Origin: Candidatus Alkanophaga volatiphilum
GTDB taxonomy: Archaea > Halobacteriota > Syntropharchaeia > Alkanophagales > B39-G2
Length of the DNA stretch: 64,000 bases
Direction of reading: 5' to 3'
Assembly: GCA_029259545.1 (NCBI GenBank)
Contig: JAPHEE010000003.1
Location: forward strand, 10,049 to 74,048
In this document: piece after piece, positions 1-64,000 of the stretch
Layout: each line of letters starts with the position of its first letter
Numbering within the stretch: position 1 is the stretch's first letter
Notes under the pieces: model-generated
What the model saw: only the letters and a program-made list of their open reading frames with translations
Told to the model about the DNA's origin: nothing
Database searches by the model: none
Program-made: the position numbers and the translations under genes

Positions 1-153
1 CGGCGTCGCGTAAAGTCCCTCAACCTCGTCCTTCGCCACCCCCGCATCCTCAAGCGCCAACCTTATAACCTCAAGTGCAAGCTCGCTCTCAGTATTCCTT
101 GGATACTTCCCAATACCCAACGCCCCATATCCAATAATTGCGACTTTGTTCAT
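1..153 (-). CDS. acetyl-CoA C-acetyltransferase (thiolase) N-terminal part; gene continues past window start
   Basis: revcomp of 1-153 translates MNKVAIIGYGALGIGKYPRNTESELALEVIRLALEDAGV..., a typical archaeal thiolase N-terminus; start codon at 151-153. Confidence 0.55.
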   Translation of the reverse strand, partial: MNKVAIIGYGALGIGKYPRNTESELALEVIRLALEDAGVAKDEVEGLYATP

Positions 154-235
154 CAACTACTCCTTTTGCCTCTCATTTTAGCCTTCCATTTTGAAACCGA
201 ACAGGTTCTTAAACCCCCCTTACCAATCCTTTAGC

Positions 236-1270
236 ATGATAAAGGCGGCAGTCATCGGCGCCTCCGGCTATATCGGCATGGAGCTTGTCCGCCTCTTGCT
301 CATGCATCCCGACGCCGAGCTCGTGGCGGTGACCTCAAGACGCTTTAAAGGTTTGCGGGTCGGCGACGTGCTTCCACACCTTCAAGGCTTCACCGACCTC
401 AGATTCGAGGACGTGGACGTCACTGATATCTCAAAGCGGGCGGACATAGTCTTCACGGCGGTACCGCACGGCGCCGCAATGAATTACGTGCCAAAAATTC
501 TGGAAAACGCAAAAGTCGTGGATTTGAGCGCAGATTACCGGCTCGATCCGCAGGAATATGAGAGGATATACAAGAAGAAGCACGAGGATCCAAGAACTGC
601 AGTTTATGGGCTCACGGAGCTTCACGCCGCCGAGATAAAAGAGGCGAGGCTCGTCGCAAACCCCGGTTGCTACCCGACAGGCGCTGTCCTCGCAGTTGCT
701 CCACTGGTTGCGGAAGGTGTCGTCGCTCACATCGTCTTCGACTCGAAATCTGGAATCTCGGGGGGCGGCGCTGAGCCCTCAGAACGCTCGCACTTTCCAA
801 ACCTCGCCGAAAACATCATTCCCTACAACATAACAAAACACAGGCATGTCGCCGAGATAAGAATGGAGCTGGCACGCCTCGCAGGAACTCCCGCCACGAC
901 GCCGAAGGTGAGCTTCACGCCACACGTCATCCCCTGCATTCGCGGCATTCTGACGACGGCGCACGTGCTCCTACGTGATGACGCGAGCGTACCCACGCCG
1001 GAGCAGCTTAAGGGTCTCTACGAGCGCTTTTATGAGGACAAGCCGTTCATAAGGATCCTTGGCGAGAGGACACCGTCGCTGAGCTATGTTCGTGGCACGA
1101 ACTTCTGCGACATCGGCTTCTGGGTGGACGAAGATGCAAAACGCATCGTCGTGGTCTCGGCGATCGATAACCTTGTGAAGGGCGGCGCCGGACAGGCAGT
1201 TCAGAACATGAACCTGATGTTCGGGCTCGCTGAGACCACCGGGCTGCTCACGCCAAGCTTGACACCATAA
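236..1270 (+). CDS. argC: N-acetyl-gamma-glutamyl-phosphate reductase / LysW-aminoadipate semialdehyde reductase (ArgC/LysY family)
   Basis: MIKAAVIGASGYIGMELVRLL Rossmann N-terminus, PGCYPTG active-site Cys motif; start moved to the internal Met of ORF 191-1270. Confidence 0.8.
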   Translation: MIKAAVIGASGYIGMELVRLLLMHPDAELVAVTSRRFKGLRVGDVLPHLQGFTDLRFEDVDVTDISKRADIVFTAVPHGAAMNYVPKILENAKVVDLSADYRLDPQEYERIYKKKHEDPRTAVYGLTELHAAEIKEARLVANPGCYPTGAVLAVAPLVAEGVVAHIVFDSKSGISGGGAEPSERSHFPNLAENIIPYNITKHRHVAEIRMELARLAGTPATTPKVSFTPHVIPCIRGILTTAHVLLRDDASVPTPEQLKGLYERFYEDKPFIRILGERTPSLSYVRGTNFCDIGFWVDEDAKRIVVVSAIDNLVKGGAGQAVQNMNLMFGLAETTGLLTPSLTP

Positions 1271-1331
1271 TAACGACAGCGGGCGGAAACGAAACATTTA
1301 AAGTCAAATATGACATGACGTTTAGTAGAAC

Positions 1332-2249
1332 ATGGAGCTGAAAGAGGTTCAAGCAATAGACACTATGTGTAGAGCTTACTACTGTGACCCTGAAGTTGCA
1401 AAAGAAGTGTTCAGGCACTATGAGTTTCAGATAATGGGAATAACAACTTTTGGCGGCGTGATGCGGAAACTTGGCATAAAGGAGCCAAGCGAGCTTTGGA
1501 GAGTCCTTGCAGACCTTGGAAAAGGCTCCGTCGAAGCTATGCTGCAGGAAATGGGTGAAATAGGTGTGGAATGTGTCTTCATGGATCAGATGATAATCTG
1601 GTCGGTGCGGGAGCACACTGAGATGTGTCATCTCTCGCTCGATTATCTTGCAAAACTCATAGACAGGGCGGACGGCAGGATAGTCGGCGGCGCCGGTTAC
1701 AACCCCTTTAAAATAAAAGAGAGTCTTAAGGAAATAGAGACCGCGGTCCGCGATTACGGCTTCAAATATGTGTGGTTCCACCCGATAAGCTTCGGGCTCA
1801 GACCGAACGACAAGAAGTGCTATCCGCTGTATGCGAAATGTCTCGAGCTCGAAATCCCCGTGTGCATGCAAGTAGGACATTCTGCAGAGCCGCTGCCAAG
1901 CGAGCCCGGACACCCGATGTATGTGGATGAAGTCGCAATCGACTTCCCTGACTTGAAAATCGTGCTGACGCACACCGGCTGGCCTTGGGTGGACGAGTGG
2001 ATTTCGATGCTTTGGAGGCATCCAAATGTCTACGGGAACATCGGCGCCTATTATCCGAGCGACGTTGCGAGGCGAATGCCGCAAATCATTGATTTCATGG
2101 ATCGTCGCGGTCGTGATAAAGTGCTGTGGGCGACGAACGGCTTTGGACTGACACGCTGTAAAAAGGAATTTTTAGAGCTGCCGCTTAAAGATGAAACGAA
2201 GAAGAAGGTCTTAAGGGAAAATGCGATAAAGGTGTTTAAGCTCCGATGA
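1332..2249 (+). CDS. amidohydrolase-2 family TIM-barrel metal-dependent hydrolase
   Basis: 305-aa ORF with LTHTGWPWVDE...YGNIGAY C-terminal amidohydrolase_2-like signature. Confidence 0.55.
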   Translation: MELKEVQAIDTMCRAYYCDPEVAKEVFRHYEFQIMGITTFGGVMRKLGIKEPSELWRVLADLGKGSVEAMLQEMGEIGVECVFMDQMIIWSVREHTEMCHLSLDYLAKLIDRADGRIVGGAGYNPFKIKESLKEIETAVRDYGFKYVWFHPISFGLRPNDKKCYPLYAKCLELEIPVCMQVGHSAEPLPSEPGHPMYVDEVAIDFPDLKIVLTHTGWPWVDEWISMLWRHPNVYGNIGAYYPSDVARRMPQIIDFMDRRGRDKVLWATNGFGLTRCKKEFLELPLKDETKKKVLRENAIKVFKLR

Positions 2250-2554
2250 AGCGGTTTAAACTCGTACTAAAAGCGGAGCATGGCAAGTGCGTGGAGACCG
2301 TCGCAAAGCATGAGTACTGGCGAGCGGTTGATGAGTACATGCGGCTTGAGGACTATGACGACGCCAACGAGCTTGAGCTGAAAATAGAGCTGTTGCGCAG
2401 GTTCTTGGAAGAAACGGATGTCCGCAAGTACAGGGCGGAGCTTGAGGAGCTTCAAGCCGAGGGGAAGGACGCATTTTTAACTCTCGAGCTGGACGAGAAC
2501 GGCGGAGTGCACGTGCAGATTGAAGTGCAAGAAAACCAGATTGAGGAGAAATGA
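2246..2554 (+). CDS. hypothetical protein (acidic, coiled-coil-like)
   Basis: ORF overlapping upstream stop by 4 nt (ATGA), operon-like arrangement. Confidence 0.4.
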   Translation: MKRFKLVLKAEHGKCVETVAKHEYWRAVDEYMRLEDYDDANELELKIELLRRFLEETDVRKYRAELEELQAEGKDAFLTLELDENGGVHVQIEVQENQIEEK

Positions 2555-2970
2555 GAATTTGTGTGCCGACACTTGGAGAAAAAGGGCTTGAAGATGAAGT
2601 ATTTTGGAATTTCGGACTCTCGCCAACGTTCACGTTCGTCGAGCTGGATAGCGGCGATGTCTCAGTCGTTCAAGGCTTCAAAGATGGCTGCGACGGCAGC
2701 AGGATAACTTCTGAAATCATAATGAACAGCGACGTCAGCGTGGTCGTCTGCAGTGGCATAAGCGCGTTCGCCGCCGAGCGTCTCATGAAGTTTGGGATCT
2801 CTGTTTACATCGGCGCAAAGGGTAAAGTCAGAGATGCAGTGGAGGCGTTCAAGGCAGGGCGGCTGCTGAAACTTGAAAAAGCGGCATGCGTGCACGCGAC
2901 CGCTCATGACGAATGCGCAGCCCGGCGGCAAGAGGAGCACGCTTGTTTCGAAAAATGGCGCTCAAAATAA
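2551..2970 (+). CDS. NifB/NifX-like dinitrogenase FeMo-cofactor-binding domain protein
   Basis: 139 aa, DGCDGSR...VVVCSGISAFAAERL...GISVY motif typical of the NifX/NafY/NifB C-terminal domain family; start overlaps upstream stop. Confidence 0.55.
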   Translation: MRICVPTLGEKGLEDEVFWNFGLSPTFTFVELDSGDVSVVQGFKDGCDGSRITSEIIMNSDVSVVVCSGISAFAAERLMKFGISVYIGAKGKVRDAVEAFKAGRLLKLEKAACVHATAHDECAARRQEEHACFEKWRSK

Positions 2971-3800
2971 CGACGCTCTGCGACAACGTCGCCGCAGTCC
3001 GTGAGGGCATACTCGCGGAACATGGCTTCTCCGCCCTAGTTGAGACTGACGACGTTAAAATTCTCTTCGACACAGGTCAAAGCATTTCGGTCGTTAACAA
3101 TGCGGACGTTTTAGGCATCTCTCTGGATGTTGACGCCGTCGTGCTGAGCCACGGGCATTACGATCACACCGGCGGGCTTCTCCACGTGCTGCGGCGTCTC
3201 AGCAAGGGCGGCATAAGGAAGACGAGGGTTTTAGCGCACCCCGACATCTTCCAGAGGAAATATGTGGTCCGGGAGGGTAAGAAGCGATATGTTGGCATCC
3301 CTTATGCTAGGGATAAACTTGAGAGCTTCGGAGCTCGCTTCGAGCTTCAAGCGAGTGCTGTGCGGTTGGCGTCGAACGTCATGACCACAGGCGAGATAAA
3401 GAGGAGAGTGAACTTTGAGAAGGTGGATAAAAGCCTTTACGTGTGGGATTCAGGCTTGAGGCGAGACGAAGTACTAGATGATCAAGCCTTAGTGATAGAT
3501 CTTGACGAACGAGGGATTTTTGTGGTGCTGGGCTGTGCGCACGCAGGCATGATAAACACGCTGGAGCATGCTCTCGAGCTCACTGGCGCTTCCAAGATAT
3601 ACGGCGTCATCGGCGGCACACATCTCCTCGGAGCTGGCGAGCGTAGGATAAATGAGACGTTACGGTGGCTGAAGCGGCACGATGTCTCGCTGGTCGGCGT
3701 TTCACATTGCACTGGCGTGCGCGTCGCCTTGAAGTTTGCAGAGGTGCTTAAGGAGAAGTTTTTCTTCAATGCTGCAGGCACCACTTTATCCGTAGAGTAG
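2955..3800 (+). CDS. MBL-fold metallo-hydrolase
   Basis: HGHYDHTGG metal-binding motif; start moved to internal MALKITT of ORF 2913-3800. Confidence 0.7.
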   Translation: MALKITTLCDNVAAVREGILAEHGFSALVETDDVKILFDTGQSISVVNNADVLGISLDVDAVVLSHGHYDHTGGLLHVLRRLSKGGIRKTRVLAHPDIFQRKYVVREGKKRYVGIPYARDKLESFGARFELQASAVRLASNVMTTGEIKRRVNFEKVDKSLYVWDSGLRRDEVLDDQALVIDLDERGIFVVLGCAHAGMINTLEHALELTGASKIYGVIGGTHLLGAGERRINETLRWLKRHDVSLVGVSHCTGVRVALKFAEVLKEKFFFNAAGTTLSVE

Positions 3801-3827
3801 AAAAGCAAGCAGGATCAACCCAGAAAT

Positions 3828-4361
3828 ATGCAGGTGAGCAAGCGTGTTGGCAGCTCCACTTTAGAGCTTATGGAAGGAGACATCACCGAACTCGACACCG
3901 ACGCTATCGTCAACGCTGCAAATTCTTCACTGAAGATGGGTAGCGGCGTCGCTGGAGCGATCCTCAGGAAGGGCGGCTATGAAATCCAAGAGGAATGTGA
4001 CCGCATTGGATATTGTCCGGTCGGCGGTGCCGTGATAACGACCGGTGGAAAGCTCAAAGCGAAGTATGTAATACATGCCGTCGGTCCCAGATGGGGCGAG
4101 GGCGACGAGGACGAAAAGCTGAAAAATGCGACGCTGAATTCCTTAAAGCTCGCAGATGAGCGAGGGCTAAAAAGCATCGCTTTGCCAGCGATAAGCACAG
4201 GCATATTTGGTTTCCCGATGGACAGGGCGGCGAGGATCATGCTATCTACAGCCATCGAGTATCTAAAGGGCGAAACACAGCTCGAACGGGTAGTGTTCTG
4301 CCTTTATGGTAAGGAAGCTTTTGAAACGTTCAGGAAGACGCTCGAGGAGTTGCTACCTTAG
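3828..4361 (+). CDS. macro-domain protein (O-acetyl-ADP-ribose deacetylase-like)
   Basis: IVNAANSSLKMGSGVAGAI ... VIHAVGPRW macro-domain motifs. Confidence 0.75.
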   Translation: MQVSKRVGSSTLELMEGDITELDTDAIVNAANSSLKMGSGVAGAILRKGGYEIQEECDRIGYCPVGGAVITTGGKLKAKYVIHAVGPRWGEGDEDEKLKNATLNSLKLADERGLKSIALPAISTGIFGFPMDRAARIMLSTAIEYLKGETQLERVVFCLYGKEAFETFRKTLEELLP

Positions 4362-4370
4362 CTCAAAGCG

Positions 4371-4409
4371 TTTAAGAATATTGTTGCTGCTAATCCCATT
4401 CAAAGGTGC
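4371..4409 (+). promoter_or_regulatory. TATA-like promoter motif TTTAAGAATATTGTTGCTGCTAAT...TTCAAAGGTGC (copy 1 of 2)
   Basis: 24-nt exact match with 34248-34271 plus shared downstream TTCAAAGGTGC; AT-rich TATA-like core followed by a GC-rich structured segment. Confidence 0.35.
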
Positions 4410-4476
4410 CGTAGCCGCACTGAGGGATGCCCCTCAGTGAGGGAGAAGTCACTGCCTCCCTAAATACCACTACGGC
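4408..4476 (+). ncRNA. candidate small structured RNA (unknown class)
   Basis: perfect 7-bp closing helix GCCGTAG/CTACGGC enclosing two hairpins (CTGAGGG-ATGC-CCCTCAG and AGGGAG-loop-CTCCCT); no ORF; about 25 nt downstream of the TATA-like motif. Confidence 0.25.
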
Positions 4477-4509
4477 AGTTTCGACGTCGCAGCTCGCTAG
4501 CGCCTCGAT

Positions 4510-4638
4510 TCAAGTACGAGAGACGTTTTCGCTGCCGCACTGCGGGCAGCGTACTGGGAACTTCTCGGGATTCTCTTGGAAGACATAGCCGCACTCGCAA
4601 ATGAAAAACACCTTGTCCTCTTCAGGCTCGAAGCTCAT
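4510..4638 (-). CDS. small zinc-ribbon protein (42 aa; C-x-C...C-x2-C)
   Basis: hand-translated MSFEPEEDKVFFICECGYVFQENPEKFPVRCPQCGSENVSRT; below the ORF-track length cutoff. Confidence 0.4.
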   Translation of the reverse strand: MSFEPEEDKVFFICECGYVFQENPEKFPVRCPQCGSENVSRT

Positions 4639-4642
4639 CTTC

Positions 4643-5473
4643 TCACCCCGCAATAGTTACGTTATGCACGACGAGCATGAAGTTGAAAGGCGATGAGCTG
4701 GAAAAATTCACAAAACGCTTAGAAGGGGGAGGCGGGGAGAAAAGTTTGCCGTTGAAGCTGGCATTGACTTCCTCCAAATAATATATCCAAGCTGAGGAAT
4801 ACTTGCCCCCAACGGAAATATTGACGTAGCTGACTTGCGTGTGGGCTACGACTTCAGTTGCATCCGCCTCGTCGGGATACGGTGTTATCGTCAGCTCGGC
4901 AACGCCGCCGCCTGCCGAGAAGGCGCCTGAGACGTTGATTATGGAGATATACAGATATTTGCTGCCATTGACGTTAAGAGAGGTGATTTTAGGCTTTGAA
5001 ACTATAATGCTGCTTGGGAAAGCTTCGACGACGGCGCCGTTCTCATAAACAATTTCATGGCCGCCAAGGAAGAACACAAGGCTTTGATAAGTAAAGTTTT
5101 CGCTGTACGTGCTGCCACTATCACTCCAAGAAATTTTCATCCAGCTTCCATCAGAGAGGAAGAGCGAGCCTTTACTCACCTTAACCTTAATCGTGCGGGA
5201 TGGAGATTGCCCGAGAGCCACTTTTTCGATGTTACTTTGGATATTAAAAAAGACGGTTTCCATGCTCTGGAAGACGGATTCCTCCTGCGTCTTTTTGATG
5301 AGAGGCACGCCGCCGACGTAGACCACAGCAACAACGGTCATGACCACCGAAAACATAAGGATATACCCAATAACTTCAGAAACTCCTCTTTTGTCAGACA
5401 ATATATTGAGGCGTGTTTCCAAATGAGACACTATGCCGCCGCGGGCTTCAGCGTTCCTTATCTTGAGTTTCAC
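4643..5473 (-). CDS. prepilin-like protein with archaeal class III signal peptide
   Basis: KRG|VSEVIGYILMFSVVMTVVAVVYV: basic residues, Gly, then a hydrophobic helix with Glu at +3. Confidence 0.55.
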   Translation of the reverse strand: MKLKIRNAEARGGIVSHLETRLNILSDKRGVSEVIGYILMFSVVMTVVAVVYVGGVPLIKKTQEESVFQSMETVFFNIQSNIEKVALGQSPSRTIKVKVSKGSLFLSDGSWMKISWSDSGSTYSENFTYQSLVFFLGGHEIVYENGAVVEAFPSSIIVSKPKITSLNVNGSKYLYISIINVSGAFSAGGGVAELTITPYPDEADATEVVAHTQVSYVNISVGGKYSSAWIYYLEEVNASFNGKLFSPPPPSKRFVNFSSSSPFNFMLVVHNVTIAG

Positions 5474-5474
5474 C

Positions 5475-5933
5475 TTACCACCTCCTGAAGCTTAAGGTCA
5501 ACTCTTTAACACCGCCATAGGCGGTTTTGCTTTCAACAGCGGATGCGTTCACCTCAGCGCTCATACCGCTGAGCGTGTAATTCAAGGAAAAACCCTTAAA
5601 AGAATACAACTGGAGCTGATCCGAGGCAGGCGGGATGAGAATGCGGTAATTGCGTCCACCAATCTCCACAGGCAAGCGTTCCGTGACGGTGACGGTGCCA
5701 CCATGCGGCAACGTGAGGATCATCTCCATTATTTCGGTGCTAAAAGCATTCCCTAGATCATTAAACTGTTGTTCAGTTGCCACTTTCGACGGAAAGTCGA
5801 GGAGTGTGTCGTGATAAAGCTGCAAGCTTGCTACGAAGATAATAGCAGCTGTTGCGAATATTATGAATGAAATTGGCGACACCGCCCCGCTTTTCACACT
5901 TCCTTTATTCCAGCGGAATGCTTCTTTCGACAT
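5475..5933 (-). CDS. prepilin-like protein (class III signal peptide)
   Basis: N-terminus KSG|AVSPISFIIFATAAIIFVA. Confidence 0.5.
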   Translation of the reverse strand: MSKEAFRWNKGSVKSGAVSPISFIIFATAAIIFVASLQLYHDTLLDFPSKVATEQQFNDLGNAFSTEIMEMILTLPHGGTVTVTERLPVEIGGRNYRILIPPASDQLQLYSFKGFSLNYTLSGMSAEVNASAVESKTAYGGVKELTLSFRRW

Positions 5934-6324
5934 ACACGCCCAGCGTAAAGTTTACTTTCTCATTTGACAGGAAAATGCGAATGTTTGCACTCCTCTCGTC
6001 CCTTTTTACCACGCTTATGTTCACGATAAAACCATGAGCGGCATATATTTCCGAGACGTTCTCGGCATACCACGCCATCAAGTCGTCGAACGCGCTCTCG
6101 TTTTTAACAAGCTTTGCGACCCTCACGGTCTCCTCATAAAGCTCGTTCATCTCGTAGCTGGGAAATCGAGCCTCCACCTGCGAAATACGGTGACCTGCGG
6201 AGAGTGCTTGGTTCAAAAGCAGTACCACCACGAGCAGCCCGAGCGCGAGGATCAGCCCTGAAAGGACGATCCATTGCCCTTTACGTGCCACGTCGCCCCC
6301 CGCAACGCCGCTCAGATCTGCCAT
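5905..6324 (-). CDS. prepilin-like protein (class III signal peptide, KGQ motif)
   Basis: RKGQ|WIVLSGLILALGLLVVVLLL. Confidence 0.6.
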   Translation of the reverse strand: MADLSGVAGGDVARKGQWIVLSGLILALGLLVVVLLLNQALSAGHRISQVEARFPSYEMNELYEETVRVAKLVKNESAFDDLMAWYAENVSEIYAAHGFIVNISVVKRDERSANIRIFLSNEKVNFTLGVYVERSIPLE

Positions 6325-6848
6325 ACCGTCAACCTCACCTCGTAAACCTCAGGAACGCTTCCATTAAGCACGGTGACGAGCTTCCACGCAGAAATGGCGT
6401 TAGCAGGTGGCTCGTCAAAGCCGAAACAGCTGCTGGCATTGATGCATTTGAGCTTCAAGGGATCGAGTTTTAGGATTTCAGCTTTACAAAATACGCCTCT
6501 GTCGTTAAGGTTTGTCCGTAACCATTGTTCTGTGATGTTTTTGGCGCCGTCCCAATGAGAGCCGTTAACCGTTCCATTGACTTGATGATAAAGCCAGCTC
6601 GTGTGATCTTCCCGCTCCATGTCAAGGACATTGAGGAAGTCCTCAGCATAGAGCTTGAGCTGGACGTCCATGGTTTCAGCAAGTTGCATGCTCGTCGTCG
6701 GGACGGAGCGGGCAGCGAATATTACGACCCCTATTACAAGCATCGCTGCCATCAGGGCCTCTATAGTGTGCATTTGACCTTCTTTCGACCCTTCCTTCGA
6801 CTTTTCTACATTCTTGCCTACCATACGTAAACCACAAGCTTCGCGCAT
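6312..6848 (-). CDS. prepilin-like protein (class III signal peptide, EGQ...E+5)
   Basis: KEGQ|MHTIEALMAAMLVIGVVIFA, Glu at +5 as in type IV pilins. Confidence 0.6.
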   Translation of the reverse strand: MREACGLRMVGKNVEKSKEGSKEGQMHTIEALMAAMLVIGVVIFAARSVPTTSMQLAETMDVQLKLYAEDFLNVLDMEREDHTSWLYHQVNGTVNGSHWDGAKNITEQWLRTNLNDRGVFCKAEILKLDPLKLKCINASSCFGFDEPPANAISAWKLVTVLNGSVPEVYEVRLTVWQI

Positions 6849-7468
6849 CTCACATCGCCAAGTCGGGTGCCGGTGTTCGGAGGCGGATCGTCAATAGCGA
6901 CAAGCCGCTCCATCTTCTCGACGTTGATGTTGCCCCCTTCTGGTAGGGGGCTGCCGATTCGCAGTATCGGCGAGCCGTTGAATTCAAAGAGCGAAACATT
7001 GAAGCTATATTCAAGCTCGCTGCCGTCCACCTCGACGAAAAGCCCAAGCTTTCGGTGTATGTGCTGTTCTTCTGAGATGTTCGTTTGATTATTCCACCAC
7101 TCCTGTAGCTTCTCTATCTTCTCCCACGAAAGATTGTTGGGGATTATATCCTCGTAGGACGACCAAGTCGGAGCTCTTGATGCAAGCCCCACTCTCTTAA
7201 CGTTGCCTAAAACCGAGCTCACTGCTGTCAGGTTGCTGAAATTGAGGTTTTTATGCCATTCTGAAGTTATGAAGCCGCTGACATTGTAAATACCGCCGTC
7301 TTCGACGAGAATCGAGCTTGTTCGGTAAGCAACGGGCTGGAGATCGGAGGCTCTCGTCTGCATGGGCGTGAAGAGGGTCGGCAGGAGCGATACGAGAAGA
7401 ACTAATGTGAGCATAAAAACAGCGATGCCTGCGAGGAAATCCGTGCTCACTTGCGCCTTTTTTGTCAT
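6818..7468 (-). CDS. prepilin-like protein (class III signal peptide)
   Basis: KKAQ|VSTDFLAGIAVFMLTLVLLV. Confidence 0.55.
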   Translation of the reverse strand: MTKKAQVSTDFLAGIAVFMLTLVLLVSLLPTLFTPMQTRASDLQPVAYRTSSILVEDGGIYNVSGFITSEWHKNLNFSNLTAVSSVLGNVKRVGLASRAPTWSSYEDIIPNNLSWEKIEKLQEWWNNQTNISEEQHIHRKLGLFVEVDGSELEYSFNVSLFEFNGSPILRIGSPLPEGGNINVEKMERLVAIDDPPPNTGTRLGDVRCAKLVVYVW

Positions 7469-7539
7469 GTTTTAAAAAGTTGGGAGCCAGAGATAAAAAA
7501 TTGCGGAAAATTGGAAGAAAAATATAAAGGATATGGAAG

Positions 7540-10038
7540 TTAACTGACCTCCTCTATGCGCACCCGTATTGCTGCGGCGGGGTCGTTCGTCGGTCCTATG
7601 TATCTCTCCTCCCCACCGACGAGTTCGCGCACGTGTAGCGATACTATGTGTGTGCCGCTGGACATCGGCACCCATGTGACGCTTATCCTCACGTCTTTCT
7701 CCTCTCCGTTTAAAATTTCATCCCTCCGTGCTAAGAGCATGCCGTCAACACGAAGTTTCACCCTGACCGTAACTGAGTGGTTCTTGTTGTTCTTAATGCC
7801 CAGCGCATATGCGTCAACATCGACTGGCTGTCCTATTGTCGGACTTTCGGGAGTGACGCTGAAGATATGCCTACCGCTCCACGTGACGTTACCGCTCATT
7901 TCGGAGCCAACGCCTTCGCCAACCACTATTATCTCAGTCGTTGAATCCGTCTTACCGAAATTGTCTTCAACCTCAAGCCTCACGGTGTACTCTCCAGGCT
8001 GGCTGTATGCGTGGCTTATCATAACCACGTTGCCCTCCACGTCCCAGCCGCCGTCCCCATCTAAGTCCCATCTGTAGACGGCTATGTAGCTGTTGGGGTC
8101 GTAGCTCGCAGAAGCGTCGAGCGTGACGGTCTCGTTCGTCTTCACTTCGGTCTTGTCGGCTTCGAGCACCGCCACCGGCGGCAAGTTCCTCAAGACTCTT
8201 ATCCCATGTGTTGCGCTCGTTTTCGCCCCGTCGTCGTCGGTGACGGTCAGCCTTACTGTGTAGTTACCGGCGCTGGCGTAAGCGTGGGACACGACGGCGC
8301 CGCTCGCGGTCGTTCCGTCGCCGAAGTCCCACTCGTAGGCGACAATGACGCCGTCGATGTCTGAAGCATCTGCTTCGAACTGCACCTCGACGCCCTCACT
8401 TGTGACCTCTGGTCCCGCTATGCTCACGCTCGGCGCCCTGTTATTCACCTTCACAGTAACGCTCGTGCTGTTCTTCGCCCCGTGGTTGTCGGTGACGGTC
8501 AGGGTCGCCGTGTAGGTGCCGTCGTCGGCGTAGGCGTGGGACACGACGGCGCCGCTTGCGGTCGTTCCGTCGCCGAAGTCCCACTCGTAGCTGATTATCG
8601 AGCCGTCGGGGTCGTAGCTCGCAGAAGCGTCGAACGTTATGTCCTCATAGGTGTAAGTTTCGTTCGGACGTGCGGTCGCAACGGCGACGGGCGGCGCCGT
8701 GACAGCGACGCTGAGCGAGGGCAGCGGGACTTCGTGCTCCTCACCGAAGACATCTTCGTAAGCGACTATGGAGTTCTCGGTATTCAGAACGACATCGCCC
8801 GAAACCAATGGCTTGACGTCGAAGGACACGCTCCAAGTCTCATTGACGGAAAGCTCGCCGACGCTCCATATTAGCTTGTTGCCCACGATCTGCGGCGTCT
8901 GCGTCGCATTGCCGGCGTACGTGACGGCATCTGCGAGCTTGAACGTGACGACGACGTCCTTGGCGGTGATGTTGGAAAGCTCGACCGCCAGCTCCTTGTA
9001 GATGTTAAGGAGATCATCACTGGTTGCCGGGAAGAAGGATTCGCCGCCCGTCGTTTCTGCGATCTGCGTCAGCTCGTCGTAGTTGACGCCGCCCCAGCCG
9101 ATGACGTAGATCGGGATCCCGTCAGCCGCCGCCCTTTGTGCTTGATCGAGCGGGCTGACGCCCATGTTCCACCAGCCGTCCGTCAGCAGGATTATGGCTT
9201 TGACGGCGTCATTCCGCCCGTAAGCTTCGAGGTGGTCGAGCGCCCTGTCGAGACCCTCCCCCATGGGCGTGCCGCCGCTCGCAGAAAGCCCGTTGATCGC
9301 ACTCTTGACGGCGTCCTTGTCCGTAGTCAGGCTCTGAACAACTTTACAATACGCAGAATAGCTCCAGCCATCGGAATGGAACTTCACGAGCGCCGCCCTG
9401 TCGTTGCTCTTTAAGAGATCGACGAACTCGCTAGCAGCATTCTTTGCCCCTTCTATTCTCACAGGCTGTAGCTCCACGCAGAACGTCCTATCGGGCTGCG
9501 TGTAGCCTGAGCGGTAGTAGTAGAGCCTTGCGTAGACCTCATAAGTCCCTGGTTGGAGGTTGCTCCAGCGAACAACCGAGTACGCCCCCTTGGTACTCGT
9601 CTTCGCCCCTGTATCTTTGTTCTTCAGGTAAGCGTAGTAGTAGTCGTAGTAATAGAAGTAGACGTCAGCGCCGTAGCCTCTACCCGGTAAGGTCTGAAGC
9701 ATGATCTCCACATCCGCAGGCGAGGAGATGGTGAACTCCCCGATCTTCTGGTAGCTCGTGGTGAGCGTCACGTCACGCACGTCGGTTATGATCGCCCCGT
9801 AGCGGTTCATCGAGCCTGAGCAGTCCATGACGAGGGCGACGTCGAGCGGGAACGATATCTCAGACGTCCCACTTCCGGTGAGCACGATCGTCACCCTCGT
9901 GGTCTCGCCGAGCTGGATGACGTCCGGGCTGACGCTCGCGTCCACACTCACGTGCACGCCGCCTTGCGCCGCCGTCGCCACGGTTGCCGCCACGAGCATT
10001 GCGAATGCAAAGATTGCTGACAGTTTTGCGCCTCTCAT
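7540..10038 (-). CDS. large secreted von Willebrand factor A domain protein with three PKD domains and a Tyr-rich segment
   Basis: signal peptide MRGAKLSAIFAFAMLVAATVATA; vWA MIDAS-like DVALVMDCSGSM and LLTDGWWN motifs; three repeats of YEWDFGDGTTASG / YRWDLDGDGGWD (PKD). Confidence 0.8.
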   Translation of the reverse strand: MRGAKLSAIFAFAMLVAATVATAAQGGVHVSVDASVSPDVIQLGETTRVTIVLTGSGTSEISFPLDVALVMDCSGSMNRYGAIITDVRDVTLTTSYQKIGEFTISSPADVEIMLQTLPGRGYGADVYFYYYDYYYAYLKNKDTGAKTSTKGAYSVVRWSNLQPGTYEVYARLYYYRSGYTQPDRTFCVELQPVRIEGAKNAASEFVDLLKSNDRAALVKFHSDGWSYSAYCKVVQSLTTDKDAVKSAINGLSASGGTPMGEGLDRALDHLEAYGRNDAVKAIILLTDGWWNMGVSPLDQAQRAAADGIPIYVIGWGGVNYDELTQIAETTGGESFFPATSDDLLNIYKELAVELSNITAKDVVVTFKLADAVTYAGNATQTPQIVGNKLIWSVGELSVNETWSVSFDVKPLVSGDVVLNTENSIVAYEDVFGEEHEVPLPSLSVAVTAPPVAVATARPNETYTYEDITFDASASYDPDGSIISYEWDFGDGTTASGAVVSHAYADDGTYTATLTVTDNHGAKNSTSVTVKVNNRAPSVSIAGPEVTSEGVEVQFEADASDIDGVIVAYEWDFGDGTTASGAVVSHAYASAGNYTVRLTVTDDDGAKTSATHGIRVLRNLPPVAVLEADKTEVKTNETVTLDASASYDPNSYIAVYRWDLDGDGGWDVEGNVVMISHAYSQPGEYTVRLEVEDNFGKTDSTTEIIVVGEGVGSEMSGNVTWSGRHIFSVTPESPTIGQPVDVDAYALGIKNNKNHSVTVRVKLRVDGMLLARRDEILNGEEKDVRISVTWVPMSSGTHIVSLHVRELVGGEERYIGPTNDPAAAIRVRIEEVS

Positions 10039-10049
10039 GGCTTCACCCC

Positions 10050-10325
10050 CTAACTGGTTATTTCGATCGTGGTGTTTTCGAGCACTTGCTGCACGAACTC
10101 CACTAAGTTTTCGATGTAGACGACGCTCGCCGCATCAAACGGGTCGGTACCCACTACGAACTCGACGAGGTCGGGCAACCCGTCACCGTCGGAGTCCACA
10201 TCCACGGCGTCGGGAATGCCATCGCCGTCGGCGTCCGGAAGCTCGCCGGCAAGCGAGACCGAAAGCAGCGAAAGCATGCAAAGAACCAGCACCACGATGA
10301 GAACCGCAGCAAAAATCTTCTTCAT
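10050..10325 (-). CDS. small secreted protein with tandem DxDxDG calcium-binding-type motifs
   Basis: signal peptide then DADGDGIPDAVDVDSDGDGLPD (thrombospondin type-3 / EF-hand-like Asp loops). Confidence 0.55.
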   Translation of the reverse strand: MKKIFAAVLIVVLVLCMLSLLSVSLAGELPDADGDGIPDAVDVDSDGDGLPDLVEFVVGTDPFDAASVVYIENLVEFVQQVLENTTIEITS

Positions 10326-10720
10326 AGCCCACCCTCCCTCTTTAAGAGGCGTTCAACAAGCCATACGTCATCGGCTATGCCGCACGTGCTGCTTTTGCCT
10401 CGTGCGCTCTTGTAAATTTTAAATGAGATGTCGAACTTCTGGTCATGCTCGACATCCGGCTCCGTGACGACCCCGTTGTCGTCATCAGGGAAGGAGACCG
10501 CTGCCGCCGCCGCAGTAGGAGCCGTGAGCGCGAGCAGCACTGCCGCCCCTGAAGCCTCGAAATTCGGACGCCTCCCAAGCTGCGCATCTTTGATGTCTGG
10601 AACTCCGTTGTGGTCGGCGTCCACGAATATGTGCGAGAGCGTTGCGTCGTTCGCGCTACCGCACATTACGAATATAAAGAATGCTACGAGCACTGCGACT
10701 GCCACGATTCTTACCCGCAT
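10322..10720 (-). CDS. small secreted protein with DADHNGVPD calcium-binding-like motif
   Basis: signal peptide MRVRIVAVAVLVAFFIFV, Asp-rich loop, Ala-rich linker. Confidence 0.45.
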   Translation of the reverse strand: MRVRIVAVAVLVAFFIFVMCGSANDATLSHIFVDADHNGVPDIKDAQLGRRPNFEASGAAVLLALTAPTAAAAAVSFPDDDNGVVTEPDVEHDQKFDISFKIYKSARGKSSTCGIADDVWLVERLLKREGGL

Positions 10721-10886
10721 AGAGCCTCAATCAGATGTTAAGAAAGTCGTTTTAAGTCCATTTCTGAAGGATAAAAATTTGTTGCCGTTGTTTTTGAAGT
10801 TGCGCAAGCGTGATTGCTTTCGGGATATCGAAAATTTGTTAAAAGTTACGATTAGACTTATATTGGAGTTTCTAAAATTTTCTCAC

Positions 10887-11678
10887 GTGAAGCGGCTTAC
10901 GGTGCTGACGGCGGTAGCAGGCTTGGCAATTGCCGCCCTCTTGATCATATGCATGTCGATGCTCGCACCGCCGCACGAAGACAAAGCTGAAGCGCTACTT
11001 GCATCGTCAAAAGATGCGGTAAAGAGCCTTCACACGTTAAGAGCCGAAGTTTATACACTGAAGGATGTCAAGGCGCCTGCCGCACACGAACGAGCTAAAT
11101 ATGTTTTCAGTATTGAGCTTGCAAGCGATTTGGGCACGAAAATCTCGTTTAATGGGTTTGAGTTCGAATATGAGGGGGAGAACGAAGAAAAGATGGAAAT
11201 GGTGGGTGGTGAGCTTGGAAAGACACTTGAAGGCGCTTGGCTTCTTGAAAAAGACACGTATTATTGGCTGTACACGCCTGCGGTCGCGGAACATGTCGTC
11301 GAGTACAGGACGGGGAGCGGGCTGCTGAAGTACGAATTCCTGCCCATATTCCACTTTGACATCGCTGAGCTTTTCAGTTTTGCCGAAAACCCCAGGTATT
11401 TAGGGACCGAGCGTCTAAGGGTTGGGAACGATACTATCGAGACGCACGTCGTCGGGTTCGACCTGCCGCCGTCGCTCATGCCGTGGCGGGCTGCTGCCAC
11501 CGTGAAAGTGTGGATTTCCGATGCCGACAAGCTCCCCCTTAGAGCCATCATCACCTCAAGATACGAGAACACGAACATCACGCTCGAATTCGGCTGCACA
11601 CACTACGAAAAAGACGTGGAACTGCCACCTGAACATTTTGAAGTCCCTGAGGATCTTCTCATAGTCAAGCGTTATTGA
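10887..11678 (+). CDS. membrane-anchored/secreted protein, possibly LolA-like (DUF4367-type) fold
   Basis: probable GTG start giving [26 protein letters not shown] anchor (ORF-track start 10428 overlaps the minus-strand gene); domain assignment tentative. Confidence 0.4.
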
Positions 11679-12071
11679 ATTCTATTCAGCGTTTTCAAGC
11701 GTCTTGGGAGGTCCAGAATCTTGGCTGGGACGCCTATTGCGAGCTTCCAAGCAGGGACGTCCTTCGTGACGACGGCGCCGGCGGCGACAAAGGCGCCCTC
11801 TCCGATCTCCACGCCGGGAAGAACGACGGCGTTGGCGCCCACGGTTGCGCCACGCCTTATGCGGTCCTTTCAGAGGATACTCTTCTCTTATGGGGTACTT
11901 GTCGTTCGTCAGCACGACGTTCGGGCCTAAAAACACGAAGTCCTCGACGACGGTGTTCGTAGGAATGTAAACGTTGGATTGTATGCTCACGTTGTTGCCT
12001 ATTCGAGTTTTCACCCCGTTGAACCTGTACTCTTCCAGACCTATCTTCTTCTCAGCAACCTCCCTCAGCAC
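11672..12071 (-). pseudogene. hexapeptide-repeat (LbH) acetyltransferase/gamma-CA-like gene with a frameshift
   Basis: N-part MLREV...[22 protein letters not shown] in one frame; genuine continuation [43 protein letters not shown] in an adjacent frame (shift near 11850). Confidence 0.55.
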
Positions 12072-12319
12072 TCTCGCTGTGGCCGAGTATCACATTTTCG
12101 AGAATTACAGCGTTCTTTCCTATCTTAGTGTTCTATATTTTCACGGACTCGTGGATCATCTTCATAATGGTCACTGGGAGGACTTATGTAACCTTTATGG
12201 GTCGCTGAAAAGATGGGCGGAGCAGCATGACACTCACCACCAGCCTGCCGATTTTCTCCGAACGACACCCTTATAAGAGACAACACTGAAAAAAAAGGAG
12301 GGGACGCAGGGGAGGGACA

Positions 12320-14968
12320 ATGCTGAAGAAGGAATACGAGCACGGAAAGGTCGAGAGGAAGTGGTTGGAGCGTTGGGATGACTCCCTCTACTATTTCGAC
12401 AAGTCGTCGGAGGCGGAGCCTTATATCATAGATACGCCGCCTCCCTACCCGACGGGGGATTTTCACATCGGAAATGCCCTGAATTGGTGTTATATTGATT
12501 TCATAGCCCGCTACAAGAGGATGCGGGGCTACAATGTGATGTTTCCACAAGGCTGGGACTGCCACGGGCTGCCGACTGAGGTTAAAGTCGAGGAGCTGCA
12601 CGGCATCACGAAGAACCAAGTCTCACGGGCGGAGTTCCGCCGCCTTTGCCGAGAACTCACGCTCGAAAACATCAGGAAGATGAAAGAGACGATGCGACGG
12701 CTCGGCATGAGCATCGATTGGAGTCAAGAATACATCACGATGGAAGATTACTACAAGAAGTTCGTGCAGTATACGTTTGTCAAGCTGTTCAAGGAAGGGC
12801 TTATCTACAAGGCGGAACATCCTGTGAACTGGTGTCCTCGCTGCGAGACCGCAATCGCATCTGCGGAGGTCGAATACGAGGACAGGGAGACCTTTCTGAA
12901 TTACCTGAAGTTCAAGCTCGTCGATGGCGGCTACGTGGAGATAGCAACCACGCGTCCTGAGCTCCTGCCGAGCTGCGTCGCCGTCGCCGTCCACCCCGAT
13001 GACGAGCGGTACAAGGATCTAGTAGGCAAGGAGGTGGAAGTGCCGATCTTCTCACAAGTTGTCAAAGTTTTCGCCGACGAAAGCGTCGACCCGTCGTTCG
13101 GGACGGGCGTCGTGATGATATGTACGTTCGGCGACCGGCAGGACGTCCGCTGGTGGAAGGAGCACGGGCTCCCGCTACGCCGCTCCATAGATGAACAGGG
13201 CAGGATGACGGAGCTTGCTGGCAAATACAAAGGGCTAAGCGTTGAGGAAGCTCGCCGCCAAATCATAGAGGATCTAAGGGCGCAGGGCATACTCACGAAA
13301 CAAGAACGGCTTCAGCAGAGCGTCGGCGTCTGCTGGCGTTGCAAGACGCCTATCGAAATTCTCTCCACAAAGCAGTGGTTCTTGAAAATAGATGGCGATC
13401 GTGTCGTGGAGGCGGCTCGTCGTGTGAAATGGGTGCCTGAGCACTTCTTCCTGCGTCTGAAGAACTGGGCGGAGTCGTTAGAGTGGGACTGGTGCATCTC
13501 TCGACAGCGCATCTTCGCGACGCCGATCCCGATCTGGTATTGCAAGAGGTGCGGGCATGTCATAGTAGCGAGCTATGAGGAACTGCCCGTCGATCCTTTG
13601 GAGCGACCGCCGAGCGTGGAGCGCTGCGAGCGCTGCGGCGGCACCGAGTTCGAGGGCGAGAGCGACGTGCTCGACACTTGGATGGACTCCTCGCTGACGG
13701 CGCTCTGGGTTGCGGGCTGGCGTCCGTGGGGCGATACGAAGTTCGAGCCGACGGCGCTGAGACCGCAGGGGCATGACATCATAAGGACGTGGGCGTTCTA
13801 CACCATTCTGAGGACGCTACTCCTCACCGGCGAGATCCCCTGGGAGACGATCGTCATAAACGGGATGGTCCTCGGCGAGGACGGCTACAAGATGAGCAAG
13901 TCGAGGAACAACATCGTGGCGCCCGAAGAGGTCATTGAAAAATATGGAGCGGACGCCTTCAGGCAGTGGGCGGCGATCGGTGGCGCCGTCGGGAGCGACG
14001 TGCAGTTCCGCTGGAAGGACGTCGTCGCCGCCCGCCGCTTCCTGCAGAAGCTCTGGAGCATTTTGCGCTTTGCGATGCAGCACCTCGAAGACTTCACGCC
14101 CCCCGAAGACGACATCAGAACGCTGCGCACCGTGGACAAATGGCTGCTCGTGAAGCTCAGCAAGCTCGTAAAAGACGTCACCGAGAACATGGAAGCCTTC
14201 AAGTTCGACGAGGCGATGCGGCGGCTCAGAGCCTTTTGTTGGGGCGTCCTCGCCGACAACTACATCGAGCTCGTGAAAGCCCGGCTCTACGGGCGTTTCG
14301 GGGACGCCGCCCGTGACTCCGCAAGGACGGCGCTCTACATCACGCTGAAGACCGTCGCCGCCCTCCTCGCGCCGTTCACACCGTTTTTCGCAGAGGAGTT
14401 GTACTCAAGGGTTACTCGTGGTAACGAACTTCGGAGCGTCCATCTTGAAAAGTGGCCATCGCCGTTGCCTTATGATGAGGATGCAGAGCGCAAAGGTGAT
14501 GTTCTAAACGCGATCGCCGCCGCCGTCAGGAAATACAAATCGGAGCGAGGCATGCCGCTGAACGCCCCACTTGGAAAATTGGAGGTTTACAGTAACATCG
14601 ATGTTTCAGAGGAGGACGGATTGGACGACCTTTCGAGCGCCGCGGTTGCCGAAATCGAGTTTAGGAAGGACGTGACAGCGCTTAAAGCCGAAGTTGTGCC
14701 GGTGAAGGTGGCTCCAAAGTTAAGCGTCATCGGTCCGAGGTTTAGGGATAAAACTAAGGAAATAATCAAAACTTTGGAAGAAGCGGACCCGAAAGAGGTG
14801 GACAAGCAATTACAAGAGCGGGGAAGCTTCGTGCTTCGCTTGGGGGAGGAGCAGATCGAGCTTGACAGCGAGTGTCTCGAGGTGGAGCGGAGCTTCATGC
14901 TGAGGGGTAAGGCTGTGGACATTCTCGAGGTTGACGGCGCCGTCATAGTCGTAGAGCGGACAGGATAG
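12320..14968 (+). CDS. valS: valine--tRNA ligase
   Basis: 882 aa class I aaRS; [19 protein letters not shown] (HIGH-type), KMSKS present, WCPRCETAI editing-domain motif; length typical of archaeal ValRS. Confidence 0.75.
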
Positions 14969-15287
14969 ACGACAGATCTTCCGTCTCATTTTTCCGCAGA
15001 GCAGATCGCCCAGAATATACCGCCTCTATGAATATGTGCTCTTCGGGAATCCCTCTCGGATCGTATTCCATGAGGTACTCCCTCCGGCTGAAAGAGCTTC
15101 GGTAAAAACGTATTGCGCCGCCATGTCTGTTCATGAAGTAGAAGCTTACCTCAGTGAGGCATTGTCTCTTCAGCTTGTATTTCTTGCCGTTGATGCGGAC
15201 AATGCATTTTGGTAGTTTGAGCGTCGCACTCACGTTCTCGCCGTCAAGATGTACGACAGTTTTAGAGGGGCGTTCCTCCCAACGCAT
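14943..15287 (-). CDS. hypothetical protein
   Basis: ORF with start moved to internal MRWEERP to avoid overlap with the valS 3' end; no recognisable domain. Confidence 0.3.
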
Positions 15288-15659
15288 TCGGTAAGATTCA
15301 CCAGAAGCCGTATATTTCGCATCACAGGGACGATGTCCGTCGAAACTCACTCCTCCGAGTATCTCCCCGCCCTGAGTCACCAGAATAAACGTTATCCACG
15401 GGCTCGAACCTTATTCCCCTCGGCAGGCTTCCTATCTCTCGTATTCTGCGTCTGAATAGCATACCCAATAAAGTGGGGGTCGTTAAATAAAAGTAACCCC
15501 ATTTTTGTGCTGAATAAAAATGCAATTTCAAGATAGGCTTCCTGCGACAATTGCGGCAGTTTTAAATAGGGCTTCAAATGACTACGAGATGTCCTCCCCT
15601 GACTCCATCCGTAATTTTTGGATCAGGATTTGGGCTGGGCAAGATGGGGTGAAGCGTAT

Positions 15660-16523
<864 letters not shown>

Positions 16524-16553
16524 TTCTTCCTCCTCTTTTATTTGGAAAGCTCG

Positions 16554-17896
16554 TCAAAGAAGGAATTTCAGAAGCACACTTGGCGACAGTGCTTTTCTTT
16601 TCGGCAGAACGTTTGTCACGACGCCGCAGAGTAACTCTGCCAGTCTTTCGTCCATGGACGCATTTTTTATTATCCTATCCAGCAATAAGGGGCGTCTTAC
16701 GAGCCTTCTGAGGAGTGACCTCCGCCCTCGCTTAGCAAGGGGCTTCCCGGAGAGGTTGGGGGTGGTTCAGACGATCGGGCGGGGTCACCGCAGCCCTGCC
16801 CGCAGGATATACCCACGGCTCGCTCCGACTCGCATCACTTCGGAAAATTAACTGCCTCCACCCCAATCATCCCCGCCCGCAGGACGAACCTTCTTAGCGA
16901 CTGAAGGTAAAGAGTGCCTGAAGTCTGCGGCGAATTGTTTTTTCCATGCCGTGTCGTATTCTTTCAGCGTCCTTAGACTCGTGTCCTCAAGCTTCAAAGC
17001 CTTCGCAGCGACATCAGTAGCAAGCTTCCCGCTTTCGAGCGCTGCCCTCGCCGGTAAGGGGGTTCACAAAGGACGCGGCGTCCCCTATGAAGAGAATTCC
17101 GTTCGTGGCGGCTGCCGCCCGTCGGGACGAGCCAGCCTCTCGCCTTGCCTGCTTTGCGTCCTTTAGCCTTGTGGCACCGGTAATAAACCTTTTAAAGTAC
17201 GCGTTCAGGTTTATCTTCCTGTGCGCCGGCATCACGCCCACACCCACATTCGCCATGTCGTCACCAATCGGGAATATCCAGCCGTAACCTGGCAGCAACT
17301 TTTGCTCATAATGAAACTCAACGAAATCAAAACTTTCAACGCCGGAAAAGTATGCACGGACCGCGACGCCTACGTTGGCTCGCCTTTTTCTCTCCTCTTT
17401 TAACAGGTACCTCGTGAGTGCTGAAAATGCGCCGTCAGCGGCGATCACTACTTCTGAATTTATTTCAGTGATGTTACCATCATGTTTGCCCCTGACGCCC
17501 ACGACGCTTTTATTTTTCAACAGAGGCTCTTTAACCAGAACTTCGAAGAATTCGGCGCCCGCATCAACGGCATGACTTCGTAAAATCTCGTCGAATTCCA
17601 TTCGTGGAGCTACATAGCCGTAGGGTCTGTCTTAGGACTTTTTGCGCTCATGCGGTAGCCGCTCGGCGAGAATATGGTTATGCCATCGGACTTTTTGAAA
17701 CCGCTTCGCTCAATGGTTCCAAGGAGCCGCATTTCCTCTAGCGTCTTCAGCGAGCGTGGAGAAATGGCGTCGCCGCACACTTTTTCCCGCGGAAAACTTC
17801 TTCTATCAACTAGTAGAACGTCATAGCCGGGTCTTGCGAGGAAGTGTGCGCAGGCGCCCGCGGTCCAGCGCCGACGATGGTGACGTCCTTTCGCAT
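16554..17896 (-). pseudogene. geranylgeranyl reductase family (FAD-dependent) gene with at least 3 frameshifts, interrupted by a MITE-like insertion
   Basis: MRKDVTIVGAGP then shift; ...PYGYVAPRMEFDEILRSHAVDAGAEF; ...FIGDAASFVNPLTGEG then shift to IALESGKLATD...; tail LVRRPLLLDRIIKN downstream of the inserted repeat; begins directly after the hmgA stop. Confidence 0.7.
16715..16912 (+). mobile_element. MITE-like repeat copy A (about 198 nt, ACCTCC...GGAGGT-type terminal inverted repeats) inserted in the GGR 3' region
   Basis: homologous to 42542-42780 (GTGACCTCC...CTTAGCGACTGRAGGTAAA ends, shared internal blocks GGGCTTCC, GGTTGGGG, CGCAGGATRTACCCACGG, AAATTAACTRCCTCCA, ATCATCCCCGCCC). Confidence 0.55.
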
Positions 17897-17898
17897 CG

Positions 17899-19131
17899 TT
17901 AACGGTTCAGCCGCATGTGCGCCTCCGCAAGGTGTCGTGCGCCGAGAGCACCGATTAACGAGACCTCGCCGGCGAGCACTGCTGCCGCCACGATTTCAGC
18001 GAACTTCTTGGCGTTGCTGCCGGGCGGGTTGCCGGGACCGTAGACGCCCATTATGGAGAGCGCTTCTTTCTGCGTGCCGAGGGCGGTGCCGCCACCGACA
18101 GTTCCTACCTGTAACGACGGTAGCGTCACTGCAAAGTAAAGGTCGCCGTCCTCGGTGACCTCCGCCGTCGTGATCCCGTGCGAGCCCTCGACCACATGTG
18201 CCTCATCCTGACCGGTGGCGATGAATATCGCCGCGATTATGTTGGCGAAGTGAGCATTGAAGCCATAAGCTGCAGCCTGGGCGCTGCCGACGAAGCACTT
18301 CCGGTAGCAAACCTCAGCCATGGCTTCGGGCGTCGTCTTCAGCACCTCTTTGACCACCTCACGCTTTAAGACCACCTCCGAGACGACCGTTTTGCCCCGA
18401 CCGCGGAGAAAATTCATCGCCGACGGTTTTTTGTCGACGCAAAGATTGCCTGAGAGGGCTATGTGTTCTAAGTCAAGCTCCTGCTCTAGGAACTTAAGGA
18501 TTTCGTCTGTCGCGAACGTCGCCATGTTCATGCCCATGGCGTCGCCGGTGCCGTAAACGAAACGTAAGAACAGGTTCCTACCGACGATGTAAGGCTCGAT
18601 CCGTTGCAGCGTGATGAATGGGTCGGTGTCCTCCGCTATTTTCTTCAACTTTTCAAAGTTCTCTTCGATGAAGCGGGCGGCGCGCACGGCGTGCTCCGCG
18701 CTCTTAGCTTTCAGCACGGGACCCCGCGCCATGCCGTCCCGCAGCACGAAGGAGCGGGCGCCACCACTGCGGTTTATGGCGGTACAGCCTCGATTCACCG
18801 ACGCGACGAGGGCGCCTTCGGTGGTGGCTAGGGGTATAAAGTAGGAGCCGTCTGCGAATTCACCTTTAACCTGAAGAGGCCCTGCAATGCCCAGCGGGAG
18901 CTGCGCCACACCTATCATATTCTCGATGTTCGCCTTCATCGCCCTGTTGGCATCTATGGAGAAGTTGCCGATGTTTTCGAGACGCACGCCGGTTATGCGT
19001 TCGATTGCGCGACGACGTAGCTCCGTCGCCTTGAAACTATCGCCGCCCGTGTAATCCTCGACCTCGTACAGCTTTATCTCACCCTTCACGATCTTCTCCA
19101 CAATCTCTTCATCACGCACCTCAACGCTCAA
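17899..19131 (-). CDS. hmgA: hydroxymethylglutaryl-CoA reductase (class I)
   Basis: 410 aa; GDAMGMNMATFATDE and catalytic region motifs. Confidence 0.85.
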   Translation of the reverse strand: MSVEVRDEEIVEKIVKGEIKLYEVEDYTGGDSFKATELRRRAIERITGVRLENIGNFSIDANRAMKANIENMIGVAQLPLGIAGPLQVKGEFADGSYFIPLATTEGALVASVNRGCTAINRSGGARSFVLRDGMARGPVLKAKSAEHAVRAARFIEENFEKLKKIAEDTDPFITLQRIEPYIVGRNLFLRFVYGTGDAMGMNMATFATDEILKFLEQELDLEHIALSGNLCVDKKPSAMNFLRGRGKTVVSEVVLKREVVKEVLKTTPEAMAEVCYRKCFVGSAQAAAYGFNAHFANIIAAIFIATGQDEAHVVEGSHGITTAEVTEDGDLYFAVTLPSLQVGTVGGGTALGTQKEALSIMGVYGPGNPPGSNAKKFAEIVAAAVLAGEVSLIGALGARHLAEAHMRLNR

Positions 19132-19210
19132 GTTTCCGCATCACCGTGGTTGCTATTTTCTTGCACATCGGTACGAGGAGGGAAAATTTAAATGTTTCGT
19201 CAATCTCAAA

Positions 19211-19483
19211 TTGGGCTCTACGGTAAAGGGGCGTGCGAGCATGAGGCAGGAGCAACGTGAAAAGGAAAAACGAATGTGGAGGTTGGGGTTTTTGGGCTTC
19301 TTGGGATTCCTAGGGTTTCAGGCATTTGCGTTTCACGACCCCTGGCTGCTGTTCCTCTTTTGTCTGTTCAGCCTCTTCGGATACTTCAGATACTACAACG
19401 AGAAGCTGAAGCACCTCTGGTGGCTCGGAGTTGCGGGGTTGATCGTAGCCGTTCTCGGGGTCTTGGGTTTTATCAGGGTGTAG
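19211..19483 (+). CDS. possible small membrane protein
   Basis: hydrophobic repeats LGFLGFLGFLGF and a second TM helix; weak evidence. Confidence 0.2.
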   Translation: MGSTVKGRASMRQEQREKEKRMWRLGFLGFLGFLGFQAFAFHDPWLLFLFCLFSLFGYFRYYNEKLKHLWWLGVAGLIVAVLGVLGFIRV

Positions 19484-20326
19484 GAAATAGTGCCACTTCA
19501 GTCCGGTTCGCCCTTTCGTTTTCTAATCGCTTTGGATTCACTTTCACTTATGTTCGCACATCGCTCCAAGTGCCACATAAAACCTATGGGTGATCTCTGG
19601 AAACGGTAGTCCAGTATTTCTGGAAGTGAGAAAACAGCTACTGAAAAAAGATATACGGATTCCTTCCACAGATTGGATTCATGATTATGCCCCGAGGTTG
19701 GGGATTGGGGAATACTTTATTGTTGAAGTTCCGAAAGGAAAACGATCGAAGAAGCGTGGGGTTATGTAGAGAGGGCAGAGGAGTGCTTTAGAGCGTGTCA
19801 AAGGGGTTTTCGCAAACTGCCGAGAAGTTGGAACGTTGCTTAACAAAATTGTAGGCGATAAATTCAAAAGCTCTCCAACGATTAGAAAATGGAACAAAGT
19901 GATCGGAAAGTTTGAGCACTTGGCGTCGTTAGGTCTGCATGTGGAGGAGATAAAGAAGGAAAGGCCTGAAGGGGATGTCAGCCACTCCCGTCTGAAGAAC
20001 GGGAGCTTGCTCACAATGTCCCGCCGGGACGTTCATCAGCCAATCAGGACGGCTGCTTCGCCTCACGGGCTGGAAAGCTGGCAGACCGCTCCAGCCCACG
20101 AGAACAAATACGCAAAACACATATAAATAATCTTCGCCAATTCCTCCCCCCGACAGGGGGCTTCCTTGGCGGTGGGAGTGTGAAGATTGGGAAAGCGGAG
20201 GCTGAGCACGTACTGATTTAAGGCATTAATCAAGTATGCGGAAGAGTTGTTAAAGGGAGGCTGACCTGAAGCGAGCTATGCTCAAATTTCACTGCGGCAA
20301 GGCTTCACACCGGAACGTCGAGTGAG

Positions 20327-20863
20327 ATGCCCAGCTTGCAAATTAAACGGCGGGATGAAAATATGACAAAATTGCACCTGATTGGTCACATAGTATATGC
20401 TGGCTTGTATGGAATATTGATGGCATCCGCAATCTCTTGTTATAATTCTGCCAATTTGGCGGAGCTACTTTACGCAGGATGGGCAATCTTGACATTTGGA
20501 ATTATCTTTTTGCTATGGTCAAGCAAATCACGAAAGAAAAGGTATAGAGAGAACATGAGTAAGAGTAGGGAAACTTTTGTTGAAAGCGGGACGTATGCTT
20601 TTGTTCGCCATCCAGAATTCCTCAGTCACATCCTGATAATTTTTGCACTGATTGTTATCTCGCAACACTGGATCAGCTTGGCTGTCGGCACAATCCTAAT
20701 TGTTCTACTGTGTCTTGCTATGGTAGAAGAAGAAAGGAGAAACATAGAAAAGTTTGGCGATGCATATAAGGATTATATGAAAAGAGTTCCGAGAATAAAT
20801 TTAGTAGCCGGAATTGTCGGGCAAATGCGTAGCGGGAGAGGAAATAAGAGAAAAAGCAGATGA
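20327..20863 (+). CDS. isoprenylcysteine carboxyl methyltransferase (ICMT/PEMT) family membrane protein
   Basis: TYAFVRHPEFLSHILIIFALIVIS...EEERRNIEKFGDAYKDYMKRVPR signature; lower-GC gene. Confidence 0.65.
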   Translation: MPSLQIKRRDENMTKLHLIGHIVYAGLYGILMASAISCYNSANLAELLYAGWAILTFGIIFLLWSSKSRKKRYRENMSKSRETFVESGTYAFVRHPEFLSHILIIFALIVISQHWISLAVGTILIVLLCLAMVEEERRNIEKFGDAYKDYMKRVPRINLVAGIVGQMRSGRGNKRKSR

Positions 20864-20884
20864 AACTCTAAAATGAGTGGGCGC

Positions 20885-20990
20885 CCTGCGGTGCTTCGTG
20901 CCTCGCCCTTTGGGTTACTTAACAGGTGGATATTTGGTCCGCTTACGCTCGCCCAAATTTGCTCCGCAAACTTTACATATCCCTAACATT
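20885..20990 (+). repeat. direct repeat copy 1 (island boundary / duplicated upstream region)
   Basis: CAGGTGGATATTTGGTCCGCTTACGCTCGCCCAAATTTGCTCCGCAAACTTTACATATCCC, about 85% identical to 23374-23434, with weaker similarity extending 40 nt upstream. Confidence 0.55.
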
Positions 20991-21066
20991 AGGTGAAACG
21001 ATTTCCATCGCCTCGAAAAGATTTAAAATTAAGGAAGTTAATTTTTCTATTAACAGGGTGAGAAGA

Positions 21067-21375
21067 ATGCTGACTTCAGAAGAGATATTGAGGAAAATAG
21101 AGGAAAATAGAGATAAAATCAAAAGATTTGGGGTTAAAAGGATAGGTTTGTTTGGCTCATATGCAAGGGGGGAGCAGAGAGCAGAGAGTGATGTAGATAT
21201 AGTGGTGGAATTTGAAAAGGGAAAGGCGACCTTTGATAATTTTCTGAATCTGGCAGAATATCTGGAAGAGCTTCTGGGTAAAAAAATTGATCTGCTCACA
21301 AAGGAGGGTGTAAGAAGTATAAAAATAGAACACATCCGAAAAGAAATTGAGGAGAATGTGATCTATGTCTCGTAG
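21067..21375 (+). CDS. mntA: nucleotidyltransferase antitoxin (MntA-like, minimal nucleotidyltransferase)
   Basis: GLFGSYARGEQRAESDVDIVVEF motif; start moved to internal MLTSEEILRK because the ORF-track start lies inside the direct repeat. Confidence 0.7.
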   Translation: MLTSEEILRKIEENRDKIKRFGVKRIGLFGSYARGEQRAESDVDIVVEFEKGKATFDNFLNLAEYLEELLGKKIDLLTKEGVRSIKIEHIRKEIEENVIYVS

Positions 21376-21607
21376 AGGCGATAGAGAGTTCCTGCTTGAT
21401 ATACTTGAAGCATGTAACAGAATTATTGATTTCACAAAAGACATGTCATACGATGAATTTGCAGAAGACATAAAAACACAGGATGCGGTATTACGAAACA
21501 TAGAGATAATAGGTGAGGCTGTTAAGAATATATCGGATGAACTAAAAAACAGACACGGCGATATAGAATGGAAAAAGATTGCAGGATACACTTCTATTTC
21601 GGAGTGA
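21365..21607 (+). CDS. hepT: HepT-like (DUF86) HEPN toxin
   Basis: 80 aa overlapping mntA by 11 nt; HEPN-like helix pattern with R-x4-6-H region (NRHGDIEW). Confidence 0.65.
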   Translation: MSRRGDREFLLDILEACNRIIDFTKDMSYDEFAEDIKTQDAVLRNIEIIGEAVKNISDELKNRHGDIEWKKIAGYTSISE

Positions 21608-21813
21608 ATTTAGATATAGTCTGGGACGTTGCCAGAAATAAAGTTCCGGTATTGAAAGATAAGATTTCAAAGTTATTATCGGAACTGGAGTGAAAAAAGG
21701 GAAATTAAAGTATGCAATGGTGTGCACTCTTGCAACCCGAAGGGTTGCTTGGGGCTAACGCCCTCACTCATGAACACAACGAAACGGTTGTCGCTCATAC
21801 AGCAGTTGCTAAA

Positions 21814-22242
21814 ATGGAGAAGATCTCCTTATGGCAGATCGGAAAAGAGAAAGTTATTGAAATGGATACAAAATTAGCCAATAATTTGATTTCAACTCTT
21901 GAAAACGTGAATTTACAAGGAACGTGTGCCATATTTGAAGAAGACGTTGAAAAACTGAAGCAAGAAGGCAGGATAATTGAAATTACATTCAGAGAGCCGA
22001 TCAACGTAACGATAAGCCAATGGATTAAACCAGAGGATAGGAATCACATTCCAATTAATGCAAGCGGTTACAGGATTCTGACAAACGTTGAAAAAGCAGT
22101 ATTTGTCTTGAAAGGAGATTACGAAGGAAATATACTAACAAAAAGTGCCGATGTTAAAGGATATGGTTGCTGGGCAATCTCAAAAGATGGTGAGATAGAC
22201 AAAAATTGGATAAGTGAGGTTGAAAAGGAGGTTGAAAAATGA
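21814..22242 (+). CDS. hypothetical protein
   Basis: AT-rich ORF; start moved to internal MEKISLW; no recognisable domain. Confidence 0.4.
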   Translation: MEKISLWQIGKEKVIEMDTKLANNLISTLENVNLQGTCAIFEEDVEKLKQEGRIIEITFREPINVTISQWIKPEDRNHIPINASGYRILTNVEKAVFVLKGDYEGNILTKSADVKGYGCWAISKDGEIDKNWISEVEKEVEK

Positions 22243-23291
22243 GAAAAAAGTTAATAGCTCTCAGCATTCTTTGCATCCTCGTAGGATTCGTCGGTATAAC
22301 CATTAATCACTTAAATTCTGATCAGATTTACACCTGCATTTCACCGAGCGCTTATGGCTTGCCTTTATCCAGCTTGTGGAAAACTGTTTTGGAAAATGCT
22401 GGGGTGGAAAACGAGACAGCCGTTTTACAGTGGCTTTACGTTAAGATAGATAGAGATGGGAGAGTTGAGCACATCGTTTTGCAGTTCTCCGGAACTTTCG
22501 ATGGAGAGCCGAGGTGGTATCAGGTTGAGGTCTCTTGTGGAAAGGTGAGGTGGCACTCGTGGAAAGCTGAGAAAGTTGGCGAAGGCTTGCACCCCTTAAC
22601 CCTGTTCAAGGAGATAGAGAAGCTCAACCTTAGAGAAATACCTTCTGGCGAGAACGGTATTACCATCGACACAGCTCCGATATCGGGAAGCGTTGGATAC
22701 GAAGACAAGTATTCCGACATCTACCTTCTGAAAAATGGCGTGCTAATCCGATTGAAGAGGATAATCTTTGATAGCGACATACCTTGGTATCCGATTGGGA
22801 TTTGCAAGAGGGAAAAATACAACGCATCTGTAGTCGAAGCCAACAGAATTGAGGTTAGCAAGAATGTTGTCATCAACTTAACCAAGGGAAATAAGGAAAA
22901 CCAGTGTATCGTGATTTTCATCCCCCAAGACTTGAGCAAAGCTAAAGTCGTTGAGTATAGAGAAGGTTTGATGACACCACCACTCCAGAAGCTTGAGGAG
23001 GTATCAAGACAACATCCAATAGTTAAAAAATACCTTGAAATGCATCCAAGTGCAACATATTACGTTGAAATGGTATATCTTACATCTGAGGGCTTAGTTT
23101 ACCAAGTTGACGAACAATGGAGGATAAAAGATTTTGAAAGCGTTAGTAGTGCCGGTAAACCCGCAGATGGTAAAGATCATTACTGCTGGGTTGTTCACTG
23201 GCACGATCCTACGCCAGGAGTTGGCATAGACCATATTGTTGTCTACATTGATAGAGACACCTATGATAGCGTGTTTGTCCAAGAAGGGTAA
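22239..23291 (+). CDS. hypothetical membrane-anchored/secreted protein
   Basis: 350 aa, N-terminal TM/signal MRKKLIALSILCILVGFVGITI; start overlaps upstream stop (ATGA). Confidence 0.5.
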   Translation: MRKKLIALSILCILVGFVGITINHLNSDQIYTCISPSAYGLPLSSLWKTVLENAGVENETAVLQWLYVKIDRDGRVEHIVLQFSGTFDGEPRWYQVEVSCGKVRWHSWKAEKVGEGLHPLTLFKEIEKLNLREIPSGENGITIDTAPISGSVGYEDKYSDIYLLKNGVLIRLKRIIFDSDIPWYPIGICKREKYNASVVEANRIEVSKNVVINLTKGNKENQCIVIFIPQDLSKAKVVEYREGLMTPPLQKLEEVSRQHPIVKKYLEMHPSATYYVEMVYLTSEGLVYQVDEQWRIKDFESVSSAGKPADGKDHYCWVVHWHDPTPGVGIDHIVVYIDRDTYDSVFVQEG

Positions 23292-23334
23292 AGGTGTTGA
23301 AAATAAAAAGAGGAAAATGATAGGCGGGACTTCG

Positions 23335-23441
23335 TGAACTCTCCGCTTTGCTTCGGTGCCAACACTCGGACGACAGGTGGATATGTGGCTTCGCTACGCT
23401 CACCCAAATTTGCTCTGCAAACTTTACATATCCCCAGAATG
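23335..23441 (+). repeat. direct repeat copy 2
   Basis: matches 20885-20990 (see copy 1). Confidence 0.55.
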
Positions 23442-23470
23442 TTAGGCAAAATGCTTAAGGTGTAGAGAAA

Positions 23471-23806
23471 ATGAACGACCAAATAAATCCAGAACCACTA
23501 AATAAAACTGGCAAAGTGATGGTAGCCTTAATAATATTGGAAGTTATAGTAATGTGGATGTTTGCAATTTACGCTTATTTAACCCTTCCCCAGGAAGTTC
23601 CTGTTCACTTTGGATTTAAAGGAGAACCAACAAGGTATGGTGATAAATCTACATTTTTAATCGTTCCAGCAGCATTCAGCATAGCTCCTGTAATATTTCT
23701 CTTCTGGACAAAGTTTAGATTTACTCTAATTAACAGAATCAACATAACGAAAGTTTCTCCAGAAAAAAGGGGTTGCCGGAGTTGTTCCTCCCGACCAGAA
23801 CGGTGA
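23471..23806 (+). CDS. DUF1648 (SdpI/YhfL N-terminal-like) membrane protein, possibly 3'-truncated at the island edge
   Basis: LPQEVPVHFGFKGEPTRYGDKST motif; the C-terminal tail runs into GC-rich sequence (CRSCSSRPER), suggesting junction or truncation. Confidence 0.5.
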   Translation: MNDQINPEPLNKTGKVMVALIILEVIVMWMFAIYAYLTLPQEVPVHFGFKGEPTRYGDKSTFLIVPAAFSIAPVIFLFWTKFRFTLINRINITKVSPEKRGCRSCSSRPER

Positions 23807-24048
23807 ACTTGGAAAATTCCAGCGGCTTTTTACAGCTCCTGATGCCCCTGAATTCCCTAATGTTCACCTGTGAGACGAACATGGCAACCATCTCAACGTT
23901 GCTGCCGGCACTCTTAAACGTTGTCGCCGACGGGTTAAGGTCGTCGCCACGTGAGCGCTGGTACGGGAGATCCACGATCGTACTAATAGCTTGTCCGTGG
24001 GAATTTCCAAGCGGACAAGCTAAATACTCCCGGAACTAACTAAGGGGG

Positions 24049-25149
24049 ATGCAAGCGGTACTAGCGCTCGAGGACGGCACGCTTGTGGAGGGCGTGGGCT
24101 TCGGGTACCCGAAGGTGGCGACCGGCGAGCTTGTGTTCGCAACGCCGATCACGGGCTACGAGGAGGCGCTGACCGACCCCTCGTACAAGGGGCAGATTCT
24201 CATGCTCACGTACCCGCTCATCGGGAACTACGGGGTCAGCGGCGCCAGATTCCAGTCCGACGGGATAAAGGTGGAGGGCTTCGTCGTGCGTGAAATATGC
24301 GAGCGTCCGTCGCACCACAAGTCGAGGATGACTATAGACGAGTTTTTGCGTTCGGAAGGCATCCCCGGAATTTGCGAGGTGGACACGAGGATGCTCACGA
24401 TAAAGACGAGGCGCTACGGCACGATGAAGGCGTGCCTCGTCGTGAAGGAGACGATAAGTGACGCCGACAGAGAAAAAGCGCTGGAGCTGGCGGAGAAGCA
24501 GCCCGACATTTCCGAGCTCGACCTGATAGAGCAGGTGACTTGCAGGAAGCCCTACAGGATAAAGGGCAGAGGCAAGAGGATAGCGGTGCTGGATATGGGC
24601 ATCAAGCGCAACATCCTGAAGAGCTTAGAGCGACGTGACCTCGACATTTACGTGTTCCCGGCGTGGACGCCCCCCTCCGAGATCGAGGGCGTGGAGCCCG
24701 CCGCCATCCTGCTCTCCAACGGTCCCGGCGACCCCAAACGTGGGAAGAACGCCGTGAGCGTCGTGAAGCACTTCTTAGGGCGGCTCCCGATATTCGGCAT
24801 CTGCTTGGGGCACCAGATAATAGCGTTGGCGCTGGGCGCCTCCACGTACAAGCTGAAGTTCGGGCATCGGGGCGCAAACCAGCCGGTCAAGGACCTCAAG
24901 CTCGGAAGGGTCTTCATAACGTCGCAGAACCACGGGTTTGCCGTCGCCGAGGAGTCGCTGGACGCTGCGGAGGAGGGCACGCAGGTTACGCAGATAAATG
25001 CGAACGACTCGACGGTCGAGGGTCTGGAAAACCCGTACTTGGGCGTGCACTGCGTGCAGTACCATCCCGAGGCGTGCCCCGGACCCTGGGACACCGAACG
25101 CCTCTTCTTCGACAAGCTCCTCAAAATCGTGGACACGTGGCGTGCCTGA
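24049..25149 (+). CDS. carA: carbamoyl-phosphate synthase small (glutamine amidotransferase) subunit
   Basis: 366 aa; CarA N-domain plus class I GATase ICLGHQ motif. Confidence 0.85.
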   Translation: MQAVLALEDGTLVEGVGFGYPKVATGELVFATPITGYEEALTDPSYKGQILMLTYPLIGNYGVSGARFQSDGIKVEGFVVREICERPSHHKSRMTIDEFLRSEGIPGICEVDTRMLTIKTRRYGTMKACLVVKETISDADREKALELAEKQPDISELDLIEQVTCRKPYRIKGRGKRIAVLDMGIKRNILKSLERRDLDIYVFPAWTPPSEIEGVEPAAILLSNGPGDPKRGKNAVSVVKHFLGRLPIFGICLGHQIIALALGASTYKLKFGHRGANQPVKDLKLGRVFITSQNHGFAVAEESLDAAEEGTQVTQINANDSTVEGLENPYLGVHCVQYHPEACPGPWDTERLFFDKLLKIVDTWRA

Positions 25150-25467
25150 AACAAACAGCTTGGACAGCCGAGGCTCCGGCGACGCCCCGCAGATTTCTGA
25201 ATTCGTGCCTCCTACGCTTTGACCTCCACGTTGCGCCGCACCACCCAGCCAGCACTGTAGGGGGCGTGCGGTGCGGGGCGGCGGCGCCCGCCGTGCGCGC
25301 CGTCGGTCTCTCGGCATCGTCCCCGCCGGCTGAGCCCGAACGAAGGTGATGATGGGGGTGGGGCACCGCCTCTAACGCTTGGAGCCGCTCGGCGCTCCGT
25401 GTTCGAGCGGACGCCCGCACCGCAGTTCGGCGGCAAAGCCGCCTCCCAAGCGCGCTCACGACCGCAC

Positions 25468-27063
25468 CTACCGTAGTAGAGCCCTGACAAATCCCGAATT
25501 GCCCCTGATATCAACCCTGCTGTACACATCATCCACAACCTCGAGCCCCCTCTTTATGCCGTCTATCCATTCCTCCATAGCATCTATCGCCTTAAACACC
25601 AAGCGAAGCATTACCCTTGAAACTAATGAATTTCCCTTCATCAACTTACCCACCAACCTTCTGGAATTGTAAACACTCAATTTCCAGCCAGCCACTATGC
25701 AATCTATCGCCTCTTCGGGTAATTTTAAGAGATATGTGAAGTCCGCCTCCTTCTTCCTCTCTATCGCCGAGCCTCCTATAGGTATAAGGAGCAGCGGGAA
25801 AGTCCAACCGATGAAACCCTCGCCTCTCAAATCATCTATCAGCTCTGTGGTCGCTATGTAATCATCTGCAGTTGCGTCCGGAAACCCCACAATGTATGTG
25901 TAACATGGATACCAGTACGCATCGTTAAATAGCTTTGAGGCTTCAATTAGAACATCCGGCCAGTCTTCAGGCTTGTACGGGCGCACCTTCCCCCTAAAAT
26001 ACTTGCTCACGATCCTCGGACTTGCGGACTCGAAACCTATTTGAGGAAACGCCGGCTCATCCTCGCTCAACCCCTCAATTTCCGAAATGTACTCGACCAC
26101 ATCCCTCATGACCAATGCAGAGGCGCAGGACACGTGGGAAAATCCGACCCTCCTCGAAATTCCGTACTTCGCCGCCAGGGATGTCGATGACTCAAATAAC
26201 TTTTTGACCGCGTCGGGGTTCAATCGCAGCCCGTCGGCTCCGTACAACAACACATCCTCGGTGACAAAACTTATGTTCTCCACGCCATTTCTCAAATTGA
26301 ACTCAATCTCTTTCAGGACGCTATCAAGTGGTATGGACCTGAACTTCCGCACCGTCGGATTGCAGAAGCGGCACCCCCTCGGACATCCTATCGTTATTTG
26401 AACCAGTCCGTTCCTGCTCGGAGTTGTTATTAGTGGAATCCTGTCCGCAGGTGCCGACTCTCCACGGATGTGTCTCGGCACCTCCTCGCCGTCAAGAATC
26501 CTCTTGACCATCAAAGGAAATGTCACTTCGCATTCACCATCGTACAACACATCTATACCGTACTCATCTTCATATCCTCTCAACTGCCAGTTGCCCGGTC
26601 CGCCCACGATCACCCTGAACCCGTACTTTTCCTTCAGACTTTTTATCTCATACATGAGCTTTTCAAACTCAAGTTCTGTGCACGTCTTCCCCCCACCGCT
26701 TAGCGACCTCAGCGTCCATGAGACGGGCGCCAAGCCCTTCGGGTCAAGCACGTGCACCCCGACTATTTCCGTGTCTTCACCGATAGCCTTTCTTATCATG
26801 TGCGGAGGGGTGACCACAACATCCTCTCGGCTGAAGCCGGAGGCGAGTAGAGAAGCTTCAACCTTACCCAGAGCGTAGGGGGCGTACTTTGCCCTCAAAC
26901 CATCGGTGGGCGTCTTAGGCGCCAGCAGGCGGTACTCCACAACCTTGGGCACGAGCCTGTACGGCATGCACAGCCCAAACCCAAAGAAATCAAAACCGTG
27001 GTAATCCGTGAAAACGGCTCTGTCTGCGGTCAAAACTATCCTCGTCACCTCGATCACCCCCAC
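25468..27063 (-). CDS. B12-binding-domain radical SAM protein
   Basis: CPRGCRFC radical-SAM cluster motif preceded by a B12-binding-like N-domain. Confidence 0.7.
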   Translation of the reverse strand: MGVIEVTRIVLTADRAVFTDYHGFDFFGFGLCMPYRLVPKVVEYRLLAPKTPTDGLRAKYAPYALGKVEASLLASGFSREDVVVTPPHMIRKAIGEDTEIVGVHVLDPKGLAPVSWTLRSLSGGGKTCTELEFEKLMYEIKSLKEKYGFRVIVGGPGNWQLRGYEDEYGIDVLYDGECEVTFPLMVKRILDGEEVPRHIRGESAPADRIPLITTPSRNGLVQITIGCPRGCRFCNPTVRKFRSIPLDSVLKEIEFNLRNGVENISFVTEDVLLYGADGLRLNPDAVKKLFESSTSLAAKYGISRRVGFSHVSCASALVMRDVVEYISEIEGLSEDEPAFPQIGFESASPRIVSKYFRGKVRPYKPEDWPDVLIEASKLFNDAYWYPCYTYIVGFPDATADDYIATTELIDDLRGEGFIGWTFPLLLIPIGGSAIERKKEADFTYLLKLPEEAIDCIVAGWKLSVYNSRRLVGKLMKGNSLVSRVMLRLVFKAIDAMEEWIDGIKRGLEVVDDVYSRVDIRGNSGFVRALLR

Positions 27064-27074
27064 AATTATATTGC

Positions 27075-28034
27075 GTGGACGCTACCATAACCCTGATGCC
27101 GAGCGTCAGCTTTGTGGGCAGGGTGTTGAGGGTGCTGCCGCCGGCGGGCGGCGCCGACGCCAAAAGTAGAAGCCTGATCGTCGCAAACGAGCGTGACTAC
27201 GTTCGTGTCTTCTTCCGGGACGAAAAGGCGGAGCTTCTCGACGAGATAAACGTCGGCGACGTCCTCCTCATCGAAAACGCCTACGCCGGCGGAAAGCACG
27301 CAACGAAAACCATCAGCGTCGGCAGATATGCGAGGGTCAAGAAGCTCGACTTGGAAGTCAAGGCGTTGCGGGACGTCGGAGCCACGCACCTCACGACGCT
27401 CGCCGTCGCCCGCCCCGAGCGCAACCACGTCTGCGTCGCCGGCATCGACGAGCACGGAAACTGGCTCCGCCTCCAGTCCATATACGAGGAGGACGTCTTC
27501 CCGCAGGGACGGGCGCCGAACTTCAGAAACCTCTGCGTCTCCAAGGTTTACGTGGACGAGTGGCGTGGCGGAAACCCACGGCTGGAGGATCGCTTCTTCG
27601 TGTTCGGCGGGGGCGTCGTCAGGGAGCTCGGCGACGAGGAGAAGAGGAGGTTTCTGGAGGAGCACTTGGACGAGTCGGTGGATGCCGTTTTCAAGAGCGG
27701 GCGGACGCTCGGGCTGATAAAGCCGAGGATCTTAAGGGCTTATGAAGACCGCCGGGCTCGCCGTGAGGGGCGGACGTACGAGCAGTACATAAGATTCGAC
27801 TTCAGGGACGGCGCCGGCAGGCTGTTCCGTGGCTGGTCGTGCCGCTGCCTGTCGTTCTACGACTTCTGGAACGAATTCAAGCGTCGGAAGCGCCTCTTCT
27901 TCGGCTACCGCATGCTGCGGTTCCTGCGGAGGCACACCGTCTATTTCTGCATTGGACTCACGCATACGGACTACGGCTTCAAAAACCTCGAATACGGGGC
28001 GTTCCCGATGGTCGTCGGCGTGCACATCGTCTGA
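27075..28034 (+). CDS. hypothetical protein (possible N-terminal OB-fold)
   Basis: protein-like composition; the competing antisense ORF 27066-27665 looks like GC-frame noise. Confidence 0.45.
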   Translation: MDATITLMPSVSFVGRVLRVLPPAGGADAKSRSLIVANERDYVRVFFRDEKAELLDEINVGDVLLIENAYAGGKHATKTISVGRYARVKKLDLEVKALRDVGATHLTTLAVARPERNHVCVAGIDEHGNWLRLQSIYEEDVFPQGRAPNFRNLCVSKVYVDEWRGGNPRLEDRFFVFGGGVVRELGDEEKRRFLEEHLDESVDAVFKSGRTLGLIKPRILRAYEDRRARREGRTYEQYIRFDFRDGAGRLFRGWSCRCLSFYDFWNEFKRRKRLFFGYRMLRFLRRHTVYFCIGLTHTDYGFKNLEYGAFPMVVGVHIV

Positions 28035-28096
28035 CCTTCCAGCTACCCGCCGGCAGCTCGCCGTCGCCCGTTGCCCGCCGCCGTCGCCGTCGAGCG

Positions 28097-29632
28097 TCAG
28101 CAAGGCTCTATGGTGGACGGCGGCTTCGAGGAGATGGCGTAGGCGACCCACGTCACGCCCTCGACCTCGTTGGTGATCCGCCGGCTGATGTTTTCGAGCA
28201 CGTCGTACGGCAGCCTGGCGAAGTCGGCGGTCATGGCTTCGACGGACTCGACGACCCGCACGATGACGATGTGCCCGAGGCGACGCTCGTCACCGAGGAC
28301 GCCGGTCGCAAGGTCGTCCCCGACGACCGCGAACGCCTGCCAGACCCTGTCGTACCAGCCGCTCTTCTTCAATTCCTCCTCGACGATGAACGATGCTTCC
28401 CGGCAGATCCGCAGCTTCTCCTCGGTGACCTCGCCGATGATGCGGGCGGCGAGCCCCGGTCCGGGGAACGGGTGCCTCCTTATTATCTCCTCAGGAAGCC
28501 CCAGCTCCCTCGCTATCTCCCTGACTTCGTCCTTGTAAAGGTCTTTTATCGGCTCTATGAGCCTGAGGTTCATCCTTTCCGGGAGCGCACCGACGTTATG
28601 ATGCGACTTTATCCTCGAAGCACGGGCGCCGCTCTGCGCCCTTGCGCTCTCGATCCTGTCGGGGTATATGGTGCCCTGGGCGAGGAAGTCCACCCTGCCG
28701 AGCTTTCGAGCCTCCTCCTCGAAAACCCGGATGAACTCCTCCCCTATGACCCTGCGTTTCTCCTCGGGGTCGCTCACGCCTTTAAGGCGACGCATGAAAC
28801 GCTCCTTAGCGTCGACGTGCACGACCCGCAGCTTAAGTCTTTTGAAGGTTTCCAGAAGCTCCTCCGTCTCGTTCTTCCGCATGAGCCCGTGATCCACGTA
28901 GATGCACGTCAGGTTGTCGCCGACCGCTTTGTGCACGAGGAGCGCCGTCGTCGTGGAGTCGATGCCGCCGCTGAGCGCGCAGATGACCTTCTTGTCGCCA
29001 ACCTCCCTTCTTATTTCCTCTATAGCACGCCGCACGAAGTCCTTAAGCTCCCAGTTGCGCTCCAGTCCGCAGATCCGAAACAGGAAGTTCCCGATGATTT
29101 CCTTGCCGCTCTCCGTGTGGTGCACTTCGGGGTGGAACTGCACGCCGTAGACGTTCTCGCCCCTGATGCGGAAGGCGGCGAGCGGCGAGTGCTCCGTGTG
29201 CCCCAAAATTTCAGCGTTCGGCAGCTCTTCTATCCGGTCGCTGTGCGACATCCAGACCGTTATCCTCCTGCGAATGCCGTGGAACAGCTCGTCTTCCTTA
29301 TCTATAAAAAAATCGGTCTTTCCGAACTCCCTCTGCTCAGCACGCCGCACGACGCCGCCTTTGAGGTGCGCGATGAGCTGCGCACCGTAACAAATCCCCA
29401 AAATCGGGACGCCGAGCTCGAAGACCACAGGGTCGCATGTCGGCGCATCCGACTCATAAACGCTCTTCGGTCCTCCTGAGAATATTATCGCCCGCGTCCC
29501 CTCCTTTACAAGCTCTTTCGCAGGGATATCGTGCGGGAAGAGCTCGGAATACACACCGAGCTCCCGACACCGCCTGACGATTAGATGCGCGTACTGCCCG
29601 CCGAAGTCCAGCACTGCGACCTTTTGCCGCAT
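28097..29632 (-). CDS. guaA: GMP synthase (glutamine-hydrolysing), full-length two-domain type
   Basis: KVAVLDFGGQY GATase start, SGGVDS PP-loop, C-terminal dimerisation domain. Confidence 0.85.
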   Translation of the reverse strand: MRQKVAVLDFGGQYAHLIVRRCRELGVYSELFPHDIPAKELVKEGTRAIIFSGGPKSVYESDAPTCDPVVFELGVPILGICYGAQLIAHLKGGVVRRAEQREFGKTDFFIDKEDELFHGIRRRITVWMSHSDRIEELPNAEILGHTEHSPLAAFRIRGENVYGVQFHPEVHHTESGKEIIGNFLFRICGLERNWELKDFVRRAIEEIRREVGDKKVICALSGGIDSTTTALLVHKAVGDNLTCIYVDHGLMRKNETEELLETFKRLKLRVVHVDAKERFMRRLKGVSDPEEKRRVIGEEFIRVFEEEARKLGRVDFLAQGTIYPDRIESARAQSGARASRIKSHHNVGALPERMNLRLIEPIKDLYKDEVREIARELGLPEEIIRRHPFPGPGLAARIIGEVTEEKLRICREASFIVEEELKKSGWYDRVWQAFAVVGDDLATGVLGDERRLGHIVIVRVVESVEAMTADFARLPYDVLENISRRITNEVEGVTWVAYAISSKPPSTIEPC

Positions 29633-29771
29633 GCCTCGTTCCATCTCGTCAGTTTCGTCTCTGGTATTAAATTGATTGTTGCTCTCGCAGGGCAGCTTGC
29701 CATGTGATTACGAAAGCGTTAAATCATATTTTATCATTATCTATGACTGTGCCCCCATAGGTGTTTGGGTG

Positions 29772-29906
29772 ATGAGAATGGCTGTTTTGTGTGAGTTATG
29801 CGGTAAAAGTGAGGCTATATACGAGTGTAGTGAGTGCGGTGCGAAAATATGCGACGATTGCACGAAAGAAGTGTCCTATGAGGAGTATCATCCCGGTATC
29901 GAATGA
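29772..29906 (+). CDS. small zinc-ribbon protein (about 44 aa), possibly longer via a frame change
   Basis: MRMAVLCELCGKSEAIYECSECGAKICDDC; an adjacent frame downstream encodes ...KKKLCLKCFEE. Confidence 0.3.
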   Translation: MRMAVLCELCGKSEAIYECSECGAKICDDCTKEVSYEEYHPGIE

Positions 29907-30004
29907 AGGGCGAGTCCTTCATAGGGGCGATGAGTGAGGGGCGGGTGAAGAAAAAGTTATGCCTGAAGTGTTTCGAGGAGGTAGACCTGTTGGGGTGAGA
30001 CGTT

Positions 30005-31636
30005 TTGCAAAATGAGGTCTCTGAAGAATCTGAGTTGATAGCAACCGTTGGGAAGACCTCTGTGAAAATAAAAGAAGTAGTTAGGGACGCCCGTGGCATA
30101 GAAGAGGTTGTGAAGCTGGCGATCGAACATCCGGACTTCGGCTGTCGGAGCGGCGGCTGCAGCAGGTCGAGTGCCGCCTCCGCATATACCCGTCGGCGAG
30201 GGATCTCAAGGATTTCTCCTCGGCAGATACTCGCCGCTGCATGTTCCTCAGTCGGAGACGTGCACGGACTGCTCGCTCGGACCTTGCGACCTCAGCACCG
30301 AGAGGGGCGCTTGCGGCTCGGACATGCGGACGAAGTGCGCAAGGGACAGCCTGCTCGCAGCGTGTCGTGGCGCCTCCCAGATGATCTCGCACGCCCGTGA
30401 GCTCCTCGACGAAGCGCTTAAGCGCTTCGGCAGAGACGAGAAAATAAGCCATGGACGCAACGTCAGATACCCGTCGATATGCACGATGCTCTTCACCGGA
30501 AAGCCGATATATACGCTGGACGACGCCGATGACGCCCTAAAATATGCGGAAAGGCAGCTTTCTGAACTTCTGGCGGCAGCGACGGCGCCTGGTGAATTGG
30601 ATGTTCTTGACCTAGAGTGCAAAGCGATGCATGCGGGCTCGATGTTTTACTTGCGGCGGAGGTGGCGGAGCTCGTCAAGGAATCCTGCTTCGGGCTTTGT
30701 AGCGCGGCTGAACAGGACCTCGTAGACCTTCCGAACTTCCCGCACTTCATAGAGCGTGGCGTCGGCGCCCTCGACCTCGGAAAGCCCGTCATTCTCTTCC
30801 TCGGAAACTCGTTCCTCGCGGGCATAGAAACCATCGAACTTGTTAAAAAGCGGGGGCTCGAAGACGAAATTCAGATCTGCGGCGTCGGGCAGATGGGCTT
30901 CGACCTCGGCAGACGTTATGAGCGGGTGAAGCATCTTGGCGGCGCCCTGAAAGCGTTGAGGGTGGTACGTGCCGGCGTCGCCGACGTCATCGTCGTGGGC
31001 GAGCAATGCGTCCACCTTAACTTGAAGAGGCGAAGAGGGCGAGAACCGCCGTAATTGCCGTCTCGTCATCAGCATGGGGCTTGACGACATGACCGGCGAG
31101 GAAACCTCGAAGATCGTGGAAATGCTAGTAGGTGGCGAGGTGACAGGCGTCCTCATCCTGAATCCAGATAAGGCGGCGGAGGTCGCCATCGAGACCGCAA
31201 GGGCGCTCTCTAAAGGGAGGGAGAAAAGCTTATGCTTCCAAGACTCAGCGACGCCGCCCGCTGCAATGGCTGCGGCGTATGCGACGACGCCTGCCCGAAT
31301 GCTCTTGAGGTCTCGGAGGCGGTACTCGCAGCAAAGGGCGGCGACGCCGAGAAACTTAAAGAACTTTACGACAGCTGCTGGTTCTGCGCGCGTTGTGAAG
31401 GCGTCTGTCCTGAGAACATACCAATAATGAGCCTGATCCTGAGCGCCGCCAAGGACAAAATGCGAGCGGAGCGCTTCAAGATGCGACCCGGCAGGGGTAC
31501 GCCTGTTATCGAGTATAGGGATGTCGCCTACGCCTTCGGCTTCGGGACGGTTTCCGGAATGGTGGCGATCATAGGCTGTAGTGCATACCCGGGAAGCGAG
31601 CGGGATGTCAGCTACATGACGAGCTTGTGGATATGA
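30005..31636 (+). pseudogene. cdhA: CO dehydrogenase/acetyl-CoA synthase alpha subunit (CdhA) remnant: N-terminal about 470 aa equivalents with at least 4 frameshifts; C-terminal half absent
   Basis: pieces in alternating frames: TCTDCSLGPCDLSTERGACGSDM (CODH CxxGPC motif), ADVIVVGEQCV, and 2x[4Fe-4S] RCNGCGVCDDACP...CWFCARCEGVCP ferredoxin insert. Confidence 0.7.
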
Positions 31637-32406
31637 ATTATCTTGTACTGACCGCAGGTTGTTGCGCGGCGGACATCGCATCCTTCTACGGCTGTACGCT
31701 CTGCCAGAGCTTTGCGCCGAACCACTGCTGCGTGATCACGCCCGACCGTACGCCGTTCTGCGGCGTTCTTAATTGGCATAACGCTCGTGCGTGCCTCGAC
31801 GTCGACCCCATGGGCTACTGCTTCGTCATTCCGAAGGGTGAGTGTTTGGACCCCGACGTCGGATGCTACTCTGGCGTCGAGAAAGCAATCTACGAACGCT
31901 CGAACCGCACGATAAAGCGGGTGTACTTGTACTCAACAATAAAGTACCCGATGACATCTTGCGGCTGCTTCGAGATTCTAGTGTTCTACATTCCGGAGGT
32001 TGATGGTCTCGGCATTGTGAACCGCACCTACAAGGGCAAGACGCCTTTGGGCGTGCCGTTCTCGACGCTTGCGGGCATGTGCGGCGGGGGCGTCCAGTAT
32101 CATGGCTTCTGCGGCGCCTGCGTCCTTTATCTCAAAAGCCCGAAGTTTGCGCAGGGCGACGGCGGCTGGGATCGTGTCGTCTGGATTCCTAAGGACCTGA
32201 AGATGAAGATCGCCGACGCCATCCCAGAGACGCACTTCCATCTCATACCAACCGAAGAGGACGCCGTCGAGCCCGATGAACTCAAGGAGTGGCTGAAGAA
32301 GGTCGAGCACCCCATAGTGAAGAAGTTCTGGAAAGACGGCGAGCCGCAGCCAATACAGCTGCCGGGCCCCGGCGAGCTATGGCCTGAAGACAAGGAAGAA
32401 GACTAG
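31627..32406 (+). pseudogene. cdhC: acetyl-CoA decarbonylase/synthase beta subunit (CdhC) C-terminal half only, fused to the cdhA remnant
   Basis: FYGCTLCQSFAPNHCCVITPDR, TSCGCFE (A-cluster Cys-Gly-Cys), FAQGDGGWDRVVW; N-terminal about 220 aa and cdhB missing. Confidence 0.7.
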
Positions 32407-32892
32407 CTAGGGGCATCGACTCAGAAACTCTCTTATCTTTACTTCCTGCGCCTTTTTCGCATTTTCGAGCTTTTTGGCAAGCTCTTCACTCAGGGCAACG
32501 CCGGTCACCCCCCTTAAAATCTCGACGTAAGAAACAAGTTCTTTCTCTAGGAGCAGCTCGTAGAAGCGTAGGACTGCTCGCTCCTCGACAGCAGGGGCGA
32601 CTGCTGTCAGTTCGTGCAACACCCTTATCTTTTCCACGCTTTCCTTCGGATTCGTCGCCATACGAGCAAAGAGTTTTGCATAAGCGTTTTGGATGACCCC
32701 GTCCTCGAGCTTCGGCAGGAAGCCTATGGACTTCACGAGCCTAGCAACGCCGTGCACTAAACACTTTTCAAGAAGCCGTTCACACTTCTCTCTGACGCAT
32801 GCCTCAAGTTCCCGCCTCAATTTCTCACGGGCGGCGGCGTCCGCCTCTGCCTCTAACGCCTCTTTTAAAGTCAGTATCTCTTCAACCTTCAT
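32407..32892 (-). CDS. hypothetical helical protein
   Basis: start moved to MKVEEILTLKEAL; overlaps upstream stop (ATGA). Confidence 0.4.
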   Translation of the reverse strand: MKVEEILTLKEALEAEADAAAREKLRRELEACVREKCERLLEKCLVHGVARLVKSIGFLPKLEDGVIQNAYAKLFARMATNPKESVEKIRVLHELTAVAPAVEERAVLRFYELLLEKELVSYVEILRGVTGVALSEELAKKLENAKKAQEVKIREFLSRCP

Positions 32893-33287
32893 CACCCAAA
32901 GTAAGGAAAGCTTCGTTTTTTGTAACATTCCTCCTTGAAAGGGCAGCCCTCCGCAGTCCAGCATGCAAGATACGCTTCTTCGACGTACTCGTCCTCCTCA
33001 TCGTCGTAGTCCTCGAACACGAATCGCGGCTCGAAGCACTCGTAGCTATCCCAAGGGCGGATGATCCTGCCCCGGCAGTAGCCTACGCTCCCCTTCTTTA
33101 TCCCTTCTATCAGCTCCTTTAACGTCTCATCGATCTCGTAATCCCACACCGGCACCTCGACACGCTCCCCTAGGATCTCAACCACAACGACCTCATCGCT
33201 CTTCGTCCGCTTAATGTCGAACATCGCCTTCCTCACAACAGCGTGTTCCCAATGCTTGCACGAATAGCAGCAGTGCATCTTTCTCAC
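32892..33287 (-). CDS. hypothetical Cys-rich protein
   Basis: 131 aa with 9 Cys (HCCYSC, CRGR, CWTAEGC). Confidence 0.4.
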   Translation of the reverse strand: MRKMHCCYSCKHWEHAVVRKAMFDIKRTKSDEVVVVEILGERVEVPVWDYEIDETLKELIEGIKKGSVGYCRGRIIRPWDSYECFEPRFVFEDYDDEEDEYVEEAYLACWTAEGCPFKEECYKKRSFPYFG

Positions 33288-34075
33288 CCTAAGCTTACGT
33301 AGGAAAATATCTTTTCTTTGATCTCGTATATGCGTTCTACGGCTTCGCCACCGACGTCTATCGGCGCCTTTCCCTCCATGTCTGCCCTTATCAGGGTTTC
33401 ATCGTAAGGGATGACGCCAATGACCGGTATCCGCAGCTCCTGTTCGAGTTTACTTCTGAGAGTTTCGACGACCGCCTCGTCGCTTGCCTTGTTTATGATC
33501 GCTGCTATGTCGTTCACGCCAATGTCTGCTGCAAGCTTTTTGATGCGTTTTGCGGTCTCAACGGAACGCATTCCGGGCTCGACAACCGCCAGCATTAGAT
33601 CGACACCCCTTGCGGTGCCGCGTCCTAAATGCTCGATGCCTGCCTCCATGTCGAGGATCACAACCTTACCCCTGAAGATCACATGCCGGAGAAGCGCCCG
33701 TAAAAACGCATTTTCAGGACATACGCAGCCGCCCCCGCCCTTCTCAACAGTGCCCATCACGATAAGACGGACGCCGTCCGGGGCGACGGCGCTGTACTTC
33801 GCAACGACATCGTCCACCTTTGGATTGAGCTTGTAGACGCCACCGTAGCCGCCAGTCCTTTCGTATATCAGGTCCTTAAGCTCCGAGATGGGCGTCGGCA
33901 CCTCCGAAACGCCAAGCGCCGACGCGAGATTCATGGCAGGGTCGGCATCTATGGCGATGACCTCATAGCCGTCCCTCGCAAGCGCCCGGGCAAGCGTGCC
34001 CGCAAGCGTTGTCTTCCCAACGCCACCCTTCCCTGAGATCGCTATTTTCACGCCTCTTGCCTGCATGGCTACCAT
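33284..34075 (-). CDS. cooC: CO dehydrogenase maturation ATPase CooC (MinD/ParA family)
   Basis: GKGGVGKTT P-loop and GGGCVCPENA CxC motif. Confidence 0.8.
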   Translation of the reverse strand: MVAMQARGVKIAISGKGGVGKTTLAGTLARALARDGYEVIAIDADPAMNLASALGVSEVPTPISELKDLIYERTGGYGGVYKLNPKVDDVVAKYSAVAPDGVRLIVMGTVEKGGGGCVCPENAFLRALLRHVIFRGKVVILDMEAGIEHLGRGTARGVDLMLAVVEPGMRSVETAKRIKKLAADIGVNDIAAIINKASDEAVVETLRSKLEQELRIPVIGVIPYDETLIRADMEGKAPIDVGGEAVERIYEIKEKIFSYVSLG

Positions 34076-34247
34076 ATTTTTAGTCTATAACTTAAGTTTC
34101 AATCAGAATTAGCTTGAGTTCTCTTTTTAAAGAACTCGTACGTTTTAGCCATGTTACTCACAGCAGAGGAGACATCTTTGCTTGCACGCAGCGGTGGTAA
34201 AATCGTATTGATGGAAGAAGCACATGGAAACATAGAGCGAGAGCACA

Positions 34248-34288
34248 TTTAAGAATATTGTTGCTGCTAATTCCCGCCTTTCAAAGGT
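34248..34288 (+). promoter_or_regulatory. TATA-like promoter motif (copy 2 of 2)
   Basis: 24-nt exact match with 4371-4394 plus TTCAAAGGTGC; a second canonical TATA (ATTATTTATAAAGG) at 34309-34322. Confidence 0.35.
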
Positions 34289-34490
34289 GCAGCAGGGGAG
34301 GCGGCGGGGATTATTTATAAAGGGCGTGTATTATGCGTTGCTCGCGGTGCGGGTTGGGTCGGGCGCCGAAGTGAAGCCTCGACACCGCAACCTCTGCCCG
34401 TGAGGCTGAAAGAGCCGCCGGGCAAGGCGAGGATGAACTGGAAACCCCCTCAGAATGCCCCTTCAGCGAGGGGAGGCGGTCACAAATCAC
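34289..34490 (+). ncRNA. candidate structured non-coding RNA (unknown class)
   Basis: about 200 nt GC-rich non-coding sequence with helix-forming segments (GCGGTG...CACCGC; CCCTCAGAATGCCCCTTCAGCGAGGGGAGG resembles the copy-1 hairpins). Confidence 0.2.
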
Positions 34491-34950
34491 ACCTCATTTG
34501 TGAATCACTTATGAAACCTGAATCTTGCCAGAGAACGGACACGTATGCACGTCTTTTTAACGTTCCGTAAAGACTTGCTGTTATTTTTCTATGGCTGGAG
34601 TGTATATGAAGGCTGGAATTGCGGAGGTCGTGATGCGGCAATTTGCGGGCTCTGGTTAAGGATCCACGTGGGTCCTATCCGGTTTCCATCTGCTCCATAA
34701 AGCATGTTTGTTACCCTGCAAGTGTGTTAGAAGTAGCTTGTCATTGCGGTGAAGTGTTGCGCTACACAATATTAACAATGTTGTAGTCCCTCCCATCACA
34801 ATAAACGTATTGCTTTTAGATGGGCATATTTGGGCGTTAATGCATCGCTGCAAAGCCCTTGCGAGCGTTTCTAATGACCTGTACGAAAGCAATTGGGCCA
34901 ATGAAAAACTCATCCCCGAAGCTTTTAACATGCCGACGCAAAATTTGTCT

Positions 34951-35689
34951 GATGGAGTACAAAGTCGTTGGAGACAACCTCCAGATCGTAGAGATAACGC
35001 TCGAGGCGGGCGAGAAGGTTTACGCCGAGGCTGGCGCCATGGTTTACATGAGCGGCAATGTCAAAATGCAGGCGAAGGTCAAAGGTGGCATTCTTAAAGG
35101 CTTGAAGAGGAAGCTTGCCGGCGAGACGCTCTTCTTGACGGAATTCTCTACGAGTAGCGGTTCTGGCATCGTCGCATTCGCCGGGAACGCCCCTGGCACG
35201 ATCCAGCCCGTCGAAATATCTTCGGCAGAGCGAAGGGAGTTCATAGCGCAGAAAGACGCGTTTTTGTGCGCGGAGGACGGCGTCGACCTCGACATCACGT
35301 TCACAAAGAAACTTGGCGCCGCCATTTTCGGTGGCGAGGGCTTCATCCTCGAAAAGTTCTCAGGCGAGGGTCTTGTGTTCTTGCACGCCTGCGGTGACTT
35401 CATAGCGAAAGAGCTGGGCGTCGGCGAGACGCTGAGAGTGGATACTGGCTGCATCGTCGGCTTTGATGCCTCTGTGAAGTACGATATCGAGTTTGTAGGC
35501 GTTAAGTCTGCACTCTTCGGCGGCGAAGGCATTTTCGTGGCGACGCTCACAGGTCCTGGCAGGGTTCTCTTACAGTCGATGACGCTGCACAACCTCGCGG
35601 CAGCGCTTCGCCCATTCCTGTCGACTGGGATGTCCGGCGCCGACCGTGAGATAGGTTTCAAAATAGGGGGCTTTAAGATAGACATCTGA
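34951..35689 (+). CDS. TIGR00266/AIM24 (DUF124) family protein
   Basis: MEYKVVGDNLQIVEITLEAGEKVYAEAGAMVYMSGNVKM start typical of this family. Confidence 0.6.
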
Positions 35690-35692
35690 GGT

Positions 35693-36058
35693 GTGAGGAT
35701 GGGATACGAAGACGAAATAATGGGTTATCAGCTTGCAGAGCGGTTGAAATCAGGTCTTATAATGGGACAGAGGCTCATAGACACGTTTTCCTCGTTGGAA
35801 GAGAGCGAGCGTGGCGGCGCTCGGAAGATAGTGCTCACATTCTTCGAGGGGCTACTCAGCGAGACACAGTTTGCGCTGAATTTCACAAGCATGCAAGAGT
35901 TTGCAGAAATAGCCTCGGAGTTGCGAGATGTAATGAGAAAGGTCGAGGCTGGCGAACTCTCAGATACGAACTTGAACATAGGGAGGGCAATTTCAAAGGC
36001 GACGACGGTCTGCGACGCAAAAATTAGAGCTTTAAGAGTGATTTTTGAGGCTGATTGA
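35693..36058 (+). CDS. hypothetical protein
   Basis: 121-aa ORF adjacent to the AIM24-like gene. Confidence 0.35.
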   Translation: MRMGYEDEIMGYQLAERLKSGLIMGQRLIDTFSSLEESERGGARKIVLTFFEGLLSETQFALNFTSMQEFAEIASELRDVMRKVEAGELSDTNLNIGRAISKATTVCDAKIRALRVIFEAD

Positions 36059-36083
36059 CGCTGTTATGTGCTTGGTGGGAAGT

Positions 36084-36896
36084 ATGGACAAAATAACAAA
36101 GAGGTTTAAAGAGTTGAAGGAAAGAGGCGAAGGCGGGCTGATAGGTTTTATCACTGCTGGCGACCCCTCTGCCGATGCTACCGTTAAGATCGCAGATGCT
36201 TTGATAAGCGGCGGAGTGGACTTCCTCGAACTTGGCTTGCCGTTTTCAGATCCCATAGCTGACGGTCCAACCATACAAAAGGGGACCGAACGTAGTTTGA
36301 GGGCGGGTATGACACCTGACCTTTATTTTGAGGTCGCTAGGGATATTGAGGGCGTGCCGAAGATATGCTTGACTTATTACAACTTGGTCTTGAGGCGGGG
36401 CTTCAGAAAGTTCATAGAGGATTGCAAACGTGCTGGCATCGACGGTTTGATCGTGGCGGACCTCCCGATAGACGAGGCAACGCCGCTCCTCGAGCGATGT
36501 CGAGCGGAGAATTTCCACTTAATTTTCCTTGCGGCGCCGACGACGAGCGACGAGCGGCTGCGCTGGATAATGAGGGAGACTTCCGCCTTCTTGTATTTGG
36601 TGTCACTGCTCGGCGTCACCGGCGAGCGTGAGAAACTTTCTGCTTACGTGAAGCCGCTCCTGCGGAAAATAAGAGCGTTAGAGCAGGATATTAAAAAGGA
36701 GGTGAACGTGGGGGTCGGCTTCGGAATTTCAAGACCCGAACACGTCAGCGCCGTGATAACAGCGGGGGCGGATGCCGCTATTGTCGGAAGTGCCTTCGTC
36801 AGACTTATCGAAGAAAATGTTGATAACGAAGAGAAAATGCTGGAGGAAATAGAAAAATTTGCAAGGGCGCTGAAGGAGGCGACACGCCGCTCGTAG
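36084..36896 (+). CDS. trpA: tryptophan synthase alpha chain
   Basis: GLIGFITAGDPS...FLELGLPFSDPIADGPTIQ motifs. Confidence 0.8.
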   Translation: MDKITKRFKELKERGEGGLIGFITAGDPSADATVKIADALISGGVDFLELGLPFSDPIADGPTIQKGTERSLRAGMTPDLYFEVARDIEGVPKICLTYYNLVLRRGFRKFIEDCKRAGIDGLIVADLPIDEATPLLERCRAENFHLIFLAAPTTSDERLRWIMRETSAFLYLVSLLGVTGEREKLSAYVKPLLRKIRALEQDIKKEVNVGVGFGISRPEHVSAVITAGADAAIVGSAFVRLIEENVDNEEKMLEEIEKFARALKEATRRS

Positions 36897-37019
36897 CCAA
36901 GGTACTTTGGGCTAACATTTACAAATTTCGGCGGGAGAAAGCTTATGTTTAACATGAGATGAATCGCCGTTGGGTTTATACATTCGTTTTGCAATTTTGC
37001 TATTAGCGAGGCTGCGGGT

Positions 37020-37640
37020 ATAGCCTGCGGGCAGGCTGCGGTGAGCCGCTCGCCGTCGTGAGGCTCCCGGCTTCAGCCGTGGAGTAGCTCACAAAGTGCG
37101 GCACGAAGCTGCACTCCCCTCCGGCTTGGCACACAGCCCCCGCCCACACCATATAAGCATGGGCCCGTTTAAACGCCGTAGCTCCGAGGACGCCAATGAG
37201 GGGAGCAGCTGGGGATGGAGGCAGTTTGGAATCTACCTTGATCTCACTGCTTGTTGGGACTTTCGGGCGGGAAACCCTTTAGGTTTGCGTTGGTCTGGGC
37301 TCGGGGACGGACGCCTTTTCACATCACTGGCAACCGACTTCAGCACCCCCCGGCGCTCCGGTCTAAGGAGGCACTTTATCTTCCCGTTGCTTGCAAGACC
37401 CTGGGGATACAGGGGAGGCGGGTGGGGAAGTTTAAATACTTCAGTCTACTGAAGATTGGAATGTTTCTGATGACGCAAGGGGGAAGAGATGGGCAAATAG
37501 CCCATGCCTTAAGAGGCATGGGATGGGGGAGCTGTGAACCCCCCCGAATCCAGATGAAGCCTTAGCCGTAAAGGCAGGTGGAACGGGAGAAGCCCCGTCC
37601 GTAGGGCGGGGTAGTTCACCCTTTCTACCTTTCTATAGCT
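37020..37640 (+). repeat. 620-nt GC-rich non-coding composite repeat block (X-motif plus MITE-like segment)
   Basis: no ORF of 60 aa or more on either strand; 37115-37150 CTCCCCTCCGGCTTGGCACACAGCCCCCGCCC matches 61239-61270; 37385-37440 resembles the MITE left arm. Confidence 0.45.
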
Positions 37641-37725
37641 TTGAGCGCTGCCGACGACGCTTGACACAGGGAGGCTTCAGATGATTACTGTGTCATCCAA
37701 ACGTCAATCCGAATCTCTAATGCAG

Positions 37726-38130
37726 TCACTCCACACGCTCGACCAATGAGATGTTCAACACTCGCTCCAACTTTTGTCGCACTCTATCTTCAGGAACAAG
37801 TTCGCCCCGCTCTATCTTGCGGAGAAGTGAGACCTTCTCATTTATCTGCTTTGCAAGCTCTTCCTGCTTGAGTCCTAACTTTTCCCGGGCGTCCTTAATA
37901 CGCTTTCCGAAATCGGGAACGATCTCAAAGCTCAGCTCTTCATCCATAAGCTTGTATATTTTCTTCTTCCTTACCACCGGCGTTTTCACGCTGCTTGGTT
38001 TCACTTGCCGCTCGGTGACGACAACGCCGTATTTTGCGCAAGCCTTACAGACCCGTAGCTTAGAAGTGCCGATCTCAACGAGGTATGTGTGCGGCACATC
38101 CGCCCCGCATATCTCGCATTGCTGCGCCAT
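37726..38130 (-). CDS. mbf1: archaeal multiprotein-bridging factor 1 (Zn-ribbon plus HTH)
   Basis: CEICGA...CKAC zinc ribbon and C-terminal XRE-type HTH (LGLKQEELAKQINEKVSLLRKIERG). Confidence 0.7.
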   Translation of the reverse strand: MAQQCEICGADVPHTYLVEIGTSKLRVCKACAKYGVVVTERQVKPSSVKTPVVRKKKIYKLMDEELSFEIVPDFGKRIKDAREKLGLKQEELAKQINEKVSLLRKIERGELVPEDRVRQKLERVLNISLVERVE

Positions 38131-38188
38131 TTTGCATCAACTATTTATTAAGGTCGGACAAATTAAAAGGGAAACAGAGGGATAAAAG

Positions 38189-39427
38189 ATGGAAGAAAGT
38201 GAGAGGGTGCCGCCGGAAGCGAAGGACGATCTTTCGAGATACCTCATGGACAGGATAAGGCAGCTTGAAGAGATGAACTACCGCCTCAGGGAACGTATTT
38301 CCAGAATCGAGCGGGAGAAGCGATATCTGGAAGAACAGCGGCTGCGGTACGAGCGGGAGCTGAGGCGGCTGAGCAATGAGGTCGAGCGGCTGAAGTCTCC
38401 ACCACTGATCGTCGGGACGGTCATTGACGTTCTCGGCGACGGCAAGCTCCTTGTGAAAAGCAGCACCGGCCCCAAATTTGTGGTCAACGCTTCCGGCTTC
38501 TTGGACGTCGCGTCCTTGCGTCCCGGGACGCAAGTCGCTCTCAACCAGCAGACATTGTCCGTCGTCGAGGTCCTGCCTTCGATGAAAGATCCCATGATAT
38601 ATGGGATGGAAGTGATCGAGGCGCCTGACGTCGACTACGACCAGATAGGCGGACTTGAAAGGCAGATACAGGAGTTGAGAGAGGCAGTAGAGTTGCCGCT
38701 GATCGAGCCTGAGAGGTTCGAGCGGATAGGGGTTGAGCCGCCGAAAGGCGTCCTCCTCGTGGGACCGCCGGGCTGTGGAAAAACGCTTCTTGCAAAGGCA
38801 GTAGCGAAAAGGACGCTCGCCACGTTCATCCGTGTAGTGGGCTCGGAACTCGTCCAGAAGTACATAGGGGAGGGCGCCCGCCTCGTGAGGGAGCTCTTCG
38901 CCCTCGCCCGTGAAAAGGCACCCTCGATAATCTTCATAGATGAAATAGATGCTATAGGCGCCCGGCGTGTGGATGACGGCACTTCTGGCGACAGGGAGGT
39001 ACAAAGGACGATGATGCAGCTCCTTGCCGAGATCGACGGCTTCGACCCGCGGGGTGACGTCAAGATAATAGCGGCGACGAACCGCCCCGATATTCTCGAT
39101 CCGGCGTTGTTGCGTCCTGGGCGCTTTGACAGGATTATAGAAATACCGATGCCAGATTACGAAGCCCGCATAAAAATATTTGAGATACATGCGAGAAAAT
39201 TGCGGCTGGGCGACGACGTGGACTTCGGGAAGCTCGCTGCGATGACCGAAAACGCAACGGGCGCCGATATAAAAGCAATAACGATGGAAGCTGGGATGTT
39301 CGCGGTGCGGGAGAACAAAGAATGTGTTGAGATGGTAGACTTCGAACGAGCGGTACGGAAAGTCATGGCGGGCGGGCAGAGAGAAATACTAAAGGAGCTT
39401 AAAGAGCCAGGGGTGATGTTCGCCTAA
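38189..39427 (+). CDS. pan: proteasome-activating nucleotidase (AAA ATPase)
   Basis: N-terminal coiled coil, GPPGCGKT Walker A, AAA SRH region. Confidence 0.85.
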
Positions 39428-39464
39428 TAATATTTTCACTATTTACAAAATGTCGCTAAGAAAG

Positions 39465-39484
39465 CCCCTCACTTCAGTGAGGGG
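39465..39484 (+). terminator. GC hairpin CCCCTCACTTCAGTGAGGGG after pan
   Basis: perfect 8-bp stem immediately 3' of pan. Confidence 0.35.
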
Positions 39485-39508
39485 ATGAATTAGGGGTGGT
39501 AGGTGGTT

Positions 39509-39531
39509 TTTATACTCTGAAATTAGTATAA
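39509..39531 (+). repeat. IS200/IS605-type left-end hairpin TTATACT-ctgaaatt-AGTATAA
   Basis: perfect 7-bp inverted repeat a few nt upstream of the tnpB start. Confidence 0.45.
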
Positions 39532-39535
39532 AGAA

Positions 39536-40754
39536 TGATGGAAATAACAAAGACCATCAGGTGTAAACTCATCGGACTAACGAAGCGAAAGTTAGACTTA
39601 ATCGAGAATACGACAACTTCCAACACTACTTGAAGACAGGAGAAGATAGAGGCGTTTATTCTGCAACGAAACAGCAAGGGAAAAGAGCCTATCGAAAAAT
39701 TGACCTTAAAAAAGAATATCCTCTTGTCATAAGAAAAGACCTGATGGATATTTGGAAGACTGATAACAAGCTCGCCAAATACTGGGCTCGCATTCCCGTT
39801 CACGGTGTTAGAGGCGGTATTAAGGTTGCTTTAGCTCATCAACCCTTCAACTTCGAGGAGTGGGGAATTTGTGGCTCTAAACTCGTTAGAAAGAATGGTG
39901 AGTTCTACCTCCATGTGACGGTCAAAAAGAATGTTGAACTCAGGAAGGAATACTCATCCATCATAGCAATCGATATGGGAGCGAGATGGGTGGGGGTGTC
40001 GGTGGCGCCCCACCGCAGTAAGCCAAAGTTCTACGGCAAGAGGGTGAGAGAGGTTAGAGGAAAGTATTTCCGGTTGAGGAGGAAGCTTGGAAGGGAGAAG
40101 AAACTACTGGCGATAAAGAGGACAGGACATAAGGAGAAGAGAGTTGTGAATAATGAGCTACACAAGATAGCAAAGGAAATTGTTGATGAAGCTGAGAAGC
40201 ACAACGCAATAATTGCAGTCGGTAATTTGAATGGGGTTAGAAAGAACAACAGGGGAAGAAAAGTGAACAGGAAAGTTAATTCGATGCCTTTCTACAAACT
40301 GAAGGAATATATCAAGTATAAAGCCCTTGAGAGAGGAATTGCAGTGATAGAAGTTCCAGAATTTAACACATCAAAGCAATGTTCTCGTTGCGGCTCGATG
40401 CGAGCTGAAAGACCTTCTCAAGGATTATTCATCTGCAAGGATTGTGGCTACCAGATTAATGCCGATGTGAACGGAGCTAAAAATATATTGAAGCGAGCCC
40501 AGGGCTATATGCTCTGGGCAGGGGCTTCTGTGACCCAGCCCGAAGGGGGGAGCAGGTACATCCTGCACACTCCCCAACCTCCCAAGGCTTCCGGTGGAAG
40601 CCCTGACTTTAGTCGGGAGGAGGTCACGAGGCTTAACTACCAGTCTATCGTAAATGCGACGAATCCTTTGCCATTTGAATTTAAATCCAGCAAGAACGCC
40701 GTTGTAAACAAAAAAGTTTTTATACGTATAATCCTCGCTTTCTCTTGTGAGTAA
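39536..40754 (+). pseudogene. tnpB: IS605/IS1341-family TnpB (RNA-guided nuclease family) with an N-terminal frameshift
   Basis: MMEITKTIRCKLIGLTKRKLDLIEN in one frame, then EYDNFQHYLKTGEDRGVY... in the ORF-track frame (39630-40754); RuvC-like and CSRCGS...CKDCGY zinc-finger motifs; no tnpA adjacent. Confidence 0.7.
40515..40627 (-). mobile_element. MITE-like repeat copy E (internally deleted, reverse orientation) inside the tnpB 3' end
   Basis: CTGCACACTCCCCAACCTCCCAAGGCTTCCGGTGGAAGCCCT...GGGAGGAGGTCAC is the reverse complement of the copy-B left arm. Confidence 0.45.
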
Positions 40755-42123
40755 GCTTAGAGGCTTGATAACGTATATTGCAGGACTGTTACTGACAGTT
40801 ATTGTAGTTAGTGGAACAGACCTCAACGCGAGTCAGATGGTATCCGTCACGATATTCATCGCTATAATTCTCGGAGCTATACTTTTTTGGAGATTAAGGC
40901 TGGCATTCGCGCTCGCCGGGGTCGCTGTTCTCCTGTTCTCGAGAGTATTAGACGTCCCGCATCTCATGAAGTACGCGCATTTCGATGTAATTCTTTTCCT
41001 TATGGGTATGATGACAGTAATAGGTTTTCTTGAGGAACAAGGTTTCTTTGAGCACGTCCTAGAAATACTTTTTAAGTACTTCAGCAGGAGCGGTCTTATG
41101 CTTATTTCTGGCCTTCTACTGATGTCCGCCGTTTTTGCAGCGCTCGTTGACGAAGTAACATCAATATTATTCATAACGGCACTGACGTTGCGCATAACTA
41201 AACATTACGACCTCGATCCACTACCGATGGTCATAGCTACCGTAATGGCTACTAACGTCGGCAGCAGCTTCACCGTTGTAGGCAACCCCATAGGCGTACT
41301 CATTGCATTTGAAGGAAACCTGACGTTCCTTGATTTCATCAGATGGGCCACTCCTATTGGTGTTATGGTGTTGATCTTGACCATAATACTTGCGTCCTTG
41401 TATTGGCGCCCTTACATTACGAAGCTTAATGATATGATGAACCTTTTAGGAGAGCCCAATCTTGGGGAGGAAGCAGATAAGCGTAAAATGAGAGTATCAT
41501 GGGCAATTTTCCTCTGCACGATAGGCGGTCTTGTATTACATCATCCTTTAGAGGAACTGTTGCACCTCGAAAGGAACACTTTATTGTTAGCGGTCCCACT
41601 AATAATGGCGGGAGTGACGCTGTTGATAAGCGGGGAGAGGGCAAGAGAGCTTATTGAGCGTCGAGTTGATTGGTGGACGTTAGCATTTTTTATATTCTTC
41701 TTCGCAACGGTAGGAACGCTTGCATACACTGGCGTCACGGAAATCATAGCCGAAGCTATCATAGCATACGCTGGCGGCAACCCAATTTTAATAACCGCTT
41801 TGATAACGTGGACTGCTGGCGTACTGAGCGCATTTATGGACAACATACTGGCAGTGGCTACACTGGTATCAGTCGTACACGGACTTGAAGCTTATGGTTA
41901 CCATGTATTCCCAACATGGTGGGGCATGCTTTTTGGCGCTTGCTACCTCGGTAATTTGACGATGATAGGTAGCACCGCGAATATCGTGGCGCTTGGCATA
42001 CTTGAGAAGGAAAGAGGCCGCCATATCCATTTTTTCGATTGGTTTAAGCCCGGATTGGTGATTGCAGTGCCTCAGCTGACGCTCGCAACGATATTGCTAC
42101 TGCTCCAACATTTCGTGTTTTAA
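40747..42123 (+). CDS. ArsB/NhaD-superfamily ion transporter (permease)
   Basis: 458 aa polytopic membrane protein with duplicated permease halves; start overlaps the tnpB end. Confidence 0.6.
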   Translation: MSKLRGLITYIAGLLLTVIVVSGTDLNASQMVSVTIFIAIILGAILFWRLRLAFALAGVAVLLFSRVLDVPHLMKYAHFDVILFLMGMMTVIGFLEEQGFFEHVLEILFKYFSRSGLMLISGLLLMSAVFAALVDEVTSILFITALTLRITKHYDLDPLPMVIATVMATNVGSSFTVVGNPIGVLIAFEGNLTFLDFIRWATPIGVMVLILTIILASLYWRPYITKLNDMMNLLGEPNLGEEADKRKMRVSWAIFLCTIGGLVLHHPLEELLHLERNTLLLAVPLIMAGVTLLISGERARELIERRVDWWTLAFFIFFFATVGTLAYTGVTEIIAEAIIAYAGGNPILITALITWTAGVLSAFMDNILAVATLVSVVHGLEAYGYHVFPTWWGMLFGACYLGNLTMIGSTANIVALGILEKERGRHIHFFDWFKPGLVIAVPQLTLATILLLLQHFVF

Positions 42124-42342
42124 TTTGGTTACTGTGATAACGATTATTACGAAGGTGAAAAGCAGTAAATCGTAACGTCTCCATACGTTATCAATGTAGG
42201 GGCGTCCGCCTTTCGATCTCAAATTTGGTTTGCCCTCGCACGGTGACGAAGGCGCTGCGGGCGTTTTCAAAAGTCCGCCAACCCATGTAACATACGGACG
42301 GTATGTTGCGCATTTATATGTTTTCGTCGCCGAAGTCGTGAC

Positions 42343-43310
42343 GTGAGCCGTAAGGTTGGAATATATATCCGGGTTAGCACGCAGGAGCAAGCTGAAAGCG
42401 GTATTAGTATCGAAATACAACGCTCCTTACTCTACAAGTTCTGTGAGCTGCACGGCTGGGAAGTTCACAAAGAATATGTGGACGCCGCCAAGAGTGCGGC
42501 GACCATAGAGCGAAAGGCGTTGCAGGAGCTTCTTGAAGACTGTGACCTCCTCCCCTGCTCACGCAAGAGGGCTTCCACCGGAAGCCTTGGGAGGTTGGGG
42601 AGTGTGCAGCACAAAGCTACGCTCCCCGCCGGGCGGGTCACGACGCCCCTGACCGCAGGATGTACCCACGGACTCGCCCAGACCTACATTAAACTTTCGG
42701 AGTATAAAAAATTAACTACCTCCAACCTCCCCAATTCATCCCCGCCCTCAGGACGAGCCCTCTTAGCGACTGGAGGTAAAATGGAGAAGTAGATACAGTC
42801 GTTGTGTTTAAGCTGGATAGACTTTCGAGGTCGCTTCGTGACCTGATCCTATTAATGGACGAGCTTAAAAGGTACGGCGTCGACTTCGTGAGCGTCACCG
42901 AACGCATAGACACGACAACCGCCGCCGGGAAACTCATGTTTCATATAATCGGGGCGTTTGCGGAATTCGAGCGGGAGATGACGATCGAGAGGACGAAGCT
43001 GGCGATGGACAAGAAGGTTAAGGAGGGCTCGTTTGTCGGGCGGCTCCCGCTTGGCTATCGCTACGACGAGAGCCGCCGCATAGTCCTTTCGGAGGACGCC
43101 GAAACCGTCCGCTGCGTGTTCTTTGACTTCCTCGAGACGCAGAACGTCAGTGAGGTCGCCCGGAAACATAACATGTCGAGGATGCAAGTTTACAGAATAC
43201 TTAGAAACCATTTTACGCTGGCATTGTCCACTGGCGGGACGTGGAGTGGCGGGGCAATCACCCTAAGATCATCAGCAAGAGGACGTTCGAAAAAGTCCAA
43301 AGGATTTTAA
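42343..43310 (+). pseudogene. small serine recombinase (resolvase/invertase family) disrupted by a MITE-like insertion
   Basis: N-part VGIYIRVSTQEQ (catalytic Ser)...LLEDCD, then 239-nt insert, then DTVVVFKLDRLSRSLRDL...GAFAEFEREMTIERT and C-terminal HTH; the two halves lie in different frames. Confidence 0.7.
42542..42780 (+). mobile_element. MITE-like repeat copy B (239 nt)
   Basis: the insert splitting the recombinase; ends GTGACCTCC... and ...CTTAGCGACTGGAGGTAAA; homologous to copy A. Confidence 0.6.
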
Positions 43311-43338
43311 ATTCGAGGAAGAACAGGAGCCGTAAGAG

Positions 43339-43905
43339 TCACAAAGTGAAAGAGTAGGTCTTCTCCTTAAGGCTTCTCCCCTCGAGTTCAAAGAGGTGCA
43401 CGATGCACGAGCGCCGGCTTACGTCGAGGAACATGAACGACGGCTTCCCGGAGCCACCACCGCCGCCCCAGACGCCCGTTGCGGAGCCGGGGTTCAGAAG
43501 TAAAACCTTCTTGCCGCCGGCGAGCCCTCGCATTAAGACCTGCGGGCGGTGCGTATGCCCTGAAATCAAAACATCGACGGCAAGCGTTTCCGCGATCCGA
43601 CATAGTTCCTTTACATTTCCCCTGGGGTAAATCCCATCGCCGTGTATCAGCCCTATTTTTAAGCCTTCAATCTCGGCAACGTCCCACTTCTTGAGGTTTA
43701 AATAGTCCATGTTGCCCCTGACGACGTGTAACTCACCGAACTCGGCGTAAAAGTCCAAGAGTTTCTCATCGGTGAGGTCGCCGGTGCAGAAGACCTGGCT
43801 CGTGCCGCCACTCATTATCCTCTCCACGATAACATCATCTATTTTCTTCGCCCTTGAAGGGATGTGCGTGTCTCCAATGACGAGAAGCCTCACATCCCCG
43901 CCCAT
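43339..43905 (-). CDS. metallophosphoesterase (YfcE/MJ0936-like)
   Basis: LLVIGDTHIP, GHTHRPQV, GSATG motifs. Confidence 0.7.
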   Translation of the reverse strand: MGGDVRLLVIGDTHIPSRAKKIDDVIVERIMSGGTSQVFCTGDLTDEKLLDFYAEFGELHVVRGNMDYLNLKKWDVAEIEGLKIGLIHGDGIYPRGNVKELCRIAETLAVDVLISGHTHRPQVLMRGLAGGKKVLLLNPGSATGVWGGGGGSGKPSFMFLDVSRRSCIVHLFELEGRSLKEKTYSFTL

Positions 43906-44648
43906 CCGCCCTCGCCCATGTCGTCGTCGGTTCTATAACACACAACCTCCTGCCTCTTTATCGGGAGCCACCTGAAGACATGCGGCGCCTCCCTTCTAAC
44001 ACGCTCTTTCAGCTCTTTCCACTCATTCAGGTAAGAGCGCCCGGCTTTTGCAAGTTCTGGTGGATACTCGCCAATGAGCATATCTTCTTCGTATGCTACG
44101 CCTTCGAGCCCTACCCAACTGTAATACTCGCGAAGCCTTTCAATAAGCTCACGCTTCTCGCTCTCGCTTGTCTCTTCCTCAATGATATAAAAGCCCACAG
44201 GTATGTACTTCGAGCCACTGTAGACCTGACCCACGCAAATAGCCTTTACTCTGCGTAAGTTTCCCTTCCTTATTTCTTCCTCAATAAGCGCCTCTACTTC
44301 CTGACGCCGCCCTCCTGCCTCTTCCAAAGCTTTTATCACCGTCGAGGGGCGTAACGGCGAAAATGTAGAAAGCAAGCCTGCAAGCAGTAGCTCTAAAGAT
44401 GGCTCCTTTACAACTCTATCATACACCCTCAAAACCTTCCTTGCAACTTCTTCTGAAAAGCTGTCCTTTTTATACCTATACGAGCCTCGAACGTTCTCCA
44501 CGAGGCTCCGGCGCTCAAGCTCGCGCAGCGCACGCCGCACATCATCCAAAGGCTCGTCGAGGCGGGCAGCAAGCTCTTCGGCGCTAAGCTCCTCGCCCCC
44601 CTCTTTGAGGTATTTCAATACCTTCACGGGCGTGGGCATCTCTAACAT
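43890..44648 (-). CDS. hypothetical protein with N-terminal winged-helix-like region
   Basis: 252-aa ORF; N-terminus resembles wHTH (VRRALRELERRSLVE). Confidence 0.4.
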   Translation of the reverse strand: MLEMPTPVKVLKYLKEGGEELSAEELAARLDEPLDDVRRALRELERRSLVENVRGSYRYKKDSFSEEVARKVLRVYDRVVKEPSLELLLAGLLSTFSPLRPSTVIKALEEAGGRRQEVEALIEEEIRKGNLRRVKAICVGQVYSGSKYIPVGFYIIEEETSESEKRELIERLREYYSWVGLEGVAYEEDMLIGEYPPELAKAGRSYLNEWKELKERVRREAPHVFRWLPIKRQEVVCYRTDDDMGEGGWAGM

Positions 44649-44688
44649 TCTAGGTATTTTGTTCTTGCCCCTGTTTTAATCTTGCTCA

Positions 44689-45336
44689 TCAGCAGTCACG
44701 TAAAGCCTGCTCTATCAAACGCCTTGCCCACCTTAGCTTTCGCTGCTTCGTCGCACTTACGCTTTTATCTTCGAAGTCGAAGCCGACGAGCTTTATGGAG
44801 GCGGCACCGAACTCCTTCGCGATGAAAACGCAGCGATCGCCGTCGGTGAAGCCGCCGAAGTTGTGGACGTGCGGCGGCAGCGGTCTGGCTTGCGTCGTGC
44901 AGAGTACCCTACTAAGCTCCGGCAGCACCCTTCTTATCATATCGATGTTGTCGCCGTGGGCGTGCGCCACGACGATAGCTCCGAGCCTGCTTGCGTAGAT
45001 GATATCAGGAAGATAGCCGTCGAGGTCGCTTACGATGATGTCGGGGAGCACGCCGCACTCCAAGACGACGGAAGTGGCGCCGTCCGCCGCCAAAACTACG
45101 TACTCAAAAGGGTCGATATTCCTCAGCTCCTCTCGGAGACATGGGGCAGCCCCGCATACAAGGACGTCCTTCCCCTCGATCACACCCCTCAGCTCCTCCA
45201 CGCTCACCTCCTTCCAGCTCATCCTTGAAATAGCCTCCGCTGCTACCGCCGCCGCCTCCTCATCCCTCTTCCGGTCATAGCCAAAGTCCGCTAAAATACG
45301 CTCGTATATCGGCTCCCACTCCTCAAACCGCATCAT
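44689..45336 (-). CDS. MptE-like 6-hydroxymethylpterin diphosphokinase family (DUF115) protein
   Basis: VLVCGAAPCL...VVLAADGATSVVLECGVLPDIIVSDLDG pattern. Confidence 0.5.
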   Translation of the reverse strand: MMRFEEWEPIYERILADFGYDRKRDEEAAAVAAEAISRMSWKEVSVEELRGVIEGKDVLVCGAAPCLREELRNIDPFEYVVLAADGATSVVLECGVLPDIIVSDLDGYLPDIIYASRLGAIVVAHAHGDNIDMIRRVLPELSRVLCTTQARPLPPHVHNFGGFTDGDRCVFIAKEFGAASIKLVGFDFEDKSVSATKQRKLRWARRLIEQALRDC

Positions 45337-45381
45337 ATTATTAAGGGGGCTCGCACAAAAATAGCACCGACGGCGGCAGCT

Positions 45382-46560
45382 ATGAAATACATAACCTTAA
45401 TAGGCGACGGCATGGCGGATTACCGCATCGCTGAGCTCGGCAATAAGACCGCACTCCAGGCTGCGAGCACGCCAAACATGGACTTCATAGCAGCAACGGG
45501 ACGTTGCGGCGTCACGAGAACCATTCCCGACGAGATGCCAGCGGGTAGCGATATCGCCATCCTCTCCATACTTGGCTACGACCCCCAAAAATACTACACC
45601 GGAAGAGGTCCGCTGGAAGCCCTAGGCAGGGGCGTGGAGCTGGATGGCAAGGATATTGCGTTCAGGTGCAACCTCGTAACTGTGAGCGGCGAGAGACTCG
45701 TGGATTACAGCGCCGGACATATTTCAAGTGAAGAGGCGAGGGTGTTGATCGAGGAACTTAATGAACGTCTTCCTGATGTCGAAATATATGCGGGCGTGGG
45801 ATACAGGCACATCTTGGTGCTGCGGGATGCGTTCGATGGCGAGATTCCCGAATGCACGCCACCGCATGACATGCTTGGCGAGAACTTCCACACGCACCTG
45901 CCTGAGAACGAGGCTCTCAAGCAACTCATCTTAAAGTCAAGAGAAATACTCGAGACGCACGAAATAAACAAGAAAAGGGAAAAAGAAGGGAAGCAAAAGG
46001 CAAATATGATATGGCTCTGGGGCGGAGGCGTGAAGCCTGAGCTCCCAAGCTTTAAGGAAAAATACGGTGTTCATGGCTCGGTGATTTCGGCAGTGGACCT
46101 GATTAAGGGCATTGGGCGAGCCTTGAGGCTTGTTATCGTCGATGTGCCCGGCGCCACGGGCTACTTAGATACAAACTACGAAGGAAAAGCAAGATATGCC
46201 CTTAAAAGTCTTCAGCGCAATGATTTTGTGCTTGTACACGTCGAGGCGCCGGACGAGGCGGCTCACGAGGGGGATGTCGCCGCCAAAATCAGAGCGATTG
46301 AAGACTTCGACGAGAAAGTGGTTGGGAACGTCCTTGCGGGCGTGCCTGATCTCGGCGCCGCTCGAATCTTAGTAATGCCTGACCATTATACGCCGGTCTC
46401 GGTGCGAACGCATACGAAGGAGCCCGTGCCGTTCGCTATCGCAGAGCTACCAAGCGGCGACGAGGGCGACTCCGTAAAAAGTTTCGACGAATTTTCAGCA
46501 CGCAAGGGAGCGTTTGGGAACACACCTGTTGAAGAGCTTATGAAGATGCTCATTTGCTGA
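45382..46560 (+). CDS. apgM: 2,3-bisphosphoglycerate-independent phosphoglycerate mutase, archaeal type
   Basis: LIGDGMADY N-terminus and ApgM family length/motifs. Confidence 0.8.
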   Translation: MKYITLIGDGMADYRIAELGNKTALQAASTPNMDFIAATGRCGVTRTIPDEMPAGSDIAILSILGYDPQKYYTGRGPLEALGRGVELDGKDIAFRCNLVTVSGERLVDYSAGHISSEEARVLIEELNERLPDVEIYAGVGYRHILVLRDAFDGEIPECTPPHDMLGENFHTHLPENEALKQLILKSREILETHEINKKREKEGKQKANMIWLWGGGVKPELPSFKEKYGVHGSVISAVDLIKGIGRALRLVIVDVPGATGYLDTNYEGKARYALKSLQRNDFVLVHVEAPDEAAHEGDVAAKIRAIEDFDEKVVGNVLAGVPDLGAARILVMPDHYTPVSVRTHTKEPVPFAIAELPSGDEGDSVKSFDEFSARKGAFGNTPVEELMKMLIC

Positions 46561-46570
46561 GCTGGGAGCT

Positions 46571-47866
46571 ATGACGCAGGCTGATGAGAGGGGAGAAATG
46601 ACGGCAGTGGGGAAGACGCTTGCTGACGAAGACGTTCTTGAGACGGCGAAGCGAATACTTAGTGAGGGCTACGTCTGCGACAACTGCTTGGGGCGGCAGT
46701 TTGCCCGTATTTCCACTGGAATGACCAACCGGGAGCGGGGACGCCTCATAAAGGAAAAGCTCAGAAAACGGGGGCTTTTGGAGAAGGAAAAATCTTCTGA
46801 GAAGTGTTGGGTCTGCAACGGGCTTTTCGAGCGTGTCGAGGAGTGGGCGTGGCGGGCGGTGGCGGCGCTGCGAGATTATGAGTTCAATACGTTCCTCGTC
46901 GGCACGAGGATGAGCGGACTACTCGCCGAGAACGAAGAAATGCTCTGGGAGCTCACCGGCGCCGAGTACGCCGAGCCGCTGAAGTCGGAATTCAACCGGG
47001 AGGTCGGGAAGATTCTGCAACGCTTGCTAGGCAAACGTGTCGATTTCAAAACGCCGGACGTCCTCGTCCTCATCGACCTGAATCGGGAGACCGTGGAGCT
47101 TCAGGTGCGTCCTGTCTTCATTTACGGACGCTACCGGAAGCTTGTCCGCGGAATTCCGCAGACGAGGTGGCCGTGCCGCTCCTGCAGGGGTGCGGGCTGC
47201 GAACGCTGTAACTTCACCGGGAAGATGTATCCGGAATCCGTCGAAGAACTCATAAAAGCGCCGGTCGTCGAGGCATTCGAAGCTGAAGACATGATTCTTC
47301 ACGGCTGTGGGCGTGAGGACATCGATGCCCGCATGCTCGGACGCGGACGCCCGTTCGTTGCTGAAGTCGTCGCCCCGAGGCGACGAACCGTGGACCTGCG
47401 GCGGCTCGAGGAGAGAATCAGGGAGAGCAGCGGCGGTAAGGTCGAGGTTCTGGGTCTGCGCTACGTTACGAAGGACGCCGTCGAGATCGTAAAAAACGTG
47501 AAAGCCGCTAAGACTTACAGGTTCAAGCTACAGCTCGCCGGAAAGGTGGATGAGCAGCAGCTCAGAGCCGCCTTAGAAGGGCTGAAGGGCGTGATACGAC
47601 AAAGGACGCCGCTGCGCGTCGTGCATCGCCGCGCTGATATCGTCAGAGAGCGAGAAGTCTACGACGTCCGCCTCGTGGAACTTGGTGAGCAGCCGATCGT
47701 GGAACTGCGGTGCGAAAGCGGGCTCTACGTTAAGGAACTTGTGTCCGGCGACGAGGGTAGAACCAAGCCAAGCCTTAGCGAGCTTCTTGGCGTCGCTGCC
47801 GAAGTTTCGGAACTTGACGTTCTCGATGTCGAATTTGAGCTGCCAGCGAGCGGTGGTCCTACCTGA
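46571..47866 (+). CDS. pus10: tRNA pseudouridine synthase Pus10
   Basis: CDNCLGRQFARI zinc ribbon, THUMP-like region, C-terminal catalytic domain. Confidence 0.75.
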   Translation: MTQADERGEMTAVGKTLADEDVLETAKRILSEGYVCDNCLGRQFARISTGMTNRERGRLIKEKLRKRGLLEKEKSSEKCWVCNGLFERVEEWAWRAVAALRDYEFNTFLVGTRMSGLLAENEEMLWELTGAEYAEPLKSEFNREVGKILQRLLGKRVDFKTPDVLVLIDLNRETVELQVRPVFIYGRYRKLVRGIPQTRWPCRSCRGAGCERCNFTGKMYPESVEELIKAPVVEAFEAEDMILHGCGREDIDARMLGRGRPFVAEVVAPRRRTVDLRRLEERIRESSGGKVEVLGLRYVTKDAVEIVKNVKAAKTYRFKLQLAGKVDEQQLRAALEGLKGVIRQRTPLRVVHRRADIVREREVYDVRLVELGEQPIVELRCESGLYVKELVSGDEGRTKPSLSELLGVAAEVSELDVLDVEFELPASGGPT

Positions 47867-47954
47867 CGACATAAGTACTGATAATATTTATCTATGACCT
47901 CAAACTATACCCACTCACACCGCAATAAAGGGAGGAAGGGGCAGGGCGGACGCC

Positions 47955-49172
47955 GTGGGCAATATCTTCGAGAACTTGCTTGGAGAAAGTAGAATTTTTG
48001 AAAATAAGGACGTTTTACGTCCGAGCTATGTGCCCGGACGCCTCCCGCACCGGGAGGAGCAAATAGAGTGTTTAGCTCGAGCTCTCGCCCCGGCGTTGAG
48101 AGGTGAGACGCCTTCCAACATACTGGTCTACGGGAAGCCAGGAACCGGAAAGACTGCGACCGTCCGGTACGTCGAGCGGGAGCTGAAGGACGCCGCCTGC
48201 AAGGTCGGGAGCAAGTGCATGCTGTTCTATTTGAACTGTGAAATAATAGACACGCAGTACCGAGTCTTTGCAGCAGTCGCAAGACAACTTAGCAAAAACG
48301 TGCCGATGACCGGCTGGCCGACAGACCACGTCTATCAGGAGTTCAAAAACGCTTTGGACGCCGAGGGTGGCTGCGCTATAATCATCCTCGACGAGATAGA
48401 CAAACTTGTCTCAAAGGGCGACGAAGCCCTTTACACGCTTTCAAGAATGAACTCGGAGCTTAGAAATGCAAGAATAAGCATAATAGGCATCTCTAACGAC
48501 CTTACCTTCACAGAGCGTCTTGATCCCAGGGTGAAATCCTCTCTGGGGCAGGAAGAAATAGTGTTTCCACCGTACAACGCCGTGCAGCTTCGTGATATTC
48601 TTGAGCAGCGCGCGAAAATAGCTTTTAAAGAGGGGATCCTTGATGACGACGTGATTCCGCTGTGCGCGGCGTTCGCCGCCCAAGAACATGGGGACGCCCG
48701 CAGAGCGCTTGACCTTCTGAGGGTTGCAGGCGAGCTGGCGGAGCGTGAGAATGCTGCGAAAGTCAGAGGCGAACATGTAAAGATGGCAAAGAATAAAATA
48801 GAGGCGGACAGAATCGCTGAGGTTGTGCGAACGCTGCCTTTGCAATCGAAGCTCGTGCTCAGCAGCATTTTACTGCTGGATACCGAGCGCAGAAAGAGGC
48901 GTTTCAGCACCGGTGAGGTTTATAACATGTATCGCAAATTATGCAAATACACAGGGACGGATGTACTGACGCAGCGTCGCGTGACGGACCTCATCTCAGA
49001 GCTCGATGCGTTGGGGTTGATAAACGCCGTGGTCATAAGTAAGGGACGATACGGGAGGACAAGAGAAATATCGCTGAGCGTGCCCTCAACCATAGTGAAA
49101 TCCGTGCTCTTTGAGGATTACAAGCTGAGCGCGCTCGCGGGAGTGAGGTTGAAGGTGCAGATGACCCTTTAG
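47955..49172 (+). CDS. cdc6: Orc1/Cdc6 replication initiator
   Basis: [16 protein letters not shown] Walker A, AAA+ fold, C-terminal winged helix. Confidence 0.85.
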
Positions 49173-49177
49173 GGGGG

Positions 49178-49558
49178 ATGAGAGTGGCGAAGATGTATGT
49201 AAAGTTTGAGGTGCCTGCGGAGCTAGAGAAGAAGGCGCTTGAAGCCTTACAAACTGCAAGGGACACGGGAAGCATAAAGAAGGGGACGAACGAGACGACA
49301 AAAATCGTGGAGCGAGGACTTGCGAAGCTCGTGTACATAAGCGAGGACGTGGAACCCGAGGAGATCGTCGCGCATCTCCCACCGCTGTGCGAGGAGAAGA
49401 AGACGCCCTATATATACGTGAAGAGCAAGAAGACGCTGGGTGCAGCTTGTGGCATCGAGGTGAGCGCCGCAGCGGCGGCTATCGTCGACCCCGGGAGTGC
49501 AGAGGACATGATCAGAGAAATAACCGAAGAGTTAAAGAAAATACGGGGTGAGGGGTAA
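49178..49558 (+). CDS. rpl7ae: ribosomal protein L7Ae
   Basis: [55 protein letters not shown]. Confidence 0.85.
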
Positions 49559-49564
49559 GGAGAA

Positions 49565-49777
49565 ATGGCTGAGGAGGAGGCGACACCTGCTGAAGTCCTA
49601 GAAATCATCGGCAGGACGGGGATGCACGGTGAAGTGACGCAAGTAAAATGTAAAATCTTAGAAGGTCCGAACAAAGGACGTATAATTACGAGGAACATCT
49701 TAGGGCCCGTGCGGGTTGGTGACATCGTAGTGCTGCGGGAGACTGCACGGGAAGCAAGAAAGCTCACCGCTAGATAA
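49565..49777 (+). CDS. rps28e: ribosomal protein S28e
   Basis: [40 protein letters not shown]. Confidence 0.85.
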
Positions 49778-49791
49778 GGGGGCGGACTACG

Positions 49792-49965
49792 ATGAAGTGC
49801 TCATTTTGCCAGCGGGAGATAGAGCCGGGCACCGGTAAGATGTTCGTGCGGAACGACGGCACCGTTTTCTATTTTTGCTCCTCAAAATGCGAGAAGAACC
49901 AGATAAAGCTGCGGAGGAAGGCTAGGAAGGTGAAATGGGCGAGAAAGGCGGCAAGAGCTGAGTAG
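49792..49965 (+). CDS. rpl24e: ribosomal protein L24e
   Basis: hand-translated [50 protein letters not shown]...; below the ORF-track cutoff. Confidence 0.8.
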
Positions 49966-50026
49966 GCAAGCTTGGGTGAGCAGAGCGGAGTTGATCAACC
50001 ATGACGAGCGGGTAGGAGTTGGAAAA

Positions 50027-50452
50027 ATGGCGAGAGAACGAACTTTTCTAATGATAAAGCCCGAAGGCGTGGAGCGGGGGCTTGTGGGTGAGATTATTTC
50101 GAGGTTTGAGCGCCAGGGCTTCAAAATAGTGGCGCTGAAGCTCACAAGGCTCAGTAGGGAGCTTGCGGAAAGACACTATGCTGAGCATCGGGGCAAGGAC
50201 TTTTTCGAGCCTCTTGTCTCGTACATAACTTCAGGACCGGTCGTACCGTTCGTCATAGAAGGTGAGGATGCCATCAGGGTCGCTCGTGAGATGGTCGGGG
50301 CGACGGACCCAAAAAAGGCTGCACCTGGAACCATAAGAGCGGATTTCGGCATTGATGTCCAGCGCAACGTCATACACGCAGCTGACTCCCCCGAGACCGC
50401 AAGAAGGGAAATAGCAATACACTTCAGCGAGGATGAACTCATAGAGTGGTAG
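50027..50452 (+). CDS. ndk: nucleoside diphosphate kinase
   Basis: [25 protein letters not shown] and catalytic His region; start at internal ATG (ORF-track start 49976 is GTG). Confidence 0.85.
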
Positions 50453-51783
50453 GCTTGCGAGGAGAAGAGCTTTACGATGTGCTTGCGCAAGTGAAAGCGG
50501 ACTACGTGGAGGTGAAGCTGCAGGAGTGGGAGGTTTTTAGCTTAAAGCTCTACGACGGGCAGGTTCAGGATATAAGGGCTTATGAGGACCGTAAAGTTGG
50601 CTTGAGAGCTTTAAAGAACGGCAGCTGGCTCGTCCTTTCTTCCGCCAAAGGAGAGAAGGTTTCAGACTTGGTGGAAAAGGCAAAGCGCCTTATCGCGAAG
50701 CTTCCGCATGGCGATGCCAGATTGGCGCTCGTTAGCCGACACAAAGACAGATATGCGTTAAGGAAAGAGGATATAGGTCTTGAAAGCAAAGTGGAATTTT
50801 TTAGGCAGTTAGAGAGTGTTGCGACCGAGGACGTTCTCGTGTGGAGCGTCCCGATAAGATATACAGAAGTCGTGGAGAGCAAGCACGTCATCACCTCGGA
50901 GGGCGTGGATGTCTTGCAGGAAATTCCCTTCGTGCTTCTTTCTATAACGGTGAACACTGCAACCACTTCGCACAGCCGGCTCTTCGGCGGCGTCGGCGGC
51001 TTTGCAGCCCTCGATGCCGGAAAAATTATGGAGAATGTGCGGGAAATGTGTAAAGCGGCAGTCGCTCAACTCACCGCAAAACGTGTCAGCGGGAAGTTCA
51101 AAGCAATCTTTTCGCCTTCCGCCGCCGGCACGCTTGCGGAGAAGGTAGCGCACATGCTCGAAGCCGACTTCGTTAGGGACGGCATTTCGGCGCTCCGTGC
51201 CGCTTTCGAGCGTGGCGAGCGTGTGGCGCCGGCTTTCTTCTCGCTCTCCGACGCGCCTCTCGACGGCTGCTTCTGCTTCTACAAGTACGACGACGAGGGC
51301 GTGGCTGCACGTGAGAAGAGGTTGATCGAGGAAGGCGTGCCGGAGGAGCTTATCCACAGCAGGGAGACCGCTGCGAGCTTCGAGACCGCGCCCAACGGCG
51401 GCGGCAGGGGCCCTCTAGGCGCAATGCCGATGCCAAGGACGAGCGCTGCGTTTATAAACCGCAGCGATGCGAGCTTTGACGAAATAATGGACGTGAAGCA
51501 GGGCATCTACGTGGGCGGCATCGCCGAGAGCAACGTCTCAGTTAGAGATGGAAACTTCAAAATGCTCGCTCAGGAGTGCTATCTCGTTGAGGATGGCGAG
51601 CTGAAAAAGCCCTTAGGCGCAGTAACGCTCGTGGGCAACTTACTTGAACTCCTACGTGGCATAGAGATGGTGGGCGACGACTTCGAGCTTGCGAACATAA
51701 CATTCGACGAGAAAGCCGGGCAGGTGGTACATGTCTGCAGCGGCGGCCCGCACCTGAGGGTGGCGGAGGTCAAGGTGGTCTAG
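50446..51783 (+). CDS. TldD/PmbA family metallopeptidase
   Basis: 445 aa with TldD/PmbA-like fold markers. Confidence 0.7.
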
Positions 51784-52158
51784 TCCGACGTTAACGGCTG
51801 ATGCTCATCTCTAAGTGCAAAGTTCGACCAATGGGCGAATTGGGCGGGTGCGTGGGTCGTAGCCAGCGTTTGTCGGGCGAGTATGATGGTGCCGAGCCCG
51901 ACGGCAAGGTTGAGCAGGCACATCTTTGAGATATTTGAATAGGCGAAGGCAATTGTTTTACTCTAATAAAATCCTCTTTTAAGAAAAGCGATGGATAATT
52001 ATGGCGAGCCTATTTGAGAAAATTCCTTGCTTATACAGGGAGGCACACTGTCGCAAGAGCGAGCCATCCACAAACGTGGAGGTCAAGATCTTCTGAGAAG
52101 CTCCCACCTGAAAGAGTTTTAGGTTACTGCTGGAAAGGTGGAAGAAAATAATTTGAAA

Positions 52159-53454
52159 CTACACGGGAATCAGCATTCTCTCCCCTCCTTCCCAGTTCTT
52201 TGAATAGCATTCGATTCTTTTAGCTTCTAGCTCGTGTTCCGCAGCTCTAATACTTATTGGAATCGAAACGGCTGGAATCTTCTTTATTTTCACTTCTCTC
52301 TTCTCCACTATTACGGGTTTTTTCTCAATGCGTTCTATTTGAATGGGCAATGCAGCTATGTAAATTGTGTTATTCGTTAACGCTACGTCTCCGATTTCTC
52401 CATTTAGAATGTAAAAATTCAGGATTTTGCCATTTTCGTCAAACATGAACAGGATGCAATTGCTGAACCAAGCTATGAAGGTTGTTTTGTCCCGTATGAT
52501 TTTTCCTTCCAACTCGTACGTGCCAGGGGTTGGATAGGTAACGTTCACTATCCTAGCCCATACGATCTCACCATCGGAGCTGAGTTTGGCTAAAAAGGGA
52601 TAATCCTGATCGTTCAAACGCTCGTGAACCAAGCCAACGACATAAACGCAATCTTCAGCGTACACGGCGTAGAGATCTACCCAATATTTCTCCACCTCAT
52701 AAAATTCTGGAACCTTTTCACCTTCTTTCTCAGCAGCTTTTCTTTTCTCCTCAGGAATTTTAACCTTAACCTTTACTTTCTCATCCGATTTTAAGCTGGT
52801 AGCCCATTCGAGTTCTCCATCCTTGTTAAGTTTGATTACACTATTCCACCTCGTTGCGTATATTCCATCCGAAACGGATATGTCATCGTTTAGGTCTCCA
52901 AATCTGTGTCCGCTCCTCCTCAACAACTCTACCGCCCAAATTACGTTTAAATCTTCATCAGTTTTGACAATTCCATCCCTCGTGTTGAGGTATAGATACT
53001 TCCCGTCGCTTTCAATGTCAAAAACGTTCAGAATGTCTTCGTAATAAACTGGAATCGGATTCTCTCTTGTTCCTTCGTAGCCAACCCTCTTTGTCACGAG
53101 ATCTTTCACCCATACAACTTTGCTGTTTCTGATCTTAACGACATCAACGCCAGCAGCGTAAATATTGCCGTTAAAGCACTTGAGAACGTTTGAAACCCAT
53201 AGACTCCCGTTCAACGTCAGATTCCAACTATTAGCTCTGATATGCGGAATCGGCGGGCTTTCCAGACTCCTGTTTATCTCCATTATGTAGATATTTTTAT
53301 CGTCCGTTGCGATATTAATTCCTTCGATCGTTTCAAACCTGTAGTCTGGATTTCCATTAAATCTAGAAGTTGTTAGGTAGTTAACAGAAAATGTTACGGC
53401 AAATGTTGCAGCTGCAACTATTGCCAACACTAATAGCCTATTCACCTCAAACAC
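52159..53454 (-). CDS. membrane-anchored PQQ-like beta-propeller repeat protein (lower-GC gene)
   Basis: N-terminal TM, repeated ...DG.I.W...-type blades. Confidence 0.5.
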   Translation of the reverse strand: MFEVNRLLVLAIVAAATFAVTFSVNYLTTSRFNGNPDYRFETIEGINIATDDKNIYIMEINRSLESPPIPHIRANSWNLTLNGSLWVSNVLKCFNGNIYAAGVDVVKIRNSKVVWVKDLVTKRVGYEGTRENPIPVYYEDILNVFDIESDGKYLYLNTRDGIVKTDEDLNVIWAVELLRRSGHRFGDLNDDISVSDGIYATRWNSVIKLNKDGELEWATSLKSDEKVKVKVKIPEEKRKAAEKEGEKVPEFYEVEKYWVDLYAVYAEDCVYVVGLVHERLNDQDYPFLAKLSSDGEIVWARIVNVTYPTPGTYELEGKIIRDKTTFIAWFSNCILFMFDENGKILNFYILNGEIGDVALTNNTIYIAALPIQIERIEKKPVIVEKREVKIKKIPAVSIPISIRAAEHELEAKRIECYSKNWEGGERMLIPV

Positions 53455-53502
53455 CTCACTACTTATTTCTGACCGACAATGTGATTTTTCGTATCCATGG
53501 TA

Positions 53503-54246
53503 TCACCTTCCAATTACTATTATTTCATCAACTGTTTCATCAACCCTTTCCTTGCCTTGATTCCAATACAGATATACAATGCTGACTCGAACTCCTTTGC
53601 AAGCCTTAAACCCACCAATATCTATTGCATTATCCTCCCATGCAAATCCTTCCAATGAAAGGGATTCACCAGCAGCCTCAGAAGCAACGAAGAATGTGTT
53701 TTTATAGCGGGAAATGTCGTGCGAGCTTAACAGCTCTTTCAATTCCTCATCTGTAACATTTCTGTAATGCCATTCAATTCCTGCTGCATCTTCAGCATAT
53801 TCAGCAATTTCAAGCGAGAACGCATCTGCAGATTCGTTGTAGAATTTAAACACAATAGGTAACTCTGGCTTAGCTAGCGGATGGGCAATGACTTCAACAA
53901 AATATCCAGAAACAGAATACCCAATGTCGCAGAAATAGATTTTGCCATAGCGTTTCAATAATTCCTCAACCTTCTCTCTTCCTGCTTTCTCTTCAAGAAC
54001 TCTCTTTACAGCATCCAGAATGGTAGGATTTCCCTTTCCAAACAGCTTTTTTCCAAGTTGCTCGTAGCTGTAGGGTTGCGGTATTTCGACGATCGGAGAT
54101 TCTTTATCTTCTTCCCATACGCTTTTTAATTTTCCAGAAGGACCAATCTCGATATGAACCACATGAACTAGCTGGGTATAAGCTGCTACACCCACCACAG
54201 CCACGAGAAGTATTGGAACCACGAGTTTAAGTATTTTCATGATCAA
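53503..54246 (-). CDS. hypothetical membrane-anchored/exported protein (lower-GC gene)
   Basis: N-terminal TM MIMKILKLVVPILLVAVVGVAAY. Confidence 0.45.
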   Translation of the reverse strand: MIMKILKLVVPILLVAVVGVAAYTQLVHVVHIEIGPSGKLKSVWEEDKESPIVEIPQPYSYEQLGKKLFGKGNPTILDAVKRVLEEKAGREKVEELLKRYGKIYFCDIGYSVSGYFVEVIAHPLAKPELPIVFKFYNESADAFSLEIAEYAEDAAGIEWHYRNVTDEELKELLSSHDISRYKNTFFVASEAAGESLSLEGFAWEDNAIDIGGFKACKGVRVSIVYLYWNQGKERVDETVDEIIVIGR

Positions 54247-54272
54247 ACTAATAATTCTCTACTTAAATTAAG

Positions 54273-54575
54273 CTACCGTGAAGCCCCGATTTCACTTAAC
54301 ATTTTGCGAATATGCAAAGTTCGGCGAAGCCGAATTTGGGCGAAGCGAAGCCGTATGTTCGCTGTTAGGCGAAGTGCACTTTTCACTTCTCTATTTCCTC
54401 CTTCATATCTTTTGACAGTTTTGACAGGTAATAAAAAAGGAAATATAAGCCATGCTGGCATTGAAAGTGAAAATGGTAAAAACCAAAGAGGCAACTTTCC
54501 ATGAATCTTGCCAAGATATATTCCGAACTCCATAATAAGAAGGGAAAAAGTAAGAATGGCACTTAAACACAGCAC
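54273..54575 (-). CDS. possible small membrane protein
   Basis: hydrophobic ORF at the island edge; weak. Confidence 0.2.
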   Translation of the reverse strand: MLCLSAILTFSLLIMEFGIYLGKIHGKLPLWFLPFSLSMPAWLIFPFLLPVKTVKRYEGGNREVKSALRLTANIRLRFAQIRLRRTLHIRKMLSEIGASR

Positions 54576-54594
54576 AGCCTCAAAGTATCTGTTA

Positions 54595-55466
54595 ATCCAA
54601 AAAGTCCTCCGTGCTCGAAGCCCTGTCCCTGCTGCCCAGACCTAAAGACGTGCTTTACCCATGGGGGGACGAGAGAAAACTTCCTCGCCAGACTTCACGG
54701 AGGACGGAGCTCGCTCGTTTACGGCTACTCGGGAAAAGCTGAAATCGAGTACACCATAAACGGTCGCACTTGGGTTCTGGAGTTAACCGACGACGGAATT
54801 ATGAATCTCAAATTCGGTGAGGAGTTTGTCGATAACATCGCCGATGCCGACCTCGCATCCCTTCTGGGAATCGGCAAAGATGATTTGAGGAGTTGCGTCT
54901 TCTTCCTACCTCATCTCTACAGGGAAATGACCATCGCACTGGACAGAGAGGCGAAAAATCTGAAGAATCGAATCGTCAAGGATGAAGCCAACGTAAGGGT
55001 TGCGAGAGAGGTGAGCAAGTGCGTGGACGACGAATACACCGAAGTTCTTTGGGAGGAGGAAGGGCTCAGCCTCAGGAAGGAGTTTCCTGACAGGGGACCC
55101 CTCTACATAAAAATCGACGATCTCGGGGACGGGTTGAGGAAGGCGGTGAGGGTCATGCTCTTGTTGGAGGTGACGCAACCAAAATTAATCCTGTAGGACG
55201 ACTTCGAGGCTTCCGCGCATCCGAGCCTCGTGAAAATGCTGCTCGAATGGTTGAGCGAAAAGGACTGGCAGGTGGTCATAGCGACGCACAGCATAGATGT
55301 GCTCTGCGGACTGCTGGAGGTCGGGCTGGAGGACGCCACGGCTCTGCAGCTCAAGAAGTCGCCGCAGGACGGGCTGATCGGCGAAAAGCTGACGCTCGAC
55401 GAGCTGGAGGACGTTATCTACGCAAATCATGACCCACGCCTCCTTGCGGACGCACTGGGGCTGTGA
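54595..55466 (+). pseudogene. AAA15/AAA21-type ABC ATPase, 5'-truncated (Walker A lost), frameshifted, with an in-frame TAG
   Basis: ...SSVLEALSLL (post-P-loop helix) in one frame; ...KLIL[TAG]DDFEASAHP...VVIATHS (Walker B LILLDD with TAG at 55197-55199, and ATHS H-loop) in the frame of ORFs 54801 and 55230. Confidence 0.6.
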
Positions 55467-56170
55467 TTCGCATGCTCGTCATCAGGGAGCTCGGAAGCCA
55501 AAAGCCAACGTTCGTCGTTTCGACGGGAAACGGGAACTTCGAATTCGATGTGGTATCCGCCTTTGCCGAAAAGTATGACGGGAGGGGCTTGCTCTGGTTT
55601 CCGAAAATCCCCAAAGCGGGAATGAGGGTCATAGGCAGGAGAAGGGCGGCGGGCGGCGAGGTGAAGGGTCTCCCGGCGTGCAGGATAGTGAACACGTACC
55701 CGGGAAAGTACGGAATCACCTCGTTCGTATTCCTGATGGATGCGGAGCACGTAAAAAGTGCTGAGGATGTCTTAAACTACTTCAGCGAGGAGCTAAGAGT
55801 GAGAAACCTTCGACTCCAGGAGTTTGAGGAGGGCGCATTCCTGATAGAAGGGTCTGTGGGCGCTCATAAGGTGCGGGTTCATACCGCCGTGCTGGGCGAG
55901 ACCAAGTGCATCGAGGAAAACGTAGCAAGACTCGTTGAGATCGAACTCAAAATTCCGATAGATGTGGAGGGGATGAGAAGCAGGTCTGAGGGTAAGGAGT
56001 TCAAAAAGCTTCTTCGGAAAGCAGTCATGGAAGCTTTGAGGAGGCGTAGGTTGAGCGTGAAAGATTTGATAGACGGGGCGAGCGTAGAGAGTTTAGAGCG
56101 TGCTTTTCCGAGCCTGAGCAGGATTTTCAAGATCGTTGAAAAAGAATCCTTGGCGTCTGGAAACTCGTAG
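55463..56170 (+). CDS. hypothetical protein, putative partner of the ATPase
   Basis: 235 aa, GTG start overlapping the ATPase stop; no recognisable domain. Confidence 0.45.
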   Translation: MIRMLVIRELGSQKPTFVVSTGNGNFEFDVVSAFAEKYDGRGLLWFPKIPKAGMRVIGRRRAAGGEVKGLPACRIVNTYPGKYGITSFVFLMDAEHVKSAEDVLNYFSEELRVRNLRLQEFEEGAFLIEGSVGAHKVRVHTAVLGETKCIEENVARLVEIELKIPIDVEGMRSRSEGKEFKKLLRKAVMEALRRRRLSVKDLIDGASVESLERAFPSLSRIFKIVEKESLASGNS

Positions 56171-56621
56171 TGCGCCGACGCCGTCGGATTGGGGGTGCGG
56201 TGCGTCCGGTCACGGCTCCTGCGGGCTACCTTGCCGCCCCCTCTCGACCGACGCATGAAGCTCGGTCACACGCCGGCGTCGGGAAGAGGCACGACGTGAC
56301 TTGAGGCGGCTCGCAGAGCTGCTTGCTTGCCGTGATGCGACCGGCGGCGAGCGGCACGCCGCCGCAAGGAGCCTCCGGCAGAGCCGGTGCGGGGACCGCT
56401 CGGAGCCTCCCGCATTCCGCAACGCCCACGCCTTGGGGCTTGAAGCTCGTTTCCGCACACGGCGCTTCTCGGAAAGCTCTGGAGGGTTCCGCCTCGCCCC
56501 GCACCCCCACTCAGGCAGGCTCGCAGCATGCCTCACGGAAACTTCTGCGATGCGCCGGCTCGCACGCCTATCGTCCATACTTGCCTCTCAACGCTAACCG
56601 CCCTCGACGGTCGGTTCCCTC

Positions 56622-57397
56622 CTAGACCTGCCTGTACCCTTCCAAATCAACAGTTATGTGTCCGTAAAGCTTTTTCAGCTCGGAAAGCACGTCGCTTCTC
56701 GACGATAGCCCCGAGACGAGCGCCGGAATCTCGTCTCTCGGAACCTCGATCCTCGCAATCGGAAAGTGGTCCCGCACCCTTACGAGGCTTATCTCAGGCA
56801 GGGTTCTGAGGATTTCTTCAGCCTTTTCAACCCTGCGAAGCCTCTCCAACGTTATTCTTTCGTTAAGGGGGATGCGGGTTGCGAGGCACGACTCCGGGGG
56901 CTTCCCCGCCACGCTTTCATCTATCTCCGAGACGAGCCTGCGAACGTCATCCTTCGAGAGCCCAAGCTCGGCGAGCGGCGAAATGACCCCAAACTCCTCT
57001 AATGCTTTTAACCCCGGTCTTTCCTCCTTTATGTCGGAGGAGTTCGTCCCGTCGAGAATCACGGAGTATCCTGCGTCTCTTATCGCCTTAAACACCTTTC
57101 TCTTACACAAGTAGCACCGCTCCCTCCCGTTTCTGGCGATTTCGCCGTCCAAGACGCTTATCTTGATCGTTTTATGCACGATTCCGAATTTTCTGGCGAG
57201 CTCTTTCGCCTCCTTCAAGGAGCGGCGGTGGACGAATTCCGAGTCTATCGTGACGGCGTCGGCGACCCTTCTGGCGGCGAATGCGACGAGAAAGCTATCT
57301 ACGCCCCCGGAGAAAGCTACCGCCGCCCGCACGCCGCCCAAACTGCGTATGCGTCTCTCTATATAGTTCTGAAGCTCGGAAATGCTCGCCATTCCAA
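56622..57397 (-). CDS. LarE-like / TIGR00268 PP-loop ATP pyrophosphatase (sulfur-transferase family)
   Basis: [10 protein letters not shown] start, [12 protein letters not shown]-loop, CYLCKR motif; the ORF-track N-terminal extension to 57938 is GC-rich read-through and not part of the gene. Confidence 0.65.
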
Positions 57398-57968
57398 TCC
57401 CCCCATACGTTCTTCGCCGTAAAGCGGTTTCGGCTGCCGCCCTCGGGCAGCCCCGCCGCTTTCCGCTTGGGGTGCTTGCTGCTAGGGATGCCTCACAGCA
57501 GGCTGCGACGAGCACCTGCGTGCCGTCGCCCGCCGCCTCCGACGAGCCACCGCCGTGTTCCGGCGCGCACGCACGCCGTCGTGACGCCCACGGGCTCAGA
57601 GCCTTCGATTCGACATCACACGCCCCCTCCCAGTGACGTGCACGCCCCCGCTCGCATTCTGCGGCTTCGCCGCTCTTCCGGTCGCCATCGCCGAGCCGAG
57701 ACTCCTCGATGACGTGTGCGCCGCCGTATTCGGGGTTGCGTTCTGAGGGCTGCGTCGCCCCGAGGTACGCGTCGACCGCCGCGATTCCGGCGTAGGCTTC
57801 GACGCCGTTCAGCCAGACCCGCCGCATTTTGATCGGGGGGTCGGCGTGCCCGAAGTTCAGAAATTGTGAATACAACGGATAACGATCAACAGGGCTCCCA
57901 CGCCGCACGAGCTCCGTCATCCCGTCGGCGGTCACCACCGAAACGCTGCCGCCATGAAGCTTCGCCGC

Positions 57969-59273
57969 TTAAAATTTCAGCCTCTCAACGGGCGCCGAGA
58001 GCGTGAAGCTGCCCTCCAAAATCCTCCTTTTCAGCAGCTCAGCAAGCTTCTCCGCCTTGTGGCGGTCGGACTGGCGGGCGGTCACTGGCACCTCCCGCCC
58101 GCCGAGGACGACCTTCCCGAGCTCCGCCGAGAAGGCGCCGGCGACGCACGAACGCACGCACGCCCCGCAGTTGAAGCACAAAACTTCGTTTACTTTTTTG
58201 CGTGCGGCGTCGAACGCCCCCGTCGGGCAGACTTCGGAAACCTCGCAAACGTCGCACGAAATGCACTTCGAGGCGTCGAACGTCACCTTCGCCCGCTTCC
58301 AGACATCCGCATACGTTATCTCAAATATGGGCTCCCGCCCGTGGACGTCGGCGACGACGAGCTTTATCTCCGAATCCAGCCGCTTCGCGTTTTCCAGCAC
58401 CCGCTCGTTCAGTATCGGGATCGGCACCGCCCACGAATTCACGACTTCGGGACCGGCGGGGGTGACGAAGCCGCCGAGGAACTCGGGGAGCATCTCGTGC
58501 ATGTCGGCGATCCCCATGAGGTTCGGCTTCTCGGGCGTGCTCCTCGTCCCCCGCCCTATGATGAAGCCCGGAGCGCCGCTCATCAGGATTCTCGTGCCCA
58601 CGCCTATGGTTTCCAGCGTGGGGTCCTTCTCAAGCGGGTTCAGCTCGCCACATCCCGAAAACGTGAGCTCCTTAAAGGGACCCTCAAGCTCCTTCACCGA
58701 GAATATCGTGGGCACCGCGCCCTCTTTGGGATTCACGAAAGCCAAGTAGTTCCTGAAAGCGTTCCTCGTGCTGCACAGTTTCGCAAACGGGATTTCGTCG
58801 AGGGTAACCGTCGTCTCTATCCTTTTACCCTCCTTGGTTTCCACCTCGACGCTTACTTCACGGCGGAGGACGAGGTCTCTAAAAAGGTGCCCGCCGCCGT
58901 ACTTGCGGTCGCGGTGCGCCGTGCCGTAAACCATGACATCGACGACTCCAAGCCGCTCGTTCGGGCAGGGTCCGACGAACGCCGGAACGCCATTCAGGAA
59001 GACCCTCGACGCTCGCTCGAACGTGTTCGGCTCGGCGACTCGAAACGATAGTACTGCGAACGTCCCGCTCATCACGCCGCACGTCGCCGCCGTCACTATA
59101 TCAACGTCCTCGAAACGCACGTCCTCGCCGCCCCGCACCGCATCGCAGAGCTCCCTCGCCGTCATTACAACGGCTTCGCCGCCCCTTATCTTCTCGTTGA
59201 TCTCAGATATCGTCCGCCTCTTCACGCTCACCAGAGCTCCCTCCGCAATCCTCACACTTCGGATTCCTCGCAA
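57969..59273 (-). CDS. DUF39 homocysteine-biosynthesis (L-aspartate semialdehyde sulfurtransferase-type) protein with C-terminal 2x[4Fe-4S] ferredoxin domain
   Basis: DUF39-like N-domain and CISCDVCEVSEVCP...CFNCGACVRSC ferredoxin motifs. Confidence 0.7.
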   Translation of the reverse strand: MRGIRSVRIAEGALVSVKRRTISEINEKIRGGEAVVMTARELCDAVRGGEDVRFEDVDIVTAATCGVMSGTFAVLSFRVAEPNTFERASRVFLNGVPAFVGPCPNERLGVVDVMVYGTAHRDRKYGGGHLFRDLVLRREVSVEVETKEGKRIETTVTLDEIPFAKLCSTRNAFRNYLAFVNPKEGAVPTIFSVKELEGPFKELTFSGCGELNPLEKDPTLETIGVGTRILMSGAPGFIIGRGTRSTPEKPNLMGIADMHEMLPEFLGGFVTPAGPEVVNSWAVPIPILNERVLENAKRLDSEIKLVVADVHGREPIFEITYADVWKRAKVTFDASKCISCDVCEVSEVCPTGAFDAARKKVNEVLCFNCGACVRSCVAGAFSAELGKVVLGGREVPVTARQSDRHKAEKLAELLKRRILEGSFTLSAPVERLKF

Positions 59274-59750
59274 CCTCCACCTCGGAAAACTTCATGTCCC
59301 AGCCGTTGAAGAGCAGGAGCCTGTTCTTTAAGAGCTCCCCGACGCCCACGACGTATTTCACGACCTCCATCGCCTGAATGCATCCTATGACGCCGGCAGT
59401 CGCCCCCAAGACGGGAAGTGTTTCACGGGGCGGGGCTTTTGGGAAAATACATCTCAGACAAGCAATCTCCCCCGGGACGATCGTCGTAACTTGCCCGTCG
59501 AGCCCCCGGACGCCGCCGTGCACCATCGGAACGCCCCTTTTCAACGCCGCCCTGTTGAGCAAATACCGTGTCTCGAAGTTATCCATCGCATCGACGATGA
59601 CGTCCACATTCCTGGCAAGCTCGAACGCACTCTCCTCGTCTATTTTCGCTGAAAGGGCTTCGACGTCCGCTTCGGGGTTCAGCCCCCTCAGCTCCTCCTC
59701 CGCAGACCTCGCCTTCGACCTGCCAAGCGCATCGAGTAAATAAGAGCGTG
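59203..59750 (-). pseudogene. ThiF/MoeB-family E1-like gene remnant lacking the N-terminal Rossmann part, with a frameshift
   Basis: SNLHRQPLLHAL then frame change, then LLDALGRSKARSAEEELRGLNPEADVEAL...DAMDNFETRYLLN...CxxC...CEDCG; no room upstream for the missing N-terminus. Confidence 0.5.
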
Positions 59751-59821
59751 TAAGAGTGGCTAAAGGATTTTCGTAAACGCCTTAATTTATACTGGGAAAC
59801 ATCGACCATAGCCGAGACGGG

Positions 59822-61186
59822 GTGGTGCAGGTGAGGAAGTTTGATATCTTGGTCGTTGGAGGTGGTCCAGGAGGCTTTGTCTCTGCGCTGCTTACGAAGC
59901 GCCTAAGCCCCGAAAAGTCGGTGGCTCTGGTCAGAAGGGACGAAAAAGCCATCATCCCCTGCGGAGTTCCCTACGTCTTCGGAACGCTGAAAGACGCCGA
60001 CAAGGACATCCTACCCGATGATCCTCTGAAAAACGCTGGCGTTGAGGTGGTGATCGGCGAGGTATCCTCCATAGACCTCAAGGAGAAGAAGGTTGTGTTA
60101 TCCGGCGGCGAGGAGCTGGGCTACGAAAAGCTCGTTTTGGCGACCGGCTCGTACCCCGTCAGAATTCCCGTCAAGGGCACCGACCTGGGCAACGTGTTCT
60201 ACGTGGTCAAGAGCTACGACGCCACGGCTCAGCTGAAAGATGCTATCGAAAAAGCCAAGAACGTGGTCATCCTCGGAGGGGGCTTCATAGGCGTCGAAGT
60301 GGCTGAAGACGTTGCGAGGAACTACGAGGACAAGAAGGTAACGATCGTAGAGATGCTTCCTCACTGCTTGCAGAGAAACTTCGACCCGGAGTTCTGCGAG
60401 CTGGCTGAGGAGAAGCTGAAGTCTCTCGGCGTCGAGATCAAGACCAATACTCTCGTCCAAGAGCTGGTGGGGGAGGGAGGAGTCGTAAAGTCGGCTAAGC
60501 TCTCAACGGGCGAAGAGATTCCAGCAGATCTGGTGATAATAGCGGGAGGGACTAGGGCGAACGCGGAGCTCGCAGAGAAAGCTGGGCTGAGGATGGGCGC
60601 ATTCGGAGCAATAGTCGTAGACGACTTTTGCCGGACAAGCGATGCCAACGTGTGGGCTGTTGGGGACTGCGCCGAGAAGAGAGACCCCTTCACCGGAAAG
60701 CCCACGCCCGTGATGTTGGCTTCGATAGCGGCTAGGGAGGGGCGGGTTGCGGCGCTGAACATCTTGGGAATAGGCTCCAAGGGGCTCAGGGGAGGAACCG
60801 TTCCCGTGTTCTCCACCATAATCGACGACTTGGCGATGGGGGCTGTGGGCATGACCGAGTCTGCTGCCAAAGCCGAGGGCTTCGACGTCATAGTCGGAAA
60901 CGCCACAGCCCCGGACAAACACCCAGGTGCGCTTCCTGGGATGAGGGAGCTTAGGGTTAAGCTGATCTTCTCCAAAGTCGATGGGAGGCTGCTGGGGGCG
61001 GAGGCTGCCGGGGGCGCTAGCGTAGGCGAACTGGTAAACGTATTGGGCGTAGCTGCTCAGCTCGGCGCAACGGTGTACGACCTTGTCACCATGGAGTTTG
61101 GTACGCACCCGAGGCTAACCGCGTCGCCGATAGCATACCCCATCCTCGCTGCTGCGCAGGATGCGCTGGCTAAGCTGCTAAAGTGA
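59822..61186 (+). CDS. FAD-dependent pyridine nucleotide-disulfide oxidoreductase (CoA-disulfide reductase / NADH oxidase family)
   Basis: ILVVGGGPGG, single redox Cys IIPCGVPY, second Rossmann VVILGGGFIGVE. Confidence 0.8.
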   Translation: MVQVRKFDILVVGGGPGGFVSALLTKRLSPEKSVALVRRDEKAIIPCGVPYVFGTLKDADKDILPDDPLKNAGVEVVIGEVSSIDLKEKKVVLSGGEELGYEKLVLATGSYPVRIPVKGTDLGNVFYVVKSYDATAQLKDAIEKAKNVVILGGGFIGVEVAEDVARNYEDKKVTIVEMLPHCLQRNFDPEFCELAEEKLKSLGVEIKTNTLVQELVGEGGVVKSAKLSTGEEIPADLVIIAGGTRANAELAEKAGLRMGAFGAIVVDDFCRTSDANVWAVGDCAEKRDPFTGKPTPVMLASIAAREGRVAALNILGIGSKGLRGGTVPVFSTIIDDLAMGAVGMTESAAKAEGFDVIVGNATAPDKHPGALPGMRELRVKLIFSKVDGRLLGAEAAGGASVGELVNVLGVAAQLGATVYDLVTMEFGTHPRLTASPIAYPILAAAQDALAKLLK

Positions 61187-61238
61187 CCCCCTCACGGGCG
61201 GGTTTCCGCCGACGGGGTGCGGCTCGGACGAGCCGCTC

Positions 61239-61434
61239 CCCGGCTTGGCACGCAGCCCCCGCCCGCCAATTTCTTTACGGAGCCCTCTCGGCGAAGGTGA
61301 CCTCCCGCTCGGCAAGGAGCTTCCGCCGGGGTTGGGGAGGTTGTGGGGGGGTGTGCGGCACGGGCTGCGCGCCCCGCCGAGCGGGTCACCCTCAGGACGG
61401 AGCATCCTACGACCGAGGGTAAAACCCTCTTTCC
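61239..61434 (+). mobile_element. composite repeat: X-motif (61239-61270) plus short MITE-like copy D (61297-61434)
   Basis: CTCCCCGGCTTGGCACGCAGCCCCCGCCC matches 37115-37150; GTGACCTCCCGCTCGGCAAGGAGCTTCC...GGTTGGGGAGG...GGGTCACC...GAGGGTAAAA parallels copies A and B. Confidence 0.45.
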
Positions 61435-61544
61435 GTAGCGTCTAGAGGAGGCTTTCTTCGAGGTTCGGTTTCATAACCACAATACATCCTCACGAGGGGT
61501 GCGACGAGGTTTGAGCCGAGACGCTCCGAAAAGGCAGCTTCTGA

Positions 61545-61866
61545 CCCTACTCAGCGTGTTGAGAAGGTCAAAATCCTTTCAAGCTTCTTCGTCTCCAGCA
61601 ATCCTCCTTCGTCAAAGCCCATCCCGACTGGCGGTTCAGGTTGCTGAGCTCGACGATGTCGGAATCCACGAGGCACGAGGATGAGCCTCCCGACGCTCGC
61701 CGCCAGGTAGCGGAGGAGCCCGAGCCGCCAACCCCGCCACCAAAACCCTCGCCCTTTTCAACTTCTTCTGACCATCCTCGCCGAAAATTCTTATTTGCCG
61801 GTCGTATCTTTCCATTTCTCTCCTCGATAGCATTCTACCACCCTTTTGGGCGAATCGCACTCGCAC
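61545..61866 (-). pseudogene. ThiF/MoeB-family N-terminal remnant with multiple frameshifts
   Basis: MERYDRQIRIFGEDGQKKLKRARVLVAGL; then in other frames RYLAASVGRLILV and VDSDIVELSNLNRQ; C-terminal part absent. Confidence 0.5.
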
Positions 61867-61930
61867 ATACTTTCAGAGTACAACGCCGCCACCTTCTCCG
61901 CACCCTCCCTCGAAATTTCTAAACCCTTCA

Positions 61931-62146
61931 TCACCAAATCCACAAGATACGTGAGTTCTCCATCAGACAACCTTCGTTGTTTTCGAAGTCTTTAACGTCT
62001 TCAGAGAAATGATTAGAGAGCGGCGGCAGCACGGACCCGAATGGTATTTGAGAAGACCCGTAGTCGAACTCCGGAGCGAGTTTCTTTAGCAGTGCTGCGT
62101 CCTTCCCGGTAAGCATTCTCGGCACGCCCCTTACGCTAATGCTCAC
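61931..62146 (-). CDS. hypothetical small protein
   Basis: 71-aa ORF; weak. Confidence 0.2.
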   Translation of the reverse strand: MSISVRGVPRMLTGKDAALLKKLAPEFDYGSSQIPFGSVLPPLSNHFSEDVKDFENNEGCLMENSRILWIW

Positions 62147-63272
62147 GGTACGAATGCGTCGTACGTCCGCGGTAGGCGGCAGCGCAATGCTCGCAGCAGA
62201 ATGTTAGCTCCTCCCCCTCCGCAACGATCTTGACAGGTCTCTCCACCATCACCCTTCCACACGTCGCGCACTTCTCCTTCTTCCTCTTCAGCAATTTCCT
62301 CACCTCTGCGTGCAGAATCAATCCCAACAGCACCAGTGCGCATATTGTCTTTATCATAGCCATCACAGGAAGCCCACCAGATGGAACCCGTAGGATATCA
62401 ACACCGTCGTGAATACTATCGAAGCGACGTAGAGCACGGCGGTTTTCTTCCCCATGACCTTCCCGACGGCGAACATCGTGGAGAGGTTCGTTGCAGGTCC
62501 TGCGATCAGCACGACAAGCCCGGCGCAGGGGAGCATGCCCTTCTCGATGAGCGAGGCGACGAAAGGAACGGAGGCGGTCGAGCATATGTACATCGGCGTC
62601 GCCAGCAGCACCATGATTATCGGCGAAAAGACGCCACCAAAGTACCTCTCGATAGCGCCGGAAGGCACGAGCGCCGCAATCATGCCGGCGCCGAACAAGC
62701 CCCGCGAGGATGTACAAGCCGACATCGCCCACCATGTCCACGAAGCCGTAATGAAGGACGGTCTCAATCCTGCCAACGTGGGTTTCAACATTGATGTCAC
62801 GAGCGGCGTCGCCTCCGTCTGCTTCAAGAACCCCCCCCTCTTTCGAGACAAACCCCGCAAGAGTGCCCGTGGCGATGGCGACGGCGAAGCTCGCAGTTAT
62901 TTCGGCGACGGCAAACCGCCAGCCGAGCATCCCAAAGGTGAGAAACAGGGCTGTGACTGTCGTCGCAGGCGTCGCAATGAAAAATGCGAGCGTCGACGCT
63001 TTGGACGCTCCCCGCTCGTATAAGCTCAGACCGGTGGGGATCACGCCGCACGAGCACAGCGGCAACGGAATCCCGACGAACGTTGCGATGAAAATCGAGC
63101 GTAGCCTTCCGGTGCCGAGGTATTTAAGCAACAGCTCCGACGGGACGAACGCTTTTAGGATGCCGGCGAACAAGAAACCCAACAGTAGCCACGGCGCTGC
63201 TTCCTCCGTGAATTCCCACGTCCGTAAGAGCACACTCGCCAGCACGCTCGCAAACTCGTTCATCCTTCTCAA
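62136..63272 (-). pseudogene. DUF318-type permease fused to a C-terminal TRASH/YHS metal-binding domain, with two frame changes
   Basis: N-part (GIPLPLCSCGVIPTG) and C-terminal CATCGRVMVERP...FCCEHC in one frame; second permease half (ORF 62363-62860, ...PMYICSTASVPFVASL...) in another frame. Confidence 0.55.
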
Positions 63273-63401
63273 GTGTTCGCTCTACCTACTCTTTAATTTC
63301 GCCCTTCGCACTAAGAGCGACGTTCCGGAACAGCGGTTGACTCCAGTAGGAGGCGATGCGTGCCGAACGCCCCGTAGCGTTTAAAGCGCGAGTACACTCT
63401 T

Positions 63402-63680
63402 TCAAAACACCCGCGCTCCTGAAGGGCACTCCTCCACACACTTCCGGCAGCGTGCGCAAAACTCGCCTAACGACACGACGCCCTCGCCCGAAGACACCTT
63501 CGTGTCCTCAGATCCTCTAACCTCGGCTTTCATCGAAAAGACGCCGCCGAGCACCTCCTCCCTGACGAGCTCGTTCAGCCCCTCTATCGGACAGACCTTG
63601 ACGCACACGCCGCAGCCTATGCAAAGCTCGTCATTCACCCTTGGGGATCTTCTTCGGCGCCTCAGGAAACTTCCGGACAA
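63402..63680 (-). CDS. 2x[4Fe-4S] ferredoxin
   Basis: CIGCGVCVKVCP and CARCRKCVEECP motifs; true start uncertain (possible GTG, or upstream MVEVIVV in another frame). Confidence 0.5.
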   Translation of the reverse strand: MSGSFLRRRRRSPRVNDELCIGCGVCVKVCPIEGLNELVREEVLGGVFSMKAEVRGSEDTKVSSGEGVVSLGEFCARCRKCVEECPSGARVF

Positions 63681-63703
63681 CTATAACTTCGACCATTTTT
63701 CTT

Positions 63704-64000
63704 CCCCCTGAGCTACAACACCCTCTCCAAGCTCATCGTAATTACCCGGTTTATCTCCTCACGGAGCAGCGGTGGGAAGCCCTCAGTTTCGACATCTAAG
63801 AAGCCACGGGCTATCATCGAGGTCGCGGTGGACTCGTCGAGCCCCCTGCTCATCATATAATGCAGTTGCTCCTCGGCGATTCGCCCGATGGCGGCTTCGT
63901 GTGTCAGGTTTGCGTCAGGCGTCGCGCTCCTGAGCTGCGGGCCCCTTGCATGGAGCGTAACCTTTGAGCGTGCCTCGCATCGTTATTTTCGACTCGCCGG
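63704..64000 (-). CDS. SufB/SufD Fe-S cluster assembly protein, C-terminal part (gene continues past window end)
   Basis: revcomp ends ...FLDVETEGFPPLLREEINRVITMSLERVL*, a SufB/D-like C-terminus. Confidence 0.55.

Follow-up and report, generated by a model that had tools for sequence, protein, structure and literature searches.

Introduction

RNAs that overlap the 3' ends of IS1341 tnpB genes are now understood as omega RNAs. The PATEs (palindrome-associated transposable elements) of archaea derive from IS605/IS1341-type transposons of which they keep only the termini (Dyall-Smith et al. 2011, PMC3119063; Gomes-Filho et al. 2015, PMC4615843), and the RNA HgcC is the one found in PATEs as well as at the 3' ends of IS1341 tnpB genes (PMC4615843). 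IS608 of H. pylori, together with ISGst and the PATE-like elements of G. stearothermophilus, belongs to the same IS200/IS605 family (Meers et al. 2023, PMC10055086), and within TnpB a change at the RuvC-II position has been predicted to reflect a rearranged site and not a dead one (Altae-Tran et al., PMC10691335).

We describe here a 234-nt repeat, copy B, that interrupts a serine recombinase gene in a 64,000-nt stretch of a contig of Candidatus Alkanophaga volatiphilum (the window). In common with PATEs it is too short to encode a transposase or any other protein, makes no target duplication, and has sub-terminal palindromes in place of terminal inverted repeats; it shares IS605-type ends with TnpB-bearing elements, has a 4-nt target at its 5' end, and contains an HgcC/sotRNA-like RNA in its right end. 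Unlike the haloarchaeal PATEs it resides in Ca. Alkanophagales (Syntropharchaeia), and its sequence family is a different one, with a TTAC target, an end of the form ...GGAGGTCAC, and an associated TnpB of the RuvC-II-Gly type. The literature searched contains no earlier description of a PATE/IS200-IS605 class in this lineage. The likeness to IS608 is close, in that copy B is inserted 3' of TTAC, the IS608 target, without duplication and with asymmetric hairpin ends. As in IS608 and ISGst, the omega RNA would overlap the tnpB 3' end and the right end and draw its guide from the flank (for copy B this activity is predicted), and the donor would be protected by a right end reading TCAC instead of TTAC. 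In contrast to those systems the one described here is archaeal and has no tnpA in the window, and we infer the activities of its TnpA, TnpB, and RNA. The original prediction called the repeat a MITE, and copy B is indeed a short mobile repeat that resembles the classical, DDE-derived MITEs in being non-coding, multi-copy, gene-disrupting, and presumably served by a transposase in trans. However, classical MITEs are bounded by terminal inverted repeats and in most cases duplicate their target site, and since neither holds for copy B, the term is a loose label and PATE is the one that fits.

Results and Discussion

The empty site and the boundaries of the insertion

The interrupted gene extends over 42343-43360 of the plus strand and is broken after codon 66 by the repeat (Table 1). 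Its first frame opens with a GTG start, reads MSRKVGIYIRVSTQEQAESGISIEIQRS...ALQELLEDC, and then passes through unrelated sequence to a stop at 42790-42792. Translation places the N-terminal catalytic part, VGIYIRVSTQEQ...LLEDC, in the frame whose coordinate mod 3 is 1, starting from 42343, and the continuation, ..VDTVVVFKLDRLSRS..., in the frame whose coordinate mod 3 is 0, unlike the 5' part; this second frame (...NGEVDTVVVFKLDRLSRSLRDL...) is open as far as 43310. The split by a repeat and the different frames of the two halves, as first proposed, are confirmed. The last bases of the 5' part encode ...LLED together with the first base of the Cys codon, and this part is collinear with positions 1-3183 of the related locus L100.

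Table 1. Positions of the recombinase remnants, the inserted element, and its relatives within the window.
Feature	Position	Strand	Remarks
Recombinase pseudogene, 5' part	42343..42541	+	GTG start; catalytic Ser in YIRVSTQEQ
Recombinase pseudogene, 3' part	42776..43360	+	..KNGEVDTVVVFKLDRLSRS... to the ancestral stop after KSHKVKE; two 1-nt deletions
A4 run (A5 in the intact allele)	42778..42781	+	1-nt deletion adjoining TTAC
Second frameshift	43208..43210	+	CCC in L100, CC in the window (aaCCCa to aaCCa)
Copy B, 234-nt non-autonomous IS200/IS605 derivative (PATE)	42542..42775	-	Absent from L100/L101
TTAC target / transposon-adjacent motif	42776..42779	-	GTAA on the plus strand; flanks the left end, unduplicated; present in the L100 empty site (GACTGTAAAAAC)
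Right-end half of copy B	42542..42652	-	Omega-RNA/HgcC-like scaffold; end ...GGAGGUCAC at the transposon end
Left-end half of copy B	42690..42775	-	Aligned with the TnpB element left end, 39447-39527; DNA folds
Predicted guide of the copy-B omega RNA (AGUCUUCAAGAAGCUCCUGC)	42522..42541	-	Recombinase flank, read through from the right end
TnpB-only IS200/IS605 (IS1341-type) element	39447..40627	+	1181 nt; preceded by TTAC (39443-39446); end GGAGGAGGTCAC
Copy A	16715..16906	-	192 nt, same family; preceded by TTAC (GTAA 16907-16910)
Mini-element of a related family	61297..61418	-	122 nt, TTAC/CCTCGGTCGTAGG...GGGAGGTCAC/; R1 29.5 bits, E=3.6e-5

A protein search with the repaired gene returned a full-length intact orthologue at 98% identity (P0001) and a second at 87% identity, named Candidatus Alkanophagales (P0002), both of which run uninterrupted across the junction (LLEDCKNGEIDTVVVF and LLKDCRSGEIDTVVVF respectively). 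P0001 is encoded by two loci, L100 and L101, that are syntenic with the window at 98.5-99.2% nucleotide identity and that also carry the tnpB element situated upstream. The uninterrupted junction in L100 is ...CTTGAAGACT GTAAAAACGGAGAAATAGATAC..., and the corresponding sequence in the window is ...CTTGAAGACT [42542-42775] GTAAAATGGAGAAGTAGATAC.... With a slash at the point of insertion, the empty site of L100 and L101 reads GAAGACT/GTAAAAACGGAGAA, and the empty and filled forms compare as GACT/GTAAAAAC in L100 and GACT/element/GTAAAA in the window. The insert defined by comparison of the window with L100/L101 is 42542-42775, 234 nt long, with 42544-42777 as an equivalent placement because GT is present at both junctions; the window has a net excess of 233 nt over L100. 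The empty site already contains the TTAC, and the filled site has a single copy of it, so that no target was duplicated. The insertion is younger than the approximately 1-1.5% nucleotide divergence that separates the window from L100. The site had been put forward as one that would define the element boundaries cleanly, by way of comparison with intact orthologues, and that comparison now gives an exact junction; the window and L100/L101, as filled and empty site, locate the element ends, the target/TAM TTAC, and the start of the guide to the base for this archaeal IS200/IS605-PATE family.

Two further parts of the original prediction did not survive the comparison. The repeat had been given as 239 nt, but the true size is 234 nt, and the larger figure takes in TTTAC (GTAAA, 42776-42780), target bases that are present in L100 (GTAAAAA) and that were counted into the repeat because TTTAC precedes all copies. 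Removal of the insert had been said to restore the gene, but excision of the exact 234 nt followed by re-translation yields LLEDCKMEK and a stop, because the window has four A residues (A4) where the empty site has five (A5; GTAAAAACGG in L100 versus GTAAAATGG in the window). Removal of either 239 or 233 nt was rejected as the true excision, since each restores the frame by arithmetic accident only: the junctions become LLEDYGEVD and LLEDCDNGEVD respectively, against the ancestral LLEDCKNGE(I/V)D, so that the residues Y or CD-N appear that are found in no orthologue, and the cuts fall inside the conserved TTAC or GTCAC. A reading frame restored by in silico excision is no proof of boundaries, as cuts of 233 and 239 nt restore it and the biological one is 234 nt.

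The gene carries damage beyond the insertion. The deletion at 43208 changes RNPFYAGIVHWRDVEWRGNHPKIIS... to RNHFTLALSTGG... (in the longer reading, RILRNPFYAGIVHWRDVEWRGNHPKIISKRTFEKVQRIL... becomes RILRNHFTLALSTGGTWSGG... followed by a stop) and cuts short the Recombinase (PF07508) domain. Together with the 234-nt insertion and the 1-nt deletion at 42778-42781 this brings the lesions to three, and the recombinase is a decaying pseudogene. The missing A beside TTAC could in principle be older than the insertion.

Two explanations that dispense with transposition bear on these observations. In the first, the intervening sequence is native, either as a linker (the alternative named by the original prediction itself), as an intron- or intein-like insert, or as an element excised developmentally by the recombinase. 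There are parallels in SpoIVCA and XisF, the genes for which lie in or next to excisable elements, and the recombinase has a sub-threshold NCBIfam likeness to XisF. We nonetheless give this explanation practically no credence: the sequence is missing from the intact orthologues at both 98% and 87% identity and must therefore be an insertion, the L100/L101 empty site refutes a native origin directly, the recombinase frame runs into a stop soon after the insert with its two halves out of frame, the ends of the insert are IS200/IS605 ends common to dozens of copies at unrelated sites, and with two further frameshifts no product could be restored. In the second explanation the repeat was misjoined into the recombinase during assembly and the two 1-nt deletions are sequencing errors. 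Copy B is multi-copy, repeats being a classic cause of misjoins, and all three lesions do lie at repeats or homopolymers; we consider an artefact very improbable even so, because the SPAdes contig (136.7 kb, approximately 424x coverage) agrees with the window in every base of a 6450-nt match, L100 aligns collinearly with both flanks at single-base precision, and the element has canonical ends and joins the gene precisely at a TTAC. Moreover, the 12 listed indels relative to L100, and the missing A, all lie in intergenic DNA, IS, or the recombinase, with none in approximately 7 kb of neighboring housekeeping genes that random error would not have spared. Sequencing error as the source of the two 1-nt deletions was rejected on this indel distribution and on the 424x short-read assembly, and we take both deletions as real.

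Copy B and its element family

Read on its sense strand, the minus strand of the window, copy B is 5'-CTCCAGTCGCTAAG...GGGGAGGAGGTCAC-3', which with its flanks gives TTAC/CTCCAGTCGCTAAG...GGGGAGGAGGTCAC/AGTCTTCAAG. It contains no ORF of its own, the ORFs present there being read-through from the flanking gene or short antisense frames. It is composed of two pieces, both inverted, that correspond to 40480-40627 (the 3' end of tnpB and DNA beyond) and to 39447-39527 (the region upstream of tnpB); the opposite strand at 40563-40597 carries an exact repeat of a 35-nt core, CCACCGGAAGCCTTGGGAGGTTGGGGAGTGTGCAG, and a 51-nt block is found again at 16861-16911. The left-end half includes an GTCGCTAAG box, the imperfect sub-terminal palindrome CTCGTCC-TGA-GGGCGGG, the sequence GATGAATTGG, and a TATA-like box, TTTTTTATAC, that is common to the tnpB upstream region. 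Neither of the two ends, CTCCAGTCGCTA... and ...GGAGGAGGTCAC, is the reverse complement of the other, and there are thus no terminal inverted repeats. The right-end hairpins are clear (GGCTTCC-GGT-GGAAGCC), and the left-end hairpin is perfect in the TnpB element (CCCCTCAC-TTCA-GTGAGGGG) and imperfect in copy B.

The TnpB element is situated approximately 2 kb upstream of copy B, and its tnpB ORF (39630-40754) matches PF07282 (E=2e-23) and scores 173 bits with the NCBIfam model guided_TnpB, for which the cutoff is 100. The element is a full-length relative of copy B and a candidate source of TnpB in trans. It is absent from the syntenic loci L102-L105, which are 82% identical; these were considered as a base-exact empty site for the element and rejected, as the divergence of the intergenic DNA is too great, although the lengths fit (94 nt versus 19+78 nt). 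Copy A lies within a geranylgeranyl-reductase-like gene that is frameshifted, in its 3' end, and is far more degenerate than copy B, with one hairpin lost.

The family extends well beyond the window. The right-end pattern has three matches in the window and none in 100 shuffles, and a scan of metagenome contigs recovered 87 stretches that contain it. From the metagenome contigs and the window, 30 unique complete elements could be parsed, 24 of them 192-253 nt long, a single one of 353 nt, and a further five in the range 1001-1198 nt; among these five, tnpB was shown in the 1181-nt element of the window. The full-length relatives of 1181-1198 nt have the same ends as copy B. In a search that imposed no TTAC requirement, 30 of 35 unique insertions have TTAC directly before the left end and three more have it displaced by one base, the base before it is T in 26 of the 35, and the sequence farther out is random. 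The right ends all terminate in ...GGAGGTCAC and are followed by random, unrelated flank. A loose 17-base pattern searched against genome contigs produced chance matches in unrelated bacteria only. TnpA was not found in the window (tblastn best E=0.89), and a Y1 transposase TnpA is encoded on a metagenome contig from the same kind of sample (L177), where it is preceded by a similar left-end hairpin. Intact tnpB copies are present in metagenome contigs that carry members of the copy-B family. Copy B is strain-specific, being present in the window and absent from L100, and this presence and absence shows its past mobility. It descends from this IS family and is an internal-deletion derivative of a TnpB-only IS200/IS605 element, that at 39447-40627 or one like it.

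The RNA scaffold and its predicted guide

The Rfam model HgcC (RF00062) matches the TnpB element at 40520-40640 (37.5 bits), copy B at 42651-42529 (30.6 bits, E=2.7e-5), and copy A at 16798-16702 (20.9 bits), with E-values of 2.7e-5 to 0.013 and in each case end to end and on the element sense strand, with all three below the gathering score of 50, so that by the Rfam criterion they are relatives of HgcC and not members. They share the architecture of HgcC, known from Methanocaldococcus jannaschii, in which a hairpin on the 5' side, its loop reading GUGACCC, is followed by a pair of hairpins on the 3' side, by GAGGAGGUCA, and by a tail without structure. The end of the HgcC consensus, ...GAGGAGGUCA and the tail that follows, corresponds to the transposon end plus flank, and the match on copy B passes the element end by 13 nt, to 42529.

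We built a covariance model, R1, from 80 right ends with a hand-specified structure, and re-aligned 94 matches to it. The TnpB element scores 107.8 bits, copy B 97.4 bits, and copy A 47.5 bits, and copy B keeps all of the model helices. Bases pair in 92.3% of cells, compared with 80.0% in shuffles (none of 500 shuffles reaches 92.3%) and with only 42-54% in slid-partner controls, and both partners have changed in 21 of the 28 pairs (254 such cells versus 86 in shuffles); the alignment behind these counts was itself guided by the model, and hairpins in single-stranded DNA that TnpA would recognize may contribute to them. The right-end half therefore has a conserved RNA-type structure with strong covariation across approximately 80 relatives. 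MAFFT with RNAalifold on the 80 right ends was also tried, and was rejected for its poor consensus of 14 pairs dominated by invariant GUGACC/GGUCAC columns; single-sequence fold z-scores are weak (-0.8 to -3.0) and we have not relied on them.

If the RNA reads through the right end of copy B into the recombinase flank, its predicted target would be TTAC-AGTCTTCAAGAAGCTC. L100 and L101 carry this exact TTAC and 16-nt target, and it is only in these intact alleles that TTAC and the guide match are exactly combined, the same sequence in the window following TCAC. The empty site would thus be cleavable and the occupied site immune, which is the classic arrangement by analogy with the described systems. 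The left-end half may supply the promoter through its TTTTTTATAC box, and TnpB from the neighboring element could use the copy-B RNA in trans. In all 21 of 21 copies of the TnpB of this family the canonical Glu of RuvC-II is replaced by Gly, and the protein is predicted from this substitution to fit the rearranged, presumed-active class. It represents a little-studied class of TnpB, and the family is usable for annotation and for picking a compact TnpB/omega-RNA pair from a thermophilic alkane oxidizer.

A proposed course of events

The explanation that we favor, and that we regard as highly probable when taken as a whole, is that copy B is a PATE in which the left end and the right end of an IS1341-type, TnpB-only transposon comparable to that at 39447-40627 have become fused, that its TnpA-mobilized insertion killed the recombinase, and that it carries an omega-RNA scaffold. 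Copy B would have been mobilized as single-stranded DNA by a Y1 (HUH) TnpA encoded elsewhere. It inserted directly 3' of TTAC within codons 67-68 (TGT AAA), in antisense orientation and without target duplication. This inactivated the recombinase, which on this explanation has since acquired the deletions at 42778-42781 and 43208. The scaffold, if transcribed, possibly from the TATA-like box of the left end, would read into the recombinase flank and so gain the guide AGUCUUCAAGAAGCUC. TnpB acting in trans with the copy-B RNA could then cleave uninterrupted alleles through TTAC and the guide match, and such cleavage would favor retention or homing of the insertion.

A rival reading is that copy B is an inert, decayed scar, in which the omega-RNA-like half is out of use and the sole effect is insertional inactivation. 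We would put the chances of this somewhat below even. It accords with the lack of a TnpA within the window, with the degeneration of copy A (lower R1 score, lost hairpin), with the decay of the host genes of both copies A and B, and with HgcC scores that lie under the threshold. However, copy B retains every helix of the model and a 35-nt exact match to the neighboring TnpB element, its insertion is younger than the divergence from L100, and metagenome contigs with family members include intact tnpB copies and the TnpA-bearing L177. At the other extreme, copy B could be a minimal self-contained omega-RNA cassette, with the tnpB promoter/TATA and the scaffold, that acts as a gene drive with the RuvC-II-Gly TnpB 2 kb away, cutting the intact recombinase alleles of related strains (as in L100/L101) in Ca. 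Alkanophaga populations and converting them to the disrupted form. We think this unlikely; if it were true, the loss of a conserved recombinase would be actively propagated and would not be a passive accident. On the favored explanation, inactivation of a non-essential gene by a transposon relic is, biologically, a routine event.

The interrupted recombinase

The assignment of the interrupted gene as a serine recombinase stands, the repaired protein matching the Pfam domains Resolvase (PF00239, E=3e-43) and Recombinase (PF07508, E=1.8e-10). Among solved structures the best PDB match is to the TP901-1 integrase, in its catalytic domain (E=3.7e-35), and NCBIfam shows a similarity under the cut-offs to CcrB, CcrC, and XisF in their N-terminal halves. 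Large serine recombinases consist of catalytic, Recombinase, and zinc-ribbon/coiled-coil domains in approximately 450-700 aa; here the first two domains are present and the zinc-ribbon/coiled-coil part is absent. The protein had been expected to be a canonical small resolvase/invertase with an HTH, that is, one of approximately 180-200 aa with a catalytic domain and a C-terminal HTH of the HTH_7 type. The repaired protein is instead approximately 255-258 aa long, and the only HTH match in Pfam is a sub-threshold one to HTH_23 within the Recombinase domain. A small resolvase of the gamma-delta/Hin type with a C-terminal HTH was rejected, as the homologues, which number in the hundreds and are archaeal and CPR, are uniformly approximately 250-260 aa. 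From its domain matches, the recombinase is best described as short and integrase-like, closest to the catalytic half of the large serine integrases. Overall, the original prediction was right as an observation and its interpretation is supported in part.

The chromosomal slot, with a CitMHS transporter gene, the recombinase, and a metallophosphoesterase gene, is the same in relatives with 82% DNA identity, and the recombinase is thus a resident gene that this strain has lost. An IS607 unit, in which a serine recombinase accompanies TnpB, was considered and rejected: the CitMHS transporter gene separates the recombinase from tnpB, the domain order is wrong for an IS607 TnpA, and L102-L105 have the recombinase without tnpB. 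The split recombinase is annotated at present as two separate genes, a 149-aa 5' fragment and an NCBI 3' fragment (P0005).

The TnpB element and its protein

The TnpB-only IS200/IS605 element (39447–40627, plus strand) occupies the same site in the window and in L100 and L101, two syntenic loci with an intact recombinase, and is missing from the 82%-identical syntenic relatives L102–L105, in which the proteasome-ATPase and CitMHS genes lie only 94 nt apart. In all 21 TnpB copies of the family (the window copy at 39630–40754 and those at loci among L100–L187), the position of the RuvC-II catalytic Glu is held by Gly (IAxG[ND]L), and the RuvC-I and RuvC-III Asp residues are retained. This pattern matches the rearranged 'RIIr' class of the literature.

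The window tnpB frame continues past the transposon right end into the flank (40628–40754). Compared with L100 it lacks 1 nt at 40652, and this extends it from 349 to 374 residues. In relatives the position of the stop ranges from 99 nt before the element end to 276 nt beyond it, and frequently falls within the loop of the last hairpin.

Genes associated with the family

The split recombinase region is found unchanged in an ENA assembly, with window positions 39343–45792 (locus L193) being 100% identical over 6450 nt to ERZ26872905 NODE_12, a contig of 136.7 kb with coverage of about 424, where the two halves of the gene are annotated as separate Resolvase genes, one of 149 aa and the other of 168 aa. 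The recombinase also carries seven substitutions within 15 nt (42414–42428) relative to L100 (GGCG>AATA, T>C, T>C, and C>T), which change IEAQRSSL to IEIQRSLL; outside this dense patch identity to L100 is roughly 99%, and the patch may be a small conversion tract.

The geranylgeranyl-reductase-like gene bearing copy A is a second decaying pseudogene associated with an element of the family, and has two frameshifts, near 17610 and near 17040.

Other elements and a candidate TnpA partner

Features related to the family (R1, covariance model of its right-end omega-RNA-like scaffold)
Feature	Location	Strand	Description
Copy A (PATE), 192 nt	within 16715–17900	minus	TTAC-flanked; in 3' end of geranylgeranyl-reductase-like gene
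Scaffold-like match	37522–37619	plus	R1 23.2 bits, E about 1e-3; end GGGGTAGTTCAC
Mini-element, 122 nt	61297–61418	minus	TTAC, then CCTCGGTCGTAGG...GGGAGGTCAC; R1 29.5 bits
Y1/HUH TnpA	L177 (Ga0209411_100061), about 4.5–5.0 kb		YHFVWIPKYRK...MPDHIHLFVS

In the mini-element the RNA scaffold is joined almost directly to the left end, and just downstream (61183–61262) there is a weaker relative (9.8 bits, ending in GGGGGTCAC), possibly in tandem with it. The scaffold-like match, which has an HTH gene on one side and an uncertain reading frame on the other, may represent a different PATE/omega-RNA family.

The TnpA encoded on metagenome contig L177 has a left-end-like hairpin (CGCCCTTCAGGACGGGGATGAATTGG) upstream, and another tnpB seems to be its insertion site. 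This TnpA is a candidate for the autonomous partner of the PATE/TnpB family.
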